A program made the position numbers and the translations under genes. This document shows positions 1 to 64,000 of a stretch of DNA of 64,000 nucleotides, piece by piece. Under the pieces are notes generated by a model. The model was not told where the DNA came from. It was given only the letters and a program-made list of their open reading frames with translations, and did no database searches. Position 1 is the stretch's first letter. Each line of letters begins with the position of its first letter. The DNA is from Defluviitaleaceae bacterium (GTDB lineage Bacteria; Bacillota; Clostridia; Lachnospirales; WRAX01), in the NCBI GenBank assembly GCA_009785555.1, contig WQWB01000002.1, positions 2,926-66,925 of the forward strand. Reading direction: 5' to 3'.

Positions 1-207
1 TTTTGATTTTAATCCATCTATAAAATTGTCATCATTTTTTATGTAGCAAATTATAAAAGCCGCTTCGCAAATGTCAAATGCTTTTTTATAGACTTCATAT
101 ACATTTTCTTTCCCACACATAATCGCATATAATCTTGCGGAGGATAAAAAAAACTTCAGCTCTTTAATCGAATTCAAATATTCATTGCTTTGGCAAACAA
201 TACTCAT
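1..207 (-). CDS. Hypothetical protein, N-terminal part (runs off left edge); probable next gene of the LoaP operon
   Basis: Manual translation: ATG at 207, open frame MSIVCQSNEYLNSIKELKFFLSSARLYAIMCGKENVYEVYKKAFDICEAAFIICYIKNDDNFIDGLKSK to position 1; starts 21 nt after the carbamoyltransferase stop. Confidence 0.5.
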   Translation of the reverse strand, partial: MSIVCQSNEYLNSIKELKFFLSSARLYAIMCGKENVYEVYKKAFDICEAAFIICYIKNDDNFIDGLKSK

Positions 208-228
208 GACGAACCCCCATTCCGACGT

Positions 229-1938
229 CTAATTCTTATTTATTTTGTCAATAAAATAATCTTCTATGACAAGATAATGGATGCCGCTGTTCAAAAAACT
301 CTCGACCGCTTGCAAGGGGGTTTCCACAATGGGTTGACCTTTAATGTTGAATGATGTATTCAAAAGGATGGGAATCCCGGTTATTTTTTCAAAGGCTGAT
401 ATTAGTTCATAAAACACCTTGTTTTCGTCTCTTGAAACCGTTTGCAATCTGGCAGTTTGATCCACATGGGTAACGGCACCAAGCTTTTCCGCGTACTTTT
501 CTTTTACACTTGCAACATACAGCATAAAAGGATTGTCCTCAAAATCAGTATCAAAATACTCACTGACCTTTTCACGCAATACCGCCGGGGCAAAAGGCCG
601 GAACGGTTCGCGGAACTTGACAAGGTTATTTAATATATCCTTCATTTCGTTAGGCATCGGGTTGGCCAGTATGCTGCGGTGTCCTAATGCACGCGGCCCA
701 ATTTCCGAACCCTCGGTAAACCAGCCTATAATTTTGTTTTCCGCAAGCATTTTTGCCGTTTTTTCATACAACTGATCGGCCGGCATCTTACTCCACCTTA
801 AAACCCCGCTATATCTACTCAACGTCTGCTCTATCTCTACATTTGTATAGGCTCGACCAAGAAACGGATAAATAAAACGGCTGTTCATTTCATCTTTATT
901 GTTGTATTGATAATGTGCGTAAATAGCCGCACCATAAGCCAAGCCCGAATCTCCGGCAGCAGGGAAGATAAAAACGTCTTCAAACTTTGTCTTTTGTTTA
1001 ATTTTCCCGTTTAATACACTGTTCAATGCAACACCACCGCCGTAACTTAGACTCTTACAGCCCGTCTTTTCATATAAGTGATTTAATATACAAAAAACAA
1101 GCTCTTCTAAGATTACTTGACCTGTGCAAGCTATATCCGCCTTTGTTTTCAGAATATCAGAATAATATGCTTCTTTATTATTTTTAATAATATAAATCAA
1201 CTGATTATAAATTCCATTGATATCAATTTTGACAGCTATATCTTTTCCTTTTTCGCCAACTGTTATAAATTCTTTTATCCTGTCGTAGTAAATGGGCCTA
1301 CCGTAGGGTGCAAGCCCCATTGTTTTTCCTTCTTCAAGCAAATTGAATCCTATCATATATGTTATAAGGGAATAGAAATCGCCTATTGAGTTATCGGTAA
1401 GCGTTAGCCTGTCCATGCCGCTTTTATGCCTGAAATCATAAGGAAGATAGGCATATTTTTCATTTCTTGTACCCAAATAATCGGTATATAAATTTTCCTG
1501 CCCCCATATAGAATTAAAAATAGTGATTTTATTGTCTATTGCAAAGCCAAGCGAAATTGTGTTGGACTGTCCGTCCGAATAATGGTCTCCCGCACCATCC
1601 GCAACAAAAACTGCACTGTCTTTAAACCCAGAACCGTAATATGAAGCGGCGGCATGAGCCATATGGTGATTTACTCGCATAATATTAGCATAATATTCTC
1701 TATCCGCGAAAGCCGCCATACCCCATTGGTTGTTTGATACAATAATACCAATATCATCAATCGACAACCCGTTGGCATCTAAACAATACTGTATTCCCCC
1801 AAGTAAGGCCGACCTCAGCCCGCCACTGTGTTTTTCACGTGATACGCGTTCTTCCTCAATATATGTTATTATTTTTTTATCTTTTAGTAAACAATATGAA
1901 AAATCATGCTGTGAACCACCAATACCTAATATGTACAT
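229..1938 (-). CDS. Carbamoyltransferase, NodU/CmcH/TobZ family
   Basis: Motifs MYILGI..HD, EEERVSREKH, HHMAHAAASYY, DGAGD, EGKTMGLAPYG, GGVALN, GDSG, GPRALGHRSIL, KFREPFRPFAP, THVDQTARLQTV, LNTSFN. Confidence 0.95.
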   Translation of the reverse strand: MYILGIGGSQHDFSYCLLKDKKIITYIEEERVSREKHSGGLRSALLGGIQYCLDANGLSIDDIGIIVSNNQWGMAAFADREYYANIMRVNHHMAHAAASYYGSGFKDSAVFVADGAGDHYSDGQSNTISLGFAIDNKITIFNSIWGQENLYTDYLGTRNEKYAYLPYDFRHKSGMDRLTLTDNSIGDFYSLITYMIGFNLLEEGKTMGLAPYGRPIYYDRIKEFITVGEKGKDIAVKIDINGIYNQLIYIIKNNKEAYYSDILKTKADIACTGQVILEELVFCILNHLYEKTGCKSLSYGGGVALNSVLNGKIKQKTKFEDVFIFPAAGDSGLAYGAAIYAHYQYNNKDEMNSRFIYPFLGRAYTNVEIEQTLSRYSGVLRWSKMPADQLYEKTAKMLAENKIIGWFTEGSEIGPRALGHRSILANPMPNEMKDILNNLVKFREPFRPFAPAVLREKVSEYFDTDFEDNPFMLYVASVKEKYAEKLGAVTHVDQTARLQTVSRDENKVFYELISAFEKITGIPILLNTSFNIKGQPIVETPLQAVESFLNSGIHYLVIEDYFIDKINKN

Positions 1939-2189
1939 TAATAACCACCTTCTCTAAATTTAATTACATACTCAACCAGATCGTCTAAACCAAAATCATT
2001 GCCGAGAACCAAATATTCGTCATCAAAATAAATTCCATATTCTCTTTCAATTTCAACCAGTACTTTTAAGAATGCAATTGAATTAATCTGATACTGAACA
2101 AATGGCTCATCAAAATCTGTATCTTCGGGCATATCACCTGTATATATAAACTTGGAAATCATAAAATCTTTAAGTTCTTTATGTTGCAT
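1938..2189 (-). CDS. Acyl carrier protein (phosphopantetheine-binding)
   Basis: 83 aa, acidic, INSIAFLKVLVEIEREYGIYFDDE with a Ser at the start of helix II as in ACPs; stop overlaps next start. Confidence 0.8.
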   Translation of the reverse strand: MQHKELKDFMISKFIYTGDMPEDTDFDEPFVQYQINSIAFLKVLVEIEREYGIYFDDEYLVLGNDFGLDDLVEYVIKFREGGY

Positions 2190-2205
2190 AAAAGCTCCCT
2201 TTCCT

Positions 2206-3369
2206 TTAAGTTAGATTTTTTATAAGTACGCCGCTTCCTATCCCGCCGCCGCCACAAAGTACAGCCACTCCATAAGCAACCGAATTTCTTTTTAGATGAT
2301 GCAATAAAGTAATGCAAATACGCAGGCCAGTACTGCCCAGAGGGTGTCCCAGCGGTATACTTCCACCTCCAATATTGATAATTTCTGGATTCCACTTGCT
2401 TTGTTTCAAACATATGCACATTTGCGCAGCATACGCTTCATTGCATTCTATCAAATCTATGTCGTCTTCTTTGATTCCCGAAATATCCAATAATTTGTTA
2501 AACGCTTTGTGGGGTGCAAGACATATACTACCCGGGTCTACACCAATAACTACAGATGAGATTATCTCGGCTTCCGGCTGTATTCCATATTTTTCACATG
2601 CTCGTTCTGACATCAAAAGCACCGCACTTGCTCCGTCGTTTATGGACGTTGCATTTTTCTTTGTTATTGTGCCATCCTCACAAAACAACGGAACGTTCTT
2701 TTCAGAATCCAATAAATGTTTGTAAAACTGTATGTGTTCATCTTCATTAAAAATTGTATTGTCTGCAAGCCTAACAGGCTCTATCTCATCCTTAAACCAT
2801 CCATTTTTTTGTGCATATCTCGCTTTTTCATAGCTCTTCACAGAGTAATCATCCTGTTTATTTCTGCTGATGCCATACTCTCGTGCGGCTGTTTCTACAG
2901 CTAAGCCAATATTGTCTAAATAGCTCGCATCCCTTAAATCATTTAGCGTTTTTGTACTGTTTTTTATATTCATATAGGCATTTTTCAAAGAATACGGCGA
3001 CTGGCTCATGTTTTCTGTTCCACCAACCAAAATAACATCAGCAGCACCGATAATTATATTGCGGCTTGCAATTATTAAAGCTTCCATGGAGGATGCGCAA
3101 GTCCTGCCGATACATACCGCGGGTATATTTGCCGGTATGCCTGCTGATACCAATGCTTTTTTGGCATAGCTGTGCGGTTCTTGAGAAAAGCAACAACCTG
3201 CAACAAAATCATTTAGCTCTGCGCCTATCTTCCTGCCAGGTATATCTGCTTTATTTAGCAGCGCCCTCACTGCTTCCGCCAAAATATCTTTCTCAGCCAT
3301 ATTTGATAAAGACCCTGCCGGACTTCCTATAGGGGTCCGGCAGCATTTGGCCATATATACTTTTTGCAT
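2206..3369 (-). CDS. Thiolase (acetyl-CoA C-acyltransferase family)
   Basis: RTPIG, RTCASS (catalytic Cys), GGTENMS, NDGASAVLLMS, NEAYA, GHPLGSTG (His), LCGGGG (second Cys). Confidence 0.93.
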   Translation of the reverse strand: MQKVYMAKCCRTPIGSPAGSLSNMAEKDILAEAVRALLNKADIPGRKIGAELNDFVAGCCFSQEPHSYAKKALVSAGIPANIPAVCIGRTCASSMEALIIASRNIIIGAADVILVGGTENMSQSPYSLKNAYMNIKNSTKTLNDLRDASYLDNIGLAVETAAREYGISRNKQDDYSVKSYEKARYAQKNGWFKDEIEPVRLADNTIFNEDEHIQFYKHLLDSEKNVPLFCEDGTITKKNATSINDGASAVLLMSERACEKYGIQPEAEIISSVVIGVDPGSICLAPHKAFNKLLDISGIKEDDIDLIECNEAYAAQMCICLKQSKWNPEIINIGGGSIPLGHPLGSTGLRICITLLHHLKRNSVAYGVAVLCGGGGIGSGVLIKNLT

Positions 3370-3401
3370 TTAATACCACCTTGTACTTAAGAAATTACAC
3401 C

Positions 3402-4319
3402 CTACATTGCGTTTTCAATTATTTCAACAGCTTGAATCAAACATTTTTTTTCCTTCAACCAAACAGCATCAATCTTTTGGATTATTCTTTCCCTCATAAT
3501 TTTTGTTTCTCCCCAAAGTACGCATTTCAAAAAATTATTTTTTAGATTTTTCCATGCAGTTTCCAGCTCCCTCATCTCATTTGCAAACATTAAAAAAGTT
3601 TCTCCGCCAACATAATTTTCTATAAAACATGTATATAAATACCTGGAGCCGGAAATTATATAACCTACCATCGAATCTAAATCAGAGACCCATGCTCCGC
3701 CGCTTACATTTGAAGAATATTCCGCCGCAATCGATTCTGCCAAACTAACCTTTTCCTTAAATATTTCAAATTGCAAATCAACATTATATTGCAATATTTT
3801 ATTGTATGATAATATCAATGCATATAGCTTATCAGGTTTAACAAGGGTTTTAGGGGTATTCATATAGTGCATTTTTGTTATTTTCAAATTATTGGCGTAT
3901 ATTTTTTGAACTTTATCGCTATATGTCGGGTCAACCACGGTTGCAATATCATCTTTTATCGATTCAATCACAATAACATGATCATTTGTTATATTATATC
4001 TTGGAATCCATTCAAAATTATTGCAAGAAAGTTCAACCATTATAGGTCCTTGATTTTCTATCAATTTCTTAAGTCCGTCTATGCCACTATAATCTGCAGA
4101 TATAAATCGTATGCCAAATATCTTTGAAATTTCTTCTTCTATATTATCATGAAAAGCCCTTAGACAGCCTCCTATAGTATCTGCTCTTGCTTCATCATAA
4201 GCAAATGTAAAAAACGAATGAAAACACAGGGCATAATCAACCCTTTTTTTACTTAGTAAATACATCAAGCAAGCTCCTGTACAACCCAACCCTCTTAACG
4301 ATACCATTGTTCCCTCCAA
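3402..4319 (-). CDS. BtrH-like protein (papain/C39-like fold, putative ACP-dependent acyltransferase)
   Basis: N-terminal Cys (GLGCTGAC), PIMVELSCNNFEWIPRY...DHVIVI...VVDP pattern resembling BtrH_N proteins; co-operonic with an ACP. Confidence 0.55.
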   Translation of the reverse strand: MEGTMVSLRGLGCTGACLMYLLSKKRVDYALCFHSFFTFAYDEARADTIGGCLRAFHDNIEEEISKIFGIRFISADYSGIDGLKKLIENQGPIMVELSCNNFEWIPRYNITNDHVIVIESIKDDIATVVDPTYSDKVQKIYANNLKITKMHYMNTPKTLVKPDKLYALILSYNKILQYNVDLQFEIFKEKVSLAESIAAEYSSNVSGGAWVSDLDSMVGYIISGSRYLYTCFIENYVGGETFLMFANEMRELETAWKNLKNNFLKCVLWGETKIMRERIIQKIDAVWLKEKKCLIQAVEIIENAM

Positions 4320-4328
4320 AGCTATCTA

Positions 4329-5282
4329 TCATCTGTAGAATCTTTCCTTCATTTTTTTAACACTCAGATAATTTTCTATATAATCTTTAACCGCTTGGGA
4401 AATTTCGCTAAATTGCTTTTTATAACCAATGTCCTGTAATTTTTTTAGGTCTGCGCATGTATACACTTGATAACTTTCAGATACTTCTGGCGGTAATTGC
4501 GAAAAAGAAATTTCACATTCTTTATTTAATAAAGAACTTACCATTTCTACTATATTGAGAAACGGCGTGGTTACACCTGTACCAACATTATAAATGCCGT
4601 TAAATTGCTTGTTGCATATAAAATACCATATTACATCCAAAACGTCATTTATATAAATAAAATCTCTTCTTTGTAATCCTTTTTGGTACTGACCATTAAC
4701 ATCATAAAGAATTATTTTGCTATGCCGCGAAACAGATTGGTATACATGATAAATAAAACTAGCCATATTCTGCTTATGATATTCATTAGGCCCAAAGACA
4801 TTGAAAAGCCTTAATCCAACCCACTGAGGCGGAGTAGCCTTTGCAGTCAAAACATATCTGTCCAGCAAAACTTTTGAAAGCGCATATGGACTAGAAGGCT
4901 CTGTTTCGGCATCTTCCACGAAGTTTTGCAGAGAACCGTAAACCGAAGCTGAGCTTGCATATATAAACCTAACGCTATGTTTTCTGCACCATTCAAATAA
5001 TTCTGTACTGTACATATAATTGTTTTGGAAGATGCCGTCTACGTCCGTGTTTGTAGTAGAACTATATGCTCCAAGGTGTACAATCACACTGCCGGCAGGA
5101 GGTTTTATGGCTAATATTTTTGCTTTATCCATTATCATATTAAATTTTAAATTCAGTAAGTTCTTCCATTTTTCGCCTATTAGTCTGTCTTCAACAACAC
5201 AAATATCATTAATACCCATTTTGTTTAAAAATTTTACTAAGCAGCTTCCAATAAAACCTGCTCCACCTGTTATGAAATACAA
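4329..5282 (-). CDS. hldD: ADP-L-glycero-D-manno-heptose 6-epimerase
   Basis: ITGGAGFIGS, HLGAYSSTT, YASSASVYG, YALSK, GLRLFNVFGPNEYHKQNMAS, RDFIYINDV, GIYNVGTG; TTG start after GGAGGTGA RBS. Confidence 0.88.
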   Translation of the reverse strand: MYFITGGAGFIGSCLVKFLNKMGINDICVVEDRLIGEKWKNLLNLKFNMIMDKAKILAIKPPAGSVIVHLGAYSSTTNTDVDGIFQNNYMYSTELFEWCRKHSVRFIYASSASVYGSLQNFVEDAETEPSSPYALSKVLLDRYVLTAKATPPQWVGLRLFNVFGPNEYHKQNMASFIYHVYQSVSRHSKIILYDVNGQYQKGLQRRDFIYINDVLDVIWYFICNKQFNGIYNVGTGVTTPFLNIVEMVSSLLNKECEISFSQLPPEVSESYQVYTCADLKKLQDIGYKKQFSEISQAVKDYIENYLSVKKMKERFYR

Positions 5283-5346
5283 AAAATCACCTCCATGCCG
5301 AAAGCGGCAATAATTCTAAATTATTACTCCATAGAGTTTTATAAAG

Positions 5347-5388
5347 GCTTGCGCGATGCCTAGCTCTGCTTTGAAATAATTCCTCTAT
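5347..5388. repeat. Truncated, degenerate copy of the three-hairpin MITE-like element
   Basis: gcttgcgcgatgcctagctctgctttgaaataattcctctata resembles 53332-53362 joined to the element end attcctctata. Confidence 0.55.
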
Positions 5389-5399
5389 ATTAAATAAAC

Positions 5400-5924
5400 C
5401 TAATTTCTAATAATCTCGTCCGCTAAATCAGCAATCGTAAAAGCAGATCCAACTTGAAAAACTCTTTTAAATTTAATACTTAAACCTATATCAATATCGC
5501 TTTTTTTATCACCGATTAGATACGATGATAAAAAATCAATATTGTAGTCCTTGCCTGCCTTGTAAATCAATCCAGGTTTTGGTTTTCTGCAATCACAATC
5601 TATACTGTACGGCAGTACAGTACCTAACGGATAAGGAAGGTGCGGGCAGATATAAAAAGCGTCGATACTTGTGTTTTCCAGAGTTTTTAACCGGCAATTC
5701 AACGCGTCGTTAAACTGTTTCACGTCACTTAAAGTGCAGTAACCCCTAGCTACACCGGATTGATTTGTTACAACTATCAATAAAAAACCCGCGTCCTTTA
5801 ACTTTTTCAAGGCCTGCGGTACATTTTTTATAAACATTAAATCAGAAACATTCCATGTGTATCCCGTATCAATATTAATTGTGCCGTCCCGGTCGAGGAA
5901 AATAGCACTATTCTGTAATTTCAT
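5400..5924 (-). CDS. gmhB: D-glycero-D-manno-heptose 1,7-bisphosphate phosphatase (HAD IIIA)
   Basis: FLDRDGTIN, VVTNQSGVARG, CPH..CDCRKPKPG, IGDKKSDI. Confidence 0.92.
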   Translation of the reverse strand: MKLQNSAIFLDRDGTINIDTGYTWNVSDLMFIKNVPQALKKLKDAGFLLIVVTNQSGVARGYCTLSDVKQFNDALNCRLKTLENTSIDAFYICPHLPYPLGTVLPYSIDCDCRKPKPGLIYKAGKDYNIDFLSSYLIGDKKSDIDIGLSIKFKRVFQVGSAFTIADLADEIIRN

Positions 5925-6480
5925 TTTCCAGAGCCTCTATTAGAATGTGAAATAACGAAATCGTCATTTCTTGTATTACCTGCGTATTATCAGATGGTAT
6001 TTTAAGTATATTGTCAACTATTCCGCTTGCCTCCCCGTCTTTTGAACCTGTTATCAAATAATTCTGAATACCCAATGCTTGTGCAGTTTGTATGGCTATA
6101 ACAATATTTTTAGAATTTCCGCTGGTACTAAGAGCAATAAGCAAATCATTCTTACTTCCGTAAGCCTCAATCTGACGCCTGAAAACGTCATCGTAGGAAT
6201 AGTCATTGCTTAGGCATGTTAAAACAGAAATATCGCTGCACAATGCCAGTGCCGGCCATGCGCCCCTATCAACAGTCAAGCGCCCTACAAATTCGCTCGT
6301 TATATGAAGGCAATCTGCCGCACTACCTCCGTTACCGCACAAAAGCAACTTGCCTCCCAATGACAATGCAAACAATATAGAATGGTATAGATTCTGCACT
6401 TCTTTATGCATTGCCGCGTTACCCAGAATATTTGAATATACAGCACCTCGCGCGTCAAGCATTTCAATTATCTTCGCCAT
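5908..6480 (-). CDS. gmhA: Sedoheptulose-7-phosphate isomerase (SIS domain)
   Basis: CGNGGSAADCLHITSEFVGR, NDYSYDDVFRRQ, LSTSGNSKN, IQE. Confidence 0.92.
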   Translation of the reverse strand: MAKIIEMLDARGAVYSNILGNAAMHKEVQNLYHSILFALSLGGKLLLCGNGGSAADCLHITSEFVGRLTVDRGAWPALALCSDISVLTCLSNDYSYDDVFRRQIEAYGSKNDLLIALSTSGNSKNIVIAIQTAQALGIQNYLITGSKDGEASGIVDNILKIPSDNTQVIQEMTISLFHILIEALENEITE

Positions 6481-6586
6481 GCAAATACCCTTCTTTCGTA
6501 TTTTTTATACTACAAAAGTTCTAGTTAGAAACAAAGTTCTTAACTGCAAAAATTAAAAAATTACAATTGAAAATAAGATACCGTTC

Positions 6587-7579
6587 TTAGCCGAAATAGC
6601 TATAATAATCAATAATATCTGTTTTTGAAACTGTTGCAGTACCCATTTTTGATACACTTATACCTGCGACAAAAGACGCAAAGTTTCCTGCCTTGATAAC
6701 ATCTGTTCCAGAGGCGCAAGCAACAGCAAGAGCAGCCAAAGTTGTATCGCCTGCCCCGGTTACATCTGCAACAGCTTCACCAAAAGGCGGTATGATTTTT
6801 AAGCCTGTATCCTTTCCAAAAATGACACCACCATTTTTACCCGTCGTCACATATATGTAGTTAAAACTTCCTTCCTCCAAAACTGTTTTACATATATCTG
6901 ACAGCATTTCCAAATCATCAGCCGAAACATTATGCCCAGTAAATTCAGAAAGCTCTTTCAGGTTCGGCTTGATCATGTAAGCACCGGAATATTTGTAAAA
7001 ATCAGATTTAGGATCGACTATAATTTTCTTGCCTTTTCCGATAAATAAATCAATTATTTTTTCTATAAGCGAACGTTTACAGAATCCTTTTTTATAATCG
7101 GATACAACGAGCAAGTCATACAATTCTATATTTTTACTAATTAAATCAAAAACCTTTGTTTCTGCCATTTCGTCAATGACGCATATATATTCATTATCAA
7201 TCCTTAACAGAGGGTGACCGCTTGCAACCAGCCTTGTTTTTTTTGTGGTTGGCCTGTCATTGACTGTCAATAAATACTCACAGGGGTTATTTAAACTGTT
7301 TAACATGGCGGCTATATCCATGCCATCCTTGTCATTTCCGACTACACCGCACAAATGCGCATTTACTCCCAATGATTTTATGTTGTTGAAGACATTAGCT
7401 GCCCCGCCCAACCGAAATTCACATTCAACAGGTAAAAATACAGGAACTGGTGCTTCAGGCGACAATCTTTCAGCTTTGCCGAATATATATTTATCACAAA
7501 TGATATCACCTAAAACTAACATGGTGCAACTTTCTAGACTATCATCATATATATCCTCTATAAATACCATACTATCCAA
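6587..7579 (-). CDS. D-glycero-D-manno-heptose-7-phosphate kinase (HldE/RfaE domain I only, PfkB family)
   Basis: GDIICDKYIFGKAERLSPEAPVPV, GGAANV, RPTTKKTR, SDYKKG, VDPK, KPNLKE, DVTGAGDT; 330 aa with no nucleotidyltransferase domain. Confidence 0.9.
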   Translation of the reverse strand: MDSMVFIEDIYDDSLESCTMLVLGDIICDKYIFGKAERLSPEAPVPVFLPVECEFRLGGAANVFNNIKSLGVNAHLCGVVGNDKDGMDIAAMLNSLNNPCEYLLTVNDRPTTKKTRLVASGHPLLRIDNEYICVIDEMAETKVFDLISKNIELYDLLVVSDYKKGFCKRSLIEKIIDLFIGKGKKIIVDPKSDFYKYSGAYMIKPNLKELSEFTGHNVSADDLEMLSDICKTVLEEGSFNYIYVTTGKNGGVIFGKDTGLKIIPPFGEAVADVTGAGDTTLAALAVACASGTDVIKAGNFASFVAGISVSKMGTATVSKTDIIDYYSYFG

Positions 7580-7615
7580 TTATGCCCTTCATTGATTCAC
7601 ACTAAGTGTCTTATT

Positions 7616-8176
7616 TTAATGCCGATTTGGTACCTTACTGATAATCTCTAAGCCGACTTTCATTTCACATACCCGACCCATCATCCTGACCTCAACAACC
7701 GCCTCTGATTTATGCCGGTATATTTTTTTTATTTGACTTTCAAATCCTTTTAACGGACCTTTTGTTATCACCACTAAATCATTTTCAATAAATCCCTGCG
7801 ACATCTCAATACAATACTTATTATTGTATAACCTCATAAAACTTTTCCGTTCATCATTCATCATTTCAAAGCCAGAACAATTTTCGCTACCACATTCATT
7901 TCCATGTCTAAGCAGTTTAAACGTATTTTGTGACAGAAGGATAAACGGCTTTATGGTTAAATAGAAATCCTTTCCTTCGAATATCGTTTCAATGAAAACG
8001 TATCCGGGGAAAGTTTCCTTTTTTTCTAATTTCATCATGCCATTTTTTTTGAAATAAGTGTCATACATTGGTATAAACGGCTGTAAACCGTCAATCTTCC
8101 AAACTTGCGATATCTTGTAAGCAGTTTGCTGTTCATAACCCGTTTTCACGAATAATACATACAAGTGCATTTCCAT
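7616..8176 (-). CDS. loaP: LoaP-type transcription antiterminator (NusG paralog)
   Basis: YVLFVKTGYE, FIP, FPGYVFIE, S.GFIENDLVVITKGPLKGFESQIKKIYRHKSEA, KVGLEII; first gene of a long operon. Confidence 0.88.
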   Translation of the reverse strand: MEMHLYVLFVKTGYEQQTAYKISQVWKIDGLQPFIPMYDTYFKKNGMMKLEKKETFPGYVFIETIFEGKDFYLTIKPFILLSQNTFKLLRHGNECGSENCSGFEMMNDERKSFMRLYNNKYCIEMSQGFIENDLVVITKGPLKGFESQIKKIYRHKSEAVVEVRMMGRVCEMKVGLEIISKVPNRH

Positions 8177-8371
8177 TCCATCTCCTTATTTAAGGCGCAT
8201 GACTCAATTTGGCATAGCTTCGCCCTTCCCGTCTGCCTTTGGCTTTACAGCATACAGGTTAATGCGTCAAATATATAATCCTAGCCTAATCCGCCGCGAC
8301 CCTCCGACGTCCGGTTTTAAGCAAGTGTTTCAACTATACTTTATACTTTTTTACTAAAAAATAAAACCATC
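8177..8371 (-). promoter_or_regulatory. Long 5' leader of loaP with a GC-rich structured core (candidate cis-acting antitermination RNA)
   Basis: ~190 nt between the predicted TSS and loaP; GC-rich core in AT-rich surroundings with mini-hairpins GCCAAAGGC and GGCGAAGCT. Confidence 0.5.
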
Positions 8372-8377
8372 TTTAGT

Positions 8378-8406
8378 ATTTTATTAATATACACTATGGT
8401 TGTCAA
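8378..8406 (-). promoter_or_regulatory. Sigma-A promoter of the loaP operon
   Basis: Minus strand TTGACA-17 nt-TAAAAT. Confidence 0.8.
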
Positions 8407-8465
8407 TAAAAGCAAGTTACAAAGTGTTTTAATTTCATACTTATTTATGATATGATTTTTACGAG

Positions 8466-8807
8466 GTGAGGAAATTGAATAAAAAAAAGATAGAATTTAA
8501 TGAATTTGATATTGCAGTTGGCAGCCGGATTCGAAGCCAACGTGAGAAACTTGGATATTCAAGAGAAAAACTTGCTGAGTTTGCAGATATGAGTATTAAT
8601 TATCTTGGAGAAGTTGAAAGAGGCGTCAGAAAAATATCGGCATATAAGCTGGCTCGCCTATCTGTAGCTCTTGGCGTTACAACCGATTATCTTTTATTTT
8701 CTGTAAGGCATGGTGAAAAATATGAACCATCGATAAACTTTTTACGTGTTGAGTTTGAAAGTATTATTGAAAAATTTATTAAAGTAGTTGGATTTGAAGA
8801 ACATTAA
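8466..8807 (+). CDS. XRE-family HTH transcriptional regulator, divergent from loaP
   Basis: GSRIRSQREKLGYSREKLAE..SINYLGEVERG..LGVTTDYLLF. Confidence 0.88.
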   Translation: MRKLNKKKIEFNEFDIAVGSRIRSQREKLGYSREKLAEFADMSINYLGEVERGVRKISAYKLARLSVALGVTTDYLLFSVRHGEKYEPSINFLRVEFESIIEKFIKVVGFEEH

Positions 8808-8965
8808 TAGAAACACTCAAATTTGAACTTATATCCTTAATTGTATTTATCATTATTACACTGCTTTTTAATCTGTGAAATACAGTACAACTAATATCTT
8901 ACCACTGTTAAACAACTAATATTATAATAACTCAAAGTGCTGATGATACCATGCAAAAATAACAT

Positions 8966-9689
8966 GTGCTGTTAAGCAAAATAGACCGTAAGAAACTCAA
9001 GATGATATTGCTATTAAATAAGTGTTTTCTATGGAAGAAAAGACACAAGCGCAGATACTTCAAGATTCGGACAAAACAGGCGAACGGAGACCGGATCGCA
9101 GACAACATAAGACCATTACAAGCCAAACTCATGAATCAACTCTCCGGAGATGCTCATACTTTTTAATCTGCATAATGCTTTCCTCTGCAGATCCATAACT
9201 CAAGAGGTTTATGCTGCCGTACCAAAAACGAGACGCTGGACATTTGGCTTGTAACAAAATTTAAGCTATTATGATACAATAAAGTTATGGATAAATATAA
9301 CAACATTAAGAAATACAATGCGACAACTTTCAAATCTATGACAGAAATATCGCCTTCAACATTTGAAGAAATAATAGGGGTCACCAAAACAACCTATGCT
9401 AACAAACACAAGCTACCTTTCTATGTTTGATATTTTTTGTGCTTGGAACAAACAAGCGATTAAACTCAAAAACGGCGAAATAACCAAGGATGAATATAAT
9501 AATTGGCGATACAACCACCCCAAAACCGAGGTTAAATATAGCAAAGCTACACTTTTCAATGGACTAAATAATGACCATATAACCTCCAAAACTTTTAATG
9601 AAATTTACATCATAGTTCCTACACCTGGAAAAAGATGTCAATATACACCACATCAGGAACTATTCCAGAGCAAGTCCAATTACCGATAA
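8966..9689 (+). pseudogene. Degraded remnant of a mobile-element-type XRE repressor gene
   Basis: Fragmented frames; 9396..9689 retains WNKQAIKLKNGEITKDEYNNWRYNHP, resembling the C-terminus of XRE proteins on Firmicute integrative elements. Confidence 0.4.
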
Positions 9690-9732
9690 TAATTAACTGG
9701 AAACATCCTCAATTTACTTGTTTGTAGTCAAT

Positions 9733-9773
9733 AAAAAAGAGCTAACCGGCGTTCAAAAGCAGTTAGCTCTTTT
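9733..9773. terminator. Bidirectional intrinsic terminator
   Basis: aaaaaagagctaac...gttagctctttt inverted repeat with A/T tracts on both sides. Confidence 0.7.
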
Positions 9774-9869
9774 CATATGGATTTATAAGCAATGTTGCCA
9801 AATTGATGCCACGACGGTTATCGACAGGCTACAAACTCTGTAAAATCAACATTCTTTACGCAGGTTTTC

Positions 9870-10886
9870 TTACTCCCATTCAATAGTCCCTGGCGGCTTG
9901 GACGTGATATCGTACACGACACGCCCAACGGCCGGTACCTCGGTAATTATCCGCGCTGATATCCGCGCCAAAACGTCGTGAGGGATAGGGGTGTATGTGC
10001 CGGCCATAAAATCCTTCGTATATATGGCGCGCAGGGCGATTACCGCGCCGTAGCGCCGCTCTCCTTCCGCGGACACGCCGACGGACGATAGGCCGGTATG
10101 CACGGCAAAATACTGATCAGGACGCGTAACCAGCGCAAGCACGGAGTGCTGACCAGATACTGGTATCTGCTCAAGCTTTTCTACTTCCCCACGGAAAATT
10201 GCATCAGCTTGGCGTAAAACGCATAGCTTGTCCTCCGTAACCTCGCCCAATACGCGCACGGCAAGGCCGGGGCCGGGGAACGGCTGGCGTGCGTAAAGAT
10301 GCCTGGGCAGACCAAGGACTTTGCCAACCTCACGTATCTCCTCTTTAAGAAGGCCCGCAAGCGGTTCTACCAAACCAGTGAAGCCGATATCCTCCGGCAG
10401 ACCGCCCACGTTATGGTGGGATTTTACGAAGGCCGCGCCTTCCTTGCCCGATTCTACAATATCGGCGTAGTTTGTACCTTGCGCTAGAAAGATTACGTCC
10501 TTTAGCTTCGCGGCTTCCTCGTTAAAAACAGCTACAAACTCCGCACCGATGATTTTGCGCTTTTCCTCCGGGTCTGAAACGCCCGCCAGCTTCGCCAGAA
10601 AGCGCGCGCCAGCGTCCACGCGGATAAAGGTTAGGTCTTTACCTGCGAAGGCCGCCTCGATCTCGTCGCTTTCGTTAAGGCGCATGAGGCCGTGGTCCAC
10701 ATACACGCTAACTAGCTGACCGGGGATGGCCTTTGTAAGAAGCGCCGCACAGACGGACGAGTCCACCCCGCCGGACAGGCCAAGCAAAACGCGTTCTTCC
10801 CCCACTTGCTCACGGATTTTTTTGCATTGAAGTTCTATAAAAGCTTCGACGGTGCTTTCGGTTTTCGCTAAACGGTCTTTTATCAT
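9870..10886 (-). CDS. guaA: GMP synthase, ATP-pyrophosphatase/synthetase part only (no glutaminase domain)
   Basis: LSGGVDSSV PP-loop, KSHHNVGGLP, PFPGPGLAVR, YDITSKPPGTIEWE; start placed at ATG 10886 behind GAGGAG. Confidence 0.88.
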   Translation of the reverse strand: MIKDRLAKTESTVEAFIELQCKKIREQVGEERVLLGLSGGVDSSVCAALLTKAIPGQLVSVYVDHGLMRLNESDEIEAAFAGKDLTFIRVDAGARFLAKLAGVSDPEEKRKIIGAEFVAVFNEEAAKLKDVIFLAQGTNYADIVESGKEGAAFVKSHHNVGGLPEDIGFTGLVEPLAGLLKEEIREVGKVLGLPRHLYARQPFPGPGLAVRVLGEVTEDKLCVLRQADAIFRGEVEKLEQIPVSGQHSVLALVTRPDQYFAVHTGLSSVGVSAEGERRYGAVIALRAIYTKDFMAGTYTPIPHDVLARISARIITEVPAVGRVVYDITSKPPGTIEWE

Positions 10887-10932
10887 TTGAATGCTCCTCA
10901 CACTGCAATATTTATACTCTTTGTTTGAATTT

Positions 10933-11679
10933 TTATACCACGCCAACATAACTTTCCGTATAATTTAACACTGCCAAATACCCTCCGACAGCGTATTTAT
11001 TAAAATATCCTGTCAGCTCCGATATATATGTGCCATAATTTTCATCATTTTCCTTAAGGGCGTACGATGCAGAAAGAGACCGGCCAATAAATCCGTCTAA
11101 ATCAAAGACAAGGTCGTTTTTAAATATTTTGTGTTCGTATGCGCCTATAAAGAAACCATTAAAATCGCTCTCTCTTCCAATTCCGCCGCCGAAACCCTTA
11201 AAGTTAGGACAATATTTTTTATTAATTCTATCACATTCTATTACCGATATATCGCTATAATCGCGGATGTTCCATACGAGGACCACTTTGCCGCCCGGTT
11301 TTATGATACGCCCGCATTCCGCCTTAAATTTTATCTGATCAAACCAATGGTATGCCTGAGCAACAGTGATGAAATCGACACTTACCGCCGCAAGTGCCGT
11401 GGCCTCGGCCGTGCCGTTTATGGAGATGAAGTTTTTATAGGAACTTAATTCTTTTTCCGCAACGGTTCTCATATCACCGTTTGGCTCAACGGCAAGGACT
11501 TTACTGCCGATATTTAATAGCTGCCTCGTAAAAATGCCCGTGCCGGAACCCACATCAGCGACAGTGACAGCATCGTTTACACCGACGGATGTACGCAAGT
11601 ATTCAATAAACCCCGCGGCGTACGTCGGCCGGTACTTTGCATATATACCGCCCATGCCTTCAAACTTCGCTTCGTTCAT
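10933..11679 (-). CDS. Class I SAM-dependent methyltransferase
   Basis: YAKYRPTY, VADVGSGTG, AVEPN, VAQAYHWFD, KPGG. Confidence 0.9.
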   Translation of the reverse strand: MNEAKFEGMGGIYAKYRPTYAAGFIEYLRTSVGVNDAVTVADVGSGTGIFTRQLLNIGSKVLAVEPNGDMRTVAEKELSSYKNFISINGTAEATALAAVSVDFITVAQAYHWFDQIKFKAECGRIIKPGGKVVLVWNIRDYSDISVIECDRINKKYCPNFKGFGGGIGRESDFNGFFIGAYEHKIFKNDLVFDLDGFIGRSLSASYALKENDENYGTYISELTGYFNKYAVGGYLAVLNYTESYVGVV

Positions 11680-11681
11680 AT

Positions 11682-12845
11682 TTATCTAACCTCCTGCCGT
11701 AAATTGTATTGTAGTTTAAGCAACTCCCAATATCCCGGCACAAGGTCAATTCTCAGATCATCAAACAGAAAGCATTGTTGCGGGCAGCCGCAGTACTCAA
11801 CTCCATCAAACTTCCATTTGAATGAATGAGTACAGTTGCCGCCGCCTTTAACCTTATTACAGCACCCGGGGTGGTCTTTCTTAAATTCGTTCCGCACGGT
11901 ATCAGGCATCGCTAAAATGCCGCTCATGGATTTATCAACTTTTGGTAATTTTAAGGAAAGCCTGCCGTACAGCGTCCTCGCGATCCGGGCCGATTTATAA
12001 AAATACTCACCCGCCGCATTGGCTATATTGAATTTTATATCAGGATAACATGTGGAATAATCGTAAAACGTTATGGCGAAATCACGCATTTGCCGTGATT
12101 GTTCCGTTTGGTGAATATTATCAACAACCCATTGCCTAAGCGGGATTTTTGCGCGGTCGGCAGTGATTTTATAATCAAAATGAAACCATGCTTGCCAACC
12201 TTCAAACGGGCTATTTTCGCTCTTTGCGGAACTTGATTTTATTTTACGGACGGCTAAACGTGCGGCAATTTCCGAAAACCAAAGTGTGTCCCAGCATTCA
12301 AAATACAGTTTCATCGTATTCATCATAACCGGATCATCTGGATATTCTACGTCAAAGGTTTCAATATTTTTACTGAAAGGTTTACCGTTAAAATTAGAAA
12401 AGACAAAGCCAAACTCAGTTAGGCGTAATAGGACTTTTTCATACTTGGGAACAGGGCGTTGTATTTCAGCTTCCTCACGGTTACGTCCTTTAATTTGTTT
12501 AAGGAAGTCTTGGACGGGAACGGTCAGGGTATTATTATGTAAATGCGCCGACTTAAAGAGCGCAAACAACGTATCCACCGCACGGCTGACCGTACGGTTA
12601 CCTGCTTTAATAACGTCGCTATCAATTTCTTCGACAGGTACGAGCTTACAGCCGTATCCTTCCGGATTTTTTGCAATATCGCGGTATATGCTTTTGGCAA
12701 GCTCACAAAACTGCGTAAACTTTTTCGAGAAATCAATAGGCAAGCCGCTTGCAAGCGGGTAATCCTCCGGTATTGGAAGGATTGTATTTGCGATTCTTTC
12801 CGCATGTTGTTGGCAATAATATTTGTATCGGCAAGTATATTCCAT
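11682..12845 (-). CDS. Hypothetical protein with Cys-rich C-terminal domain
   Basis: 387-aa ORF packed between co-directional genes; CCNK..GGNC..YCGCPQQC. Confidence 0.7.
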   Translation of the reverse strand: MEYTCRYKYYCQQHAERIANTILPIPEDYPLASGLPIDFSKKFTQFCELAKSIYRDIAKNPEGYGCKLVPVEEIDSDVIKAGNRTVSRAVDTLFALFKSAHLHNNTLTVPVQDFLKQIKGRNREEAEIQRPVPKYEKVLLRLTEFGFVFSNFNGKPFSKNIETFDVEYPDDPVMMNTMKLYFECWDTLWFSEIAARLAVRKIKSSSAKSENSPFEGWQAWFHFDYKITADRAKIPLRQWVVDNIHQTEQSRQMRDFAITFYDYSTCYPDIKFNIANAAGEYFYKSARIARTLYGRLSLKLPKVDKSMSGILAMPDTVRNEFKKDHPGCCNKVKGGGNCTHSFKWKFDGVEYCGCPQQCFLFDDLRIDLVPGYWELLKLQYNLRQEVR

Positions 12846-13661
12846 TTAACTCCCTAGAATTAACCCTTTTAAGATAAATGTGTCAATGCCTATAAAAGCT
12901 ACCAGGGCTAGTAAATAAAACGAGAAATATTTCAGCCTTGCTTTCTTTATAAGTACGAACACAAGATTTATCGCCAAATAACCGGACAATAGGGCAGCGA
13001 GGAATCCGAAGCCTAAAAGCATCCATTGCTCCGCTTCCAACACAATGTATCCTGTCAATAACCCACGCCCCTCTAACGCCGTTGCTCCAATAATGGCGGG
13101 GATTGACAGGAGGAAGATAAACTTTGCCGCATCCTCCCGCTTTAGTTTGCGGAAGAGCGACCCAGTCATCGTCGCGCCTGAGCGGGACACGCCGGGCAGG
13201 ATGGCGACGGCTTGAAACACGCCGATAGTCAGCGCGTCCGCCGCGTTGATATCCTTCATCTCTTTCGTAAGGTGCGTTGGACGCACCGCATCCGCATAAA
13301 AAAGAATCAGAGCGGTAAAAAGGAATGCACCCATTAGGAAAGGCATGGACGTGCGAAACCAGTCCATGCGGCCGGACAGGAATATGCCAGCTGGAATAAT
13401 GGGGATTGTAGCTATCAGAAGCGAAGCCGTAAGCCTAGAAAACGGCTTGCTAATTATCATCCATAAATCTTTGCGCAAAACGAATATTACGGACACAAGA
13501 GTCCCCAAATGGAGGACAATATCAAACAAAAGCGGAAACCCATCCTCCGGGTGGTAGCCGAAGATATTGTGGAAAACGGCTAGGTGGCCGGAGCTTGATA
13601 CAGGGAGAAATTCGGTAACCCCTTGCACTATCCCCAGTATAACTGCTTGTAATGGACTCAT
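12846..13661 (-). CDS. uppP: Undecaprenyl-diphosphate phosphatase (BacA family)
   Basis: GIVQGVTEFLPVSSSGHL, HLGT, PGVSRSGAT, FLLSIPAI. Confidence 0.95.
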   Translation of the reverse strand: MSPLQAVILGIVQGVTEFLPVSSSGHLAVFHNIFGYHPEDGFPLLFDIVLHLGTLVSVIFVLRKDLWMIISKPFSRLTASLLIATIPIIPAGIFLSGRMDWFRTSMPFLMGAFLFTALILFYADAVRPTHLTKEMKDINAADALTIGVFQAVAILPGVSRSGATMTGSLFRKLKREDAAKFIFLLSIPAIIGATALEGRGLLTGYIVLEAEQWMLLGFGFLAALLSGYLAINLVFVLIKKARLKYFSFYLLALVAFIGIDTFILKGLILGS

Positions 13662-13695
13662 TCATACCTCTATGTGATGTCTTATATTATAATGT

Positions 13696-13842
13696 TATAG
13701 AGGAATTACTTTGAAGTAGTGTCAAAATTTAGCTTGTTAAGATTTTGATACTACTTCAAAGTAAAGCTGGGCAACACGCAAGTGTCCCAGCTTGTTCGTA
13801 GAATAGTTACGTATGTAACTATTCTACGAACATTCCTCTATA
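13696..13842. mobile_element. MITE-like element (~147 bp), complete copy
   Basis: Inverted ends TATAGAGGAAT / ATTCCTCTATA; three internal hairpins (13707-13763, 13764-13793, 13793-13832); related copies at 53272, 43677, 5347. Confidence 0.75.
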
Positions 13843-13846
13843 TGTC

Positions 13847-15103
13847 TTAATGCCAAGGATATACCTTCGACCGCCTTACCTGTGCCCGCGTAAAATCTGC
13901 CCCACCGACGATTATCTTATCCTCATCGACAAGCGTAAGCGTCCACCGTTCCTCATCGCCCACTCCCGATCCCGGCAGTAAAATAACAAGTTCGCCGCCA
14001 TCAACATTCCAGCTAAAGATTGCGAAAAGGCCGCCCCAAGAACGAATACCGGATCTATCTAGGTTGAAGGTATAGTACCCGCCAGCCCAATTCCATGTGC
14101 CTATTAGGGCAATGGTGCTTTCACACATATACGGTGCATCGCCTATCCTTACGAACAACGCCCCGCCTATGGTTATAAGCTCTTCTTCTAAAGAAACAAC
14201 AACCCAGCGTTCGTCCCAATCATCGTCAATCTCAAGCACTACTAAGCTGCCGTCCATATACCAGTAAAATTCGTTTCTAACGCCGCTCCAGTCGCGTCTG
14301 CCCGTACCATCCCGGTTAAATATATAGTAACCGAAGTCCCAAATCCATTCCCCATACAAAGTCGATGTTAAAACAGGTGCAGGTGCGTCGCCTATAGGAA
14401 GAGCGTTTAGTTCTCCGCCCAAAACAGCCGTCAAATCAATACGCGACGACGGTACGGCGAAATTAAGAGCTTGATTTCCATTTCCAAAATACATAAATGA
14501 CGTAACGCCCACTAATCGACCGTAAGTATCAAACAACGCGCCACCACTCGAACCCGGGGACGTTGGTGCTGTATGTTGAATTATATCGTGAACTACATAT
14601 ATATCATCCGAAATGAACTCAGGAACAAACCTAGAAACAATGCCCGATGAAAAAGTATTATGGTGTCCGCGCGGACTTCCGATGGCGTAAACGCTGTCAC
14701 CTATATTTAACCCGGAATAATCCCCAATGCTTACAAAATCGAATGTCCGCCTGCCGGCCACGCGTATAATCGCCAAATCGTTATCAATATCGTATGAGTA
14801 ATAACCTAAAATATCAAACTCACGCCCGTTATGCGTTAAGATAAAAGCGTATGGCGCACCCACGATAACATGATGGTTTGTTACGGCGATTCCTGTCTCA
14901 CAAACAAAGAAACCGCTACCCGCATGATAAAACCATTCTCCGCAGGTTGAGGTATATATGGCAAACACAGCGTTTGCATTTTGGGCAAAAATTTGCGGCG
15001 GCGTTAGAGGAGCAGCTTCCGTAATTTCTGCTGATACCGATTTTGTGGCAATAATTAAACACATCAAAGCAAAAGCGGAAATAAGAGCTTTTTTCATAAG
15101 CAT
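13847..15103 (-). CDS. Secreted trypsin-like (S1C) serine protease with two C-terminal Trp-rich repeats
   Basis: Signal peptide; GSGFF, TNHHV, DLAII, PGSSGG triad motifs; duplicated L.G.W.W..GYY.FN.D..G.R.W..GGA.F.R module. Confidence 0.85.
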   Translation of the reverse strand: MLMKKALISAFALMCLIIATKSVSAEITEAAPLTPPQIFAQNANAVFAIYTSTCGEWFYHAGSGFFVCETGIAVTNHHVIVGAPYAFILTHNGREFDILGYYSYDIDNDLAIIRVAGRRTFDFVSIGDYSGLNIGDSVYAIGSPRGHHNTFSSGIVSRFVPEFISDDIYVVHDIIQHTAPTSPGSSGGALFDTYGRLVGVTSFMYFGNGNQALNFAVPSSRIDLTAVLGGELNALPIGDAPAPVLTSTLYGEWIWDFGYYIFNRDGTGRRDWSGVRNEFYWYMDGSLVVLEIDDDWDERWVVVSLEEELITIGGALFVRIGDAPYMCESTIALIGTWNWAGGYYTFNLDRSGIRSWGGLFAIFSWNVDGGELVILLPGSGVGDEERWTLTLVDEDKIIVGGADFTRAQVRRSKVYPWH

Positions 15104-15141
15104 TCTCCTTTCATGCAGCCGTCAAATACAGTTTGCTTTTG

Positions 15142-15262
15142 CAACAAACTGGCGAACTCAGTTCGCCCCTACAACAATCTGGCGAACTCAGTTCGCCCCT
15201 ACAACAATCTGGCGAACTCAGTTCGCCCCTACAACAATCTGGCGAACTCAGTTCGCCCCTAC
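15142..15262. repeat. Tandem array of four GTAG-type REP units (30-bp period)
   Basis: ggcgaactcagttcgcccctac at 15151, 15181, 15211, 15241 with identical linkers aacaatct. Confidence 0.92.
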
Positions 15263-16815
15263 TTGGCGTATTCGCTATGTCTGGTTTCTCTGATTAAATT
15301 GACTTTGATCTGGCCGGGATATTGCACTTCGTCCTCAATCTTCTTCGCCACGTCGCGCGCAAGCCAAACGAGGCCGGCGTCGTCCACCACCTCGGGGATG
15401 ACAATAAGGCGCAGTTCTCGCCCAGCTTGGATGGCAAATGACTTTTCAACGCCATCAAACCCGTCCGCAATCTCTTCTAGTGTATGCAGGCGTTTGATGT
15501 ATGATTCCACCGTTTCGCGCCGTGCGCCAGGTCGTGCGCCGGAAATTGCGTCCGCGCATTGAACGATTACGGATATCATGCCTTGCGGCTCCACGTCTCC
15601 GTGGTGCGCCTCCACGGCGTTAAGGATTATCGGGTTTTCCTTGTATTTTTTAAGGAGAGCGACGCCCAAAGAGACGTGCGTTCCTTCATGTTCGTGATCC
15701 AAAGCCTTACCTATATCATGGAGAAGACCCGCGCGTTTCGCCATCATCACGTCCGCGCCGACCTCGGCGGCTATAAGCCCGCTAAGTATGGAAACCTCCA
15801 CAGAATGGCGCAAAACGTTCTGCCCGTAACTAGTACGGAACTTCATGCGGCCAAGCAAACGCACAACTTCGTTGTGAAGATTATGGACGCCCGTTTCATA
15901 GCACGCGGCTTCGCCTTCCTGGCGGATATTCGCCTCAACTTCTTTTTTGGCTTTCTCCACCATTTCCTCTATACGTGCTGGATGTACGCGCCCGTCGATG
16001 ATAAGCTTCTCAAGTGCAGTCTTTGCGATCTCACGTCGCACCGGGTCAAACCCGGAAAGTATTACAGCCTCTGGTGTATCATCTATAATAAGGTCAACGC
16101 CGGTAAGGCTTTCAATGGCTCGGATGTTGCGCCCCTCGCGGCCGATAATACGGCCTTTCATTTCATCGCTCGGCAATTGGACAACGGATACGCTGGTTTC
16201 GGCGAACTGATCCACTGCACAGCGCTGTATCGCAAGCTCCAGTATCTCAGAAACCTTTTTTTGCGCTTCATCTTTAGTTTTGGCCTCAATCTCGCGCAAG
16301 ACGGTAGCCGACTCAAGCCTGGCATCACTTTCAATAACCGTCATCAGATGATCTTTCGCCTGCTCTTTGGTAAAACCGGAAATGCGCTCCATTTCCTCAA
16401 TATGTTTCTTTAAAACATTGTCAATCTCAACTTTTTGCACGTCAACTGCATCAATCTTTTTTTGCCACTGCTCTTCCTTTTTTTCAAGGGAATCATGCTT
16501 TTTGTCAATTTGTTCTTCTTTTTGCTGAATCCTGCGCTCTTGGCGTTGTATCTCGCCGCGGCGTTCCTTTAATTCCTTCTCAAATTCGTTTTTAAGCCTG
16601 ATACCTTCTTCTTTTGCTTCAAGTAAAATCTCTTTCTTTTTCGATTCCGCCGTCTTCGTAGCTTCCGCAACAATCTCAACAGCCTTTGTTTCCGCAACAC
16701 CAGTCTTGCCTTCAGCCACTTTCTTTCTATACGTAATTCCTATAAAAAACATGGCAACGCCAACAACGGCAACTGCCGCAATTAAAATAAAATGCAACGC
16801 ATTCATTCCATCCAT
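15259..16815 (-). CDS. rny: Ribonuclease Y
   Basis: N-terminal TM helix, coiled coil, KH domain ([16 protein letters not shown]), HD domain (HSVEV, LLHDIGK), [12 protein letters not shown]. Confidence 0.97.
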
Positions 16816-16907
16816 TTTTCTTTTGTTCCTCTCAATCTATATTAATTTATCCCCACTATCCACGCATAAGAAACCCCACAACGGATATGAAGATAATATT
16901 CACAAAA

Positions 16908-16936
16908 ATTTTACTACATTTTTCGAATTTTGTCAA
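16908..16936 (-). promoter_or_regulatory. Sigma-A promoter of rny
   Basis: Minus strand TTGACA-17 nt-TAAAAT. Confidence 0.7.
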
Positions 16937-16942
16937 GAAAAA

Positions 16943-17491
16943 CTACGACCGAAGCAAAAGCCCAAGTATTTCTGCATATAAATTAGTCACATTTTCACGC
17001 CAATTATTGCAAATTGCCGTAGCCTGCTCGCGCGATACGACAGATAGGTTGATTTCCATCAACGTGATATCATGCTCATACACGCCGCATTTAACGATAT
17101 ATTCACCGCTATCCCTATCGTAAAAAAGATTTGCCGTGGATTCAAAATCCTTTTTGACCGCGTAACGGTTTGCGCCCGCGTATTTTGTAAGTTTCGCCTT
17201 AACGTCACCTGGTACGAGGGCGGAGAACGACTCCAGGGCGTCGCCGCCGTCATCCGTGATCGTATAGTACGACAAACCGCCGCCACCGCTGGATTTTTCC
17301 AAATACCCAACTTCAGCAAGTTCTTGCAGATATACGGTAACCTGCCCACTTTCCATAAGCGCTTCCTCGTACACAAACGCAGATATGCGCTGCATGGACA
17401 AAGGCACGTCAAATTTATCTATCATATATAGCAAAATAATCTTATTCGTCAATTGGGTATCGCTATCCTCCAAGAAACTTTGTTGTATCAT
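16943..17491 (-). CDS. DUF4364 family protein
   Basis: NKIILLYMI..PLS, winged-helix-like N-terminus, EYIVKC..E..LMEI.LSV..REQA..IC.NW..LY pattern. Confidence 0.8.
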   Translation of the reverse strand: MIQQSFLEDSDTQLTNKIILLYMIDKFDVPLSMQRISAFVYEEALMESGQVTVYLQELAEVGYLEKSSGGGGLSYYTITDDGGDALESFSALVPGDVKAKLTKYAGANRYAVKKDFESTANLFYDRDSGEYIVKCGVYEHDITLMEINLSVVSREQATAICNNWRENVTNLYAEILGLLLRS

Positions 17492-17595
17492 CTTTATTTT
17501 TACCCTTCCTGCTGTTTATTGGTTATTCCCCGCCAAAGGCAGCCACCCTCTCGCTTACTGCCGACCGAAAATCGAGCCCCTCCGATGAAGGGGGG

Positions 17596-19308
17596 TTAAT
17601 CATGCCATTCAACGCGCGGCAGTTTATCCGCATTTTCTTTCGTCACGTTAAGAAGCTCAATATCAACACGCAACTCGTCGTCGCCGTCTATGCCGGTAAC
17701 GAACAATAACTGCCCGTGCGGCTCACCCATAAAGACATCGGCAAGCTTTGTTAGCAGGGGAAAGTCCCGCTTTTCGCCGCTTTTCCTCATGCTTATGATG
17801 TTACCGGTACTTTTGTTTTTGTGTGGATTGCTTGAAAATGTCTGAAACGGCACTATATCGTCACCCTTATAAAAACAAAAATCTTCACCGGGTATGACGT
17901 CGTACATAAAACAAAATGCGGCATACAGATCGCTAAGGGTTGTATCCGCCTCCACAAACAGTTCCTGCCACGCCGACACGCCCTGCTCGTTGACTTTAAG
18001 CACAAGTGCGTCCACGACTACATCATCTTTCTTCCGCTCCTCTTTCGGCATATTTGCAAGAAATGCCGGCAATTCCGCTAAAACCGGTTTGATGGATTGG
18101 CTTTCCGGCAATAAAACACCCATATCGTCACGGTGCATAACATTTAGAACTTCAATTCCAATGTCCGTAAATGTGTACGCCGTACACGGCGCAAAAACGT
18201 GCATGGACATCTCGTCGCACAGATCCGCCGCGTCCGTAAAATTATCCGGGTTTTTGCTATAAGCTTCCAAAAACGAAATTATACCGTCTATTTCCTCACT
18301 GACATTATATGGTATAATATAAAGCGGATGTATGACGCGGCAATAGTACGCAAGCGGCGTTATAAATTTGCGGTCTAAAATGATACCGAAAAAGTACGCA
18401 CCGGACATAAGCCCCATACGCATCTCCATGTCCATATCGCCGTCCTCGTCCTTACCGAAGCCCATATCCATGGACTTTGAACTGTCCGCCATAAAAGACA
18501 TAATATCAACGCCCGTATCTGAAAACACCTCGGCAAAAATTTGGTCCGTTGGCACAGGGTTTTTTAAATATGACGTTAATTTCTGCTTGTAAACCTTGCT
18601 GATTGGCAAAAACTCGCTGATGGCAGATACGCATTCATCCAAAACCGCGTTTATCACTTTCTCCAATACGACAACATTTGGCACGTCAAAAAACCGCTCC
18701 CACTCCGAAACGACCATATTAACCTGCCCTGACAGTGACGGCATCGGCACAACCAACTTTAAATGCGATAAAATATTATGCAAAAACAGCCTATATTCCA
18801 AACCGCCAAGCGAAAGATCCGGCAGATGCCATTTCTCCGGGGTTTCCGCGTCAAACGCCGGGTCAACGCTATGCATAAAATGGCGCATATCGCTTATCAG
18901 CGGGTGGTCGTCTATACCAAAGCCAACGTTTTTAAAATCCGCAGCAAAAGATTTTCCGCCGTTTTCCCCGTTCTCAACGTTATATTTATACGAAACCAAG
19001 CGAAGAGTCCTATGCTCCGGCAACCCAAACTCCCTGTTAAGCGACAATATAAGGTTCGCCGGCGTAAGCACCGTGTTCTCCAAAAATGTACTGAAATACC
19101 AACGGCGGAAAATAAGCGGCAAAAAATCCGAGTACAGAAGTTTAGTTGCGCTCGCGGAAAGTTTATGTTCTTTCATGGTTTTTTCCGCTTCAAGCCACGC
19201 CTCGTTAAAGGCAATCTTGATATTATCGCATAACCTTACATATTCAGTATTCGTATTTTGGTTGTCGCCAATATTGGTATCGGCAGTGTTTTTATCACTT
19301 TTTTTCAT
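17596..19308 (-). CDS. Hypothetical protein, possible C-terminal pRiA4b ORF3-like domain
   Basis: 570-aa ORF; C-terminal LKV..WQELFVEADTTLSDLYAAF pattern. Confidence 0.65.
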   Translation of the reverse strand: MKKSDKNTADTNIGDNQNTNTEYVRLCDNIKIAFNEAWLEAEKTMKEHKLSASATKLLYSDFLPLIFRRWYFSTFLENTVLTPANLILSLNREFGLPEHRTLRLVSYKYNVENGENGGKSFAADFKNVGFGIDDHPLISDMRHFMHSVDPAFDAETPEKWHLPDLSLGGLEYRLFLHNILSHLKLVVPMPSLSGQVNMVVSEWERFFDVPNVVVLEKVINAVLDECVSAISEFLPISKVYKQKLTSYLKNPVPTDQIFAEVFSDTGVDIMSFMADSSKSMDMGFGKDEDGDMDMEMRMGLMSGAYFFGIILDRKFITPLAYYCRVIHPLYIIPYNVSEEIDGIISFLEAYSKNPDNFTDAADLCDEMSMHVFAPCTAYTFTDIGIEVLNVMHRDDMGVLLPESQSIKPVLAELPAFLANMPKEERKKDDVVVDALVLKVNEQGVSAWQELFVEADTTLSDLYAAFCFMYDVIPGEDFCFYKGDDIVPFQTFSSNPHKNKSTGNIISMRKSGEKRDFPLLTKLADVFMGEPHGQLLFVTGIDGDDELRVDIELLNVTKENADKLPRVEWHD

Positions 19309-19491
19309 ATTTTACCGCCAAATCTTATTTTATCACTTGATTGTAACAGATGTTTAGTGGTAAAATCAATAGGTAATGAAAATCTTTTACGTTTTATTTA
19401 CCCCATAAACCAAATTGTCAGCTAACTCTTTATAAGTTGGCTAATGAATGGCCCGTTTCACGGGTCTGCTAGAGAGGCTAGGAAAATTACT

Positions 19492-21174
19492 TTGAGTTAT
19501 CCACACGAAATACTGATGCGCGTGCAGAAACCAGCACGCTACACAGGAGGCGAATTTGGCTCGTTTTACAAGGATTCATACAACACCCGCTTCTGCCTCT
19601 GCTTCCCCGATGTCTATGAAATAGGCATGAGCTGGAGCGGCATGGACATTCTGTACTCCATGTTAAACGAGGAAAGCGGCATATACTGCGAGCGCGCCTT
19701 CGCACCTTGGACAGACATGGAAGCTGTACTCCGCGAAAGGCAACTTCCGCTTACAAGCCTTGAAACAGGTACGCCGCTTGCTGATTTTGATATTATAGGC
19801 TTCTCACTTAACCACGAGCTTGTATATACAAATGTACTTAATATACTGGATTTAGCGGGCTTACCCTTACTTGCTGCAGAGCGTGGCGACGATTGCCCCA
19901 TCATCTGCGCCGGCGGCCCATCTGTGTGCAATCCTGCACCAATGGCCGATTTTATAGATTTTTTCTTTATCGGCGAAGCCGAAGCTGGATTTACCGACAT
20001 AATGAAAAAATACCAAAAAGGCATCAAAAAAGACGATTTCCTACGCAGTATTTGCGACATACAGGGCATTTATGTGCCTAAATTTAACAACTCGGTAAAA
20101 AAAGCCTGCGTCGCGGATTTAAATACGGCCTTTCTGCCGAAATCCTTCCTCGTACCGAACTTAGTCAGCACGCAGGATCGTGCAGCTGTGGAGATCTTCC
20201 GAGGATGCAAGCGCGGATGCCGTTTCTGCCAGGCCGGCAATATCTACAAACCCGTGCGTGAACGAAGCATTGATACCATAGAAAGCTACGCAAAATATTG
20301 CTTGGAAAAAACCGGGTACGATGAAGTTACCCTCCTATCCTTGTCCACTGCGGACTACAGCCGCTTCCCTGAACTGGCGGAAAGGATGCTTAGCGTAGGG
20401 GACAATATCTCACTATCCTTACCGTCCCTTCGCGTTGACGCTTTCGCGCTAAACGTTATGCGGCGTATCTCCGGCGGGCGCAAATCCGGCCTTACCTTCG
20501 CACCGGAGGCTGGGTCCCAACGCCTGCGTGATATTATCGGCAAGAACCTTACCGAGGATGAGATCATTGAAGGCTGCCGCCTTGCATACAGGGGTGGGTG
20601 GACGCGCATAAAACTATATGCCATGCTTGGTTTGCCCTTTGAAACCGACGAAGACGTTGTGGCCCTGGCTGAGCTTGCCGAAAAGGTTGCCAACGCGTTC
20701 TTCCGCCTACCAAAAGATGAGCGCGGCCACGGCCTTCAAATTAACCTCAGCGCGTCTTGTTTCGTGCCGAAGCCGCACACGCCCTTCCAATTCGTGCCGC
20801 AAGTTACGCAGGATGAGCTGCGACGCAAGCAGCAATTGGTAAAACGCAGTATCCGCTCGAAGCAGATAAAATTCTCTTACCACAGTGCTGATGGATCGGT
20901 GCTGGAAGGAGCGCTGGCACGAGGCGGCACTGAAACTGGGCGTGCCATTTTGGCAGCATTTAAACGCGGCGCACGCTTCGACAGCTGGTCGGAGCTATTT
21001 AACTACGGCATATGGCAAGAAGCCTATGAAGAGGCTGGGCTTGACCTTGAGGCGCAGGCGCTGAAATCATTTGAATATACGGACATTTTGCCATGGGATA
21101 ATATATTCGCCGGAGCGGATAAAACACTTTTAATCAGAGAAATGGAGAAAGCACGTGAACTTTCACAGATATAG
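19492..21174 (+). CDS. Radical SAM protein, TIGR03960 family
   Basis: VQKPARYTGGE, FPDVYEIGMS, RGCKRGCRFCQAG (CxxxCxxC), LPSLR, TFAPEAGSQRLR, FVPKPHTPFQ; start uncertain (frame open from 19444). Confidence 0.93.
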   Translation: MSYPHEILMRVQKPARYTGGEFGSFYKDSYNTRFCLCFPDVYEIGMSWSGMDILYSMLNEESGIYCERAFAPWTDMEAVLRERQLPLTSLETGTPLADFDIIGFSLNHELVYTNVLNILDLAGLPLLAAERGDDCPIICAGGPSVCNPAPMADFIDFFFIGEAEAGFTDIMKKYQKGIKKDDFLRSICDIQGIYVPKFNNSVKKACVADLNTAFLPKSFLVPNLVSTQDRAAVEIFRGCKRGCRFCQAGNIYKPVRERSIDTIESYAKYCLEKTGYDEVTLLSLSTADYSRFPELAERMLSVGDNISLSLPSLRVDAFALNVMRRISGGRKSGLTFAPEAGSQRLRDIIGKNLTEDEIIEGCRLAYRGGWTRIKLYAMLGLPFETDEDVVALAELAEKVANAFFRLPKDERGHGLQINLSASCFVPKPHTPFQFVPQVTQDELRRKQQLVKRSIRSKQIKFSYHSADGSVLEGALARGGTETGRAILAAFKRGARFDSWSELFNYGIWQEAYEEAGLDLEAQALKSFEYTDILPWDNIFAGADKTLLIREMEKARELSQI

Positions 21175-21841
21175 ATTGACCTATGCTAAGCATAACAAAG
21201 CCCGGTATATAGGGCATCTCGACCTCCAAACCATTTTCCAACGCGCAGTGAGTCGCGCCGGTATCCGCGCACGTTATTCCGAAGGGTTTAACCCGCACCC
21301 TATACTCTCTTTCGCCGCACCTCTCTCCGTCGGCATGTCCGCGCTTGCTGACATTGTCGACGTGGATATTGTGGAGCAGTTGAATTGCGCGGATATTATA
21401 GAGCGCATAAACCAAGCGTTACCCGCAGGCTTAAATGTGCATAAATGTGAAGAAATCGCTATTTCATCTAAATCAGCGGCGGCTAGGTTACGCAAAGCAC
21501 GATATTCAATGGAAATTAAATATGAAATGAAAGGCGCAAAAGATATGGGAGCACTCTCATTGGAGCCTAAAGACTCCTGCGCGAGCCAAGCATCCCAGGC
21601 ACTCTATGCAGCACAGGCTGTAGAGCTTTTCAATAAATCCAAATCCGAAATATCCGGATTGGTCTACGAAATTCACGCGGACGGCGAAACGCCCGGCAAA
21701 ATCACGGCCATTGTAGCCTGCGGCGGCTTCGGAAACTTAAAGCCCAGCCGTTTGGCGGAAGAGCTTTGCGGCTTAACAAACGTCACATTATGTCCGTTTT
21801 CAACGGAATATACGAGAGAGGAGCTGGAGTTAGCAGAATGA
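21155..21841 (+). CDS. Radical SAM-linked protein, TIGR03936/DUF2344
   Basis: YRLTYAK..ARYIGHLDL..FQRA..YSEGFNPHP..FAAPLSVG; canonical position after TIGR03960. Confidence 0.9.
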   Translation: MNFHRYRLTYAKHNKARYIGHLDLQTIFQRAVSRAGIRARYSEGFNPHPILSFAAPLSVGMSALADIVDVDIVEQLNCADIIERINQALPAGLNVHKCEEIAISSKSAAARLRKARYSMEIKYEMKGAKDMGALSLEPKDSCASQASQALYAAQAVELFNKSKSEISGLVYEIHADGETPGKITAIVACGGFGNLKPSRLAEELCGLTNVTLCPFSTEYTREELELAE

Positions 21842-23031
21842 AAAGGCGAATAACAATGGCACATTTACTGCAAAAGAAGCCTGAAAAACGCAGTATCGTT
21901 ATAGATGTAAGCGAAAAAGGCGTACGAGGCGCACTCCTTGATGCCGGTACATCCCCCAACGTGCTGGAGTTTGCAGGCGAGACAAGCGGACGCGAGAGCC
22001 TGGTCGGGCATATCTTTGTAGGGAAAGTAGCTGCCGTACATAAAAACGGCTTTTCCTTCATAGATCTGGGTATGGATCGAAACGCTTTTCTAAACCTCAA
22101 TGACAGCAAGCATAACGGAGTTAGGGTAAGGGAAGGCCAAGCCATCGCCGTGCAGATCGGACGCGATGCGTACAAGGACAAGGGTGCGTCGGTGACGACC
22201 GCGCTGGCGTACAGCGGCCGCTTCTTCGTTATCACAGACCGTTGCGACGACGAGCATCCAAAAATCGGCGTCTCAAAGAAAATTATAAACCAAGCGGAAC
22301 GTAACCGCTTGGTTAAGGTAACGGATGAACTGCTTGAAAAAACCAACCTATCCAACAGAAACATAACCATTCGCACCGATGCAGAAAACGCCGCAACCAG
22401 CTTACTTGACGCAGAACTTACCTCACTCGCCGCCATAATTGCGGAAACGGAAGAAAAGGCCAAAATTGCAACTCCACCAACCTCCATCTACACTCCATAC
22501 GCAAGCCCCGCACTTAAAATCGCCGCAGAGCTATCCGTCGGCTCTGATATTGATGAAATAATCGTCAATACTCCCAATGATTTCAACCAGTTGGAAGAAG
22601 CCTATAAAAACCGAGGCATAAAAATTAAACTTGTAGACGGTTCATCCTTTTACATCTACAATATCTCAAAGTTATATGAAAATACCGTAAGCCGCAAGAT
22701 ATATCTAACGTGCGGCGGATATATAGTGATCGACAAAACCGAAGCCTGCACCGTTATCGACGTAAACTCCGGTAAGTACGAGGGGCGTAAAGACATTGAA
22801 GGAATGGCACTTAAAGTCAACCTGGAAGCGGCGGCCGAAGCTGCGCGGCAACTGCGCCTACGCAACGTCGGAGGCATCGTTATCATAGACTTTATCCGCA
22901 TGAGTGATGAGGAAAACAGACAAACCTTAATAAGCGAACTCAAATCTCACTTAGACAAAGACCCAGCAATTACCGTTGTGGAGGGTTTTACGAAGCTTGG
23001 GTTGATGGAAATTACGAGGAAAAGGCGATGA
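21838..23031 (+). CDS. rng: Ribonuclease E/G family protein
   Basis: S1 domain (VGHIFVGKV, FIDLG), KGA, IRT.A, GGYIVIDKTEACTVIDVNSG, QLRLRNVGGIVIIDFI, TKLGLMEITRKR. Confidence 0.9.
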   Translation: MKRRITMAHLLQKKPEKRSIVIDVSEKGVRGALLDAGTSPNVLEFAGETSGRESLVGHIFVGKVAAVHKNGFSFIDLGMDRNAFLNLNDSKHNGVRVREGQAIAVQIGRDAYKDKGASVTTALAYSGRFFVITDRCDDEHPKIGVSKKIINQAERNRLVKVTDELLEKTNLSNRNITIRTDAENAATSLLDAELTSLAAIIAETEEKAKIATPPTSIYTPYASPALKIAAELSVGSDIDEIIVNTPNDFNQLEEAYKNRGIKIKLVDGSSFYIYNISKLYENTVSRKIYLTCGGYIVIDKTEACTVIDVNSGKYEGRKDIEGMALKVNLEAAAEAARQLRLRNVGGIVIIDFIRMSDEENRQTLISELKSHLDKDPAITVVEGFTKLGLMEITRKRR

Positions 23032-23615
23032 AGACCAATTGCGAAGCGAAATTAGAATACGCGACGGATTATGTTAAGTTGATATTTCCCGATAGAATGT
23101 ATGTTGAAAGCTACATAAAGGCTTGCATGGAGTTTAAGGCGATTGGGCTTCATTTATACAGCTTTAACGACCCGGATACATCGCACGAGTGGAAGGACAG
23201 TATTTTTGAGAGATATGAAGACAACCGAAACGGAGTAAACCTTAAGGAGGGTTACGTCCCGTCGTCCACATTCTGGCTGGTTGACGAGGAGCGGGGAATT
23301 TTCCTGGGTGAGGGCAACGTCCGCCACAACCTCACGCCGCCGCTTATCAATTACGGTGGACATGTGGGTTATGCCATACGCCATACGCAGTGGGGAAATG
23401 GATACGGAACTCTGCTCTGCTCTCTATTATTGCGAGAAGCAGTTAAGCTAGGAATAAAAGAAGCCCTCATAACCTGCGACGACAACAACCACGCCAGCCG
23501 CAAGGTTATCGAAAGAAACGGCGGCATGCTGGAAAACATCGTACCGAATATCATTGATGGAATGCAAATCCAAACAAGGCGGTACTGGGTAGATTTAGAA
23601 GGGTTGGCTGTATGA
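23028..23615 (+). CDS. GNAT family N-acetyltransferase
   Basis: GYVPSSTFWL, RHNL..GGHVGYAIR..WGNGYG, ITCDDNNHASRKVIERNGG. Confidence 0.88.
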   Translation: MKTNCEAKLEYATDYVKLIFPDRMYVESYIKACMEFKAIGLHLYSFNDPDTSHEWKDSIFERYEDNRNGVNLKEGYVPSSTFWLVDEERGIFLGEGNVRHNLTPPLINYGGHVGYAIRHTQWGNGYGTLLCSLLLREAVKLGIKEALITCDDNNHASRKVIERNGGMLENIVPNIIDGMQIQTRRYWVDLEGLAV

Positions 23616-24109
23616 TTTTCTACAACGCAAGGGCGATAATAACGAAAGTTGAGGGCGACGGGGAGATAGTACTGGTTCAGCGGTGCAACCGTACGGGTGT
23701 ACCCGGACGATACAAATTTCCCGGCGGATGCAGCGAGTGGGGTGAATCCATTATGGATACGCTGAAGCGCGAAGTAATGGAGGAAGTTGGACTAACCGTT
23801 ACCAAAATCCATGGAATCGAGACTTACAGGAATAACGGCGATTATGAATCATTTACGCCTTTTGCGGTTTACTTCGGCAAAGAAGGCTGGGTATTTAAGG
23901 ATGGCGAGTTTGCAGGACAGCGCGCCAAATCCGTCGGTGTGCACTTTATCTGCGAAGCGGTAGGCACCCCCCTGGAAAGCGGCGATAAATCCACGGAAAT
24001 CGGGTGGGTTACGCCGGAACGGCTTCGCGCAATACTCAACGAGAATGGCAGTTTCGGTGACGGCGACCGCGGTGCGGCGGAATTATATTGCGTTAAGAAC
24101 GGCGTGTGA
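23612..24109 (+). CDS. NUDIX hydrolase
   Basis: Nudix box FPGGCSEWGESIMDTLKREVMEEVGL. Confidence 0.88.
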   Translation: MIFYNARAIITKVEGDGEIVLVQRCNRTGVPGRYKFPGGCSEWGESIMDTLKREVMEEVGLTVTKIHGIETYRNNGDYESFTPFAVYFGKEGWVFKDGEFAGQRAKSVGVHFICEAVGTPLESGDKSTEIGWVTPERLRAILNENGSFGDGDRGAAELYCVKNGV

Positions 24110-24232
24110 TACTGCTTACATAACACTGTTAGGCTATAGAAAAACACTTGAGCCGCAATTTCCTGGTTTAAACTTTCATCAATCTAAAAAAAACGCATAT
24201 ACATTATCTAAATTCATTTCCGAGGTTTTATC

Positions 24233-24700
24233 ATGGACACCCAAAACGTCTACGAAGCTGCCGCCGAAAACTTTTCCATCAGTATTTTGCAAGAACGCAA
24301 GTTACTTGAAATGATAATCCACGCCGCAACGGACGAAGCCGCCGCGACGAGGTTCTACACACGCCTGTCCGAACGGCTCACCGGCGAAGACAGGAAAACC
24401 GTACACAACATAGCCCTGGACGAAGCGAAACACAGACGGCTTTTCGAGGATCTGTACTTTAGAATAGCGCACCGCCAAATGCCCGCGATCGAGACAGATA
24501 AAGAGGAACCCCTTCCCGAAAACCTACCGGACATCTTCGAAGACAGGATATACGACGAAAACGCAGACATCGAATTTTACAGAAATATCTATTTTACCTT
24601 AATAAACATGGATTACCGCGACGTCATGTTTGAAATTATGAGTGACGAAAGCCGCCACGCCTCATTGCTCAACCTTCTATACGCAAAATATAAGCGTTAA
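24233..24700 (+). CDS. Ferritin/rubrerythrin-like di-iron protein
   Basis: DEAAATRFY, DEAKH, DENADIEFYR, DESRH motifs. Confidence 0.8.
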   Translation: MDTQNVYEAAAENFSISILQERKLLEMIIHAATDEAAATRFYTRLSERLTGEDRKTVHNIALDEAKHRRLFEDLYFRIAHRQMPAIETDKEEPLPENLPDIFEDRIYDENADIEFYRNIYFTLINMDYRDVMFEIMSDESRHASLLNLLYAKYKR

Positions 24701-24701
24701 G

Positions 24702-26093
24702 TTAATCCAAAGTCAGTATCATATCCGCGCCTATGACGCGTGTTGGATTTTGCCGTATAAACCCAACCACCTCCGGCGTTATCCGCTCACCCGGAGCGAC
24801 GAGGGGTATGCCTGGCGGATACGGTATGACAAACCCGGCGGATACCATGCCAACAGAATCTTCTAGGCTACGTGGCGTTGAGCTACCCATAATGGCCTCA
24901 CGCGGCGGCATAACTACCTCCGCCTTTGGCATATCTCGCATCGTTTCGACAGTTTCGGCAAAAACCTTCTTTGGAGTCCCAACGAAGGTTTTTGCCGCGC
25001 TTACAAGCCGCGAAAAACCCTCCGCCGTGTCGGCGCATGTCGTAAGGGCAACCGCGTGCGCCGCGCCGCTCATCTCAAGCTGAATCTTGTATTCTAATAT
25101 ATGCCTTTCAATTTCCTCACCCAAACAACCGTTTTTCGAATAAAAAACAAGTTTCGCGGGGTCTATCGCATATATACTATTCTTTCTGCGATATTCGCAT
25201 CCAATAAGGCTTAGATCAAGATTCCTAGGAAACCCTCCGCGGAATGATTCTAACGCCTCAATGTATCTTCCAATTATTCCCGGATATCCTTCCAATAAGT
25301 TTAACGCGTAGTCAGCCTGCGCCAACAATACGTAAGACGGGCTGGTTGTTTGAAAAATATTTAAGGAGGCCTTTACCTTCTCGCCCGGCACGAGGTTACC
25401 GTTTACGTGGACAACTGCCATCTGAGACATGATGGGCAATTGCTTGTGCAAGCTCTGTACGACGATATCCGCGCCACACAAATTGGAAGTTATTGGAAAA
25501 CGATCCGAGAAGCAAAAATGCGCGCCGTGTGCTTCGTCCACTATAACAGGGGTTTTGTATTGATGCGCTATTTCTACGATTGCCTTTATATCGGACACAA
25601 ACCCTTCGTATGTAGGACTAGTAAGAACGACTGCAGCAGCATTGGGATAAAGACGCAAAGCGGCGCGCACATCTTCCGGGTCTACACCGCCGGCTACGTG
25701 TATATCGGTAATTTGTGGATATATATAGACGGGGGTTAGGTTGTTTATGGAAAGTGCGGAATATACGGATTTATGGCAATTCCTGGCAATTATTATCTCG
25801 CCGCCGGCCTCAACGCGTCCAGCCACGGCCGTTACAGCCGCCAAAACACCGCCGGTTGAGCCGTTGGTGGTTATGTACGACGCGCCGGATCCGTTGGCGC
25901 GGGCAAGCCTATCCTGCAGGTCGGCGATGATGCCCCGAGGGTCAAGCAAATTGTCCGCGCCGGGGATTTCCGTAACATCCATGCTAAATAGCCCTTCCGG
26001 AAAAAACGCCGGGTTACGCTTATGCCCCGGCATATGAAAGGGATAAATATCTCGCTGCGCGTAGTTTGATAGGAAATTATATATTGTATTCAT
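24702..26093 (-). CDS. PLP-dependent Arg/Lys/Orn decarboxylase (YaaO-like)
   Basis: FHMPGHK, NGSTGG, RNCHKS, TSPTYEG, DEAHGAH, QSLHK, TTSPSY, PYPPGIP. Confidence 0.9.
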   Translation of the reverse strand: MNTIYNFLSNYAQRDIYPFHMPGHKRNPAFFPEGLFSMDVTEIPGADNLLDPRGIIADLQDRLARANGSGASYITTNGSTGGVLAAVTAVAGRVEAGGEIIIARNCHKSVYSALSINNLTPVYIYPQITDIHVAGGVDPEDVRAALRLYPNAAAVVLTSPTYEGFVSDIKAIVEIAHQYKTPVIVDEAHGAHFCFSDRFPITSNLCGADIVVQSLHKQLPIMSQMAVVHVNGNLVPGEKVKASLNIFQTTSPSYVLLAQADYALNLLEGYPGIIGRYIEALESFRGGFPRNLDLSLIGCEYRRKNSIYAIDPAKLVFYSKNGCLGEEIERHILEYKIQLEMSGAAHAVALTTCADTAEGFSRLVSAAKTFVGTPKKVFAETVETMRDMPKAEVVMPPREAIMGSSTPRSLEDSVGMVSAGFVIPYPPGIPLVAPGERITPEVVGFIRQNPTRVIGADMILTLD

Positions 26094-26232
26094 GCGTTCA
26101 GTATAAAGCAATATCTGCATAAAGTAAAGGGGTTTGCGAAAGCGGAAAATAATTTTAAAACATATTCACAAATTTATAAAAATCTGTTATACTATACCGC
26201 AATAATGAAAATGGAGAGGGTGTTATACGAAC

Positions 26233-28263
26233 TTGAGAAAAGTATTGGGCTATTACAAGGTATACATACCTATAATTGTCGTAATCGTCGGTCTTTTATG
26301 GATACGCGCATACGGCGAGCTTAACCTGCCGGACTATACGTCACGCATTGTAGACACGGGCATATCACAGTTTGGGTTGGAGAGTTTGGTACCTAACCAG
26401 CTCGCCCGCGAATCTTTCCACGCCATCCGCGAACGCATACCGGTAGGCGAACAGGCCGGGTTTACGTCAGCATTCCGCTTTTATGTGCCTACAAACACAT
26501 ACCGTTACATAGGAGGCGAATTCGGCGAGGAAGTTGCCGCCGAGATATACGCCCGCATTACCGCAATCCTTCATGGCATCCAATTTACCTTTGAGGATTT
26601 ACGCCATGAAATGATACTCCTTGGCTACGATATGGAGCAGCAGCAGATGCGCTACATAGTCGGCGTTGGAGGCTTGATGCTTTTAATGCTCCTGCTTATC
26701 ATGGCCAGCGTCATCCTCGAAACGTTTCTGTCCAGCCGCATGGCCGCCGGTATCGCCCGCCGCCTGCGCCGCGATATCTTCCGCAAGGTCGTCAGCTTCT
26801 CAAATTCCGAATTTGATAAGTTCTCCACGGCGTCTCTTATCACCCGCTCCACAAACGACGTACAGCAAGTACAGATGATAACGGGCATGTTTATGCGTTT
26901 CGTCGTATTTACGCCTATGCTTGGTATCGGCGCGGTCGCGCGCGTCGTAACGGCCGGGTCGGAGATGACGTGGACGATTACTATCGCTCTCCTCGCAACT
27001 TTACTTTTTGTAGCCGTAATTTTTATACTCGTTACACCCAAATTCAAAATCATACAGAAACTTATCGACAGGCTTAACCTCGTTACCCGCGAAACGCTGT
27101 CCGGACTTATGGTCGTGCGCGCGTTTAACCGCGACGAATATGAAGAAGAGAAGTTCGACAAAGCCAACGCGAACTTACGCAACCTCAACATCTTCGTAAA
27201 CCGCGTCTTCGCTTTCATGAACCCTATTATGATGCTTGCACTCAATATCACGACGCTCGTAATTATTTGGATAGGCGGGCATATGGTGGATGCCGGCACA
27301 CTTCAAGTTGGCGTTATGTTCGCTTTCCTCCAGTATACCATTATGATAATTATGTCGTTTATGATGATGACGATGATAATTACCCAGCTCCCCCGCGCCC
27401 TTGTGTCCATCAACCGCATCGCCGAGATACTAAAGGCCGACACAAGCATCAAGGATCCGAAGAACCCAAAGACGTTTGATGATTTGAAAAAGGGCTTAGT
27501 GGAATATAAAAACGTAAGCTTCAAGTATCCCGGTGCGGAGGAGTACGTCCTACGCGACCTTACTTTTACCGTGTTGCCAGGGCAGACTACTGCGTTCATC
27601 GGCTCTACCGGCGCAGGCAAGTCGTCTGTTGTAAACCTACTGCCGCGCCTGTACGATGTAACCGATGGGCAGGTGATGGTTGAGGGCGTGGATGTGCGTG
27701 ACGTAACCACAAAAGCACTGCGCCGCAAGATCGGTTATGTGCCGCAGAAGGCTCTTTTATTTAGCGGCACTATCGGTTCCAACATAAAATTCGCTTCTGC
27801 GGATGGATACGAAATTAAGGACAACGATATGAAATGGGCGGCGGATATTGCTCAAGCCGGAGATTTTATCGCCGAAAAAGCGAACCAGTACGATGACGAA
27901 ATAGCCCAAGCCGGCGCAAACGTAAGCGGCGGCCAAAAGCAGCGCATATCAATTGCCAGAGCAATCGCAAAGCGGCCAAATATATTTGTCTTCGACGACA
28001 GCTTCTCCGCACTGGACTATAAGACGGACGCGGCTCTGCGCGCGGCCACCGGCAAGAATATCGGCGGCTCAACGCTTCTTATCGTTGCTCAGCGCATTGG
28101 CACCATCAAAAATGCCGACCAGATCATCGTCCTTGACAACGGACGCATGGTCGGTATCGGAAAGCACGAGGAATTGCTTAAAACATGCGAGGTTTACAGG
28201 CAGATCGCACTTTCACAGCTATCGGAAGAAGAACTTGGATTAGGAGGTGCCGCGAATGAGTAA
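26233..28263 (+). CDS. ABC exporter, permease/ATPase subunit (heterodimer partner 1)
   Basis: TM domain; GSTGAGKS, VSGGQKQR, degenerate FDDSFSALD and AQR. Confidence 0.93.
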   Translation: MRKVLGYYKVYIPIIVVIVGLLWIRAYGELNLPDYTSRIVDTGISQFGLESLVPNQLARESFHAIRERIPVGEQAGFTSAFRFYVPTNTYRYIGGEFGEEVAAEIYARITAILHGIQFTFEDLRHEMILLGYDMEQQQMRYIVGVGGLMLLMLLLIMASVILETFLSSRMAAGIARRLRRDIFRKVVSFSNSEFDKFSTASLITRSTNDVQQVQMITGMFMRFVVFTPMLGIGAVARVVTAGSEMTWTITIALLATLLFVAVIFILVTPKFKIIQKLIDRLNLVTRETLSGLMVVRAFNRDEYEEEKFDKANANLRNLNIFVNRVFAFMNPIMMLALNITTLVIIWIGGHMVDAGTLQVGVMFAFLQYTIMIIMSFMMMTMIITQLPRALVSINRIAEILKADTSIKDPKNPKTFDDLKKGLVEYKNVSFKYPGAEEYVLRDLTFTVLPGQTTAFIGSTGAGKSSVVNLLPRLYDVTDGQVMVEGVDVRDVTTKALRRKIGYVPQKALLFSGTIGSNIKFASADGYEIKDNDMKWAADIAQAGDFIAEKANQYDDEIAQAGANVSGGQKQRISIARAIAKRPNIFVFDDSFSALDYKTDAALRAATGKNIGGSTLLIVAQRIGTIKNADQIIVLDNGRMVGIGKHEELLKTCEVYRQIALSQLSEEELGLGGAANE

Positions 28264-30184
28264 GCCGACAAACGCAAACAACAACGGACGCCCAATTGGC
28301 GCCCCTGCGCAACACGGCGCACGCCCAACATCGGCCATGCAGCAAAGGCGCGGCCCCGGCGGCGGTTTTGGCGGCGGAGGCGGGCCGCTCGGCCTTGGCG
28401 CACCGCGCCAAAAACCTAAGGATTTCAAAAAAACGATGAAGAAACTCATCAAGCTGATGTCGCCTTACAGATGGCTATTTCTCCTCTGTGTTATATTCGC
28501 CGTTGGCAGCACCGTCTTCGGCATAGCTGCACCCGTTATCATGGAAGGTGCGACGGGCGAAATTATCCGCGGCTTTATGGAGGTTCAAATCGGCGGCTTC
28601 AGCATTGATTTCAGCATCGTGCTGCGCGTCATCCTTATACTAGGCGCAGTCTACATCGTCTCCGCCCTGTTTATGTTCCTCCAATCCCTTATAATGGCGG
28701 ACATGACGCAGAAAATCTCCTACTCCCTCCGTAAGGATATGTCAGCAAAAATTAGCCGCTTACCTCTTAATTATTTTGATACGAAGACTCACGGAGAGGT
28801 GCTCTCCCGCATCGTAAATGACGTTGACACTGTGGCAAACTCACTTAACCAAAGTTTGACGCAAATCGTTACCAGCGTCGTAACCGTTGTAGGTATTTTA
28901 GCGGTCATGTTCTGGATATCTTGGCAAATGACGCTCGTCGCCCTCGTAACAGTCCCTATGTCAGCAATCCTCGTTATGATCGTTATCCGCTTCTCGCAAA
29001 AGCATTTCCGCCGCCAACAGGAATACGTAGGTCACGTAAACGGCCAGGTTGAGGAGATATACGGCGGCCACGTCGTCGTCAAGGCCTTCTGCGCTGAAGA
29101 CAAGTCCGTTGGTGACTTTGACAACTACAACAATACGTTATACCAATCCGCATGGAAAGCGCAGTTCCTCTCCGGCATCATCTGGCCGGCGATGAGCCTT
29201 ATCGGCAACATCGGCTATGTCGGCGTATCCGTACTAGGCGGCGTCCTCGTTTCACGCGGGTCGCTCCGCATCGAAAACATACTCACCTTCATCCAATACA
29301 TCCGCCGCTTCAACATGCCTATCATGCAGCTTGGGCAGATTTCCAATATGCTCCAATCAACCGTCGCCGCGGCGGAGCGTGTATTTGAGTTTTTGGAGCA
29401 GGACGAACTTGCACCCGAAGCGGATGAATCTTCTTTAATCCGTGATATCAGTGTGATCCGTGGCTCCGTCTCTTTTAGTAACGTTGACTTCGGCTACGTA
29501 CCGGATACGCCGATAATTAAAAACTTTACGACGGATGTGGACGCAGGCAAGACTATAGCCATCGTCGGCCCAACCGGAGGCGGAAAGACAACAATCGTCA
29601 AGCTCCTCATGCGCTTCTACGAACTTAACGGTGGATCTATCGAAATTGACGGCATAAACATCACCAATTTCACGCGGGCGGATCTTCGTTCTATGCTGGC
29701 TATGGTTTTACAGGATACATGGCTCTTTAACGGCACGATAATGGATAACCTGCGCTACGGCAAGCTCAACGCAACCGACGTTGAAGTATACGCCGCGGCC
29801 GACGCCGCCAGGGTTGACCACTTTGTACGCGCCCTGCCAGGCGGCTACGATATGGAGCTCAACGAGGAAGCCACAAACATATCCCAAGGTCAAAAACAAC
29901 TTATCACCATCGCACGGGCGATCCTCAAGGATCCCAAAATACTTATTTTAGACGAAGCTACGTCTTCCGTCGATACACGCACGGAAGTCCTCATCCAAGA
30001 AGCAATGGTAAACCTTATGCGCGGACGAACAAGCTTTATCATCGCCCACCGGCTAAGCACCATACGCGGCGCGGACGCGATCCTAGTTGTACGCGACGGC
30101 GAAATCGTAGAGCAAGGCAGCCATGAAGCGCTCCTCGCCGCCGGCGGATATTATAAAGAACTGTACGAAAGCCAATTCGTATAA
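28256..30184 (+). CDS. ABC exporter, permease/ATPase subunit (heterodimer partner 2)
   Basis: GPTGGGKTT, ISQGQKQL, LDEATSSVD, IAHRLST. Confidence 0.93.
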   Translation: MSKPTNANNNGRPIGAPAQHGARPTSAMQQRRGPGGGFGGGGGPLGLGAPRQKPKDFKKTMKKLIKLMSPYRWLFLLCVIFAVGSTVFGIAAPVIMEGATGEIIRGFMEVQIGGFSIDFSIVLRVILILGAVYIVSALFMFLQSLIMADMTQKISYSLRKDMSAKISRLPLNYFDTKTHGEVLSRIVNDVDTVANSLNQSLTQIVTSVVTVVGILAVMFWISWQMTLVALVTVPMSAILVMIVIRFSQKHFRRQQEYVGHVNGQVEEIYGGHVVVKAFCAEDKSVGDFDNYNNTLYQSAWKAQFLSGIIWPAMSLIGNIGYVGVSVLGGVLVSRGSLRIENILTFIQYIRRFNMPIMQLGQISNMLQSTVAAAERVFEFLEQDELAPEADESSLIRDISVIRGSVSFSNVDFGYVPDTPIIKNFTTDVDAGKTIAIVGPTGGGKTTIVKLLMRFYELNGGSIEIDGINITNFTRADLRSMLAMVLQDTWLFNGTIMDNLRYGKLNATDVEVYAAADAARVDHFVRALPGGYDMELNEEATNISQGQKQLITIARAILKDPKILILDEATSSVDTRTEVLIQEAMVNLMRGRTSFIIAHRLSTIRGADAILVVRDGEIVEQGSHEALLAAGGYYKELYESQFV

Positions 30185-30230
30185 CGCGTAGGAACAGCAA
30201 TCTGCCGCATATATATCTAGAAAGGCCATT

Positions 30231-30959
30231 ATGTACATCACATTCTTGGTAATATTAGCGATTATATTCGCAGCAATCCCAATTTTGGATGCATTACCGT
30301 TAAAGAAAAACAAAGAAGCTACGAACCCCAAAGATACTCCTGTCGCTATAACGGAAAAAATGCGCTGCAAGGATTATTACAAAACAATCGCGATTTTTTG
30401 GGTACTCGTAACACCTATTCTCATAATGTGCCTTATCGGAGGCATAAGCCTCGCGGATATAGGCTTCCGTTTAATATACTTTAACCATAACATATGGTTT
30501 ACGGCCATCACCCTTATTCTGGCGTTTGTTTTATTTACCTATGAGCTCATCATTCCGCTGATAAGCAAAAAATTTAGGGAACGAATTATAAACGACAACC
30601 AAGAAGAGATGGACGAATTTCCGCGAACAAAAAAAGAGAAGATGCTGTACTCACTTGTAGCTCTAAGCTCCGCTGTTTGCGAAGAAACGGTATACCGGGG
30701 ATTTTTACTTTTCATCTTATTGGCAGTATTCCCCGGTATACCGATATTCTTAATTATTCTAATTGCGTTTGTTACGTTTGGGATAGGGCATCTCTACCAG
30801 GGGCTTATAAACGCCATAAAAATCGGATTGTTTGGTGCGCTTGCCATGAGCCTATTGATAGTTACGGACAGTATCATACTTGTGATATTATTACATTTCG
30901 GCGGAGAACTTCCATCCGCATTCTTACTTTCGGAGGACATAAATTCACGCGATACGTAG
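30231..30959 (+). CDS. CPBP (CAAX/Abi) family intramembrane protease
   Basis: CEETVYRG, FGIGHLYQG, ILLH motifs; hydrophobic. Confidence 0.88.
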   Translation: MYITFLVILAIIFAAIPILDALPLKKNKEATNPKDTPVAITEKMRCKDYYKTIAIFWVLVTPILIMCLIGGISLADIGFRLIYFNHNIWFTAITLILAFVLFTYELIIPLISKKFRERIINDNQEEMDEFPRTKKEKMLYSLVALSSAVCEETVYRGFLLFILLAVFPGIPIFLIILIAFVTFGIGHLYQGLINAIKIGLFGALAMSLLIVTDSIILVILLHFGGELPSAFLLSEDINSRDT

Positions 30960-31001
30960 GGGCGGCAAGCACTTCACTTCGCTGCTTACTTATTTGCCGT
31001 C
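30956..31001. repeat. GTAG-type REP variant overlapping the CPBP stop codon
   Basis: gtaggggcggcaa...ttgccgtc; same 5' arm as 58234. Confidence 0.6.
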
Positions 31002-31031
31002 TGTCACCACAAATATATAGAGGTATAAATC

Positions 31032-31610
31032 ATGACATTCTACCTAATAAGGCACGGTCAAGACGATGAAACAATACGCGGCGGTTGGAGCAATGCCGGC
31101 TTAAATGAAGAGGGTAAGTTGCAAGCAATAGCTTTGTCCAATTATATCGGCAAAAACCAAGATAAACTACGAATCGAAAAATTATTCTCAAGCGACTTAC
31201 CCAGAGCCGCCGAAACGGCAGCACCTATTTCTTCAGCACTAAATTTGGAAATAGGGTTTCTGCCCGAGTTTCGTGAAACGAACAACGGCCTGCTTGCCGG
31301 CATGCCAAACGCTGTCGCCGAAGAAAAATACCCCGGGCTGTTTTGGTCTGCGCTTGAATGGGACGAGCCATACCCACATGGCGAAAGCCCGCGCACCTTC
31401 TATGAACGCATTAAAACAGCGTGGGATCAGTTTTCGGCTGCAATTTTAGCCGAAAGCAAAAACGTAGCCCTCATCACCCACAGCGGCGTTATAAATGTTA
31501 TTTATACATTGATAGAAGGTACAAATTTCTCAAATAAAGCTAGAAACAATAAAATTGCACACGCAACATTAATACCAATTGAATACGACAACAAATGGAG
31601 GAGAAAATAA
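31032..31610 (+). CDS. Histidine phosphatase family protein
   Basis: LIRHGQ, SSDLPRAAETA, GES, ITHSG. Confidence 0.9.
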   Translation: MTFYLIRHGQDDETIRGGWSNAGLNEEGKLQAIALSNYIGKNQDKLRIEKLFSSDLPRAAETAAPISSALNLEIGFLPEFRETNNGLLAGMPNAVAEEKYPGLFWSALEWDEPYPHGESPRTFYERIKTAWDQFSAAILAESKNVALITHSGVINVIYTLIEGTNFSNKARNNKIAHATLIPIEYDNKWRRK

Positions 31611-31611
31611 A

Positions 31612-32538
31612 ATGTCAAAAATCGTAATCGCACTTGGGGGCAACGCCCTCGGAAACGACGCTGTTGAGCAACGCCAAAAAGCCGCAATAGCCGCCGCCGC
31701 AATCGTGGATTTGGTGGCAGCCGGGCATGAAGTATTGGTCGGCCACGGCAACGGCCCGCAGGTTGGCATGATAAAGAACGTCTTTGATGAAAGCGAAAAG
31801 GCCGGCATCGCAAAACCCATGCCTTTCCCAGAATGCACGGCCATGAGCCAAGGCTACATCGGCTTCCACCTACAAACCGCAATTGAGGCGGAACTTGGCA
31901 AACGCGGCATAAACAAGCAAGTCGCGGCACTCGTCTCCCGTGTATTGGTCGACGAAGCCGACCCAGCCTTCGCAAAACCAACGAAACCCGTTGGCGGATA
32001 CTATGACGAAGCCGCGGCCAAACATATTATGGCCGAAACTGGGCAGGTCTTTGGCGAAGATGCTGGGCGCGGCTGGCGGCGTATGGTTGCGTCACCCATG
32101 CCGATAGATATTTTGGAAAAAGATACAGTCAAAACACTCCTCTCCGCCGGGCGTATCGTTATCGCGGCTGGCGGCGGCGGTATACCTGTCGCAAACCGAA
32201 GCGGTTCCCTAACCGGCGTAGACGCAGTTGTGGACAAGGACTTCTCCGCGGCAAAATTAGCCGAACTTATCGATGCGGACGTATTCATCATCCTCACGGC
32301 GGTTGAAAAGGTCTGCATCAACTACAAAAAAGACAACGAGGAAACCCTCTCTACCCTCACAGTAGCACGTGCCAAAGAACTTGCGGCGGAAGGCCACTTC
32401 GCCCCCGGCTCCATGCTGCCTAAGGTGCAGGCCGTATGCATGTACGTGGAGACAAAACCCGGCCGCAAAGCCATCATCACGTCACTTGAGAAGGCGGCGG
32501 ACGCGCTTGCGGGTACTTCCGGCACGGTGTTTGAATAA
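31612..32538 (+). CDS. arcC: Carbamate kinase
   Basis: IVIALGGNAL, HGNGPQVG, PTKPVG, GRGWRRMVASP, GGGGIPV, DAVVDKD, GSMLPKV. Confidence 0.95.
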   Translation: MSKIVIALGGNALGNDAVEQRQKAAIAAAAIVDLVAAGHEVLVGHGNGPQVGMIKNVFDESEKAGIAKPMPFPECTAMSQGYIGFHLQTAIEAELGKRGINKQVAALVSRVLVDEADPAFAKPTKPVGGYYDEAAAKHIMAETGQVFGEDAGRGWRRMVASPMPIDILEKDTVKTLLSAGRIVIAAGGGGIPVANRSGSLTGVDAVVDKDFSAAKLAELIDADVFIILTAVEKVCINYKKDNEETLSTLTVARAKELAAEGHFAPGSMLPKVQAVCMYVETKPGRKAIITSLEKAADALAGTSGTVFE

Positions 32539-32571
32539 AGGATATCTAATATAGCAGAGAACGACGCAGAG

Positions 32572-32645
32572 CGTCATTGCGGACATAGAGCGAGTTAATT
32601 CGCAATGCCTCACCGCGGATTTACTCGCCCTTGATCCGCAATCTC
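32572..32645. repeat. CGTC-type palindromic repeat, left flank of GIY-YIG gene
   Basis: cgtcattgcgga-[hairpin]-gatccgcaatctc. Confidence 0.75.
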
Positions 32646-32664
32646 TGGGAAAGGGAATGCCATA

Positions 32665-32961
32665 ATGGACAATAACGCCTACATATATTTCATGTCAAAC
32701 AGAAGAAACAATGTTTTATACATAGGCGTTACATCTAATTTAGAAAAACGGGTATGGGAACATAAAAACAAGGTTTATCCAGAATGTTTCACCGCGAAAT
32801 ATAATTGTACGAAATTAGTTTATTTCGAGCAGGCTAATGACATACAAACCGCTGTTTCCAGGGAAAAGCAATTAAAGAATTGGAAAAGAGAGTGGAAGGA
32901 TAAATTAATCGATGAAACAAACCCTACACGTACAGATTTAAGTTTACATTGGTATGATTAG
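32665..32961 (+). CDS. Small GIY-YIG nuclease (UPF0213-like)
   Basis: YIYFM..VLYIGVTSNLEKRVWEHK..FTAKY..KLVYFE..AVSREKQLKNWKREWK..N. Confidence 0.92.
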   Translation: MDNNAYIYFMSNRRNNVLYIGVTSNLEKRVWEHKNKVYPECFTAKYNCTKLVYFEQANDIQTAVSREKQLKNWKREWKDKLIDETNPTRTDLSLHWYD

Positions 32962-32990
32962 CTTAAATCCACGGTCAGCCATGGATCATG

Positions 32991-33062
32991 GAGATTGCGT
33001 ATCCAGTTGGAGTAAGGACGCGATGAACCATGCGCCCTAACTCCAACTAGCACGCAATGACG
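32991..33062. repeat. CGTC-type palindromic repeat, right flank of GIY-YIG gene (inverted)
   Basis: gagattgcgtatc-[hairpin]-cacgcaatgacg; ends are reverse complements of the left-flank ends. Confidence 0.75.
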
Positions 33063-33096
33063 GCCAAGCGGTGCGGCAATATAAAGAGGAATGTTC

Positions 33097-33169
33097 GTAG
33101 GGGCGCACTGTGTGCGCCTAAGGTTGCGTATACCCGTTAGGCTGTTTGGCGAACGCAGTTCGCCCCTAC
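33097..33169. repeat. Inverted GTAG-REP doublet (REPIN-like)
   Basis: gtaggggcgcactgtgtgcgcc (33097) facing ggcgaacgcagttcgcccctac (33148). Confidence 0.8.
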
Positions 33170-33188
33170 GTATCGCGATGGCATATAA

Positions 33189-33233
33189 AAAGCCCGGTAT
33201 AATCAGGAGTTAACCCCTATTATGCCGGGCTTT
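33189..33233. terminator. Intrinsic terminator between convergent genes
   Basis: aaagcccggtataat...attatgccgggcttt inverted repeat. Confidence 0.7.
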
Positions 33234-33251
33234 GCTGTTTTATCTATTCTA

Positions 33252-33674
33252 CTACGGAAGAAGATTAAACCTTATTGTAAACGGCTCGCTGTCAATGCCG
33301 CTTTCCACGTGGCGCAGGATAACGTTTTCAAACACGTAGAGCCCAACAGGCACTTGTGCCCCACCGGTAACAACATGAAAAGATAACGTTCCAGTCCATA
33401 CAATATACGATAAAATCGCAAGAACATTCCCCGGAGAAGTGGAGGCCACAACCCCAATAGCTAACTCCCTTACACCATCGGGAAGCTGTAGGCCTGTTGG
33501 TACATCCAATTGGAATGGGTTTACGGGGCGAGATATATCATGCGGATTACCGTTATTAGCCAACCTCGCCACCTCATCCGCCAAAATCTGTTGCGGCGAC
33601 ACAAGCTGCGGTATTGTAAGCACAGGTTTAACCACATTATCAATAATTGGCGGCGAATAACCAATGTTTATCAT
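33252..33674 (-). CDS. Probable detached C-terminal part of the upstream SLH protein
   Basis: VARLANNGNPHD..TGLQLPDG..VPVGLYVFENVILRH.ESG..S.PFT matches the C-terminus of 35989..37065; ATG overlaps upstream TAA. Confidence 0.65.
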   Translation of the reverse strand: MINIGYSPPIIDNVVKPVLTIPQLVSPQQILADEVARLANNGNPHDISRPVNPFQLDVPTGLQLPDGVRELAIGVVASTSPGNVLAILSYIVWTGTLSFHVVTGGAQVPVGLYVFENVILRHVESGIDSEPFTIRFNLLP

Positions 33675-35854
33675 TAGCTAATATACCCAGGCGCACTGGT
33701 TGTCGCCGGCGTTAAACTAAATATTATACCACCTGTAGCCCACCACGCAGATATGGCCGGGTTGGTTATAACCCCTTCAACTATCGCCATTATGTCAGCC
33801 TGCGTCGTTTGGTTTGTAGGTGTGTATGCTTGCAACGCGGCCCATGCAGCCGTTCCAGCCTGTTGGGCCGTTTGCATGTTACCCGGCACAAAGCTGATGG
33901 TAAAATTATCCGTAAAGTCCACCCCGGGTGCTGCGCCGTTTACAACCGTTGCAACCACGGCAACCGTACCCACACCCGTTGCGGATGCAACGCCGCCAGA
34001 GACGGCCGCGCCCGGCGCCGAACTGCCCGCACCCAAGCTCCATTCAATCGTTTGGTATGTGGCATTGCCCGGCGTAACCGTACCCGCAAGGTTTACCGTT
34101 GTTGGTGGCGGCGAGGATACAGGCATCAGTGTCGTGGATGTTTTAGTAATCTCCGTAACTGGAACGAATACGCTAACTGTAAAGTCCTTCGTAAAGTCCT
34201 CCGTAGCGGATGCGCCGTTTATAACCGTTGCTCTAACGGTTACCGTACCCGTATCCGTTGCGCTAAGCACGTTATCCACAAGGGTTGATCCGGTTGCGCC
34301 CGGACTTACGATACTCCACACGATGCTTTGGCTTGACGCGTTAAGCGGCACAACATCCGCCGTAAGCGTAAGCGGCGTACCCGCTATCAAGGTTAGCGAC
34401 GATGTTTTGATGATATCCGTAACGGGCTGCATCGCGGTGATCATAAAATCTTTGTAAAAATCCATGCCTGGCGCAACCCCGTCCACAACTGTTGCGCGCA
34501 CGATTGCCGTGCCGCCAACAGATAAGCTAAGCTGGTTGCCGCCGGATATAACCGCACCCATTACACCTGCGTTTTCAACACTCCATACAATGGTTTGGTT
34601 AGTTGCGTTGCCCGGCACCACGTCAGCGGTAAGTGCAAGCGGCGTGCCGGCCGCCATCGTTGATGCGGATGTCTTTACTATCCCGGTAACCGGTTGAACC
34701 ACGGTAATCGTAAAATCCTTATAAAAATCCGTACCCCATGCAACGCCATCCACAACCGTTGCGCGCACGACTGCTGTACCGCCGGCCGCTATGCTAAGCA
34801 AATTGCCGCCGGTTACCGTTGCGCCGGTTGTGCCTTCATCTACTACGCTCCATTCAATGCCTTGGCGCGTGGCGTATGATGGCATTACCTCTGCGGAGAG
34901 AATAAGCGGGATACCTGCCACAGCATCCGTAGGCGACGTCTTTATAATCTCCGTAACGGCGATGTGGTGGTTATTATAATCAAGCAAGACAAAACCGGCA
35001 AAGATTGCCGTATCCTCCGTAATCGAGAAAGTGAACGTTTCGTTCCTAGACACTAAACCCACGCCGCTTGCCGTGGCGAACCAGGCGTCAAGCCCGTACC
35101 CGGCCGTTGGCGTTGCCCTAACCGTTACGTTTGTACCGGCTGGGAAACGATGTACCGCGGCGTTATTGCCTACGATTGCCACGTTGCCGTACCTGCCATC
35201 TTGATGCATAATGTTGCCCACGGTAAGGGTAAAATACTCTACTTCAACTTCCTCCGTCAATTGCTCCGCCATTTCCGTTGCATATTCAACTGTGCCAGTT
35301 ATATCCGCAAGTGTGTGTATAAGGCTTGCAAAAACAGCGGCCGCGTCTGCCCTTGTGGCCGCTTCGTAATCGCCCGTTTCAAGCTGCGGCAAGTCAAGCC
35401 CGCGGATGGTTATATAGCGGTTTAGGAGAAGTGCCATCTCGTACAGTGTTATCAGCCTGCCGGGCGCAAAGTTACCGCCGCCTACGCCGTATACAAGGCC
35501 TTGGCCGGCCGCCCAGCCCACCGCGCCAAAATACCATGCACCCGGAGTTACGTCGTAAAAACTCTGCGTATCAACCGTATACGCCGCAAAGTCGACCCGC
35601 TCTAAATTGCCAAGCACCTGGACGAACATCGCCCTCGTCATGCCTTTATCCGGCTCAAACGTTGTCGCAGACGTGCCGTGGAACAGCCCAGCCTCCCATA
35701 CCGCGGCTACGTGCGGGTAATACCACGCGTCCTCCGATACGTCGGTAAACGGTAATGGCGATGCCTCACTCGCAAACGCCGTTGCGCCGATGCTGCCAGC
35801 CGCCATAATAACGGCGACAACTAGGGCTAATAGCTTTTTTTGTGTACCATTCAT
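33674..35854 (-). CDS. S-layer homology (SLH) surface protein with Ig-like (Big_2-type) repeats
   Basis: Signal peptide, FTDVSEDAWYY..TRAMFV SLH motifs, four ~89-aa repeats V.P.NAT.Q.I.WS..GT..V.ATV. Confidence 0.88.
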   Translation of the reverse strand: MNGTQKKLLALVVAVIMAAGSIGATAFASEASPLPFTDVSEDAWYYPHVAAVWEAGLFHGTSATTFEPDKGMTRAMFVQVLGNLERVDFAAYTVDTQSFYDVTPGAWYFGAVGWAAGQGLVYGVGGGNFAPGRLITLYEMALLLNRYITIRGLDLPQLETGDYEAATRADAAAVFASLIHTLADITGTVEYATEMAEQLTEEVEVEYFTLTVGNIMHQDGRYGNVAIVGNNAAVHRFPAGTNVTVRATPTAGYGLDAWFATASGVGLVSRNETFTFSITEDTAIFAGFVLLDYNNHHIAVTEIIKTSPTDAVAGIPLILSAEVMPSYATRQGIEWSVVDEGTTGATVTGGNLLSIAAGGTAVVRATVVDGVAWGTDFYKDFTITVVQPVTGIVKTSASTMAAGTPLALTADVVPGNATNQTIVWSVENAGVMGAVISGGNQLSLSVGGTAIVRATVVDGVAPGMDFYKDFMITAMQPVTDIIKTSSLTLIAGTPLTLTADVVPLNASSQSIVWSIVSPGATGSTLVDNVLSATDTGTVTVRATVINGASATEDFTKDFTVSVFVPVTEITKTSTTLMPVSSPPPTTVNLAGTVTPGNATYQTIEWSLGAGSSAPGAAVSGGVASATGVGTVAVVATVVNGAAPGVDFTDNFTISFVPGNMQTAQQAGTAAWAALQAYTPTNQTTQADIMAIVEGVITNPAISAWWATGGIIFSLTPATTSAPGYIS
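33883..34963 (-). repeat. Four intragenic Ig-like domain repeats
   Basis: Recurrent VT.I.KTS...DF.KDF.I unit at ~267-nt spacing; boundaries approximate. Confidence 0.75.
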
Positions 35855-35884
35855 GTTGAAACCTCCTTGGAATTCGTATAACGT

Positions 35885-35914
35885 ATTATATCAAATATAC
35901 CAAGATGCTGTCAA
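35885..35914 (-). promoter_or_regulatory. Sigma-A promoter of the large SLH gene
   Basis: Minus strand TTGACA-18 nt-TATAAT. Confidence 0.6.
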
Positions 35915-35988
35915 ACATTTTCTTTACATTTCCTTAACATTAGTTTACATTTGTAAACTAATGCGTGCCATTGGTTATGCCACTCAAA

Positions 35989-37065
35989 TTAATTTACGAT
36001 AACATTGATCCTAAGCGTAAACGGCGCGCTGTTTGTGCCGCTTTCCGTATGGCGCAATATGACATTTGGAAATATATATAACCCTGCCGGAACGGGCTCA
36101 CCTCTCGTAATAACATTTACGAACAACATCTGTGGCTGTACAACATTAAACGGCGAAAAATTTAACGCCATTCCAGCTGTAACAAAACGTGGTATACCTG
36201 CCGATAACACCGTAAGTAAAAACTCGCCGTGAAAAGAAAGTGTTTCAACATAATTCATAAGCACTATTCCTTCAGGAAGCTCCAGCCCTGTCGAAACATT
36301 AGGGCTGAATTGGTTAGCCGGGATATTAACATCATGCGGATTGCCGTTATTGTATAATCTCGCCACAACAGCCGCCAAAGCATCCGCGGGCGCAATTTCC
36401 ACTCTAACCTCAACGTTCTCCGCTGGTATGGTTATTTGTACTTCGCCTACTTTTTCCTCCGCTTGTTCCGCTGCGATTTCTTCTGTATGTTCCACCTCTT
36501 CAGATGTAGTTACCGCCGCGCGTAATAGGCTTACAAAGACTGTGGCAGCGTCGGCTCTCGTCGCCGCGTCGTGGTTATCTGTCTCAAACCTTGGTAAACC
36601 AAGCCCACGGATGGCAATATAGCGGTTAAGCAAAAGCGTCATTTCATGGCGGGTTATCGGCCTGTCTGGTTCAAAGTTACCGCCGCCGGCGCCATATATA
36701 AATCCCTGCGCCTCAGCGAACGAAACCGCGGCAAAATACCACGAGCCAGGCAATACATCGTAAAATCTCTGTGTCGCGTCTGTATAGGCCGCTAAATCAA
36801 CTCTCTCCAAATTTGCAAGGATCTGAACGAACATCGCCCTCGTCACGTTTCCCATTGGTTCAAACGTCGTCGCAGACGTACCGCGAATAAGTTGGCTTTC
36901 CCATACCATAGCAACATGCGGGTAGTACCACGCGTCCTCCGATACATCGGTAAACGGCAGCTGCCTGGGTTGTACAGCGCTTGCAAACGCCGTTACGCCG
37001 ATACTGCCTGCCATCAAAACAATGGCTACGGCTACGGCAAAAACCTTATTTTGTGTACTCTTCAT
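35989..37065 (-). CDS. SLH-domain surface protein, tandem paralog of 33674..35854
   Basis: Very similar signal peptide and SLH region (LPFTDVSEDAWYYPHVA..TRAMFVQ..ATRADAA). Confidence 0.88.
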   Translation of the reverse strand: MKSTQNKVFAVAVAIVLMAGSIGVTAFASAVQPRQLPFTDVSEDAWYYPHVAMVWESQLIRGTSATTFEPMGNVTRAMFVQILANLERVDLAAYTDATQRFYDVLPGSWYFAAVSFAEAQGFIYGAGGGNFEPDRPITRHEMTLLLNRYIAIRGLGLPRFETDNHDAATRADAATVFVSLLRAAVTTSEEVEHTEEIAAEQAEEKVGEVQITIPAENVEVRVEIAPADALAAVVARLYNNGNPHDVNIPANQFSPNVSTGLELPEGIVLMNYVETLSFHGEFLLTVLSAGIPRFVTAGMALNFSPFNVVQPQMLFVNVITRGEPVPAGLYIFPNVILRHTESGTNSAPFTLRINVIVN

Positions 37066-37077
37066 ATTAAAACCTCC

Positions 37078-38256
37078 TTAGATTTCGCAATCCATATTTT
37101 CGCGGTATTCATCTTTAAGACCGCCCAAAACTTTCTTCAAAATAACTTGGTATTCCTTTATGCGCCCCTGTGCTTTACGCACCCGGGCAAATTCTAAATT
37201 TACGCGCGGGTTATCCTTATCTATTGATATGGCGCGGGTAACAGCCGTGTAGGCCTTGTCGTGGTCGTAATTTGCAAGATGGTACGCGGCGAGGCGTGTC
37301 CAAAGGTTTGCGTTTGATTTTTCCGTATCCAACGCCTGCTCTATGCAACGTATGGCGGCAGGCAGGTTATTGTTTTCAGCGTGAAGCTCTGCCAACTTCC
37401 TTAAAAAGCCTTTATCCTTAACCGGGGATGATTCCATTAGAAGCACAGCCGCCTCAAACCTCCGCATACGCACTAAGGCGTCTGCCAGTTTATGGGTATA
37501 ATGCGGGTTTGCGTCCACCGCCGAGGCCTGCTGGTACAACTCCGCCGCGGCGGCAAAGTCGCCGTCACGCTCCGCCAGCTCCCCGCGCAGGAAACAAACA
37601 TCCGCGCATACACCTTGCGCTTCGGCGATTCCTATATAATATCTCGCCGCCGCACCGTCGCCAGCGTACACGTATGCTTCGGCCAAATGCAGTATTATAT
37701 TTATATTATCCGGTTCCAAGCATTCCGCTCGCTTCAAATATTCGATCGCGCCAACAAAATCGCCCTGCCTCATCAGTGCAATTCCGGCGTTATTTAATAA
37801 TGCCGTACTCTCAGTATAAGTAAGCGCTTTTTTATAAAGGGCAAATGCCTTAACCGGCTCATCCCTGTTCATCAGGTAGTCGGCACGTTCCTTTAGCTTT
37901 TCCCACTCCATGCGATTTTCCCACTCAAGAAGCTCGCCGCGTATGCCTTCGGTATCCTCGAAGTCAAAATAATCCGTAATGGATAAAAATTGAATAAACC
38001 GCTCCGTAAACCCAGCAACTTTGTTAAGCTCCCTGATTTTAGACGAAATAAACGAGAGCCCGAGTCCCACCTTAACCCACTCAGCAAAATCTTCGCATGC
38101 AAAATCATCTATACTCTGCTTCCAATAATGGAAACAGTGGTACAACGCCTCCTCAAGGGAGAAGACGTTTATACCAGTGGCTTTAAATTTATACGGCAAT
38201 GCCGCATCTATGGTGGCGGCGGGGATGATTAGCATAAACATCCAAAACCCTTTCAA
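37078..38256 (-). CDS. Tetratricopeptide repeat protein
   Basis: Multiple TPR-like helices (LLNNAGIALMRQGDFVGAIEYLKRA, AAIRCIEQAL). Confidence 0.82.
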   Translation of the reverse strand: MKGFWMFMLIIPAATIDAALPYKFKATGINVFSLEEALYHCFHYWKQSIDDFACEDFAEWVKVGLGLSFISSKIRELNKVAGFTERFIQFLSITDYFDFEDTEGIRGELLEWENRMEWEKLKERADYLMNRDEPVKAFALYKKALTYTESTALLNNAGIALMRQGDFVGAIEYLKRAECLEPDNINIILHLAEAYVYAGDGAAARYYIGIAEAQGVCADVCFLRGELAERDGDFAAAAELYQQASAVDANPHYTHKLADALVRMRRFEAAVLLMESSPVKDKGFLRKLAELHAENNNLPAAIRCIEQALDTEKSNANLWTRLAAYHLANYDHDKAYTAVTRAISIDKDNPRVNLEFARVRKAQGRIKEYQVILKKVLGGLKDEYRENMDCEI

Positions 38257-38321
38257 ATAAAATAAACCAACTGTATAACCTTATTATTAACATATAGAAG
38301 AATTACTTATAAATACTAACC

Positions 38322-39146
38322 TTACACAAGCTCAAGCAGTTTAACTGCCCGCTCGTATGCCCGCGCTAGGTACGCCTCGGCGGACAAGTCGTTGTATATC
38401 GCCGCTCCCTCATGCTTACGGTTAAAATCCACTTCCAGCGTAAAATATTCAATTCGCTTACACTCTTTAAGCCTACGCATCTTATCCACCCAATCTATCG
38501 TACCGTCTCTGGGCAGAACATGTGCGTCACAATCCCAATTCGGTGTGCCGTCGGGTTTTATTGGGTCCGCAAAATTATCGTTAATGTGGACAGCAAAAAG
38601 TCTATCGCCGTACAGCCCTAAGGCGTCGTACGGTCTATTCACGTTCTCATGCCCGCTGTCGTAGCACAAACCTACATTCGGAGATGAGAAATGGTTAAAA
38701 ACCGCAGCTAGATGATCAGGCGACCACAAGTTCTCGAACGCCAACTTCACGTTTTTCTGTTCCGCAGCCTCAATTATCTTAACAATACGGCGAAGGCCAA
38801 TATCAGACACCGGCGGATACGGCGGCATGGACGTAAGATGGATTACAGCGGATGGGATTTGGTAAGCGGCGCAGTCGTTTACGCAGGAAATCAGCATATC
38901 ACGGTATACATCACCGTCAAATCCTTCTTGCCAAACGGAGCTTGCGTTTGCGGAAGGAGCATGTATGTTGTCTATCTCTAAGCCTATCCCTCTCGCCAGT
39001 TTCGGCTGCTTACGCTTATCAAGCACACCGTCTATGTCACCCCACCATAAGCACGTCGCGGCGAACCCGGCGGCCTTTATCAAACGGAACGTTTCATCAA
39101 GCGGTACATCTTTGTAACTTATCCATGGACAAATGCCGATTTTCAT
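38322..39146 (-). CDS. Sugar phosphate isomerase/epimerase (xylose isomerase-like TIM barrel)
   Basis: IKAAGF, NIHAP, LAFENL, CYDSGH, VHINDN, DAHVLPRDGTIDW, TLE. Confidence 0.85.
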   Translation of the reverse strand: MKIGICPWISYKDVPLDETFRLIKAAGFAATCLWWGDIDGVLDKRKQPKLARGIGLEIDNIHAPSANASSVWQEGFDGDVYRDMLISCVNDCAAYQIPSAVIHLTSMPPYPPVSDIGLRRIVKIIEAAEQKNVKLAFENLWSPDHLAAVFNHFSSPNVGLCYDSGHENVNRPYDALGLYGDRLFAVHINDNFADPIKPDGTPNWDCDAHVLPRDGTIDWVDKMRRLKECKRIEYFTLEVDFNRKHEGAAIYNDLSAEAYLARAYERAVKLLELV

Positions 39147-39360
39147 TGATTACTCCCATTCCCTTATATCAACCGAGGCGAACTCAGTTCGCCCCTACGA
39201 GGTTACAGATGCCGATTTTCATTGATTACTCCCATTCCCTTATATTAACCAAGGCGAACTCAGTTCGCCCCTACGAGGTTACAGATGCCGATTTTCATTG
39301 ATTACTCCCATTCCTTTAAAATTAACCCCGGCGAACTCGGTTCCGCCCCTACGCGGTTAC
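39133..39360. repeat. Triple tandem 76-bp repeat containing a REP plus the RBS and first codons of the downstream gene
   Basis: Units start at 39133, 39209, 39285; REP cores at 39177, 39253, 39330. Confidence 0.9.
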
Positions 39361-40463
39361 GTTCCCCATATCCTCTTCTGCGTCCATGGCGGTGCGTCAA
39401 CCGTCCAAAACGGGTCGCAGGGCGAGATGCCAAGCGGCAGGAATGCAGCGGATGCAAGATACAGGCTGCCAGTGCTGATATACGATTCACCTATTTCTGG
39501 CTGGTGCGCGTTTATGCCGATGTTAAGGAAACCATCCTCACGGTATGATGAAGGGGTTAGGGTTTTTTCAACCACGGAATATAAAACATCACGCGCTGTT
39601 TCACGTGGAACATTTTGGGATAAGCGGTTTTGCTGCGTCAGCATCGCAAGCAAATGAAAAACACCACAACGATAAGCTAGGGACCGCCCTACGGCAATAT
39701 ACGTGCCATCAGGCGCGACGAGGTTTTCAAGCACCTCAGCAAAGCGCTTCGCGCGCTCCAAGACGCGTTCCACCGCGCCATCTGCCATCCATTCCGGCGC
39801 ATAATCGCAAATATCCAGCATCATCGGATGAATGACAAGACTGTTATAATAATCCGTCGCGAACTTTGGCCCGTCGCCGTACCAGCCGTCGCCGAAATAC
39901 CAAGACTCCACAAGGTTGAAGTAATTGAGTATTTTATCTCTATCCGCCTTGCCCGTAATAAACTTCCAAAGCAACTCTACCTCCGTGGAAAACAACACCC
40001 AGTTATTGTTATACGGCGTCATTTTCCGCACAGCCTGGAAAAGCCTTATCACGTTCTCCTTCGTCGCGTCAGGCAAGGGCGACCACAAGGCCGACGGAGC
40101 ACGCAGTATAGCTTGGGCAAGGAACGCCGCATCCACCAAAAATTGGCTTGCGCCGTTTCCGCAATTGGTATAATCCGCGAAATCCGGCGAGTTCGGGTTG
40201 GTTTGCCAATCTATTGCGCTACATGCCATTTGCAAGTACTTTTGCCGCAACAAAACCTCCGCATTGTCGTATATATCCGCGGACAGCCACGGCGCAAGGC
40301 CGTTCAGCAAACGCCCGATGGCCTCCAGCCCCGTATACTTTACACGGTTCGCGCCTGGCTTTTCCTCAACCGACATGGTTGCGAAAAGTTCACCACAGGC
40401 GGCGGCAGCGAGGACAGGGTCAGCCAGTTTAATGAGATTGGATAGAAAATCAGATCTTCTCAC
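39357..40463 (-). CDS. DUF2264 family protein
   Basis: LEAIGRLLNGLAPWL, QFLVDAAFLA, NNNWVLF, WYFGDGWYGDG, DYYNS, GRSLAYR, YISTGSLYL; start uncertain. Confidence 0.85.
   Translation of the reverse strand: MRRSDFLSNLIKLADPVLAAAACGELFATMSVEEKPGANRVKYTGLEAIGRLLNGLAPWLSADIYDNAEVLLRQKYLQMACSAIDWQTNPNSPDFADYTNCGNGASQFLVDAAFLAQAILRAPSALWSPLPDATKENVIRLFQAVRKMTPYNNNWVLFSTEVELLWKFITGKADRDKILNYFNLVESWYFGDGWYGDGPKFATDYYNSLVIHPMMLDICDYAPEWMADGAVERVLERAKRFAEVLENLVAPDGTYIAVGRSLAYRCGVFHLLAMLTQQNRLSQNVPRETARDVLYSVVEKTLTPSSYREDGFLNIGINAHQPEIGESYISTGSLYLASAAFLPLGISPCDPFWTVDAPPWTQKRIWGT
39597..39612. promoter_or_regulatory. parS centromere-like site
   Basis: TGTTTCACGTGGAACA; reverse complement TGTTCCACGTGAAACA fits the Firmicute consensus TGTTNCACGTGAAACA. 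Confidence 0.8.
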
Positions 40464-40864
40464 CCAGCCATCAACTCCCACTGCACACCGTACTTATCCA
40501 AAAGCGAAACGAAGGCCGCGCAATATGTGGTACTCTCCATCGGACTGAGGATTTCCGCGCCTTCGGCAATGACTTCATATGCTGCCTTCAATTCTTCAAC
40601 CGTATCGAAGTGGATCAACAGCGATACTTGATTGCCTGCGCGGTAACCGTCCGTCGCATCATTTAGAAATAGGCGTTGTTCGCCTATAATTATTTCCGAG
40701 TGATATACCAGCTCTTTATGGTTTTCCTCGGCCATATAATCCGCCGGGTCGGCGTCAGAATTAAGGAATATGGCTTTAACTTCCGCGCCGAACGCTCGCT
40801 TGTATAACTCCACGGCCTGTTTACAATTACCGTAAAAGTGCATGTTTGGTATGATATGCGTCAT
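40460..40864 (-). CDS. VOC/PhnB-like protein
   Basis: FYGNCKQAVELYKRAFGA, VYHSEI, LLDKYGVQWEL. Confidence 0.85.
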   Translation of the reverse strand: MTHIIPNMHFYGNCKQAVELYKRAFGAEVKAIFLNSDADPADYMAEENHKELVYHSEIIIGEQRLFLNDATDGYRAGNQVSLLIHFDTVEELKAAYEVIAEGAEILSPMESTTYCAAFVSLLDKYGVQWELMAG

Positions 40865-40876
40865 CTCAATTTCCTC

Positions 40877-43531
40877 CTAGTACCCGCAGATACAGCGGCT
40901 TTCATCCATATAGGTAATCCTCACCAGGCTTGGCACGGCATTACCAGCCACCCAAACATCGAAGAAGAGTACAAGGTCACCGTGGCGGATTCCACCGCTC
41001 CTGCCGCGTGTTTGGCACACATAACCGCCGAACAGCGAGGCCAACGCATTTACGTCATTATCCAACGATATACCATTTATCGTTAAGCTCCTGTCCGTCG
41101 TGTATACCCACGAAACGGGTTGGCCGTAATGCCAGTACAGAACTATCCGTCCATATTCCATATAGTACCACCTTAAACCCGAACCTATCCTCAGCCAGCC
41201 CTCCTCTTCCGGTTCGCCGCGGCGGCCGACGATTGTGTCTCTAGGCAGGCCGATAAAATCCCATGGGTTTATATTGCCTGTGATATCCATTATTCTAACT
41301 CGATCCGGCAGCTGTGAAAATCCGATTTCAACGAGTTCGTCAACATATGATAAAAATTCCTGCTGGCTGATGCTTTCCTCGACCCCGCCATAAAAACGGT
41401 AAAAATTGCCTTGGAAGCTGATAAGCTCAAACGAGCCGAAGGAGTTTGCCGCCAAATCGTCCACCGTAAAGAATTCCTGTACATTTATGCCGCCTACATG
41501 CGTAAATACGATCGCCCCGCGGCTTTGCGAGTGCCTTGGGTTTATACCGAATATAAACGTTATAAATACAATCTTCCCATTTTCTGGCTCATACGTAAAT
41601 ATCCAACTCGCGTCCTCCCTGTGGGAAAGCGTTGTTGTGATTATTAACTGAGGAACACCTCCGCCGCTTATATCTAAAATGGCGTAACGTAATGGCGAAA
41701 GCAACTCCGCGTCCCAATCCGCAAGGCCGGGTTCAATATACGGTTCGAATGCCCTTGTTGTTAAAAATTCATAATATGCCGCCATAGCTTCGGAAGCATC
41801 AAATACAACCGGCGGCATAACGAAGCCGGCCATCCAACTAACATCAAAATTATGGTCGCCTATCGCCGCCTCACGCACTCCAATGATATTTGCGTTAATT
41901 ATGTTGTGCAGGAGTGCGGCGTTTTCTTGATTTAGATGGCGGGCACGAGCGGCCTCTGCGCCAGTAAGCACGCCGGAGTTAATAAGCGACTCCCGTATTG
42001 TTATGGCCGATTTTAACTGCAATACCATTGCATCACGCATATCGTACATGTACATGATCTGCAGCCACTCCCCGTCCACTTTTGGGGATTGCTCCGGCTG
42101 CCGCCTACGTGTTTGTTGCTGTAACGTATATTGGTTTGCAATAGGAAGATAATTAGTGTAGAATAAACGTGACCAATAATGAACAACAAGTTCCGCCGCC
42201 ACTTGCTGTATCAGCGAGGCGTTATACGCGTTATGTAATTGTATATCCCTCTCAAGGCGAGAGGCCGAAAACGGATGCCAGCGGTTGATGCGCCAAGCGT
42301 AATCCCATGCCGTTGCAACGGGGTTTTTTAATGTTACCGCCGATGTTGCCAAATCTATCGCTGTACGGCGCAACGCGTTTTCTATCGCGGTTATCTCCCG
42401 CAGATAGGCACTGCCTGTCTGCCTGTGGATATTTTGCGCGGCGTCCAGCACGGTTTCCATGTAGCGTCGGTCATTACCCGTAGCATCCATTATTATGGAT
42501 GAATGGCGGTAACCACGTAATATAATGTCTAATAAATCGCGCTGGTTAGCTGTTATGCGCTCAAACGCCCTGGCGGACTCTATAGCGTTTACCGCATTGC
42601 CCAAAAGCATGGCCGATACGCCAAATACCTCAGCATAGTGTGAAACCGCGTCAAAAACATCACCCGTTACCTCCCACGCCAGGCCACCCTCGCCATCAGA
42701 CAATATATCGAAAGCAAAACCAAGCACATCGTCAGCCACGCCTGTTACATCAGCCACAATACCGGCAAAACGATTCGTTATATTGAGGAAATCCACACTC
42801 CCGCCCGCCTGCATAAGATGCGGCGCGCTTGCGATGGTTAGAATGTCCATCAACGTATCCTCCATTGCGCTTTGCACGATACTCTGCGGGCTGATGGCCA
42901 TAATAAAAAAATTGCTTTCCCTATTAAGCAAAGCGTTAAGCCCCGCAAGCGTCAAAGTGCGTTCCAGGTTGCCGCTTGTATAGCCAATCTCACTCCAGAT
43001 AAAGAAATGCCCCCAACCCGAATAGCCAAAGTCCGCCAAAGCGTCAAAGAAATTGTACCGTACGGCCACCATAAACTGCACGGTTGCATGTTCATCAAGC
43101 CGTATGTCTGCTCCTATATAGTGCAAAAAGTCTAACGCCGATACGTATATTTCACCGTTATGAAGCATCATCGGCATTTTAATATTAAAGTAGTCGCTAT
43201 AAAAATGCTCCACCATTACGTTAGAGCTAACATGCAGGACAAATCGCCGCGCGCCGCGGTTAAGCGCAAGCTCTGGCCTGTACCTGTCGCTGCGATCCAC
43301 ATCTGCGCCGCTTATATCGGCAAGGTCTGCAAGAGATACGTAGAACACTCCGTCGCGGTAATAGCCGTTTATGTAATGCCTGTCAGATAAATTGCTGTAC
43401 ATGGACAAGCGAACCGGGACGAGCACCTGATCCGTAAACGCGGAAACAGCAACAGGTACTGTAGTAGTAAAAAACATGATTACCGCAAGCATTAAAGCCA
43501 TTAAACTCTTTTCGATATATCCATTCACCAT
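40877..43531 (-). CDS. Large secreted hypothetical protein
   Basis: Signal-peptide-like N-terminus behind GGAGGA RBS at 43531; YAILDISGGGVPQLII motif; long uninterrupted ORF. Confidence 0.7.
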   Translation of the reverse strand: MVNGYIEKSLMALMLAVIMFFTTTVPVAVSAFTDQVLVPVRLSMYSNLSDRHYINGYYRDGVFYVSLADLADISGADVDRSDRYRPELALNRGARRFVLHVSSNVMVEHFYSDYFNIKMPMMLHNGEIYVSALDFLHYIGADIRLDEHATVQFMVAVRYNFFDALADFGYSGWGHFFIWSEIGYTSGNLERTLTLAGLNALLNRESNFFIMAISPQSIVQSAMEDTLMDILTIASAPHLMQAGGSVDFLNITNRFAGIVADVTGVADDVLGFAFDILSDGEGGLAWEVTGDVFDAVSHYAEVFGVSAMLLGNAVNAIESARAFERITANQRDLLDIILRGYRHSSIIMDATGNDRRYMETVLDAAQNIHRQTGSAYLREITAIENALRRTAIDLATSAVTLKNPVATAWDYAWRINRWHPFSASRLERDIQLHNAYNASLIQQVAAELVVHYWSRLFYTNYLPIANQYTLQQQTRRRQPEQSPKVDGEWLQIMYMYDMRDAMVLQLKSAITIRESLINSGVLTGAEAARARHLNQENAALLHNIINANIIGVREAAIGDHNFDVSWMAGFVMPPVVFDASEAMAAYYEFLTTRAFEPYIEPGLADWDAELLSPLRYAILDISGGGVPQLIITTTLSHREDASWIFTYEPENGKIVFITFIFGINPRHSQSRGAIVFTHVGGINVQEFFTVDDLAANSFGSFELISFQGNFYRFYGGVEESISQQEFLSYVDELVEIGFSQLPDRVRIMDITGNINPWDFIGLPRDTIVGRRGEPEEEGWLRIGSGLRWYYMEYGRIVLYWHYGQPVSWVYTTDRSLTINGISLDNDVNALASLFGGYVCQTRGRSGGIRHGDLVLFFDVWVAGNAVPSLVRITYMDESRCICGY

Positions 43532-43676
43532 ATTTTCCTCCAATTTCACCTTAAACAACGGCATCTTCTATAAAAGACGTCAAGTCACCTTACTGCATAT
43601 CAGAATATCAAAAACATTCACCTCGCGGTTGTATCCTTTGCGTATGAGCCGCCTCTTAACCTCATATTAGCCGAAA

Positions 43677-43768
43677 TCAAAGTAGGGCTTGATTGGGCAA
43701 CACGCAAGCGTCCCAACCTGTTCGTAGAATAACTACGCATGTAGCTATTCTATGGACACTCCTCTATA
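43677..43768. repeat. Partial copy (right half) of the MITE-like element
   Basis: tcaaagta..gggcaacacgcaagcgtccc..tgttcgtagaataactacgcatgtagctattcta..ctcctctata aligns to 13756-13842. Confidence 0.75.
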
Positions 43769-43796
43769 ATTGCGGATACAGATAAAACATATAATA

Positions 43797-44318
43797 TCAT
43801 TGGCTAATAGCAGAAATAACGGCACTATTATTTTTAATGTGAATAACAGCTTCATCTATTGAGAGGCTGCTTGTGTCAACAATATTACCATCCTTGCGTT
43901 TACTGAAATGTTCTAGTAACTCTGTTGAAAAAGCAAGAAATTCATCGCTGCGCCAATCAGCGACTGAATCTTTATACCACCTATCTTCCAATACAGCTTT
44001 GCTGCAAGTAAGAATATAGTGTTGGACATCATAACCCATTGCGGTTATATCAGCGATAAACCCCGTTGTCAACGACTCTCCCATTATCCAACTCAAAACA
44101 ACAGTATCGCAATAGGCGAAATCAAAATAATTTTTCGACATATGCAGAATGTTGTCTTTTTGCATATGGTATGTTTCTTTATAGTCAACATGAGGGTGTA
44201 GTTCGATGACGAAATCACCGTCAATGTAGGCACAACGACCAATAGCTTCTGCAATTTTTCTGCCTACAGTCGTTTTACCAGTACCAGGGGAACCGTTTAT
44301 TATGATGTATTTTTTCAT
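43797..44318 (-). CDS. P-loop nucleotide kinase-like protein
   Basis: IIINGSPGTGKTT, IDGD, VDTS.LS. Confidence 0.82.
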   Translation of the reverse strand: MKKYIIINGSPGTGKTTVGRKIAEAIGRCAYIDGDFVIELHPHVDYKETYHMQKDNILHMSKNYFDFAYCDTVVLSWIMGESLTTGFIADITAMGYDVQHYILTCSKAVLEDRWYKDSVADWRSDEFLAFSTELLEHFSKRKDGNIVDTSSLSIDEAVIHIKNNSAVISAISQ

Positions 44319-44637
44319 TTGTATCCTCATTTAATATAGTTCTCCAAACTGCGTTTTTCCACACCCCGCAGATAACGACTTAGTATGCCGTGTTATATTT
44401 TATTCTCGCTTTTGCCGCCGCCACTTCAGCCTTAATAATTTTCACGAAGTATTCGGCATCATCCGGGTTTGAAGTATCAGGAATAAAATAATAATCGTAA
44501 CTGCACAATACGATTAGTAACCCGTACGTCACCATGACGGATTATTAACCCTTCACTCTGCAAAATCTTATGCATCCGCAGGAAGAACTCGCGGCATCCA
44601 TCATTTAATTGATTGGAAAATGTTTATATTTCGTCCA

Positions 44638-46716
44638 TCACAACCTTATAAGCTCCGCAATACTGATGGCTATATTATCCAAGATATCATAAAACTTATC
44701 GTTCAAATCATAATACTTGCCGTTAGGTTTCGTCACCGGGTCGTAGGCGGATATGCTGTCCTTGTCCTTACGGGCCACAACATAGGTCGTCACTTCGCGG
44801 CTGGCTAGAATGTTGCAGATATCCTGCACGCTCTTGCCATCAAACGTCGGCACGTGTGGCGGTGCGTCGGTTATAAGGATAAATATGTTCTTCGATCCGT
44901 CAGGAACGCGTGCAGATTCGAGGAGCTGTACACCCGTCTCAAGCGCCTCAAGGCTGGATTCCGGTATGTCGCCGCCATAAGTACGTGGGATGTTCTTAAC
45001 CTGCTTTTGGAAACGTGATACGTCATCCGTAAAATTGTAAACGCTTGGTTTCTCCTTTTCACCAAGGTCACCGAATCCGATAAGCCCCAGCTTAAAAGAA
45101 CAACCCTTGGACGCAAGTATGTTAGAAAACTCTATCGCTCTATCCTTCACGCCATTGATGTACGTGTCCATGCTTCCTGTCGTGTCTATCACAAACACGA
45201 TATTTACAGCCGTTCCGCTCATGGCGGCGGGCGGCTTGGGCGCATTTTCCTTCGTCCTGTCAAATTCCGCCTTCTCCGTCTTGCCGGTAGACACATCTTT
45301 TACATAAACCTCAAAAAGATTGTTTTTATCAATTGCATAGGTAATCTCGATTTGGGTCGTACCCTTAAGCCCGCTAAGCACTACAGAACCGATGTATTTG
45401 CGCTCCGCCTCAAAGCCTTGCTCCCATTGGAAAACATCCACGTTAACGACTGGCGCGCCGCTGGAAGCGAAATTAGCGTCGCTAAATTTGGACGGGATAG
45501 GGCTACCCATCGGTATAATAGGGATAAGCCCGCGCTCCCTCGTGGATACGTTTACAACAGCCTCCGTGCCAAAAATTTGGCGCGTTACCTGCCCCACCTT
45601 TACATTTGAGCCGGGCAGGTGGATTAAATAATTGTAAATCGCCGCCCCCATTGCGACGGATTTGGCCGGATCAGTCGCGCGGTACGGCTCTTTAATAAAA
45701 CCAGCAACCATGCGGCGCACCATAGGAATGAGCGTGGACCCACCGACGAGGATGACCTTCGATATCTCGTCCGCACCTTTACCAGCGCGGTTAAGTGCTT
45801 CTTCCACAATATCACGCGACCTATCCACGTATTTACGGATCATCGCCTCAAACTCATCGCGCGTTATCTCAAATGATAGGTTAAGCGGTACGCCGTCCCG
45901 TATCGTAAGCGGGTTGACCCGCACGGCGGCCTTGTTTGCGCCGGAAAGCTTCTTCTTCGTTTGCTCAGCCTCAAAGCGAAGTTTCTGCAGTACGCGCTTA
46001 CGCTCCAATTCCGGCAAGGCATCCAAATCAACCTCAGTCTCCGCTGTAAACCTTTCCTTCATGAAGCGAACAAGCTCCGCGTCGAAATCATCGCCGCCCA
46101 GGTTCATATCACCCACGTCGGACAACTCTTGGAAGACTTCTTGCCCGTCCCCATCTTTACCCACCTTCAACACGCACGCGTCAAACGTGCCGCCGCCCAG
46201 GTCGTAGACCAAAAGCGTCTGCGCGTAAGCCTGCCGGTAACCGTACTCTATGGCCGCACTTAACGGCTCACTAAGCAAAAAGACCTCCTTAAAACCTGCA
46301 AGCGCACCGGCTGTTTTGGTGGCGAAAATTTGCCTATCGTTAAAATAGGCCGGATGGGTGATGACAACCTCGTCAAACACGCAGCCCGCCTGCTCCTCCG
46401 CACATGACTTCAACTTTTTAAGTATTTCCGCCGATATCTCCTCCGGCGTTTTCGTTATCTCTCCGATATTTACGCTTTCCGCGCCGCCGATCAGGCGTTT
46501 TATAGACATTACCGTCGTCTCCGGGTAGATTATCGCGCCGCTCTTGGCCTCCGCGCCGACAATAACTCCATCCTCGTTCTTTCCATCACCAAACGTAACC
46601 ACCGACGGCAAAATCTCGTCCATGCCATCTATCTTAACCGTCTCCAACCTGTCCGTCTTGTCATTATAAATCACGGCAACCGAGTTCGTCGTGCCGAGGT
46701 CTATTCCTAAATACAT
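44638..46716 (-). CDS. Hsp70-family protein fused to a C-terminal vWA domain
   Basis: GIDLGTTNS, ITHPAYF, YDLGGGTFD, LGGDDFD, LVGGST; C-terminal IVFVIDTTGSM (MIDAS), GGDIPES, ITDAPPH. Confidence 0.9.
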   Translation of the reverse strand: MYLGIDLGTTNSVAVIYNDKTDRLETVKIDGMDEILPSVVTFGDGKNEDGVIVGAEAKSGAIIYPETTVMSIKRLIGGAESVNIGEITKTPEEISAEILKKLKSCAEEQAGCVFDEVVITHPAYFNDRQIFATKTAGALAGFKEVFLLSEPLSAAIEYGYRQAYAQTLLVYDLGGGTFDACVLKVGKDGDGQEVFQELSDVGDMNLGGDDFDAELVRFMKERFTAETEVDLDALPELERKRVLQKLRFEAEQTKKKLSGANKAAVRVNPLTIRDGVPLNLSFEITRDEFEAMIRKYVDRSRDIVEEALNRAGKGADEISKVILVGGSTLIPMVRRMVAGFIKEPYRATDPAKSVAMGAAIYNYLIHLPGSNVKVGQVTRQIFGTEAVVNVSTRERGLIPIIPMGSPIPSKFSDANFASSGAPVVNVDVFQWEQGFEAERKYIGSVVLSGLKGTTQIEITYAIDKNNLFEVYVKDVSTGKTEKAEFDRTKENAPKPPAAMSGTAVNIVFVIDTTGSMDTYINGVKDRAIEFSNILASKGCSFKLGLIGFGDLGEKEKPSVYNFTDDVSRFQKQVKNIPRTYGGDIPESSLEALETGVQLLESARVPDGSKNIFILITDAPPHVPTFDGKSVQDICNILASREVTTYVVARKDKDSISAYDPVTKPNGKYYDLNDKFYDILDNIAISIAELIRL

Positions 46717-46798
46717 ATATTTTACCCCTTTTATCCATCGTATTTGTGTAAAGTATACCACACCAAGCCAACGTTTGTCTATTAAATTTTGCCGCAAG

Positions 46799-46827
46799 TT
46801 GACATTTATACCGTGCTGTGATAAACT
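46799..46827 (+). promoter_or_regulatory. Sigma-A promoter
   Basis: TTGACA-17 nt-TAAACT with TG extension. Confidence 0.65.
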
Positions 46828-46856
46828 TTCAGAATATATAATTGGGGGAACAGAAA

Positions 46857-47285
46857 ATGAACCTTACCTTTGGGCTATTGTGCGAAAGCGACGCCTCACA
46901 TATAACCGAAATTGTTAATTGGTTTATGGAATGCAGCTACGACCAAATTAAGGCGTTTTTATCTGAAAAGCAAAATATAGCCATTGTAGCAAAATTGGAT
47001 GAAAGAGTAGTCGGCCTAGTATATGGGTATTCGCTCACATGCTTCGATAAGGAAAAACCACAGTTCTTTATATACTCCGTAGATGTCCATAACGATCATC
47101 AGAACACCGGCTACGGCAGCCAGCTTGTGGCGTATGCAGTGGAATGGGCGCGAAACAATGGCTTTGGCGAGGCCTTCGTCATGACACACAAAGACAACCC
47201 TCGCGCTTGCAAGGTGTACGAAAAGGCTGGTATGACACATAGCGAGAGCGACTGCGAGCGGATGTATGAAATTGAATATGAATAG
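46857..47285 (+). CDS. GNAT family N-acetyltransferase
   Basis: VDVHNDHQNTGYGSQL, DNPRACKVYEKAG. Confidence 0.85.
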   Translation: MNLTFGLLCESDASHITEIVNWFMECSYDQIKAFLSEKQNIAIVAKLDERVVGLVYGYSLTCFDKEKPQFFIYSVDVHNDHQNTGYGSQLVAYAVEWARNNGFGEAFVMTHKDNPRACKVYEKAGMTHSESDCERMYEIEYE

Positions 47286-47333
47286 TGAATCGTACGCTTA
47301 GAGCTTTTTAATGAAACGGAAGGATCTTTAGCA

Positions 47334-47825
47334 ATGAAGAAAATAACCTTTATGGAAGCATTGGGGCATGCCGCGCCGCAACCAGTTGCCTTAATTTGCA
47401 TACCCATACCCGATTCCTATGGGCGCACGAACCTTGCCCCGGTGGCATGGTGGACGTTTTTGGAAAGCGAGCCGCCGATGATTGGGTTCTCTATGGCAAA
47501 ACAGAGCTACACCTGCGAACTAGCTAGTAATACGGACAAATTGGTGATATGCCTGCCCGGTGAGACCATCGCCGACGAGGTACTTAAATGCGGCACAGTT
47601 ACGGGGCTTGATGTTGACAAAGCACATAAATACGGCATTGAGCTGGCTGGCGGTGAAGCGAAGTATCCGGCTCACAGTAAAATTGCATTCATCTGCACGG
47701 TATCTCAACGTGTTCCCGTAGGCGACTGTGTGTTCTTCGTGTGCAGCGTGGACGATATCTTAGCAGATGAGGCGCGGCGGCATATTTACACTTTGGGTAA
47801 ATCCCAAAAATTGGGGGCATTATAA
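47334..47825 (+). CDS. Flavin reductase-like FMN-binding protein
   Basis: PQPVALI, NLAPVAWW, PPMIG, CGTVTG.DVDK, VGD. Confidence 0.8.
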   Translation: MKKITFMEALGHAAPQPVALICIPIPDSYGRTNLAPVAWWTFLESEPPMIGFSMAKQSYTCELASNTDKLVICLPGETIADEVLKCGTVTGLDVDKAHKYGIELAGGEAKYPAHSKIAFICTVSQRVPVGDCVFFVCSVDDILADEARRHIYTLGKSQKLGAL

Positions 47826-48036
47826 CTTCTATGCGTATTGTATAAGTTTGGCTATGATGTATAATTATAACCCGCAAATTACAATAATCGCACGCAAACC
47901 TATAAATACGCAGGCAGAAATGCTTTTATACAACTATATAAAATTACTTCGGTGAAGCCATGTGATTATTAAAAGGGTATTCACTTTTGCCGGAAGTATT
48001 GGTGAAAGGCGATATTAGCGTATCGGATATTGATTT

Positions 48037-50010
48037 ATGCATTATGATATAATTGTAATAGGAGGCGGCCACGCTGGCTGCGAGGCAGCCTTGGCTGCGG
48101 CGCGGCTTGGTTTCGGCGAACATAGTTCGCTCCTACACACATTCGAACACAATTCGCCTCCGCACGCATTCAAACATGGTTCGACCATGTATACGTTGGG
48201 GTGTACTGTGCGCGTACTGATGCTTGCAATCAGCTTGGACAGCATCGCCCAAATGCCTTGCAACCCCTGTATCGGCGGCACGTCCAAAGGACACCTCGTA
48301 CGCGAGATCGACGCGCTCGGCGGCGCAATGGGCAAAGTTATCGACAAAACCTACATCCAATCTAAAATGCTTAACACGGCAAAGGGCCCAGCCGTACACT
48401 CCCTACGCGCACAGGCAGACAAGGCCAAGTACGCCGCGGAAATGCGCCGCTTACTTGCCGAGCAGCCCAACCTAACCATACGTCAAGGCGAAGTCGATGA
48501 AATTATCTTAGATAATAATGGCAATGTAAGCGGTGTAAAGATTACGACGGGTATTGTCTACAAATGCAACTCCGCCGTTATCGCCGCGGGTACATACCTT
48601 AACGCACGTTGCCTGATAGGTGAAACCGTTATAGAAACGGGTCCCGGAGGAATGAAACGAAGCGAAGCGTTAACCGGCTCACTTCAGAAATTAGGCTTAA
48701 AATTCATACGCCTCAAAACAGGCACACCGGCGCGCATACGCCGCAGCAGCATAGATTTTTCTAAACTAAATATTGAATATGGAGATGAACCCGTCATCCC
48801 CTTCTCTTTTTCTAGCACACCGGAAAGCATTGCCCGCTCACAGATACCGTGTTACAGCACATACACGACGCAGGCGACGCACGAGATCATCCGCGCCAAT
48901 ATCCACCGCTCACCCATGCACATCGGCCTGATGGAGGGCGCGCCCACACGTTATTGCCCGTCGATAGAGGATAAAGTCGTGCGCTTCGCGGATAAAGAGC
49001 GCCACCAGGTGTTTATCGAGCCCGAAGGCGAAAATACGGAAGAGATGTATATTCAAGGCATGAGCAGCTCCTTGCCGGAAGATGTACAGGAACATGTATA
49101 CCGCTCTATCCCAGGGCTTGAGGACTGCGAAATCATGCGCCCAGCATATGCGATCGAATATTCCGCGCTGGACGCGACCGCGTTAAAGCTATCTCTAGAA
49201 TTTAAGGATATACCCAACCTCTTCTCCGCCGGGCAAATAAACGGCAGCAGCGGTTATGAGGAGGCGGCGGCACAAGGCCTTATTGCAGGTATCAACGCCT
49301 ACCGCAAGCTAGCCGAGCTTGATCCTGTTATAATTAAACGTAACGAGGGGTACACCGGGGTACTGATAGACGATTTGGTTACGAAAGGCACGGAGGAACC
49401 GTACCGCATGATGACAAGCCGCGCCGAATACCGCCTACTCCTACGGCAGGACAACGCGGACATACGCCTTTTACCTTTAGCAAAAGAAATCGGCTTAGTT
49501 TCCGAAAAGCAGATAGCAACTATCAAAGATAAAATCACAGCAATCGAAGCGGAGATCAAACGTTTGGACACAACAATAATTCCGCCTGATTTGTTTAACC
49601 GTGAAATACACGAAACGCACAAAAGCTCGGCTATCCAAACGGGTATGCGGCTTAGCGAACTTATAAAAAGACCGGAACTTTCTTACAAAACCCTTTCCCC
49701 CATTGACTTATATAGGCCGGATTTACCTGCCGCTGTCTGCGAGCAGGTTGAGATATCTCTCAAATACGAAGGTTATATCAAACGGCAGGAACGGAATGCT
49801 GAGGCGTTTTTACGTAACGAGCAACTTGCCCTGCCCGGCGATGCGGACTATAAAAATATCCACGGCCTGCGGCTGGAGGCGCGGCAAAAGCTGGCTCAGC
49901 ACAGGCCCAGTAATTTAGGTAATGCGAGCCGAATAACGGGCGTGTCTCCGTCAGATATTGCAGTGCTGTTGGTTTGGTTGGAAAGCCGCCGCCGTACGCA
50001 TACAAAATAG
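48037..50010 (+). CDS. mnmG: tRNA uridine-5-carboxymethylaminomethyl modification enzyme MnmG (GidA), with an N-terminal in-frame insertion
   Basis: IVIGGGHAGCEAA, MPCNPCIGG, KGPAVHSLRAQAD, KTGTP, RYCPSIEDK, AGQINGSSGYEEAAAQG, EPYRMMTSRAEYRL. Confidence 0.97.
   Translation: MHYDIIVIGGGHAGCEAALAAARLGFGEHSSLLHTFEHNSPPHAFKHGSTMYTLGCTVRVLMLAISLDSIAQMPCNPCIGGTSKGHLVREIDALGGAMGKVIDKTYIQSKMLNTAKGPAVHSLRAQADKAKYAAEMRRLLAEQPNLTIRQGEVDEIILDNNGNVSGVKITTGIVYKCNSAVIAAGTYLNARCLIGETVIETGPGGMKRSEALTGSLQKLGLKFIRLKTGTPARIRRSSIDFSKLNIEYGDEPVIPFSFSSTPESIARSQIPCYSTYTTQATHEIIRANIHRSPMHIGLMEGAPTRYCPSIEDKVVRFADKERHQVFIEPEGENTEEMYIQGMSSSLPEDVQEHVYRSIPGLEDCEIMRPAYAIEYSALDATALKLSLEFKDIPNLFSAGQINGSSGYEEAAAQGLIAGINAYRKLAELDPVIIKRNEGYTGVLIDDLVTKGTEEPYRMMTSRAEYRLLLRQDNADIRLLPLAKEIGLVSEKQIATIKDKITAIEAEIKRLDTTIIPPDLFNREIHETHKSSAIQTGMRLSELIKRPELSYKTLSPIDLYRPDLPAAVCEQVEISLKYEGYIKRQERNAEAFLRNEQLALPGDADYKNIHGLRLEARQKLAQHRPSNLGNASRITGVSPSDIAVLLVWLESRRRTHTK
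48115..48198. repeat. REP-derived in-frame insertion in mnmG (three degenerate 27-bp units)
   Basis: ggcgaacatagttcgctcctac vs REP ggcgaactcagttcgcccctac; encodes EHSSLLHTF/EHNSPPHAF/KHGSTMYTL. Confidence 0.7.
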
Positions 50011-50028
50011 CGAGGTGCAAAAATAAGT

Positions 50029-50769
50029 ATGACAGAGTTTACAAAAAGACTGATGATAGGCGCAAAAGCCTTAAATTGCGAAATAAGCGAACAGGGCGCG
50101 CATAAACTCCATACCTTCATGCAGCTGGTTTTGGAACGCAACAAAGTAATGAACCTAACATCCGTGACGGATGAAGATGGGTTCCTCGCTAAACACTTCT
50201 TTGACAGCCTCGCCATAGCCAAATATGTTAAGAACGTTAGCACGTGCATTGACATCGGCACTGGAGCGGGCTTTCCTGGCATACCCCTCAGCATAGCCTT
50301 ACCCGGCACCGACTTCACCCTCCTTGATTCAACCAATAAAAAGCTGAAGTTCATCGACGAGGTATCCGCCAAGCTCAGCATTACGAATGCCAAAACACTA
50401 CACGAACGAGCCGAGGACGCAGGCCAATCCGACAGCCACCGAGATAGGTACAGCACCGCCGTCTCCCGCGCCGTCGCCGCATTGCCACTGCTTTGCGAGC
50501 TGTGCATCCCCCTTGTCGCCATAGACGGCGTATTTATTGCCATGAAGGGCCCGAACTTTATAAACACCGGCGAATATGCCGACGCGCAAAAAATAATCAA
50601 GGATTTAGGCGGGAGCATCGTATCAACTCACGAAACTGACTTACCACAGCTTGGAAGCGCGGAAAAAATATCACGCACGATCATAATCATAAAAAAAATT
50701 CGTGCCACTCCGCCAAAATATCCGAGAAATTCCAAGGATTTGGCAAAAATTTATAAAAAAACAGTATAA
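50029..50769 (+). CDS. rsmG: 16S rRNA m7G527 methyltransferase RsmG (GidB)
   Basis: NKVMNLT, KHFFDSL, DIGTGAGFPGIPL, RAED, SRAVA, TPPKYPR; follows mnmG. Confidence 0.95.
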   Translation: MTEFTKRLMIGAKALNCEISEQGAHKLHTFMQLVLERNKVMNLTSVTDEDGFLAKHFFDSLAIAKYVKNVSTCIDIGTGAGFPGIPLSIALPGTDFTLLDSTNKKLKFIDEVSAKLSITNAKTLHERAEDAGQSDSHRDRYSTAVSRAVAALPLLCELCIPLVAIDGVFIAMKGPNFINTGEYADAQKIIKDLGGSIVSTHETDLPQLGSAEKISRTIIIIKKIRATPPKYPRNSKDLAKIYKKTV

Positions 50770-50867
50770 AATTGGCGAAAAATACGATATACTGCGAACG
50801 AATTATTTCCCGGGCTATGGTAAAATATGGTACAATACTCCTACTACATAAGAGGAGGTAATAAAAT

Positions 50868-51692
50868 ATGTTTCAGCCAATTAACGAAGCCAGTGAAATA
50901 ATTTATTTAAATGTTGAGCATGTTTCACCAAGCCCATACCAGCCCCGCACGGTATTTGAACGGCAGTCTTTGGAGGAGCTGGCGGACAGCATCCGCGTAT
51001 ACGGCGTTATGCAGCCTATCACGGTACGCCACATCAACAACTCCGTATACGAGCTCGTGGCCGGTGAGCGTAGGTTGCGCGCCTCCGTATTGGCCGGGTT
51101 AAACTCCATCCCCGCAATCGTCGTGCATATAAGCGATAGGGACAGTGCGCTTCTTGCCCTAATCGAAAATATCCAGCGCGAAAACCTGAACTTCTTCGAC
51201 GAGGCTGAAGGCCTAAAAAGCCTTGGTGATGTCTACGGCTTCACGCAGGAGGAGATCGCCCGCAAAATCGGCAAAAACCAAAGCACCGTAGCCAATAAGC
51301 TACGCATCCTCCGCCTGCCGCGGGAAGTACGCCGCATCATCCTAGACAACGACCTCACCGAACGCCACGCTCGCGCCCTGTTAAAATTGCCGGCGCACGA
51401 CGGAGACATAATGCACCGTGTTCTAACGAAAATTGTTATGGATAATTTGAATGTAAAGGATACGGAAAGGTTGATAGAGCGCGCCATAGAGACGACAAGA
51501 ATGGACAATGCGAAGGACTTAACCGCCTCCGAAAACAGACAAAGGGTTAAAGCGTATTTTAAGGATTTAAGGATGTTTAAGAACACGATAGAGCAGGCCG
51601 TCGGCTTCATGCAGAACGTCGGGCTTTCCACGGAGTATGATATAGATGAACGAGAAGACGGCTGCTTTATCAGCATAACCGTAAGTTATTGA
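50868..51692 (+). CDS. noc: Nucleoid occlusion protein Noc (ParB family)
   Basis: PYQPR, AGERRLRA, ENIQRENL, QSTVANKLR, LTERHARALL, KDLRMFKNTI; position directly after rsmG. Confidence 0.8.
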   Translation: MFQPINEASEIIYLNVEHVSPSPYQPRTVFERQSLEELADSIRVYGVMQPITVRHINNSVYELVAGERRLRASVLAGLNSIPAIVVHISDRDSALLALIENIQRENLNFFDEAEGLKSLGDVYGFTQEEIARKIGKNQSTVANKLRILRLPREVRRIILDNDLTERHARALLKLPAHDGDIMHRVLTKIVMDNLNVKDTERLIERAIETTRMDNAKDLTASENRQRVKAYFKDLRMFKNTIEQAVGFMQNVGLSTEYDIDEREDGCFISITVSY

Positions 51693-51735
51693 TACATATT
51701 TGCAAACTAGTGAATGGAATGAGTGATGTAACAAA

Positions 51736-52143
51736 ATGATTACCGCAAAATGGGTTACTTTAAACGAACTAAAGAATATTGCAAAAGAATCAAAAATAGG
51801 CGCTGGTTTTTTCGAAACAAGCACGGATACCGCCACCCAGTACATAGCCGCATATGCGGACGGTGAGTTTGCCGGTATGGGCTACCTGTTGCCCGGTGGC
51901 AAAAGTGAGCGTGTTAAAAAATACGCCGCCGTACACGACAACTACAGGCGTAGCGGCATTGGCAACCTGATCTTCCGTATGCTTATCCGCCGCGCGTACA
52001 ATGCGGGCTATAAAAGCTCCGTCGTCTTCACCCCGCCTGAGGCAGTAGCATTCTTTATTAAACTTGGCTACGTAACTTTCGGTTCACACGGCGGCCTTGT
52101 CGAAATGCGCCGCGATGGGGATGTTTTTGGGGTGTGTTCTTAA
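51736..52143 (+). CDS. GNAT family protein
   Basis: AVHDNYRRSGIGNLI, AVAFFIKLGY. Confidence 0.75.
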   Translation: MITAKWVTLNELKNIAKESKIGAGFFETSTDTATQYIAAYADGEFAGMGYLLPGGKSERVKKYAAVHDNYRRSGIGNLIFRMLIRRAYNAGYKSSVVFTPPEAVAFFIKLGYVTFGSHGGLVEMRRDGDVFGVCS

Positions 52144-52173
52144 TATACTGGTCATTTCACAGTTTTTTTAACG

Positions 52174-52464
52174 TTATCTATTGACTACAGTAACATGAAT
52201 AACATCCCCAACTTGCTTACCAATCCTCGCACGGATAGACTTGAGAACACCTATAACATAGCTAACAGACCCATCCGCGTTCCTCAACCCCATATTCACT
52301 ATGCTGCCTTCATACACTTCGCCGTCAAAAGTAGCGCGCACCTTCACGCGGCCTTTGCCAAACTCCTCACGTATATCGTACGGAAACACCACGTACGCAC
52401 CTCCCTTTCCGCATTCGGACGAGCAGATCACCGCATCATATTCGTAGATTTTCTTTGTCGTCAT
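52174..52464 (-). CDS. DUF1905 family protein
   Basis: GGAYVVFPYDIREEFGKGRVKVRATFDG..Y.GS..MG..IGK..GD. Confidence 0.85.
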   Translation of the reverse strand: MTTKKIYEYDAVICSSECGKGGAYVVFPYDIREEFGKGRVKVRATFDGEVYEGSIVNMGLRNADGSVSYVIGVLKSIRARIGKQVGDVIHVTVVNR

Positions 52465-53099
52465 TTTATTATAAGCACAGCCTCCGTCGCCGTCTGCACT
52501 TCCTCGGCGGTGTAGCCGTTGCGCAGCTCCGCCAGCACAAGGCCGTCTACCGTAACCTCAATTACGGCCATCTCCGTAATTATCATATCCACGACACCCG
52601 CCGCGGACAACGGCAGCGTACATTCTCTAAGTATCTTCGCGGCACCTTTAGCCGTATGCTCCATCGCGACGATAACTTTTTTCGCGCCGACGAGAAGATC
52701 CATCGCGCCGCCCATGCCAGGTACGAGTTTTCCTGGTATCATATAGTTGGCTATATTACCCGCCTCATCCACCTGCAGCGCGCCAAGCACCGTAATGTCC
52801 AGATGCCCGCCGCGTACGATGCCAAACGACACGGCCGAATCGAAGTACGCGCCTCCCGGCAAGATCGTAACGACATCGCCGCCCGCGTTTACAATAAGAG
52901 AGTCGGCCTCGTCTGCCGCCGGCACGGGTCCAAGGCCGGTAAACCCATTTTCGGAATGAAATACGACATTAACCCCTTCAGGCAAAAAATCCGCAACCTT
53001 TGTTGGTAAGCCAATACCCAAGTTGACGTACTGCCCATCCCTAAGCTCCATCGCCACGCGGGCGGCTATATCGTTTTGTATTTGCTGTTTTTCCATCAT
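52461..53099 (-). CDS. 3-oxoacid/acetate CoA-transferase subunit B
   Basis: VNLGIGLPT, HSENG (catalytic Glu), RGGHLD, GMGGAMDL. Confidence 0.93.
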   Translation of the reverse strand: MMEKQQIQNDIAARVAMELRDGQYVNLGIGLPTKVADFLPEGVNVVFHSENGFTGLGPVPAADEADSLIVNAGGDVVTILPGGAYFDSAVSFGIVRGGHLDITVLGALQVDEAGNIANYMIPGKLVPGMGGAMDLLVGAKKVIVAMEHTAKGAAKILRECTLPLSAAGVVDMIITEMAVIEVTVDGLVLAELRNGYTAEEVQTATEAVLIIK

Positions 53100-53271
53100 T
53101 CTAATCCTCTCTTCGCGCCGATCTCCCGATCTATCAAAGTTTCAATATAAGTTGCCTGCAGCCATACCCACATCATCTAACGACCGTAATTGAGCAAAAT
53201 AACCAAATTAAAAGCAGATCAGCCAATTCCGCTCCTATCGTCATTTTTCTCGAACTTGCGAAACCGTTTAT

Positions 53272-53420
53272 TATATGAAGAATGTTCGTAGAATAACTAC
53301 ATGCGCAGTTATTCTACGAACAGGCTAGGACGCTTACGCGTTGCTCAGCCCTACTTTGAAATAGCAAAAAATTTTTCCAAGCTAAAATTTTTTTTGCTAT
53401 TTCAAAGTAATTCCTCTATA
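53272..53420. mobile_element. MITE-like element, near-complete copy in reverse orientation
   Basis: Same three hairpins in reverse order; ends (tatat)gaagaatgttcg and aattcctctata. Confidence 0.75.
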
Positions 53421-53435
53421 AAATTCACCGCGCTA

Positions 53436-54083
53436 TTACGCCTTCACCACATAATCCACAAAGATACCTGGCGTGATAACGCTGTTCGGCTCAATTCCGC
53501 CAATTTTTATAAGTTCACCGGCCTCGCAGATCGTGAGACGAGCCGCGCCGGCCATCACGTTGTTCATGTTCACCGCCGCGCCTTTATACGTCATGTTGCC
53601 GCTTTCGTCCACACGCGCGCCGTAGATCAGGCCCACATCAGCGGTAAGGGGTAGCTCCAGCAAGTATGCATTGTCGTTTACCATGATCTTCTCTTTGCCC
53701 TCTTCCACCGCCGTGCCGATGCCCGTCGCTGTTAAAAAGCCTCCCAAGCCGTACGCCGCGGCGCGTATACGTTCCGCTAATGTTCCTTGCGGTATTAGTT
53801 CAACTTCCATCTCACCAGCATTCATCAAAACGCCGCTTTTCTTATTTGTGCCTATATGCGATGAAATAAGACGTTTAACGCGCCGCTCGGCTACCAAACG
53901 TCCGACGCTCGCGTCTTCCCAGCCACTGTCCACGGTAATAAGCGTTAAATCGCGTATATCGGCTTCCAGGATTGCGTTTATGAGCATATCCGGCCGCCCA
54001 ACGCGCCCAAAACCACCAATCATCACGGACATCCCGCTTTTTATGAAACCCATAACCCTATCGACTGTTATAACCTTATTCAT
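53436..54083 (-). CDS. 3-oxoacid/acetate CoA-transferase subunit A
   Basis: MIGGF, SHIGTN, PQGTLAERIRA, TGIGT.VEEGK, TPGIFVD. Confidence 0.93.
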   Translation of the reverse strand: MNKVITVDRVMGFIKSGMSVMIGGFGRVGRPDMLINAILEADIRDLTLITVDSGWEDASVGRLVAERRVKRLISSHIGTNKKSGVLMNAGEMEVELIPQGTLAERIRAAAYGLGGFLTATGIGTAVEEGKEKIMVNDNAYLLELPLTADVGLIYGARVDESGNMTYKGAAVNMNNVMAGAARLTICEAGELIKIGGIEPNSVITPGIFVDYVVKA

Positions 54084-54840
54084 TATCCATATACCTCCAT
54101 TCATACGCCTGCCTTACTTTACCATGCCACACTATAGTTATCGCACCATACGGGCATTTGTTTACGCAACGGTAGCACATCGTGCAGTTTTGTTTATGCG
54201 TAACCATGTTTCCGCTCACCGCCAAATTACCCATAGGGCAGGCCGCCTCACACACACCGCACAGTGTGCATTTGTCCGATATCCTAACCGACTTATTCGC
54301 CGCTTGTTCCACTTTGTTTAATAAAACACCCTGAAATAAACCCAAAAAACGCGAAAACGGGTTAAACCCACGCTTCCTTACTTTCCCAAGCACTATGTTA
54401 TCACAGGCCTTTTTCATCTTCTTCTGCGCTCGCTTGGCGCACCTCTGTATCGCACCCTCACCCGCCGTCGGCAGTATCGCCACATTGGTGACGTTGTTCG
54501 GCATGAAAAAATGCTCGGCGTATATAACCCGCACATACCCCTTAGGGATAAGCTGCATAAATGCCCTCGCCCCGTCGCCTGAAAGGATTAACTGAGTACA
54601 GAAAATGATTACCCGCTTCCCCCTCAATGCGTTCACATACCGTGTTACAAACTCCCTCAAAATGCGGGGTACCCTAGACATGTACACGGGATAACAAAAA
54701 GCTATCGTATCGCTTTTACCGATATGGCGCTCAAAATCAACGTCTTCCTCAATGGAAAAGCATTTCGCACCCATATTCCGGCTAAACAGCTCAGCAATGT
54801 ACTTAGAGTTACCCGTGCCTGAAAAATAGAGCATAAGCAT
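54076..54840 (-). CDS. EFR1-family flavodoxin-ferredoxin fusion protein
   Basis: YFSGTGNSKYIA, MPNN, CTLCGVCEAACP and CTMCYRCVNKCP; start moved to ATG 54840. Confidence 0.85.
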   Translation of the reverse strand: MLMLYFSGTGNSKYIAELFSRNMGAKCFSIEEDVDFERHIGKSDTIAFCYPVYMSRVPRILREFVTRYVNALRGKRVIIFCTQLILSGDGARAFMQLIPKGYVRVIYAEHFFMPNNVTNVAILPTAGEGAIQRCAKRAQKKMKKACDNIVLGKVRKRGFNPFSRFLGLFQGVLLNKVEQAANKSVRISDKCTLCGVCEAACPMGNLAVSGNMVTHKQNCTMCYRCVNKCPYGAITIVWHGKVRQAYEWRYMDNE

Positions 54841-54913
54841 AACAAAGCACCCCCTATTTTTTAGTATACACTGTTTTACCCATATTTTCAACTTAAATAT
54901 GTTTAGATTCAAC

Positions 54914-54942
54914 TTGACAGCCCCCTTTCGAAATGCTAAAAT
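54914..54942 (+). promoter_or_regulatory. Sigma-A promoter of the signal peptidase gene
   Basis: TTGACA-17 nt-TAAAAT. Confidence 0.7.
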
Positions 54943-54979
54943 GATGTTGGATATAAATAATACGAAAACTAGGTAAATT

Positions 54980-55696
54980 ATGAGCAACAGCAGAGGTTCG
55001 CAGGGGCGCGCCGCACCAACGCGCGGCTCACAGGCGAAGGCGGCTCCGCAAAACCGCGGAAGCAGTAAAGCTAACGTAAAAACTGCCGCCAACCGCCAAC
55101 CGGCAGCAAAGCCCCAGCGAGGTAAACCCGGAACAAAAAAAACGCCTGCAAAAAACTACCAAAAAGCGAAACTAACCGACGCGCAAATCAAACGCCACAA
55201 ACGATTGAGCGATTGGGCGGGTGCGGTTTTTGCTGCTTCCGTTTTTGTGCTTATCCTATACATAACATTTTGGCCTGTACAGTACCAAGGCTCGGCGATG
55301 GAGCCCGCCCTCCGGAGTGGCGACAGGCTATTTATTTCCCGCGCAGCCGCTATGTTTAACAACCTAAACCACGGCGACATCGTCGTATACCGGCACGTCT
55401 ACACAGATACCTTCGGAAACGAGCATACCATCAGCGCGGTTGCGCGCATCGTCGGCATGCCCGGCGACAGGGTAAGCATACAAAACGGCGCAGTTTTTAT
55501 AGATGGCCTCCCCCTTCATGAACCATATATCATGCCGCATATCTCCACGCACCCTGAAATGCCGCCGCGCACACTAAGCCGCACCGAATTTTTCCTACTC
55601 GTAGACGACCGCTTTTCCGGCGGCGACAGCCGTGAGTTTGGCGTGGTACAACGTGGCGATATTACGGCCCGGGTACTGTTTATGCAGGTTAGGTAA
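54980..55696 (+). CDS. Signal peptidase I family (S26) protein with divergent catalytic motifs
   Basis: TM helix, GSAMEPAL..GD, HGDIVV, ARIVGMPGDRV, FLLVDDR..GDSREFG. Confidence 0.75.
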   Translation: MSNSRGSQGRAAPTRGSQAKAAPQNRGSSKANVKTAANRQPAAKPQRGKPGTKKTPAKNYQKAKLTDAQIKRHKRLSDWAGAVFAASVFVLILYITFWPVQYQGSAMEPALRSGDRLFISRAAAMFNNLNHGDIVVYRHVYTDTFGNEHTISAVARIVGMPGDRVSIQNGAVFIDGLPLHEPYIMPHISTHPEMPPRTLSRTEFFLLVDDRFSGGDSREFGVVQRGDITARVLFMQVR

Positions 55697-55882
55697 GTTG
55701 TATGCCAAACTAAGGAGTTATACTATTTATGTGTATTTCCGGCGGAAAACTCTGCCTAAATATAAATGTTCTTGTCGCAGACACGTTAAACTTTTGTTAA
55801 CACCGGATATGATCCAAAAAACAAATGTACGATCAATGGCAGGTTATACAAACATCGGACGAAGACAACAACTATATAAAAT

Positions 55883-55925
55883 GGATTAACTGGGATTAAA
55901 TCAATCGGTTACCCCAGCGATGACG
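55883..55925. repeat. Degenerate CGTC-type repeat
   Basis: Minus strand cgtcatcgc...tcccagttaatcc resembles the 59715 copy. Confidence 0.4.
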
Positions 55926-55991
55926 ACGGCAAAAATATAATAACCTGTACTTTTGAAATTATCTAAGTAATACTAAAAAGGGTAAATTATA

Positions 55992-56993
55992 ATGACAACA
56001 GTATACTTCATCCGCCATGCCGAGCCGGATATTAACGTACATGACGACCAAACCCGCCCTCTTACGCCAAAAGGTGAGGTAGATACCGAACTTGTTACGG
56101 AATATCTTAAAGACAAAGGGATAACCGCTGTATTGTCCAGCCCGTTCAAACGGTCATACGACACGGTTCACCCATTTGCCCAACACACCGGCTTACCCAT
56201 AAATACGGTGGACGGCCTACGCGAGCGCAAAGTCTCGGATGAATGGATCCCCTCATTCGGCGAATTTACGCAAAAGCAGTGGGCTGATTTTGACTATAAA
56301 CTCCCAACGGGTGAATCCCTCCGCGAGGCGCAAGCGCGCACCATATCCGCGCTAACCCAAATACTTGATAAATATAACGGCCAAAACATCGCCGTCGGCA
56401 CGCACGGCACAGCGCTTTCCACAATCATAAATTTCTACGATGGCACTTTTGGGTATAACGGTTTCAGCAAGTACGGCCGCGTCTTCCCATGGATAGTTAA
56501 GATGCTGTTTGTGGGCAGGGAGTGCATAGGTTACGAACTTATCGACCCGTTTAACCACATTGAGCCGGATTTTAACACAAGCGTCAATACCTTTTATCTG
56601 TACCCGACGCACGAGTATTGCAGAATCGTCGTAATCTTCGCTAGATACCAGAACAAATGGCTTTATTGCCGCGCGCGGGAGAGGGACTGTTACGAAACCC
56701 CCGGCGGCCGCGCCGAACGTGGCGAGACACCGATGGCCGCCGCCAAGCGCGAGCTATATGAGGAGACCGGCGCAACCGACTTTACCTTAACACCGGCGTA
56801 CGACTATACTCTCCATTATTCCAACACCTTCGTCAAGGGGCGCGTTTTTCTGGCTGAGATAGAGGAGCTTTCTGACATGCCCAGCTATGAAATGGCCGAG
56901 GTTAAGTTATTTGACACGATACCCAACAAAATGCGGTTTCCGACGATTTTACCGGAATTGTTTAAGAGGTTAAAATCGGAGTGCTTTATATAG
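55992..56993 (+). CDS. Histidine phosphatase-NUDIX hydrolase fusion
   Basis: FIRHAEP, SSPFKRSYDT, GTHG; C-terminal PGGRAERGETPMAAAKRELYEETGA. Confidence 0.85.
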   Translation: MTTVYFIRHAEPDINVHDDQTRPLTPKGEVDTELVTEYLKDKGITAVLSSPFKRSYDTVHPFAQHTGLPINTVDGLRERKVSDEWIPSFGEFTQKQWADFDYKLPTGESLREAQARTISALTQILDKYNGQNIAVGTHGTALSTIINFYDGTFGYNGFSKYGRVFPWIVKMLFVGRECIGYELIDPFNHIEPDFNTSVNTFYLYPTHEYCRIVVIFARYQNKWLYCRARERDCYETPGGRAERGETPMAAAKRELYEETGATDFTLTPAYDYTLHYSNTFVKGRVFLAEIEELSDMPSYEMAEVKLFDTIPNKMRFPTILPELFKRLKSECFI

Positions 56994-57078
56994 TATTCCC
57001 AAGTTTATGGCATGCCTGTATTCCTTTATCGTTCTCATAGCGTTATAACAAAAACACCAATAAATCATAAACCAAACT

Positions 57079-58230
57079 ATGCAAATAAAATCTATAAAAA
57101 CCAGCAACTTCCGAAACCTGGCAAGTGAAACCATACACTTTGGCAAAGGGTTAAACATCATACAAGGCAAAAACGGCCAGGGTAAGACAAACCTGCTTGA
57201 GGCCGTCTATTTTTCTGCAACCGCCCACAGCCACCGCACCGGCCAAGCAGTTGACATGATAAACACCAATGCAGATATAAATACTACCCCCGATCAAAAC
57301 ACCATTGTGGACGAGTCCACCGTCGAAACCATAATTATCCGCGATAACGGCGGTTATAAAGATAAAATTAATTCGGTCATCCGAAGAAAAGGGCGCAGCG
57401 GCGCGGCACGGCTTGCCGCTGTAAACGGCCTAGGTATCAGCAAACTCGGCGACTTAATGGGTGTGCTTTATACGGTTATGTTCAGCCCGGAGGATTTAGG
57501 CCTGATAAAGGCGGGTCCAGCCGAACGCCGCCGCTTTATGGATATGGAGCTGTGCCAGATAAACGCCCTGTATTATCACAACCTCAACCAATACCACAAA
57601 ACACTGAAGCAGCGCAACGCCTTGCTTAAATACATGAAACGCAGCACAAGCCACGACCTTACCGCACTTGATGTGTGGGATGAACAGCTGAGCATTTACG
57701 GTGAGGCCATCCATGTAAGCCGCAACGCCTACATAAACGAAATATCCCAGCTGGCAGAAAGGATACATAAGGAACTGTGCGGCGAGGAATTTAGTGCCAT
57801 TTACAAACCCTCCGCAATGCGTGGCGAGCTTGGAGATAGGCTGCGTAAAAGCCGTACGCGCGACATTGCCACGGGTACGACAACTGTCGGTATCCATAAG
57901 GATGATATTTTATTCACGGTAAACGGCGTGGATTCTCGCATTTACGCGTCGCAAGGGCAAAGCCGCACCGCTGCGTTGGCCGTTAAACTTGCCGAGGCCG
58001 CCTTCATCCGCCACGAAAAATATGAAAACCCCGTCCTATTGCTGGACGACGTGATGAGCGAGCTTGACCCGTACCGACAGGCACAGCTGTACGAGCGCAT
58101 CGACGGCTTACAAACCCTAGTTACAGTCGCGACGGATGAAAGCGGCGGCGGCATTATCTCCCCCGCAAATATAACTGATGTTAAGTATTTTATCGTATCC
58201 CGCGGAATTGTTGATGAAGTTATAAAATAA
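57079..58230 (+). CDS. recF: DNA replication/repair protein RecF
   Basis: NFRN, GKNGQGKTNLLEA, FSPEDL, RRRFMD, QRNALLK, GIHKDD, SQGQSRT, LLLDDVMSELD. Confidence 0.96.
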   Translation: MQIKSIKTSNFRNLASETIHFGKGLNIIQGKNGQGKTNLLEAVYFSATAHSHRTGQAVDMINTNADINTTPDQNTIVDESTVETIIIRDNGGYKDKINSVIRRKGRSGAARLAAVNGLGISKLGDLMGVLYTVMFSPEDLGLIKAGPAERRRFMDMELCQINALYYHNLNQYHKTLKQRNALLKYMKRSTSHDLTALDVWDEQLSIYGEAIHVSRNAYINEISQLAERIHKELCGEEFSAIYKPSAMRGELGDRLRKSRTRDIATGTTTVGIHKDDILFTVNGVDSRIYASQGQSRTAALAVKLAEAAFIRHEKYENPVLLLDDVMSELDPYRQAQLYERIDGLQTLVTVATDESGGGIISPANITDVKYFIVSRGIVDEVIK

Positions 58231-58233
58231 AAA

Positions 58234-58260
58234 GTAGGGGCGGCAATTTGCCGCCCCTAC
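58234..58260. repeat. Perfect GTAG...CTAC palindrome (REP-like) between convergent genes
   Basis: gtaggggcggcaa-t-ttgccgcccctac. Confidence 0.8.
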
Positions 58261-58607
58261 ACTAAATATCTTACCGCCCGGCACGAAGCTGCGACTTGCG
58301 CACCTCCTCCTCCCGCTGGCGTATCGGTATACAGAAATCTATCTGCAACTTTCCGCCGAGCATAGGTCTCAAACCCGTACTCCATCGCGCAATCAATTAC
58401 CTTCATTCCGCAGGATAAATCATGCAGGGCATAATTCAGTTTACGCCAGATTACGTAAGACATCACCGATGTACCGATAATACGGCTGAAATGAGGAACA
58501 GAATAACCTGCGGCATCCGCTATCACCAACGCGTTCATTTCATCCTTAATATTATATTCAATAAAATCCAGCGCATTTTGTAACGCTTCGGCATGATTCA
58601 TAATCAT
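58257..58607 (-). pseudogene. Truncated AraC-family regulator
   Basis: ALDFIEYNI..AGYSVPHFSR..YVIWRKL..AMEYGFET then loses similarity within the second HTH. Confidence 0.65.
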
Positions 58608-58730
58608 CACCTGCTTTCTTACCATTTAGCTCAACCATATTCCCTTAGGTTATTTAGAGTATATCACAGTTTAATGAAAACCTTATCCTAGAATGCTACA
58701 TTTTTAATAATATACCCAAAGGAGCTTTGC

Positions 58731-59630
58731 ATGAACACCAAAGATATACAAACAATACCGGCAAAATCCATTATATACAAAACGCAAAGCCCGAGCGCAT
58801 GGTTTGGGGTTGACTACAATATGAACATTTACCGCGGTTGCCCCCACGGCTGCATTTACTGCGATAGCAGAAGCGACTGCTTCCAAAACAAAGATTTCAA
58901 TACGGTAACGGTTAAAGAGAATGCCTTACGCATCATCCGCGACGATCTTAAGCGTAAGGTTAAAACGGGCGTGGTCGGCACGGGCGCGATGAGCGACCCG
59001 TACAACCCCGTGGAGCGGGAATTGAGGCTGACACGCAACTCGTTGGAGTTACTGAACGCCTTCGGTTTCGGCGCGTCCATCGTTACGAAATCGTCGCTGA
59101 TTACGCGTGATATTGATGTGTTACAAGATATCCAGACCCATTCGCCGACGATAGTGAAGCTCTCCATCACCACGGCGGACGATAACTTGAGCCGCCAACT
59201 GGAGCCATGCGCGTCCGTAACATCCGAAAGGTTTGAGGCTTTGCATACACTTTCCGAAAGCGGTGTTTTCTGCGGCGTGTTCATTATCCCAATGCTGCCA
59301 TACATCACCGACAGCGCGGACAATCTTGTGCAATTGCTCCGCATGGCAAAAAACGCCGGAGCTAAATTCGTTTATACTTACATGGGCATGACGCTAAGAC
59401 CCGGCAGCCGTGAATATTATTATGAGCACCTCGACAAAATTTTACCAGGCACAAAGGAGAAATACATAAAACGCTACGGCCTGCGGAAACATTGCCAGTC
59501 ACCAAATTCAAAAAAATTATGGGGCGTGTTGGCGGAAGAATGTGAGAGGTTGGGGCTGTTGTATGATATGAAAGCCATTACGTTTTATTATAAATCCGTT
59601 TATGCGAATAGGCAGTTGACATTTTTGTAA
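58731..59630 (+). CDS. Radical SAM protein (SplB-like/Rv2578c family)
   Basis: NIYRGCPHGCIYCDSRS, MSDPY, TKS.L..RD, LEP. Confidence 0.88.
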   Translation: MNTKDIQTIPAKSIIYKTQSPSAWFGVDYNMNIYRGCPHGCIYCDSRSDCFQNKDFNTVTVKENALRIIRDDLKRKVKTGVVGTGAMSDPYNPVERELRLTRNSLELLNAFGFGASIVTKSSLITRDIDVLQDIQTHSPTIVKLSITTADDNLSRQLEPCASVTSERFEALHTLSESGVFCGVFIIPMLPYITDSADNLVQLLRMAKNAGAKFVYTYMGMTLRPGSREYYYEHLDKILPGTKEKYIKRYGLRKHCQSPNSKKLWGVLAEECERLGLLYDMKAITFYYKSVYANRQLTFL

Positions 59631-59714
59631 GATGTAAACAACCATGAAAAGTACGAAACACGTGAAATACGCACCGTCAATTATACTTGCAGCGAAACCC
59701 GTAGCGGCTCGCAC

Positions 59715-59751
59715 CGTCATTGCAGATTAACTCCCAGTTGATCCGCAATCT
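59715..59751. repeat. CGTC-type repeat, stand-alone copy
   Basis: cgtcattgcagattaactcccagttgatccgcaatct shares both ends with 32572-32645. Confidence 0.7.
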
Positions 59752-59772
59752 TATACATCAAACGATTAAACC

Positions 59773-59801
59773 TTGACATTTCTACTTTTTCTATATAAAC
59801 T
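59773..59801 (+). promoter_or_regulatory. Sigma-A promoter of cmk
   Basis: TTGACA-17 nt-TAAACT. Confidence 0.65.
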
Positions 59802-59818
59802 ATATCATGGTGATGTAT

Positions 59819-60508
59819 ATGAATCAAATTTTAACCCCTACCCAAATAGCAATAGACGGCCCGTCTGGCGCAGGCAAATCTACGGTTGCGCGCCTTGTTG
59901 CAGAGCGTGCCGGTTTTTTCTACGTAGATTCCGGTGCGGTTTACCGTGCCGTCGCATTGGCTTATTATAATCATTGCGACGATTTAGGCTCTGTAACGGA
60001 TGAAATACTTACCGATATTTTAAGCCGCACCGAAATAATTGTACAAAACTCACAAAATACGCAAAAAACCATTCTAAACGGCAAAGACGTTATGGATACA
60101 ATTCGCACGCCGAAGATAGCCATGGCGGCGTCCGCGCTAGCCGCATACACGCCCGTACGCCGATTCGTTACGGATACAGTGCGTACAGTCGCCGCCAAGG
60201 AAAGCGTAGTGATAGACGGGCGAGACATCGGCACGAAAGTTTTGCCTAACGCAAACCTTAAGATATACCTGGACGCAAGCCCGGAAATACGCGCACGGCG
60301 ACGGTTTGACGAACTGCAGGCAGCTGGCAAGAACGTGGTGTACAGTGATGTACTGAACGACGTAATCACGCGCGACCACAACGACTCCACCCGCGCTCTG
60401 GATCCGCTCCGCAAGGCGAACGATGCCGTTACCCTCCTTACGGACAACCTCACCATTAACGATGTTATCGATAAAATTCTGTCCCATCTAAAGGAAATTA
60501 CGGCTTAA
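59819..60508 (+). CDS. cmk: Cytidylate kinase
   Basis: IAIDGPSGAGKST, DSGAVYRA, DGRDIGTKVLPNA, RDHNDSTR..PL. Confidence 0.96.
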   Translation: MNQILTPTQIAIDGPSGAGKSTVARLVAERAGFFYVDSGAVYRAVALAYYNHCDDLGSVTDEILTDILSRTEIIVQNSQNTQKTILNGKDVMDTIRTPKIAMAASALAAYTPVRRFVTDTVRTVAAKESVVIDGRDIGTKVLPNANLKIYLDASPEIRARRRFDELQAAGKNVVYSDVLNDVITRDHNDSTRALDPLRKANDAVTLLTDNLTINDVIDKILSHLKEITA

Positions 60509-60624
60509 TTCACGTAAACACTTGCGTATAGTTGATAAACATGTGGACACCCCAATTATAGCCTATACGGAAATAAAATATTATAACTACAGACAATTTA
60601 TACTAAACACGAAGGAAGCATGTT

Positions 60625-61125
60625 ATGATGCAAATTAAAACAACGCCATTAGAAATACTTGCAAATCTGTCAATTGAACAGCTTGACTTGGCAAAACAGT
60701 TTGTTGACTTAGGAATACGATTAAACTGCTCGGTTAACGTCAAGCACTACCCCAAAGATAAAACATGGAAGTGTAAATTTACAACAAAGAAACCAAAAAA
60801 AAATCTCTTATGTACATTATGGATCACAGACTCGCATGAATGGCTCGTTCAGTTACGTTTATTTAATATTCACACATTTATCGAACTTGTTCAAACACGC
60901 TCCGAAAATGTTAAAAATATCATTAAAAGCCATGGCGGGAGTTGCACAGGGTGCAACAACGATTGCGGACGTGTTGACGATTTTTGCCTAGATAATGTTA
61001 CATACAATAAATGCTGTATGTGCAATTATGTGTTTAAGAATTTATCTGCAAGCGACTGGGTAAGCGTATTGGAAATTATGGAAGTAGAACACCGGATGAT
61101 AACGAGTGAAGTTGCAAAACCGTAG
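60625..61125 (+). CDS. Hypothetical Cys-rich protein inserted between cmk and plsC
   Basis: 166 aa, AT-richer than neighbours; CTGCNNDC..KCCMC. Confidence 0.65.
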   Translation: MMQIKTTPLEILANLSIEQLDLAKQFVDLGIRLNCSVNVKHYPKDKTWKCKFTTKKPKKNLLCTLWITDSHEWLVQLRLFNIHTFIELVQTRSENVKNIIKSHGGSCTGCNNDCGRVDDFCLDNVTYNKCCMCNYVFKNLSASDWVSVLEIMEVEHRMITSEVAKP

Positions 61126-61325
61126 ATAATAAGCATTATACGCAACTATTGGATTGCTTCGCTACGCTCGCAATAGACTTTGTAAAAGTGGTCACAGACC
61201 GCCTCTACAAAAGTATTTCGCTACAAGTTTAATGACGGCGCGGCAACTTCGCCTTATAAACAAACTATGCGAAATTCATTATATCGCAATAGAACATTTT
61301 AAATATCGTGATGAAAGGTGTACTT

Positions 61326-61898
61326 ATGCTCTACACAATCGGCAAGCCTTTAACATTTTTGTTCTATAAGTTGTTTTTCCGGGCTTCTGTTACGGGAAAC
61401 AAAAATATCCCGAAGGACGGCGCTGTGCTTCTCTGCGTAAACCACCTAAGCAACCACGACCCACTCCTCCTAGGTACTTTTACCAAGCGGCGCATCCATT
61501 TTATGGCAAAGGAGGAGCTTTTCCGTATGCCCATTATCAGGCAAATGGTCCGAAGCCTCGGCGCGTTCCCCGTTGACCGCAACAACCCCGGTCAGGCCAG
61601 CTTTAAAGCAGGTATGGAAATACTATCGGCCGGTAAAGTCCTATCCGTCTTCCCCCAAGGCCGCCGTTTTGCGGAGATACGCAAGGAGGACGCAAAGCCC
61701 GGTGTTTCCCTCTTCGCCCTCAAAAGCGATGCGGTCGTCATACCTGTAAAGATCGCGCCGCAATACAAAATCTTCCGTAAAACCAGGATAATTATCGGAA
61801 AGCCAATAGACCTATCCGCACACCGTACGGACAAGCCGAAGTCCGATACGTTAAAAGCCGTTACAGATCTAATTATGGAAAAGATAATGGAGTTATAA
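61326..61898 (+). CDS. plsC: 1-acyl-sn-glycerol-3-phosphate acyltransferase
   Basis: NHLSNHD, FMAKEELF, GAFPVDR, FPQGRR. Confidence 0.9.
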   Translation: MLYTIGKPLTFLFYKLFFRASVTGNKNIPKDGAVLLCVNHLSNHDPLLLGTFTKRRIHFMAKEELFRMPIIRQMVRSLGAFPVDRNNPGQASFKAGMEILSAGKVLSVFPQGRRFAEIRKEDAKPGVSLFALKSDAVVIPVKIAPQYKIFRKTRIIIGKPIDLSAHRTDKPKSDTLKAVTDLIMEKIMEL

Positions 61899-61901
61899 CT
61901 T

Positions 61902-62789
61902 ATGCCGGAGATAAGAATTGCAGCGTCCGCCGGGTTTTGCTTCGGCGTAGGGAGGATTGTTAATGCCGTTAAAAAGCTGTCCGATAAACACGGCGGCGGC
62001 ATCTACACCATCGGCCCAGTTATCCATAACAAAGCCGTCGTGGCGGAACTGGAAGAACTCGGCATCCGTTCCGTAGCCGATGTTTCCGAACTAAAAACCA
62101 TCCCACGCGACAAGATAAAAGCCGTCGTCATCCGCTCACATGGTGTGCCGCCTCACTTAACACGCGAGTTATGTGAATGCGGTTATAATCTATATGACTA
62201 CACCTGCCCCGACGTTGCAAAAGTACAGAAATCGGCTGCCAATGCGGGCAAAAACGGCTACGGCCTGATCATAGCTGGCGACAAAAACCACCCGGAGATC
62301 ATAGGCATACGTGGTTTTTACGAAGAACACGGAAGGCAAGCGATAATCGTTGCAAACGAGCGCGAGGCATCCGACTCTATCTTCCCCGATACCGTTAAAT
62401 ACGACTTTATCGCGCAGACGACGTTTGACGCAGAGGAGTACGGCCATATCGAATACATACTCAACCACAAGCACATAAACTTCACCACGCACCAAACTTT
62501 GTGCCGAGGCACGACAACACGCTACACCGAAGCTAAAAAACTTGCAAAGACATGCGATATTATGCTTGTTCTGGGTGATAAAAACAGCAGCAATACCCGC
62601 AAACTCTTTGAAATTTGCGAGCGCGAAAATAAAAACACTTTTTTTATTGAAAATTTGTATAAAATTGATAAAAAGTTATTGAAATTCTTGAAGGAATCTG
62701 ATATGATTATTGGAGTTACGGCAGGAGCGTCCACACCGCCTGCCATGATGCAGAAAATCAGAGAACAGATACTAGAACTTAGAGTCTAG
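61902..62789 (+). CDS. ispH: 4-hydroxy-3-methylbut-2-enyl diphosphate reductase
   Basis: AGFCFGV, IHN, IRSHGV, TCPDV, HPE, QTT, TLC, SSNT.KL, GVTAGASTP. Confidence 0.95.
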   Translation: MPEIRIAASAGFCFGVGRIVNAVKKLSDKHGGGIYTIGPVIHNKAVVAELEELGIRSVADVSELKTIPRDKIKAVVIRSHGVPPHLTRELCECGYNLYDYTCPDVAKVQKSAANAGKNGYGLIIAGDKNHPEIIGIRGFYEEHGRQAIIVANEREASDSIFPDTVKYDFIAQTTFDAEEYGHIEYILNHKHINFTTHQTLCRGTTTRYTEAKKLAKTCDIMLVLGDKNSSNTRKLFEICERENKNTFFIENLYKIDKKLLKFLKESDMIIGVTAGASTPPAMMQKIREQILELRV

Positions 62790-62820
62790 TATCTGCTTCT
62801 AGTATGTAGGAGGAACACGA

Positions 62821-64000
62821 ATGAGTGAAATCAACCAAACCCCAAGCGTAGACAGCTTTGAAAGCATGCTTGAAGGCGTAAACATGACGCTGCGCACCGG
62901 GGAAACCGTTAGGGGCAAAGTCATCAAGGTGTCAAACGGCGAAGTTTATGTAGACTTGGGCTACAAGTCCGACGGTATCATCCAAAAGGGTGAATATTCC
63001 GACGACCCAGGCAAAGACCCAACAAGCGAACTTAAGCCCGGCGACGAGATTGATGTCTATGTCACCCGGGTAAACGACGGAGAAGGCAATGTTCTCCTCT
63101 CCCGCAAGCGCGCGGAAGGAAGGAAGAACATGCTTGACCTCGAGGCTGCTTTCAAAAACGGCACGCCTATGCCCGGCACGATTACGGAAATCATCAAAGG
63201 AGGTTGCATAGCTCTTATCAATGGCGTAAGAACATTTGTGCCCTCCTCGCAAGTTGCGCACCGCTTTATTTCCGATTTATCTGAACTTAAGGACAAAGAG
63301 TTCAACTTCATGATCCTGGAGTTTGACAAAAAGGCCAAACGCATAATCGCCGGCCGCCGTGACCTTGCCGCCAAAGAGATCGAAGAAGCCAAAGAGAAGG
63401 CCTTCTCAACGATCCGCGAGGGTGACCGGATCACCGGCAAAGTCAGCCGCATCACTCGTTTCGGCGCGTTCGTTGATTTGGGCAGCGTAGACGGTCTTAT
63501 CCACGTTTCCGAGCTCAGCTGGGGTCGCATCCGCCGCGTAACCGACGCGGTTAAGGAAGGCGACACGGTGGAAGTCGTAGTAGTTGGCATCGATATGGAA
63601 AAAGGCAAAATCTCCCTTTCACTCCGCGGCGTATCGGAAGATCCGTGGGCAAATATTGAGGAAAGGCTACCTATCGGCTCTATCGTTGACGGTAAGGTCG
63701 CACGCATCACAAGTTTTGGTGCGTTCGTTCAAATTGAGGAAGGCATTGATGGGCTTGTGCATATCTCCCAAGTTGCCGGCCGCCACATTGATAAAGTGGA
63801 GGACGAGCTTAAAGTCGGTCAGGATATCAAGGTTAAAGTCACCAATATCGACATTGAGAAAAAACGCGTCAGCCTTTCCAAGAAAATCGCCGATAACGAA
63901 ATCTACTTCGATTACTTGGACGATGAGGAATATTTCGACGAACACGATTTCTACGAAGGCGACGATGAATTTGTCGAAGAAGTTACCGTAGAAGCAACAG
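62821..64000 (+). CDS. rpsA: 30S ribosomal protein S1 (runs off right edge)
   Basis: Manual reading from ATG 62821 after AGGAGG: VDLGYKSDG, FVPSSQ, FGAFVDLGSVDGLIHVSELSW, FGAFVQIEEGIDGLVHISQ; follows cmk-plsC-ispH. Confidence 0.93.
   Translation, partial: MSEINQTPSVDSFESMLEGVNMTLRTGETVRGKVIKVSNGEVYVDLGYKSDGIIQKGEYSDDPGKDPTSELKPGDEIDVYVTRVNDGEGNVLLSRKRAEGRKNMLDLEAAFKNGTPMPGTITEIIKGGCIALINGVRTFVPSSQVAHRFISDLSELKDKEFNFMILEFDKKAKRIIAGRRDLAAKEIEEAKEKAFSTIREGDRITGKVSRITRFGAFVDLGSVDGLIHVSELSWGRIRRVTDAVKEGDTVEVVVVGIDMEKGKISLSLRGVSEDPWANIEERLPIGSIVDGKVARITSFGAFVQIEEGIDGLVHISQVAGRHIDKVEDELKVGQDIKVKVTNIDIEKKRVSLSKKIADNEIYFDYLDDEEYFDEHDFYEGDDEFVEEVTVEAT

What the first reader, a model, noticed from the sequence alone, without database searches (positions are those of the whole stretch)
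1..8176. LoaP-controlled operon joining ADP-heptose genes to acylation and carbamoylation genes: candidate undescribed heptose natural-product or glycan pathway
Seen: one co-directional run of loaP, heptose kinase, gmhA, gmhB, hldD, BtrH-like gene, thiolase, ACP, carbamoyltransferase and a further ORF. Established: GmhA/HldE/GmhB/HldD make ADP-L-glycero-D-manno-heptose, normally for the LPS core. The same logic is reused in Streptomyces septacidin-type antibiotics. LoaP typically heads antibiotic and polysaccharide operons in Firmicutes. TobZ/NodU enzymes O-carbamoylate sugars and other metabolites. Inference: this clostridial host (no LPS genes in view) may make an acylated, carbamoylated heptose-derived compound. 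I know no characterised cluster with this combination. ADP-heptose is also an ALPK1 agonist, so host signalling is a further possibility.
Basis: partly seen in the sequence, partly recalled or inferred. Interest (0 to 1): 0.88.

Follow-up and report, generated by a model that had tools for sequence, protein, structure and literature searches.

The report
Orphan LoaP-headed heptose biosynthetic operon
A low-GC island in a termite-gut Firmicute carries an intact but truncated operon that joins heptose-sugar genes to carrier-protein acylation and carbamoylation genes, a combination found nowhere else that was searched, so its product is still unknown.

Summary
A tight minus-strand operon (window 8176 to 1) encodes LoaP, a heptose-7-P kinase, GmhA, GmhB, HldD, a BtrH/CtaG-type papain-like transacylase, a thiolase, an ACP and a TobZ/NodU-type carbamoyltransferase.

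It continues left of the window with a GT9-like protein, a class-III aminotransferase and a second BtrH-like gene. It is then cut by the contig end.

The stretch is a low-GC island (0.34-0.39 against 0.463 for the genome). It lies beside the 3' end of guaA in an 84%-complete Firmicute genome with no LPS markers.

No HldD homologue was found in 398 other genomes of the host's class. The two signature proteins have no close relative in 5.8 billion proteins. No related cluster was found anywhere searched.

The gaps are serious:
- The heptose adenylyltransferase is missing.
- The operon is truncated.
- No RNA data exist.
- The island-to-host join is not bridged by an independent assembly.

My best reading is an acquired pathway for a carbamoylated, (amino)acylated heptoside, probably a small molecule (about 0.45). 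A surface-glycan decoration is the main rival. The ALPK1 idea has no support.

The parts
8378..8406 (-). Promoter-like site (TTGACA, 17 nt, TAAAAT) about 200 nt upstream of loaP
   Evidence: 11 of 12 consensus positions. The total number of promoter-like sites in the region does not exceed the shuffles, so this is a consensus match only. The leader fold is unremarkable (z -0.07). No UNCG-tetraloop hairpin with a stem of 3 or more pairs was found.
8466..8807 (+). Divergent XRE-type HTH regulator (113 aa) inside the low-GC island
   Evidence: PF01381, E 3e-12. PHROG transcriptional-regulator families also match. Its role in the operon is inferred from position only.
7616..8176 (-). loaP, a specialised NusG paralogue (186 aa) and first gene of the operon
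   Evidence: NF033641 antiterm_LoaP scores 141.3 bits against a cut-off of 125. NusG NGN and KOW domains are present.
6587..7579 (-). [quoted passage not shown] It is the kinase only, with no adenylyltransferase domain.
   Evidence: TIGR02198, E 1.3e-87, 293.9 bits (below the cut-off of 345). It matches HldE model positions 7-308 of 475 only. Relatives in 4 of 6 loci examined have a 497-504-aa bifunctional HldE with an HxGH motif.
5908..6480 (-). gmhA, sedoheptulose-7-phosphate isomerase (190 aa)
   Evidence: TIGR00441, E 5.4e-50 (169 bits, below the cut-off of 209). SIS domains are present.
5400..5924 (-). gmhB, heptose 1,7-bisphosphate 7-phosphatase (174 aa)
   Evidence: TIGR00213 scores 151.7 bits against a cut-off of 149.6.
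4329..5282 (-). hldD, ADP-glyceromanno-heptose 6-epimerase (317 aa)
   Evidence: TIGR02197 scores 315.6 bits against a cut-off of 274.6. It is 37-44% identical to HldD homologues of LPS-making members of the phylum.
3402..4307 (-). BtrH/CtaG-type papain-like, carrier-protein-dependent transacylase. It is P0001, 305 aa if read from TTG 4319. The likely true start is ATG 4307, just downstream of a GGAGGG ribosome-binding site.
   Evidence: The family has 18 hits in 1.84 billion representatives. Of 15 aligned members, 7 hit BtrH_N and 4 hit DUF4872. The AF2 model has pLDDT 87.9. Its best PDB matches are CtaG (E 1.5e-8, TM 0.60-0.67) and AziU2/U3. Cys13, His114 and Asp130 are conserved in 14/15, 10/15 and 15/15 rows. 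The start codon was read.
2206..3369 (-). Thiolase (387 aa)
   Evidence: TIGR01930 scores 334.8 bits, above 240.55. The nearest solved relatives are biosynthetic acetoacetyl-CoA thiolases. The Cys, His and Cys motifs were seen by eye in the sequence printed.
1938..2189 (-). Free-standing acyl carrier protein (83 aa)
   Evidence: PF00550 scores 24.2 bits, above 20.8. A Ser lies in the motif INSIAF (by eye).
229..1938 (-). NodU/CmcH/TobZ-family carbamoyltransferase (569 aa)
   Evidence: PF16861 scores 228 bits and PF02543 scores 140 bits. The nearest solved relatives are 7xb6, the novobiocin carbamoyltransferase, GdmN and TobZ.
1..207 (-). First 69 codons of a 487-aa GT9-like glycosyltransferase (P0002). 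The rest lies left of the window at G000:C2:1669-2925. Two further genes follow it outside the window: a class-III aminotransferase (446 aa, G000:C2:322-1662) and a second BtrH-like gene (at least 108 aa, G000:C2:2-325) that is cut by the contig end.
   Evidence: ORFs were listed. P0002 hits PF01075 only at E 0.14. The Atlas model (pTM 0.62) aligns residues 115-468 to GT9 clusters at TM 0.52-0.59. The aminotransferase hits PF00202 at 149 bits. The second BtrH-like gene matches profile A1 by hhalign at 89.7% probability.

Best explanation
I read this as a horizontally acquired, LoaP-headed biosynthetic operon of at least 12 genes that is cut by the contig end. I infer that it builds a decorated heptoside.

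Proposed steps:
1. [quoted passage not shown]
2. An adenylyltransferase that is not in view makes ADP-D,D-heptose, and HldD epimerises it to ADP-L,D-heptose.
3. The divergent GT9-like protein transfers the heptose to an acceptor that is not LPS.
4. In a parallel thiotemplated branch, the thiolase makes a short beta-ketoacyl unit that is carried on the ACP.
5. The GSA-type class-III aminotransferase converts a keto or aldehyde group to an amine. This could be on that acyl unit, as the MycA aminotransferase domain does on beta-ketoacyl-ACP, or on the sugar.
6. The two BtrH/CtaG-type Cys-His-Asp transacylases move carrier-bound acyl groups onto amines.
7. The TobZ/NodU-type enzyme O-carbamoylates a hydroxyl.
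8. LoaP keeps RNA polymerase reading through the operon.

I take the product to be a diffusible small molecule built on aminoglycoside-, butirosin- or streptothricin-like logic.

What is shown: the gene content, intact catalytic motifs, the foreign base composition and the rarity. What is inferred: every chemical step, the acceptor and the product class.
For: -
- The operon is tight, with gaps of -17 to 117 nt.
- The P0001 fold and triad match CtaG. CtaG's triad is Cys11, His128 and Asp144 (passages of PMC12865890). P0001 has Cys13, His114 and Asp130, with the same 16-residue spacing between His and Asp.
- That paper describes BtrH, AsbE, MllDE and CtaG as carrier-protein-dependent transacylases of natural-product pathways.
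- The two contexts of family relatives that I could inspect, G425 and G187, are thiotemplate secondary-metabolite loci.
- The nearest solved relatives of the carbamoyltransferase are natural-product O-carbamoyltransferases.
- The aminotransferase is related to the MycA aminotransferase domain at E 1.2e-29, and more closely to GSA aminomutases.
- LoaP genes sit beside secondary-metabolite or polysaccharide operons (passages of PMC12691694).
- No flippase, polymerase, initiating phosphoglycosyltransferase or transporter is among the 12 genes scanned.
- The host lacks LPS markers.
- HldD homologues were found in 0 of 398 other genomes of its class.
- Island GC is 0.34-0.39 against 0.463 +/- 0.032 for the genome.
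Against: - No heptose adenylyltransferase is in the operon or in the 83.7%-complete genome, so nucleotide activation is unproven.
- The GT9 assignment rests on a mid-confidence Atlas model. Pfam gives only E 0.14. My own single-sequence model was useless (pLDDT 41).
- No resistance gene, exporter or acceptor-forming genes are in view.
- The operon is truncated.
- No related cluster exists to show that selection acts on this gene combination.
- The UNCG hairpin that B. velezensis LoaP needs was not found upstream.
- Surface-polysaccharide loci can also carry carbamoyltransferases. WapO, a putative enzyme, is credited with the carbamoyl group on a heptose of the Pseudomonas core (passages of PMC8005017). 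From my own recall, they can also carry ACPs (the Vibrio cholerae O1 tetronate genes).
- The join between the island and the host chromosome is not bridged by an independent contig.
Confidence: 0.45

Rival explanations
1. The operon decorates a cell-surface glycoconjugate rather than making a diffusible metabolite. The target could be an S-layer or other glycoprotein, a secondary cell-wall polymer or a capsule. The GT9-like enzyme would heptosylate a polymer or a protein, as the autotransporter heptosyltransferases do (that comparison is recalled). The carbamoyl and N-acyl groups would then be surface decorations. The island could be the cargo of an integrative element.
For: - LoaP genes are also found next to polysaccharide operons (PMC12691694 passage).
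- A carbamoyl group on heptose is a known LPS-core decoration, credited to the putative carbamoyltransferase WapO (PMC8005017 passages).
- The nearest feature-space neighbours of P0002 are phage proteins, some of them GT9-like.
- The island sits directly after the 3' end of guaA, next to an XRE-type regulator.
- No exporter or resistance gene is in view.
Against: - No flippase, polymerase, chain-length or initiating transferase is among the 12 genes.
- The characterised BtrH/CtaG-type transacylases named all act in small-molecule pathways.
- The two relatives' contexts that I inspected are thiotemplate loci.
- There are no PHROG hits for P0001, P0002 or the small ORFs.
- No integrase is seen on the visible flank.
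Confidence: 0.3
2. The heptose cassette does not make ADP-heptose. The pathway would stop at heptose-1-phosphate or the bisphosphate, or it would use another nucleotide or an unrecognised activating domain such as the Rossmann-like N-terminal 165 residues of P0002. The HldD homologue would then act on a different substrate.
For: - No TIGR02199 match was found in the genome.
- The kinase is monofunctional.
- P0002 has an extra N-terminal alpha/beta domain with no family.
Against: - HldD scores above the equivalog cut-off for the ADP-heptose 6-epimerase.
- The genome is only 83.7% complete and the operon is cut, so the gene may simply be unassembled.
- The N-terminal domain shows no HxGH motif (by eye), and its structural neighbours are weak (TM about 0.5).
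Confidence: 0.15
3. The gene combination, or its assignment to this host, is an assembly artefact or a decaying relic. In that case no single organism makes the inferred product.
For: - This is a metagenome-assembled genome (3.6% contamination).
- The independent contigs stop at C2:12714 and resume at 12845, exactly at the boundary between island and host.
- The two runs that hold the stretch may both be the source.
Against: - One 8,256-base independent contig covers everything from the island's boundary next to guaA, through loaP, to the 5' part of the carbamoyltransferase gene.
- The only internal break falls inside that gene, which reads through as a full-length ORF.
- Word depth is about 8-9 on both sides of the unbridged gap.
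- All 11 complete ORFs are intact with their family motifs.
Confidence: 0.07

Closest known systems
Septacidin (sep) pathway of Streptomyces
   Same: [quoted passage not shown] The heptose is later aminated and N-acylated (Introduction and passages of PMC9978623).
   Different: - In sep the heptose is transferred to N6 of AMP.
- sep uses an FAD 4'-oxidase, a TIM-barrel epimerase, a VOC epimerase and a DesI-like aminotransferase.
- None of the 12 ORFs here has such a domain.
- Here there is instead a GT9-like protein, a class-III aminotransferase, a thiolase, an ACP, BtrH-like enzymes and a carbamoyltransferase.
- No sep protein sequences were compared directly.
BtrH (butirosin) and CtaG (closthioamide) papain-like, carrier-protein-dependent transacylases
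   Same: [quoted passage not shown]
- A Cys-His-Asp triad.
- A neighbouring free-standing carrier protein.

   Different: - P0001 itself has no Pfam hit.
- Foldseek aligns P0001 to CtaG at only 13-15% identity.
- The donor and acceptor are unknown.
- The pathway context, heptose plus carbamoyl, is not that of butirosin or closthioamide.
TobZ, NovN and GdmN natural-product O-carbamoyltransferases; WapO of the Pseudomonas LPS core
   Same: The two-domain carbamoyltransferase architecture is the same. WapO is the putative enzyme credited with the carbamoyl group on a core heptose (passages of PMC8005017).
   Different: - The best solved relatives align only from residue 176 onward.
- The NodU equivalog model scores 160 bits against a cut-off of 1000.
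- The substrate is unknown.
- The host makes no LPS.
LoaP-controlled dfn and mln polyketide operons of Bacillus velezensis
   Same: A LoaP-family NusG paralogue is encoded at a long biosynthetic operon.
   Different: - No UNCG-tetraloop hairpin was found in the leader.
- No convincing leader terminator was found.
- The cargo is sugar and acyl chemistry, not a polyketide synthase.
LPS inner-core ADP-heptose cassette (GmhA, HldE or HldA+HldC, GmhB, HldD with WaaC/WaaF GT9 heptosyltransferases)
   Same: Four of the five pathway enzymes and a GT9-like fold are present. Homologous cassettes occur in the LPS-making members of the same phylum.
   Different: - No adenylyltransferase was found.
- lpxA, lpxC, waaA and bamA were not found in the host.
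- The GT9-like protein is below the Pfam threshold and carries an extra N-terminal domain.

Membership tests
LoaP (specialised NusG paralogue) | Scores above the curated LoaP model cut-off and has NGN plus KOW domains | tested here: met
   NF033641 scores 141.3 bits against 125. PF02357 and PF00467 are both present.
LoaP (specialised NusG paralogue) | Encoded next to a long biosynthetic operon | tested here: met
   It is the first gene of a co-directional run of at least 12 genes. The association is described in PMC12691694.
LoaP (specialised NusG paralogue) | A UNCG-tetraloop recruitment hairpin plus an intrinsic terminator in the target leader, as in dfn and mln | tested here: not met
   No T-N-C-G loop with a stem of 3 or more pairs was found in the 294 nt upstream of loaP. 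The leader fold has z -0.07. Terminator-like sites do not exceed the shuffles. The element is defined only for B. velezensis, so this weakens the case but does not exclude it.
[quoted passage not shown] | GmhA isomerase, heptose-7-P kinase and GmhB phosphatase | tested here: met
   The best hits are TIGR00441, TIGR02198 and TIGR00213. Only GmhB is above its curated cut-off. GmhA and the kinase are clear best hits (E 5e-50 and 1e-87) but fall below theirs.
[quoted passage not shown] | Heptose-1-P adenylyltransferase (HldC, or HldE domain II) | tested here: not met
   TIGR02199 gives 0 matches in the own genome, which is 83.7% complete. The kinase covers only the first 308 of 475 HldE model positions. 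The operon is cut by the contig end, so absence is not shown.
[quoted passage not shown] | HldD 6-epimerase | tested here: met
   TIGR02197 scores 315.6 bits against 274.6.
BtrH/CtaG papain-like carrier-protein-dependent transacylases | The two-part fold: a papain-like N-domain and a helical C-domain | tested here: met
   The model has pLDDT 87.9. Foldseek matches CtaG at E 1.5e-8 with TM 0.60-0.67, and AziU2/U3 at TM 0.69-0.70.
BtrH/CtaG papain-like carrier-protein-dependent transacylases | A Cys-His-Asp catalytic triad | tested here: met
   Cys13, His114 and Asp130 are present. The columns are conserved in 14/15, 10/15 (Arg in 5) and 15/15 rows. The His-Asp spacing of 16 equals that of CtaG His128 and Asp144. 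Spatial proximity in the model was not measured.
BtrH/CtaG papain-like carrier-protein-dependent transacylases | A Pfam BtrH_N or DUF4872 match | tested here: inconclusive
   P0001 itself has 0 families at E<=1. Of 15 aligned relatives, 7 hit BtrH_N (best 5.6e-8) and 4 hit DUF4872.
BtrH/CtaG papain-like carrier-protein-dependent transacylases | Acyl transfer from a carrier-protein thioester to an amine | not testable with these tools
   An ACP gene lies two genes downstream. The activity itself needs an assay.
GT9 heptosyltransferases | A sequence match to PF01075 | tested here: not met
   E 0.14, 11.9 bits against a cut-off of 22. The own-genome search gave E 0.046.
GT9 heptosyltransferases | A GT-B fold like GT9 members | tested here: inconclusive
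   The Atlas model (pTM 0.62, pLDDT 0.57) aligns to GT9 clusters at TM 0.52-0.59 by query, and three rows meet the naming bar. My own AF2 model was too poor to use (pLDDT 41).
NodU/CmcH/TobZ carbamoyltransferases | Both carbamoyltransferase domains above the Pfam cut-offs | tested here: met
   PF02543 scores 140 bits and PF16861 scores 228 bits. PDB relatives are TobZ, GdmN and NovN. It is not NodU itself (160 against 1000 bits).
Septacidin-type cluster | The heptosamine-forming set: an FAD 4'-oxidase, C5 and C3 epimerases and a DesI-like aminotransferase | tested here: not met
   None of the 12 ORFs carries such a domain. The set is defined in PMC9978623. The region beyond the contig end is unknown.
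Standard capsule or S-layer glycan locus | An initiating phosphoglycosyltransferase, a flippase/polymerase or ABC exporter, and chain-length control | tested here: not met
   None is among the 12 ORFs or on the visible flank. The region beyond the contig end is unknown.

The most novel reading that the evidence does not exclude
This is the first heptose-based natural-product pathway of an anaerobic, monoderm Firmicute. A new sequence family of GT9-like transferase would place ADP-heptose on a non-LPS acceptor. CtaG/BtrH-type papain-like ligases would then attach a beta-aminoacyl unit, made on an ACP by a thiolase and a GSA-type aminotransferase, to give a carbamoylated, aminoacylated heptoside. 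That chemistry has no described counterpart.
Probability: 0.3. Interest if true: 0.75.

Novelty: new variant of a known kind. Interest (0 to 1): 0.5.

Why it matters
- If the operon is functional, it would extend heptose natural-product chemistry beyond actinomycetes, where septacidin and hygromycin B are made, to an uncultured gut anaerobe.
- It would add new substrates for the recently defined CtaG/BtrH class of carrier-protein-dependent ligases.
- It would give a GT9-like enzyme with a non-LPS acceptor.
- It is a compact operon of at least 12 genes with its own antiterminator, so it suits synthesis and heterologous expression.
- As it stands it is a truncated singleton from a metagenome-assembled genome with no expression data. 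Its present value is as a lead, not a result.

Tried and rejected
**Searches for relatives**
- Looking for the same cluster elsewhere failed at every level.
  - P0002 was absent from 40 relatives.
  - P0001 and P0002 found only themselves among 5.8 billion proteins.
  - The carbamoyltransferase, P0002 and P0005 gave no confirmed locus in genome contigs, metagenome contigs or viral contigs. These scans find only close relatives.
  - tblastn of P0002 against 50,697 phage records gave no match.
- The search for related loci with alignment A1 could not run because the alignment has no conserved stretch.

**Structure and missing parts**
- The single-sequence AF2 model of P0002 was unusable (pLDDT 41).
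- The N-terminal 170 residues of P0002 gave only weak Rossmann-like neighbours.
- I looked for the missing end of the operon on low-GC contig ends and found no candidate.

**RNA and regulation**
- An Rfam scan of window 1-16000 found nothing relevant. The four weak hits are miRNA/sRNA models on hairpins and repeats.
- The intergenic gaps inside the operon show no significant structure.
- The terminator-like site at 5306-5288 overlaps the hldD ribosome-binding site, so I rejected it.

**Expression, prediction and other tools**
- No RNA holder is listed for the stretch.
- Phage origin: there are no PHROG hits for P0001, P0002 or the small ORFs.
- Complex prediction was not used. An enzyme paired with its carrier protein is a poor case for it.
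- The Goodson 2017 LoaP paper is not held.
- Supplements of papers were not opened. The CtaG-homologue tables of PMC12865890 may list related proteins.
- The identity of PDB 4zm3/4zm4 could not be confirmed. I cite only the depositors' name, 'Aminotransferase'.

**Rows dropped**
- Of the 18 hits, I aligned 14 and left out 4: P0004 (the protein itself), P0007 (2353 aa, multi-domain), P0016 (64 aa) and P0019 (262 aa).
- Of the 21 genomes with a hit (G000 among them), I examined only the 11 other genomes with E <= 1.7e-51.
- lpxC was tested in 5 of those 11.

Full report
**1. What is there**

Gaps between them range from -17 to 117 nt.

Family scans give the following.

| Gene | Window coordinates | Best model and score |
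|---|---|---|
| LoaP | 7616-8176 | NF033641, 141.3 bits against a cut-off of 125 |
| Heptose-7-P kinase | 6587-7579 | TIGR02198, E 1.3e-87, below its cut-off |
| GmhA | 5908-6480 | TIGR00441, E 5.4e-50, below its cut-off |
| GmhB | 5400-5924 | TIGR00213, above its cut-off |
| HldD | 4329-5282 | TIGR02197, 315.6 against 274.6 |
| Unassigned 305-aa protein (P0001) | 3402-4319 | no family hit |
| Thiolase | 2206-3369 | TIGR01930, above its cut-off |
| ACP (83 aa) | 1938-2189 | PF00550 |
| Carbamoyltransferase (569 aa) | 229-1938 | PF02543 plus PF16861 |

The kinase matches only positions 7-308 of the 475-position HldE model, so it is the kinase half alone.

The window is G000:C2:2926-66925, so 2,925 bases lie to its left. 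The 'further ORF' at 1-207 is the start of a 487-aa protein (P0002). It is followed by a 446-aa class-III aminotransferase (PF00202; the best NCBIfam hits are GntE-like and HemL-like, both below cut-off). After that comes an ORF of at least 108 aa (P0003) that runs off the contig end. The operon therefore has at least 12 genes and is truncated.

**2. The unassigned proteins**

*P0001.* It finds only itself among 5.8 billion clustered proteins. A full HMMER scan of 1.84 billion representatives gives 18 hits at E <= 1e-3. The best hit other than the protein itself has E 1e-19 and 28% identity.

I aligned P0001 with 14 of those hits. I dropped the protein itself, a 2353-aa protein and two fragments. 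Of the 15 rows, 7 hit Pfam BtrH_N, 4 hit DUF4872 and 3 hit Peptidase_C39.

The AlphaFold model built on this alignment is confident (pLDDT 87.9, pTM 0.86). Its best PDB matches are CtaG of closthioamide biosynthesis (E 1.5e-8, TM 0.60-0.67) and AziU2/U3. C39 peptidase domains and cathepsins follow.

Passages of PMC12865890 describe CtaG as a papain-like ligase with the triad Cys11, His128 and Asp144. It moves acyl groups between carrier proteins. The same passages name BtrH, AsbE and MllDE as structural homologues with the same triad.

P0001 has Cys13, His114 and Asp130. These columns are conserved in 14/15, 10/15 (Arg in the other 5) and 15/15 rows. The His-Asp spacing is 16 residues, as in CtaG.

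The likely start codon is ATG 4307, just downstream of a GGAGGG ribosome-binding site. The 287-aa form on record (P0004) begins after the catalytic Cys.

*P0003.* It matches the N-terminal part of the same profile (hhalign 89.7%, E 1.8e-6), so it is a second paralogue.

*P0002.* It has no sequence relatives. Its only Pfam hit is a sub-threshold one to GT9 (E 0.14).

The Atlas's own model (pTM 0.62) aligns residues 115-468 to GT9 clusters at TM 0.52-0.59. Residues 166-480 align to phage proteins of about 320 aa at TM up to 0.79 by target. I therefore call it GT9-like with moderate confidence. Its N-terminal 165 residues are an extra alpha/beta domain with no family.

**3. Setting**

- C2:1-12000 has GC 0.34-0.39. 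The genome has 0.463 +/- 0.032 in 2-kb windows, and 2.7% of those windows fall below 0.39.
- The island ends just after the stop codon of guaA. Housekeeping genes follow it: guaA, a methyltransferase, uppP and an HtrA-like protease.
- Between guaA and loaP lie three small ORFs without family hits and a divergent XRE-type regulator.
- The genome is 83.7% complete with 3.6% contamination.
- It lacks lpxC, lpxA, BamA and the Kdo transferase domain.
- It has a fragment of the Spo0A-specific C-terminal domain. It is therefore a Firmicute, most probably monoderm. I could not name it further.
- The stretch is held by two termite-gut metagenome runs, and both may be its source.
- Contigs made by another assembler from those runs cover C2:1-4475 and 4459-12714 and resume at 12845.
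  - The whole run from loaP to the 5' part of the carbamoyltransferase gene lies on one contig.
  - The internal break falls inside that gene, which still reads as a full-length ORF.
  - The 130 bases that join the island to guaA are not bridged. Depth is about 8-9 on both sides.

**4. Is the combination found elsewhere?**

No.

*Heptose genes.*
- In a sample of 400 genomes of the phylum, 11 have HldD homologues of 37-44% identity.
- Within 10 kb of each, tblastn with all 12 cluster proteins finds only the kinase, gmhA, gmhB and hldD.
- Four of six loci examined have a bifunctional HldE of about 500 aa with an HxGH motif.
- Five of five tested genomes have lpxC, so those cassettes serve LPS.
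- In the host's own class, 0 of 398 other scored genomes have an HldD homologue at E <= 1e-30.

*Carbamoyltransferase genes.* Nine other genomes of the phylum sample have homologues (29-39% identity by tblastn). None lies next to any other cluster gene, apart from generic SDR epimerases.

*BtrH-like genes.*
- The BtrH-like profile hits three other genomes of the 400.
- I inspected the Pfam context of two of them. G425 has a radical-SAM, ACP, PPTase and ABC transporter locus. G187 has an A-Ox-PCP protein, an acyltransferase, an FkbH-like HAD, acyl-CoA and hydroxyacyl-CoA dehydrogenases and an ACP. Both are thiotemplate secondary-metabolite loci without heptose genes.
- For the third, G225, I ran only tblastn with the cluster proteins, and it found none of them.

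*Literature.*
- The terms LoaP and heptose together gave 0 papers.
- Heptose, carbamoyltransferase, thiolase and acyl carrier protein gave 21 papers holding 3 or more of the terms. None of the 20 listed concerns such a cluster, judged by title.

**5. What is missing**

- The adenylyltransferase that makes ADP-heptose, which is HldD's substrate, is not in the operon. It was also not found in the genome.
- The operon is cut and the genome is incomplete, so this is a gap rather than a demonstrated absence.
- No exporter, resistance gene or acceptor-forming enzymes are in view.
- No RNA data exist for the stretch.
- LoaP's known recruitment element, a UNCG-tetraloop hairpin followed by a NusA-dependent terminator (passages of PMC12691694), was not found in the leader.

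**6. Mechanism (inferred)**

1. The heptose cassette supplies an activated L,D-heptose.
2. The GT9-like protein transfers it to an acceptor that is not LPS.
3. The thiolase has its Cys, His and Cys motifs (by eye). Its nearest solved relatives are biosynthetic acetoacetyl-CoA thiolases. Together with the ACP it supplies a short beta-ketoacyl unit.
4. The GSA-type aminotransferase aminates that unit or a sugar carbonyl. Its nearest solved relatives are 4zm3/4zm4 and GSA aminomutases. The MycA aminotransferase domain, which acts on beta-ketoacyl-ACP, matches at E 1.2e-29.
5. The two papain-like transacylases move carrier-bound acyl groups onto amines.
6. The carbamoyltransferase O-carbamoylates a hydroxyl. 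Its nearest solved relatives are 7xb6, the novobiocin enzyme, GdmN and TobZ.
7. LoaP secures read-through of the operon.

I put about 0.45 on a diffusible small molecule. The reasons are as follows:
- The characterised BtrH/CtaG-type enzymes named act in small-molecule pathways.
- Both inspected relatives sit in thiotemplate loci.
- No polymer-assembly genes are present.

I put about 0.3 on a surface-glycan or glycoprotein decoration, for these reasons:
- LoaP genes also head polysaccharide operons.
- A carbamoyl group on heptose is a known LPS-core decoration, credited to the putative enzyme WapO.
- The neighbours of P0002 in feature space are phage proteins.
- No exporter is in view.

**7. 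Comparison and verdict**

The closest known systems each share one module.
- Septacidin shares the ADP-L,D-heptose supply in a Gram-positive organism.
- Butirosin and closthioamide share the carrier protein plus papain-like transacylase.
- TobZ, NovN, GdmN and WapO share carbamoylation.
- dfn and mln share LoaP.

No described system that I could find joins these modules, and no homologous cluster exists in the data searched.

This is best filed as a new variant of a known kind, a sugar-based tailoring and biosynthetic operon. It is a singleton, it is truncated, and it lacks one pathway step.

The test it asked for, conserved co-occurrence, came out negative, because nothing related exists to compare with. 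The ALPK1 suggestion has no support.

Interest is 0.5. It is a good lead for synthesis and expression, but not yet a finding that changes a field.

Noticed in passing
window 15142-15262; also 33147, 39176, 39252: A 30-bp unit holding a 17-base palindrome is repeated four times in tandem, and single copies lie elsewhere in the window. The palindrome occurs 14 times on 7 contigs of the genome with at most one mismatch, and there are no copies in the island. It looks like a REP-type dispersed element. In the metagenome contigs it coincides with high depth and many loose ends.
   Followed up: partly
window 9789-9920: The low-GC island abuts the 3' end of guaA, which is followed by a terminator-like hairpin. 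The independent contigs break exactly here. From recall, the 3' end of guaA is an integration site for some Firmicute integrative elements. No integrase is on the visible side.
   Followed up: partly
window 9870-10949: The guaA ORF is only 359 aa. It has the ATP-pyrophosphatase and C-terminal domains but no glutamine-amidotransferase domain hit. The GATase part may be a separate gene or may lie upstream of the chosen start.
   Followed up: no
window 3402-4319: The form of P0001 on record is 287 aa (P0004). It starts at an internal Met after the conserved catalytic Cys. The family alignment and a GGAGGG ribosome-binding site point to ATG 4307 as the start.
   Followed up: yes
window 13702-13833: Long hairpins between uppP and the HtrA-like gene give sub-threshold hits to plant and animal miRNA models. 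These are almost certainly chance matches to terminator-like hairpins.
   Followed up: no
L011 (G425:C6:28000-47999) and L049 (G187:C10:83500-103499): Distant BtrH-like genes in two other genomes of the phylum sit in thiotemplate loci. One locus has a B12-radical-SAM enzyme, an ACP, a PPTase and ABC transporters. The other has an A-Ox-PCP protein and a methoxymalonyl-ACP-like gene set. They could be further uncharacterised CtaG-type ligase pathways.
   Followed up: partly
L038, L040-L045 (loci): Seven of the 11 heptose loci examined, all in LPS-making members of the phylum, carry two hldA-like kinase copies a few kb apart. In the two of these checked, the copy next to hldD lacks the adenylyltransferase half.
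   Followed up: no
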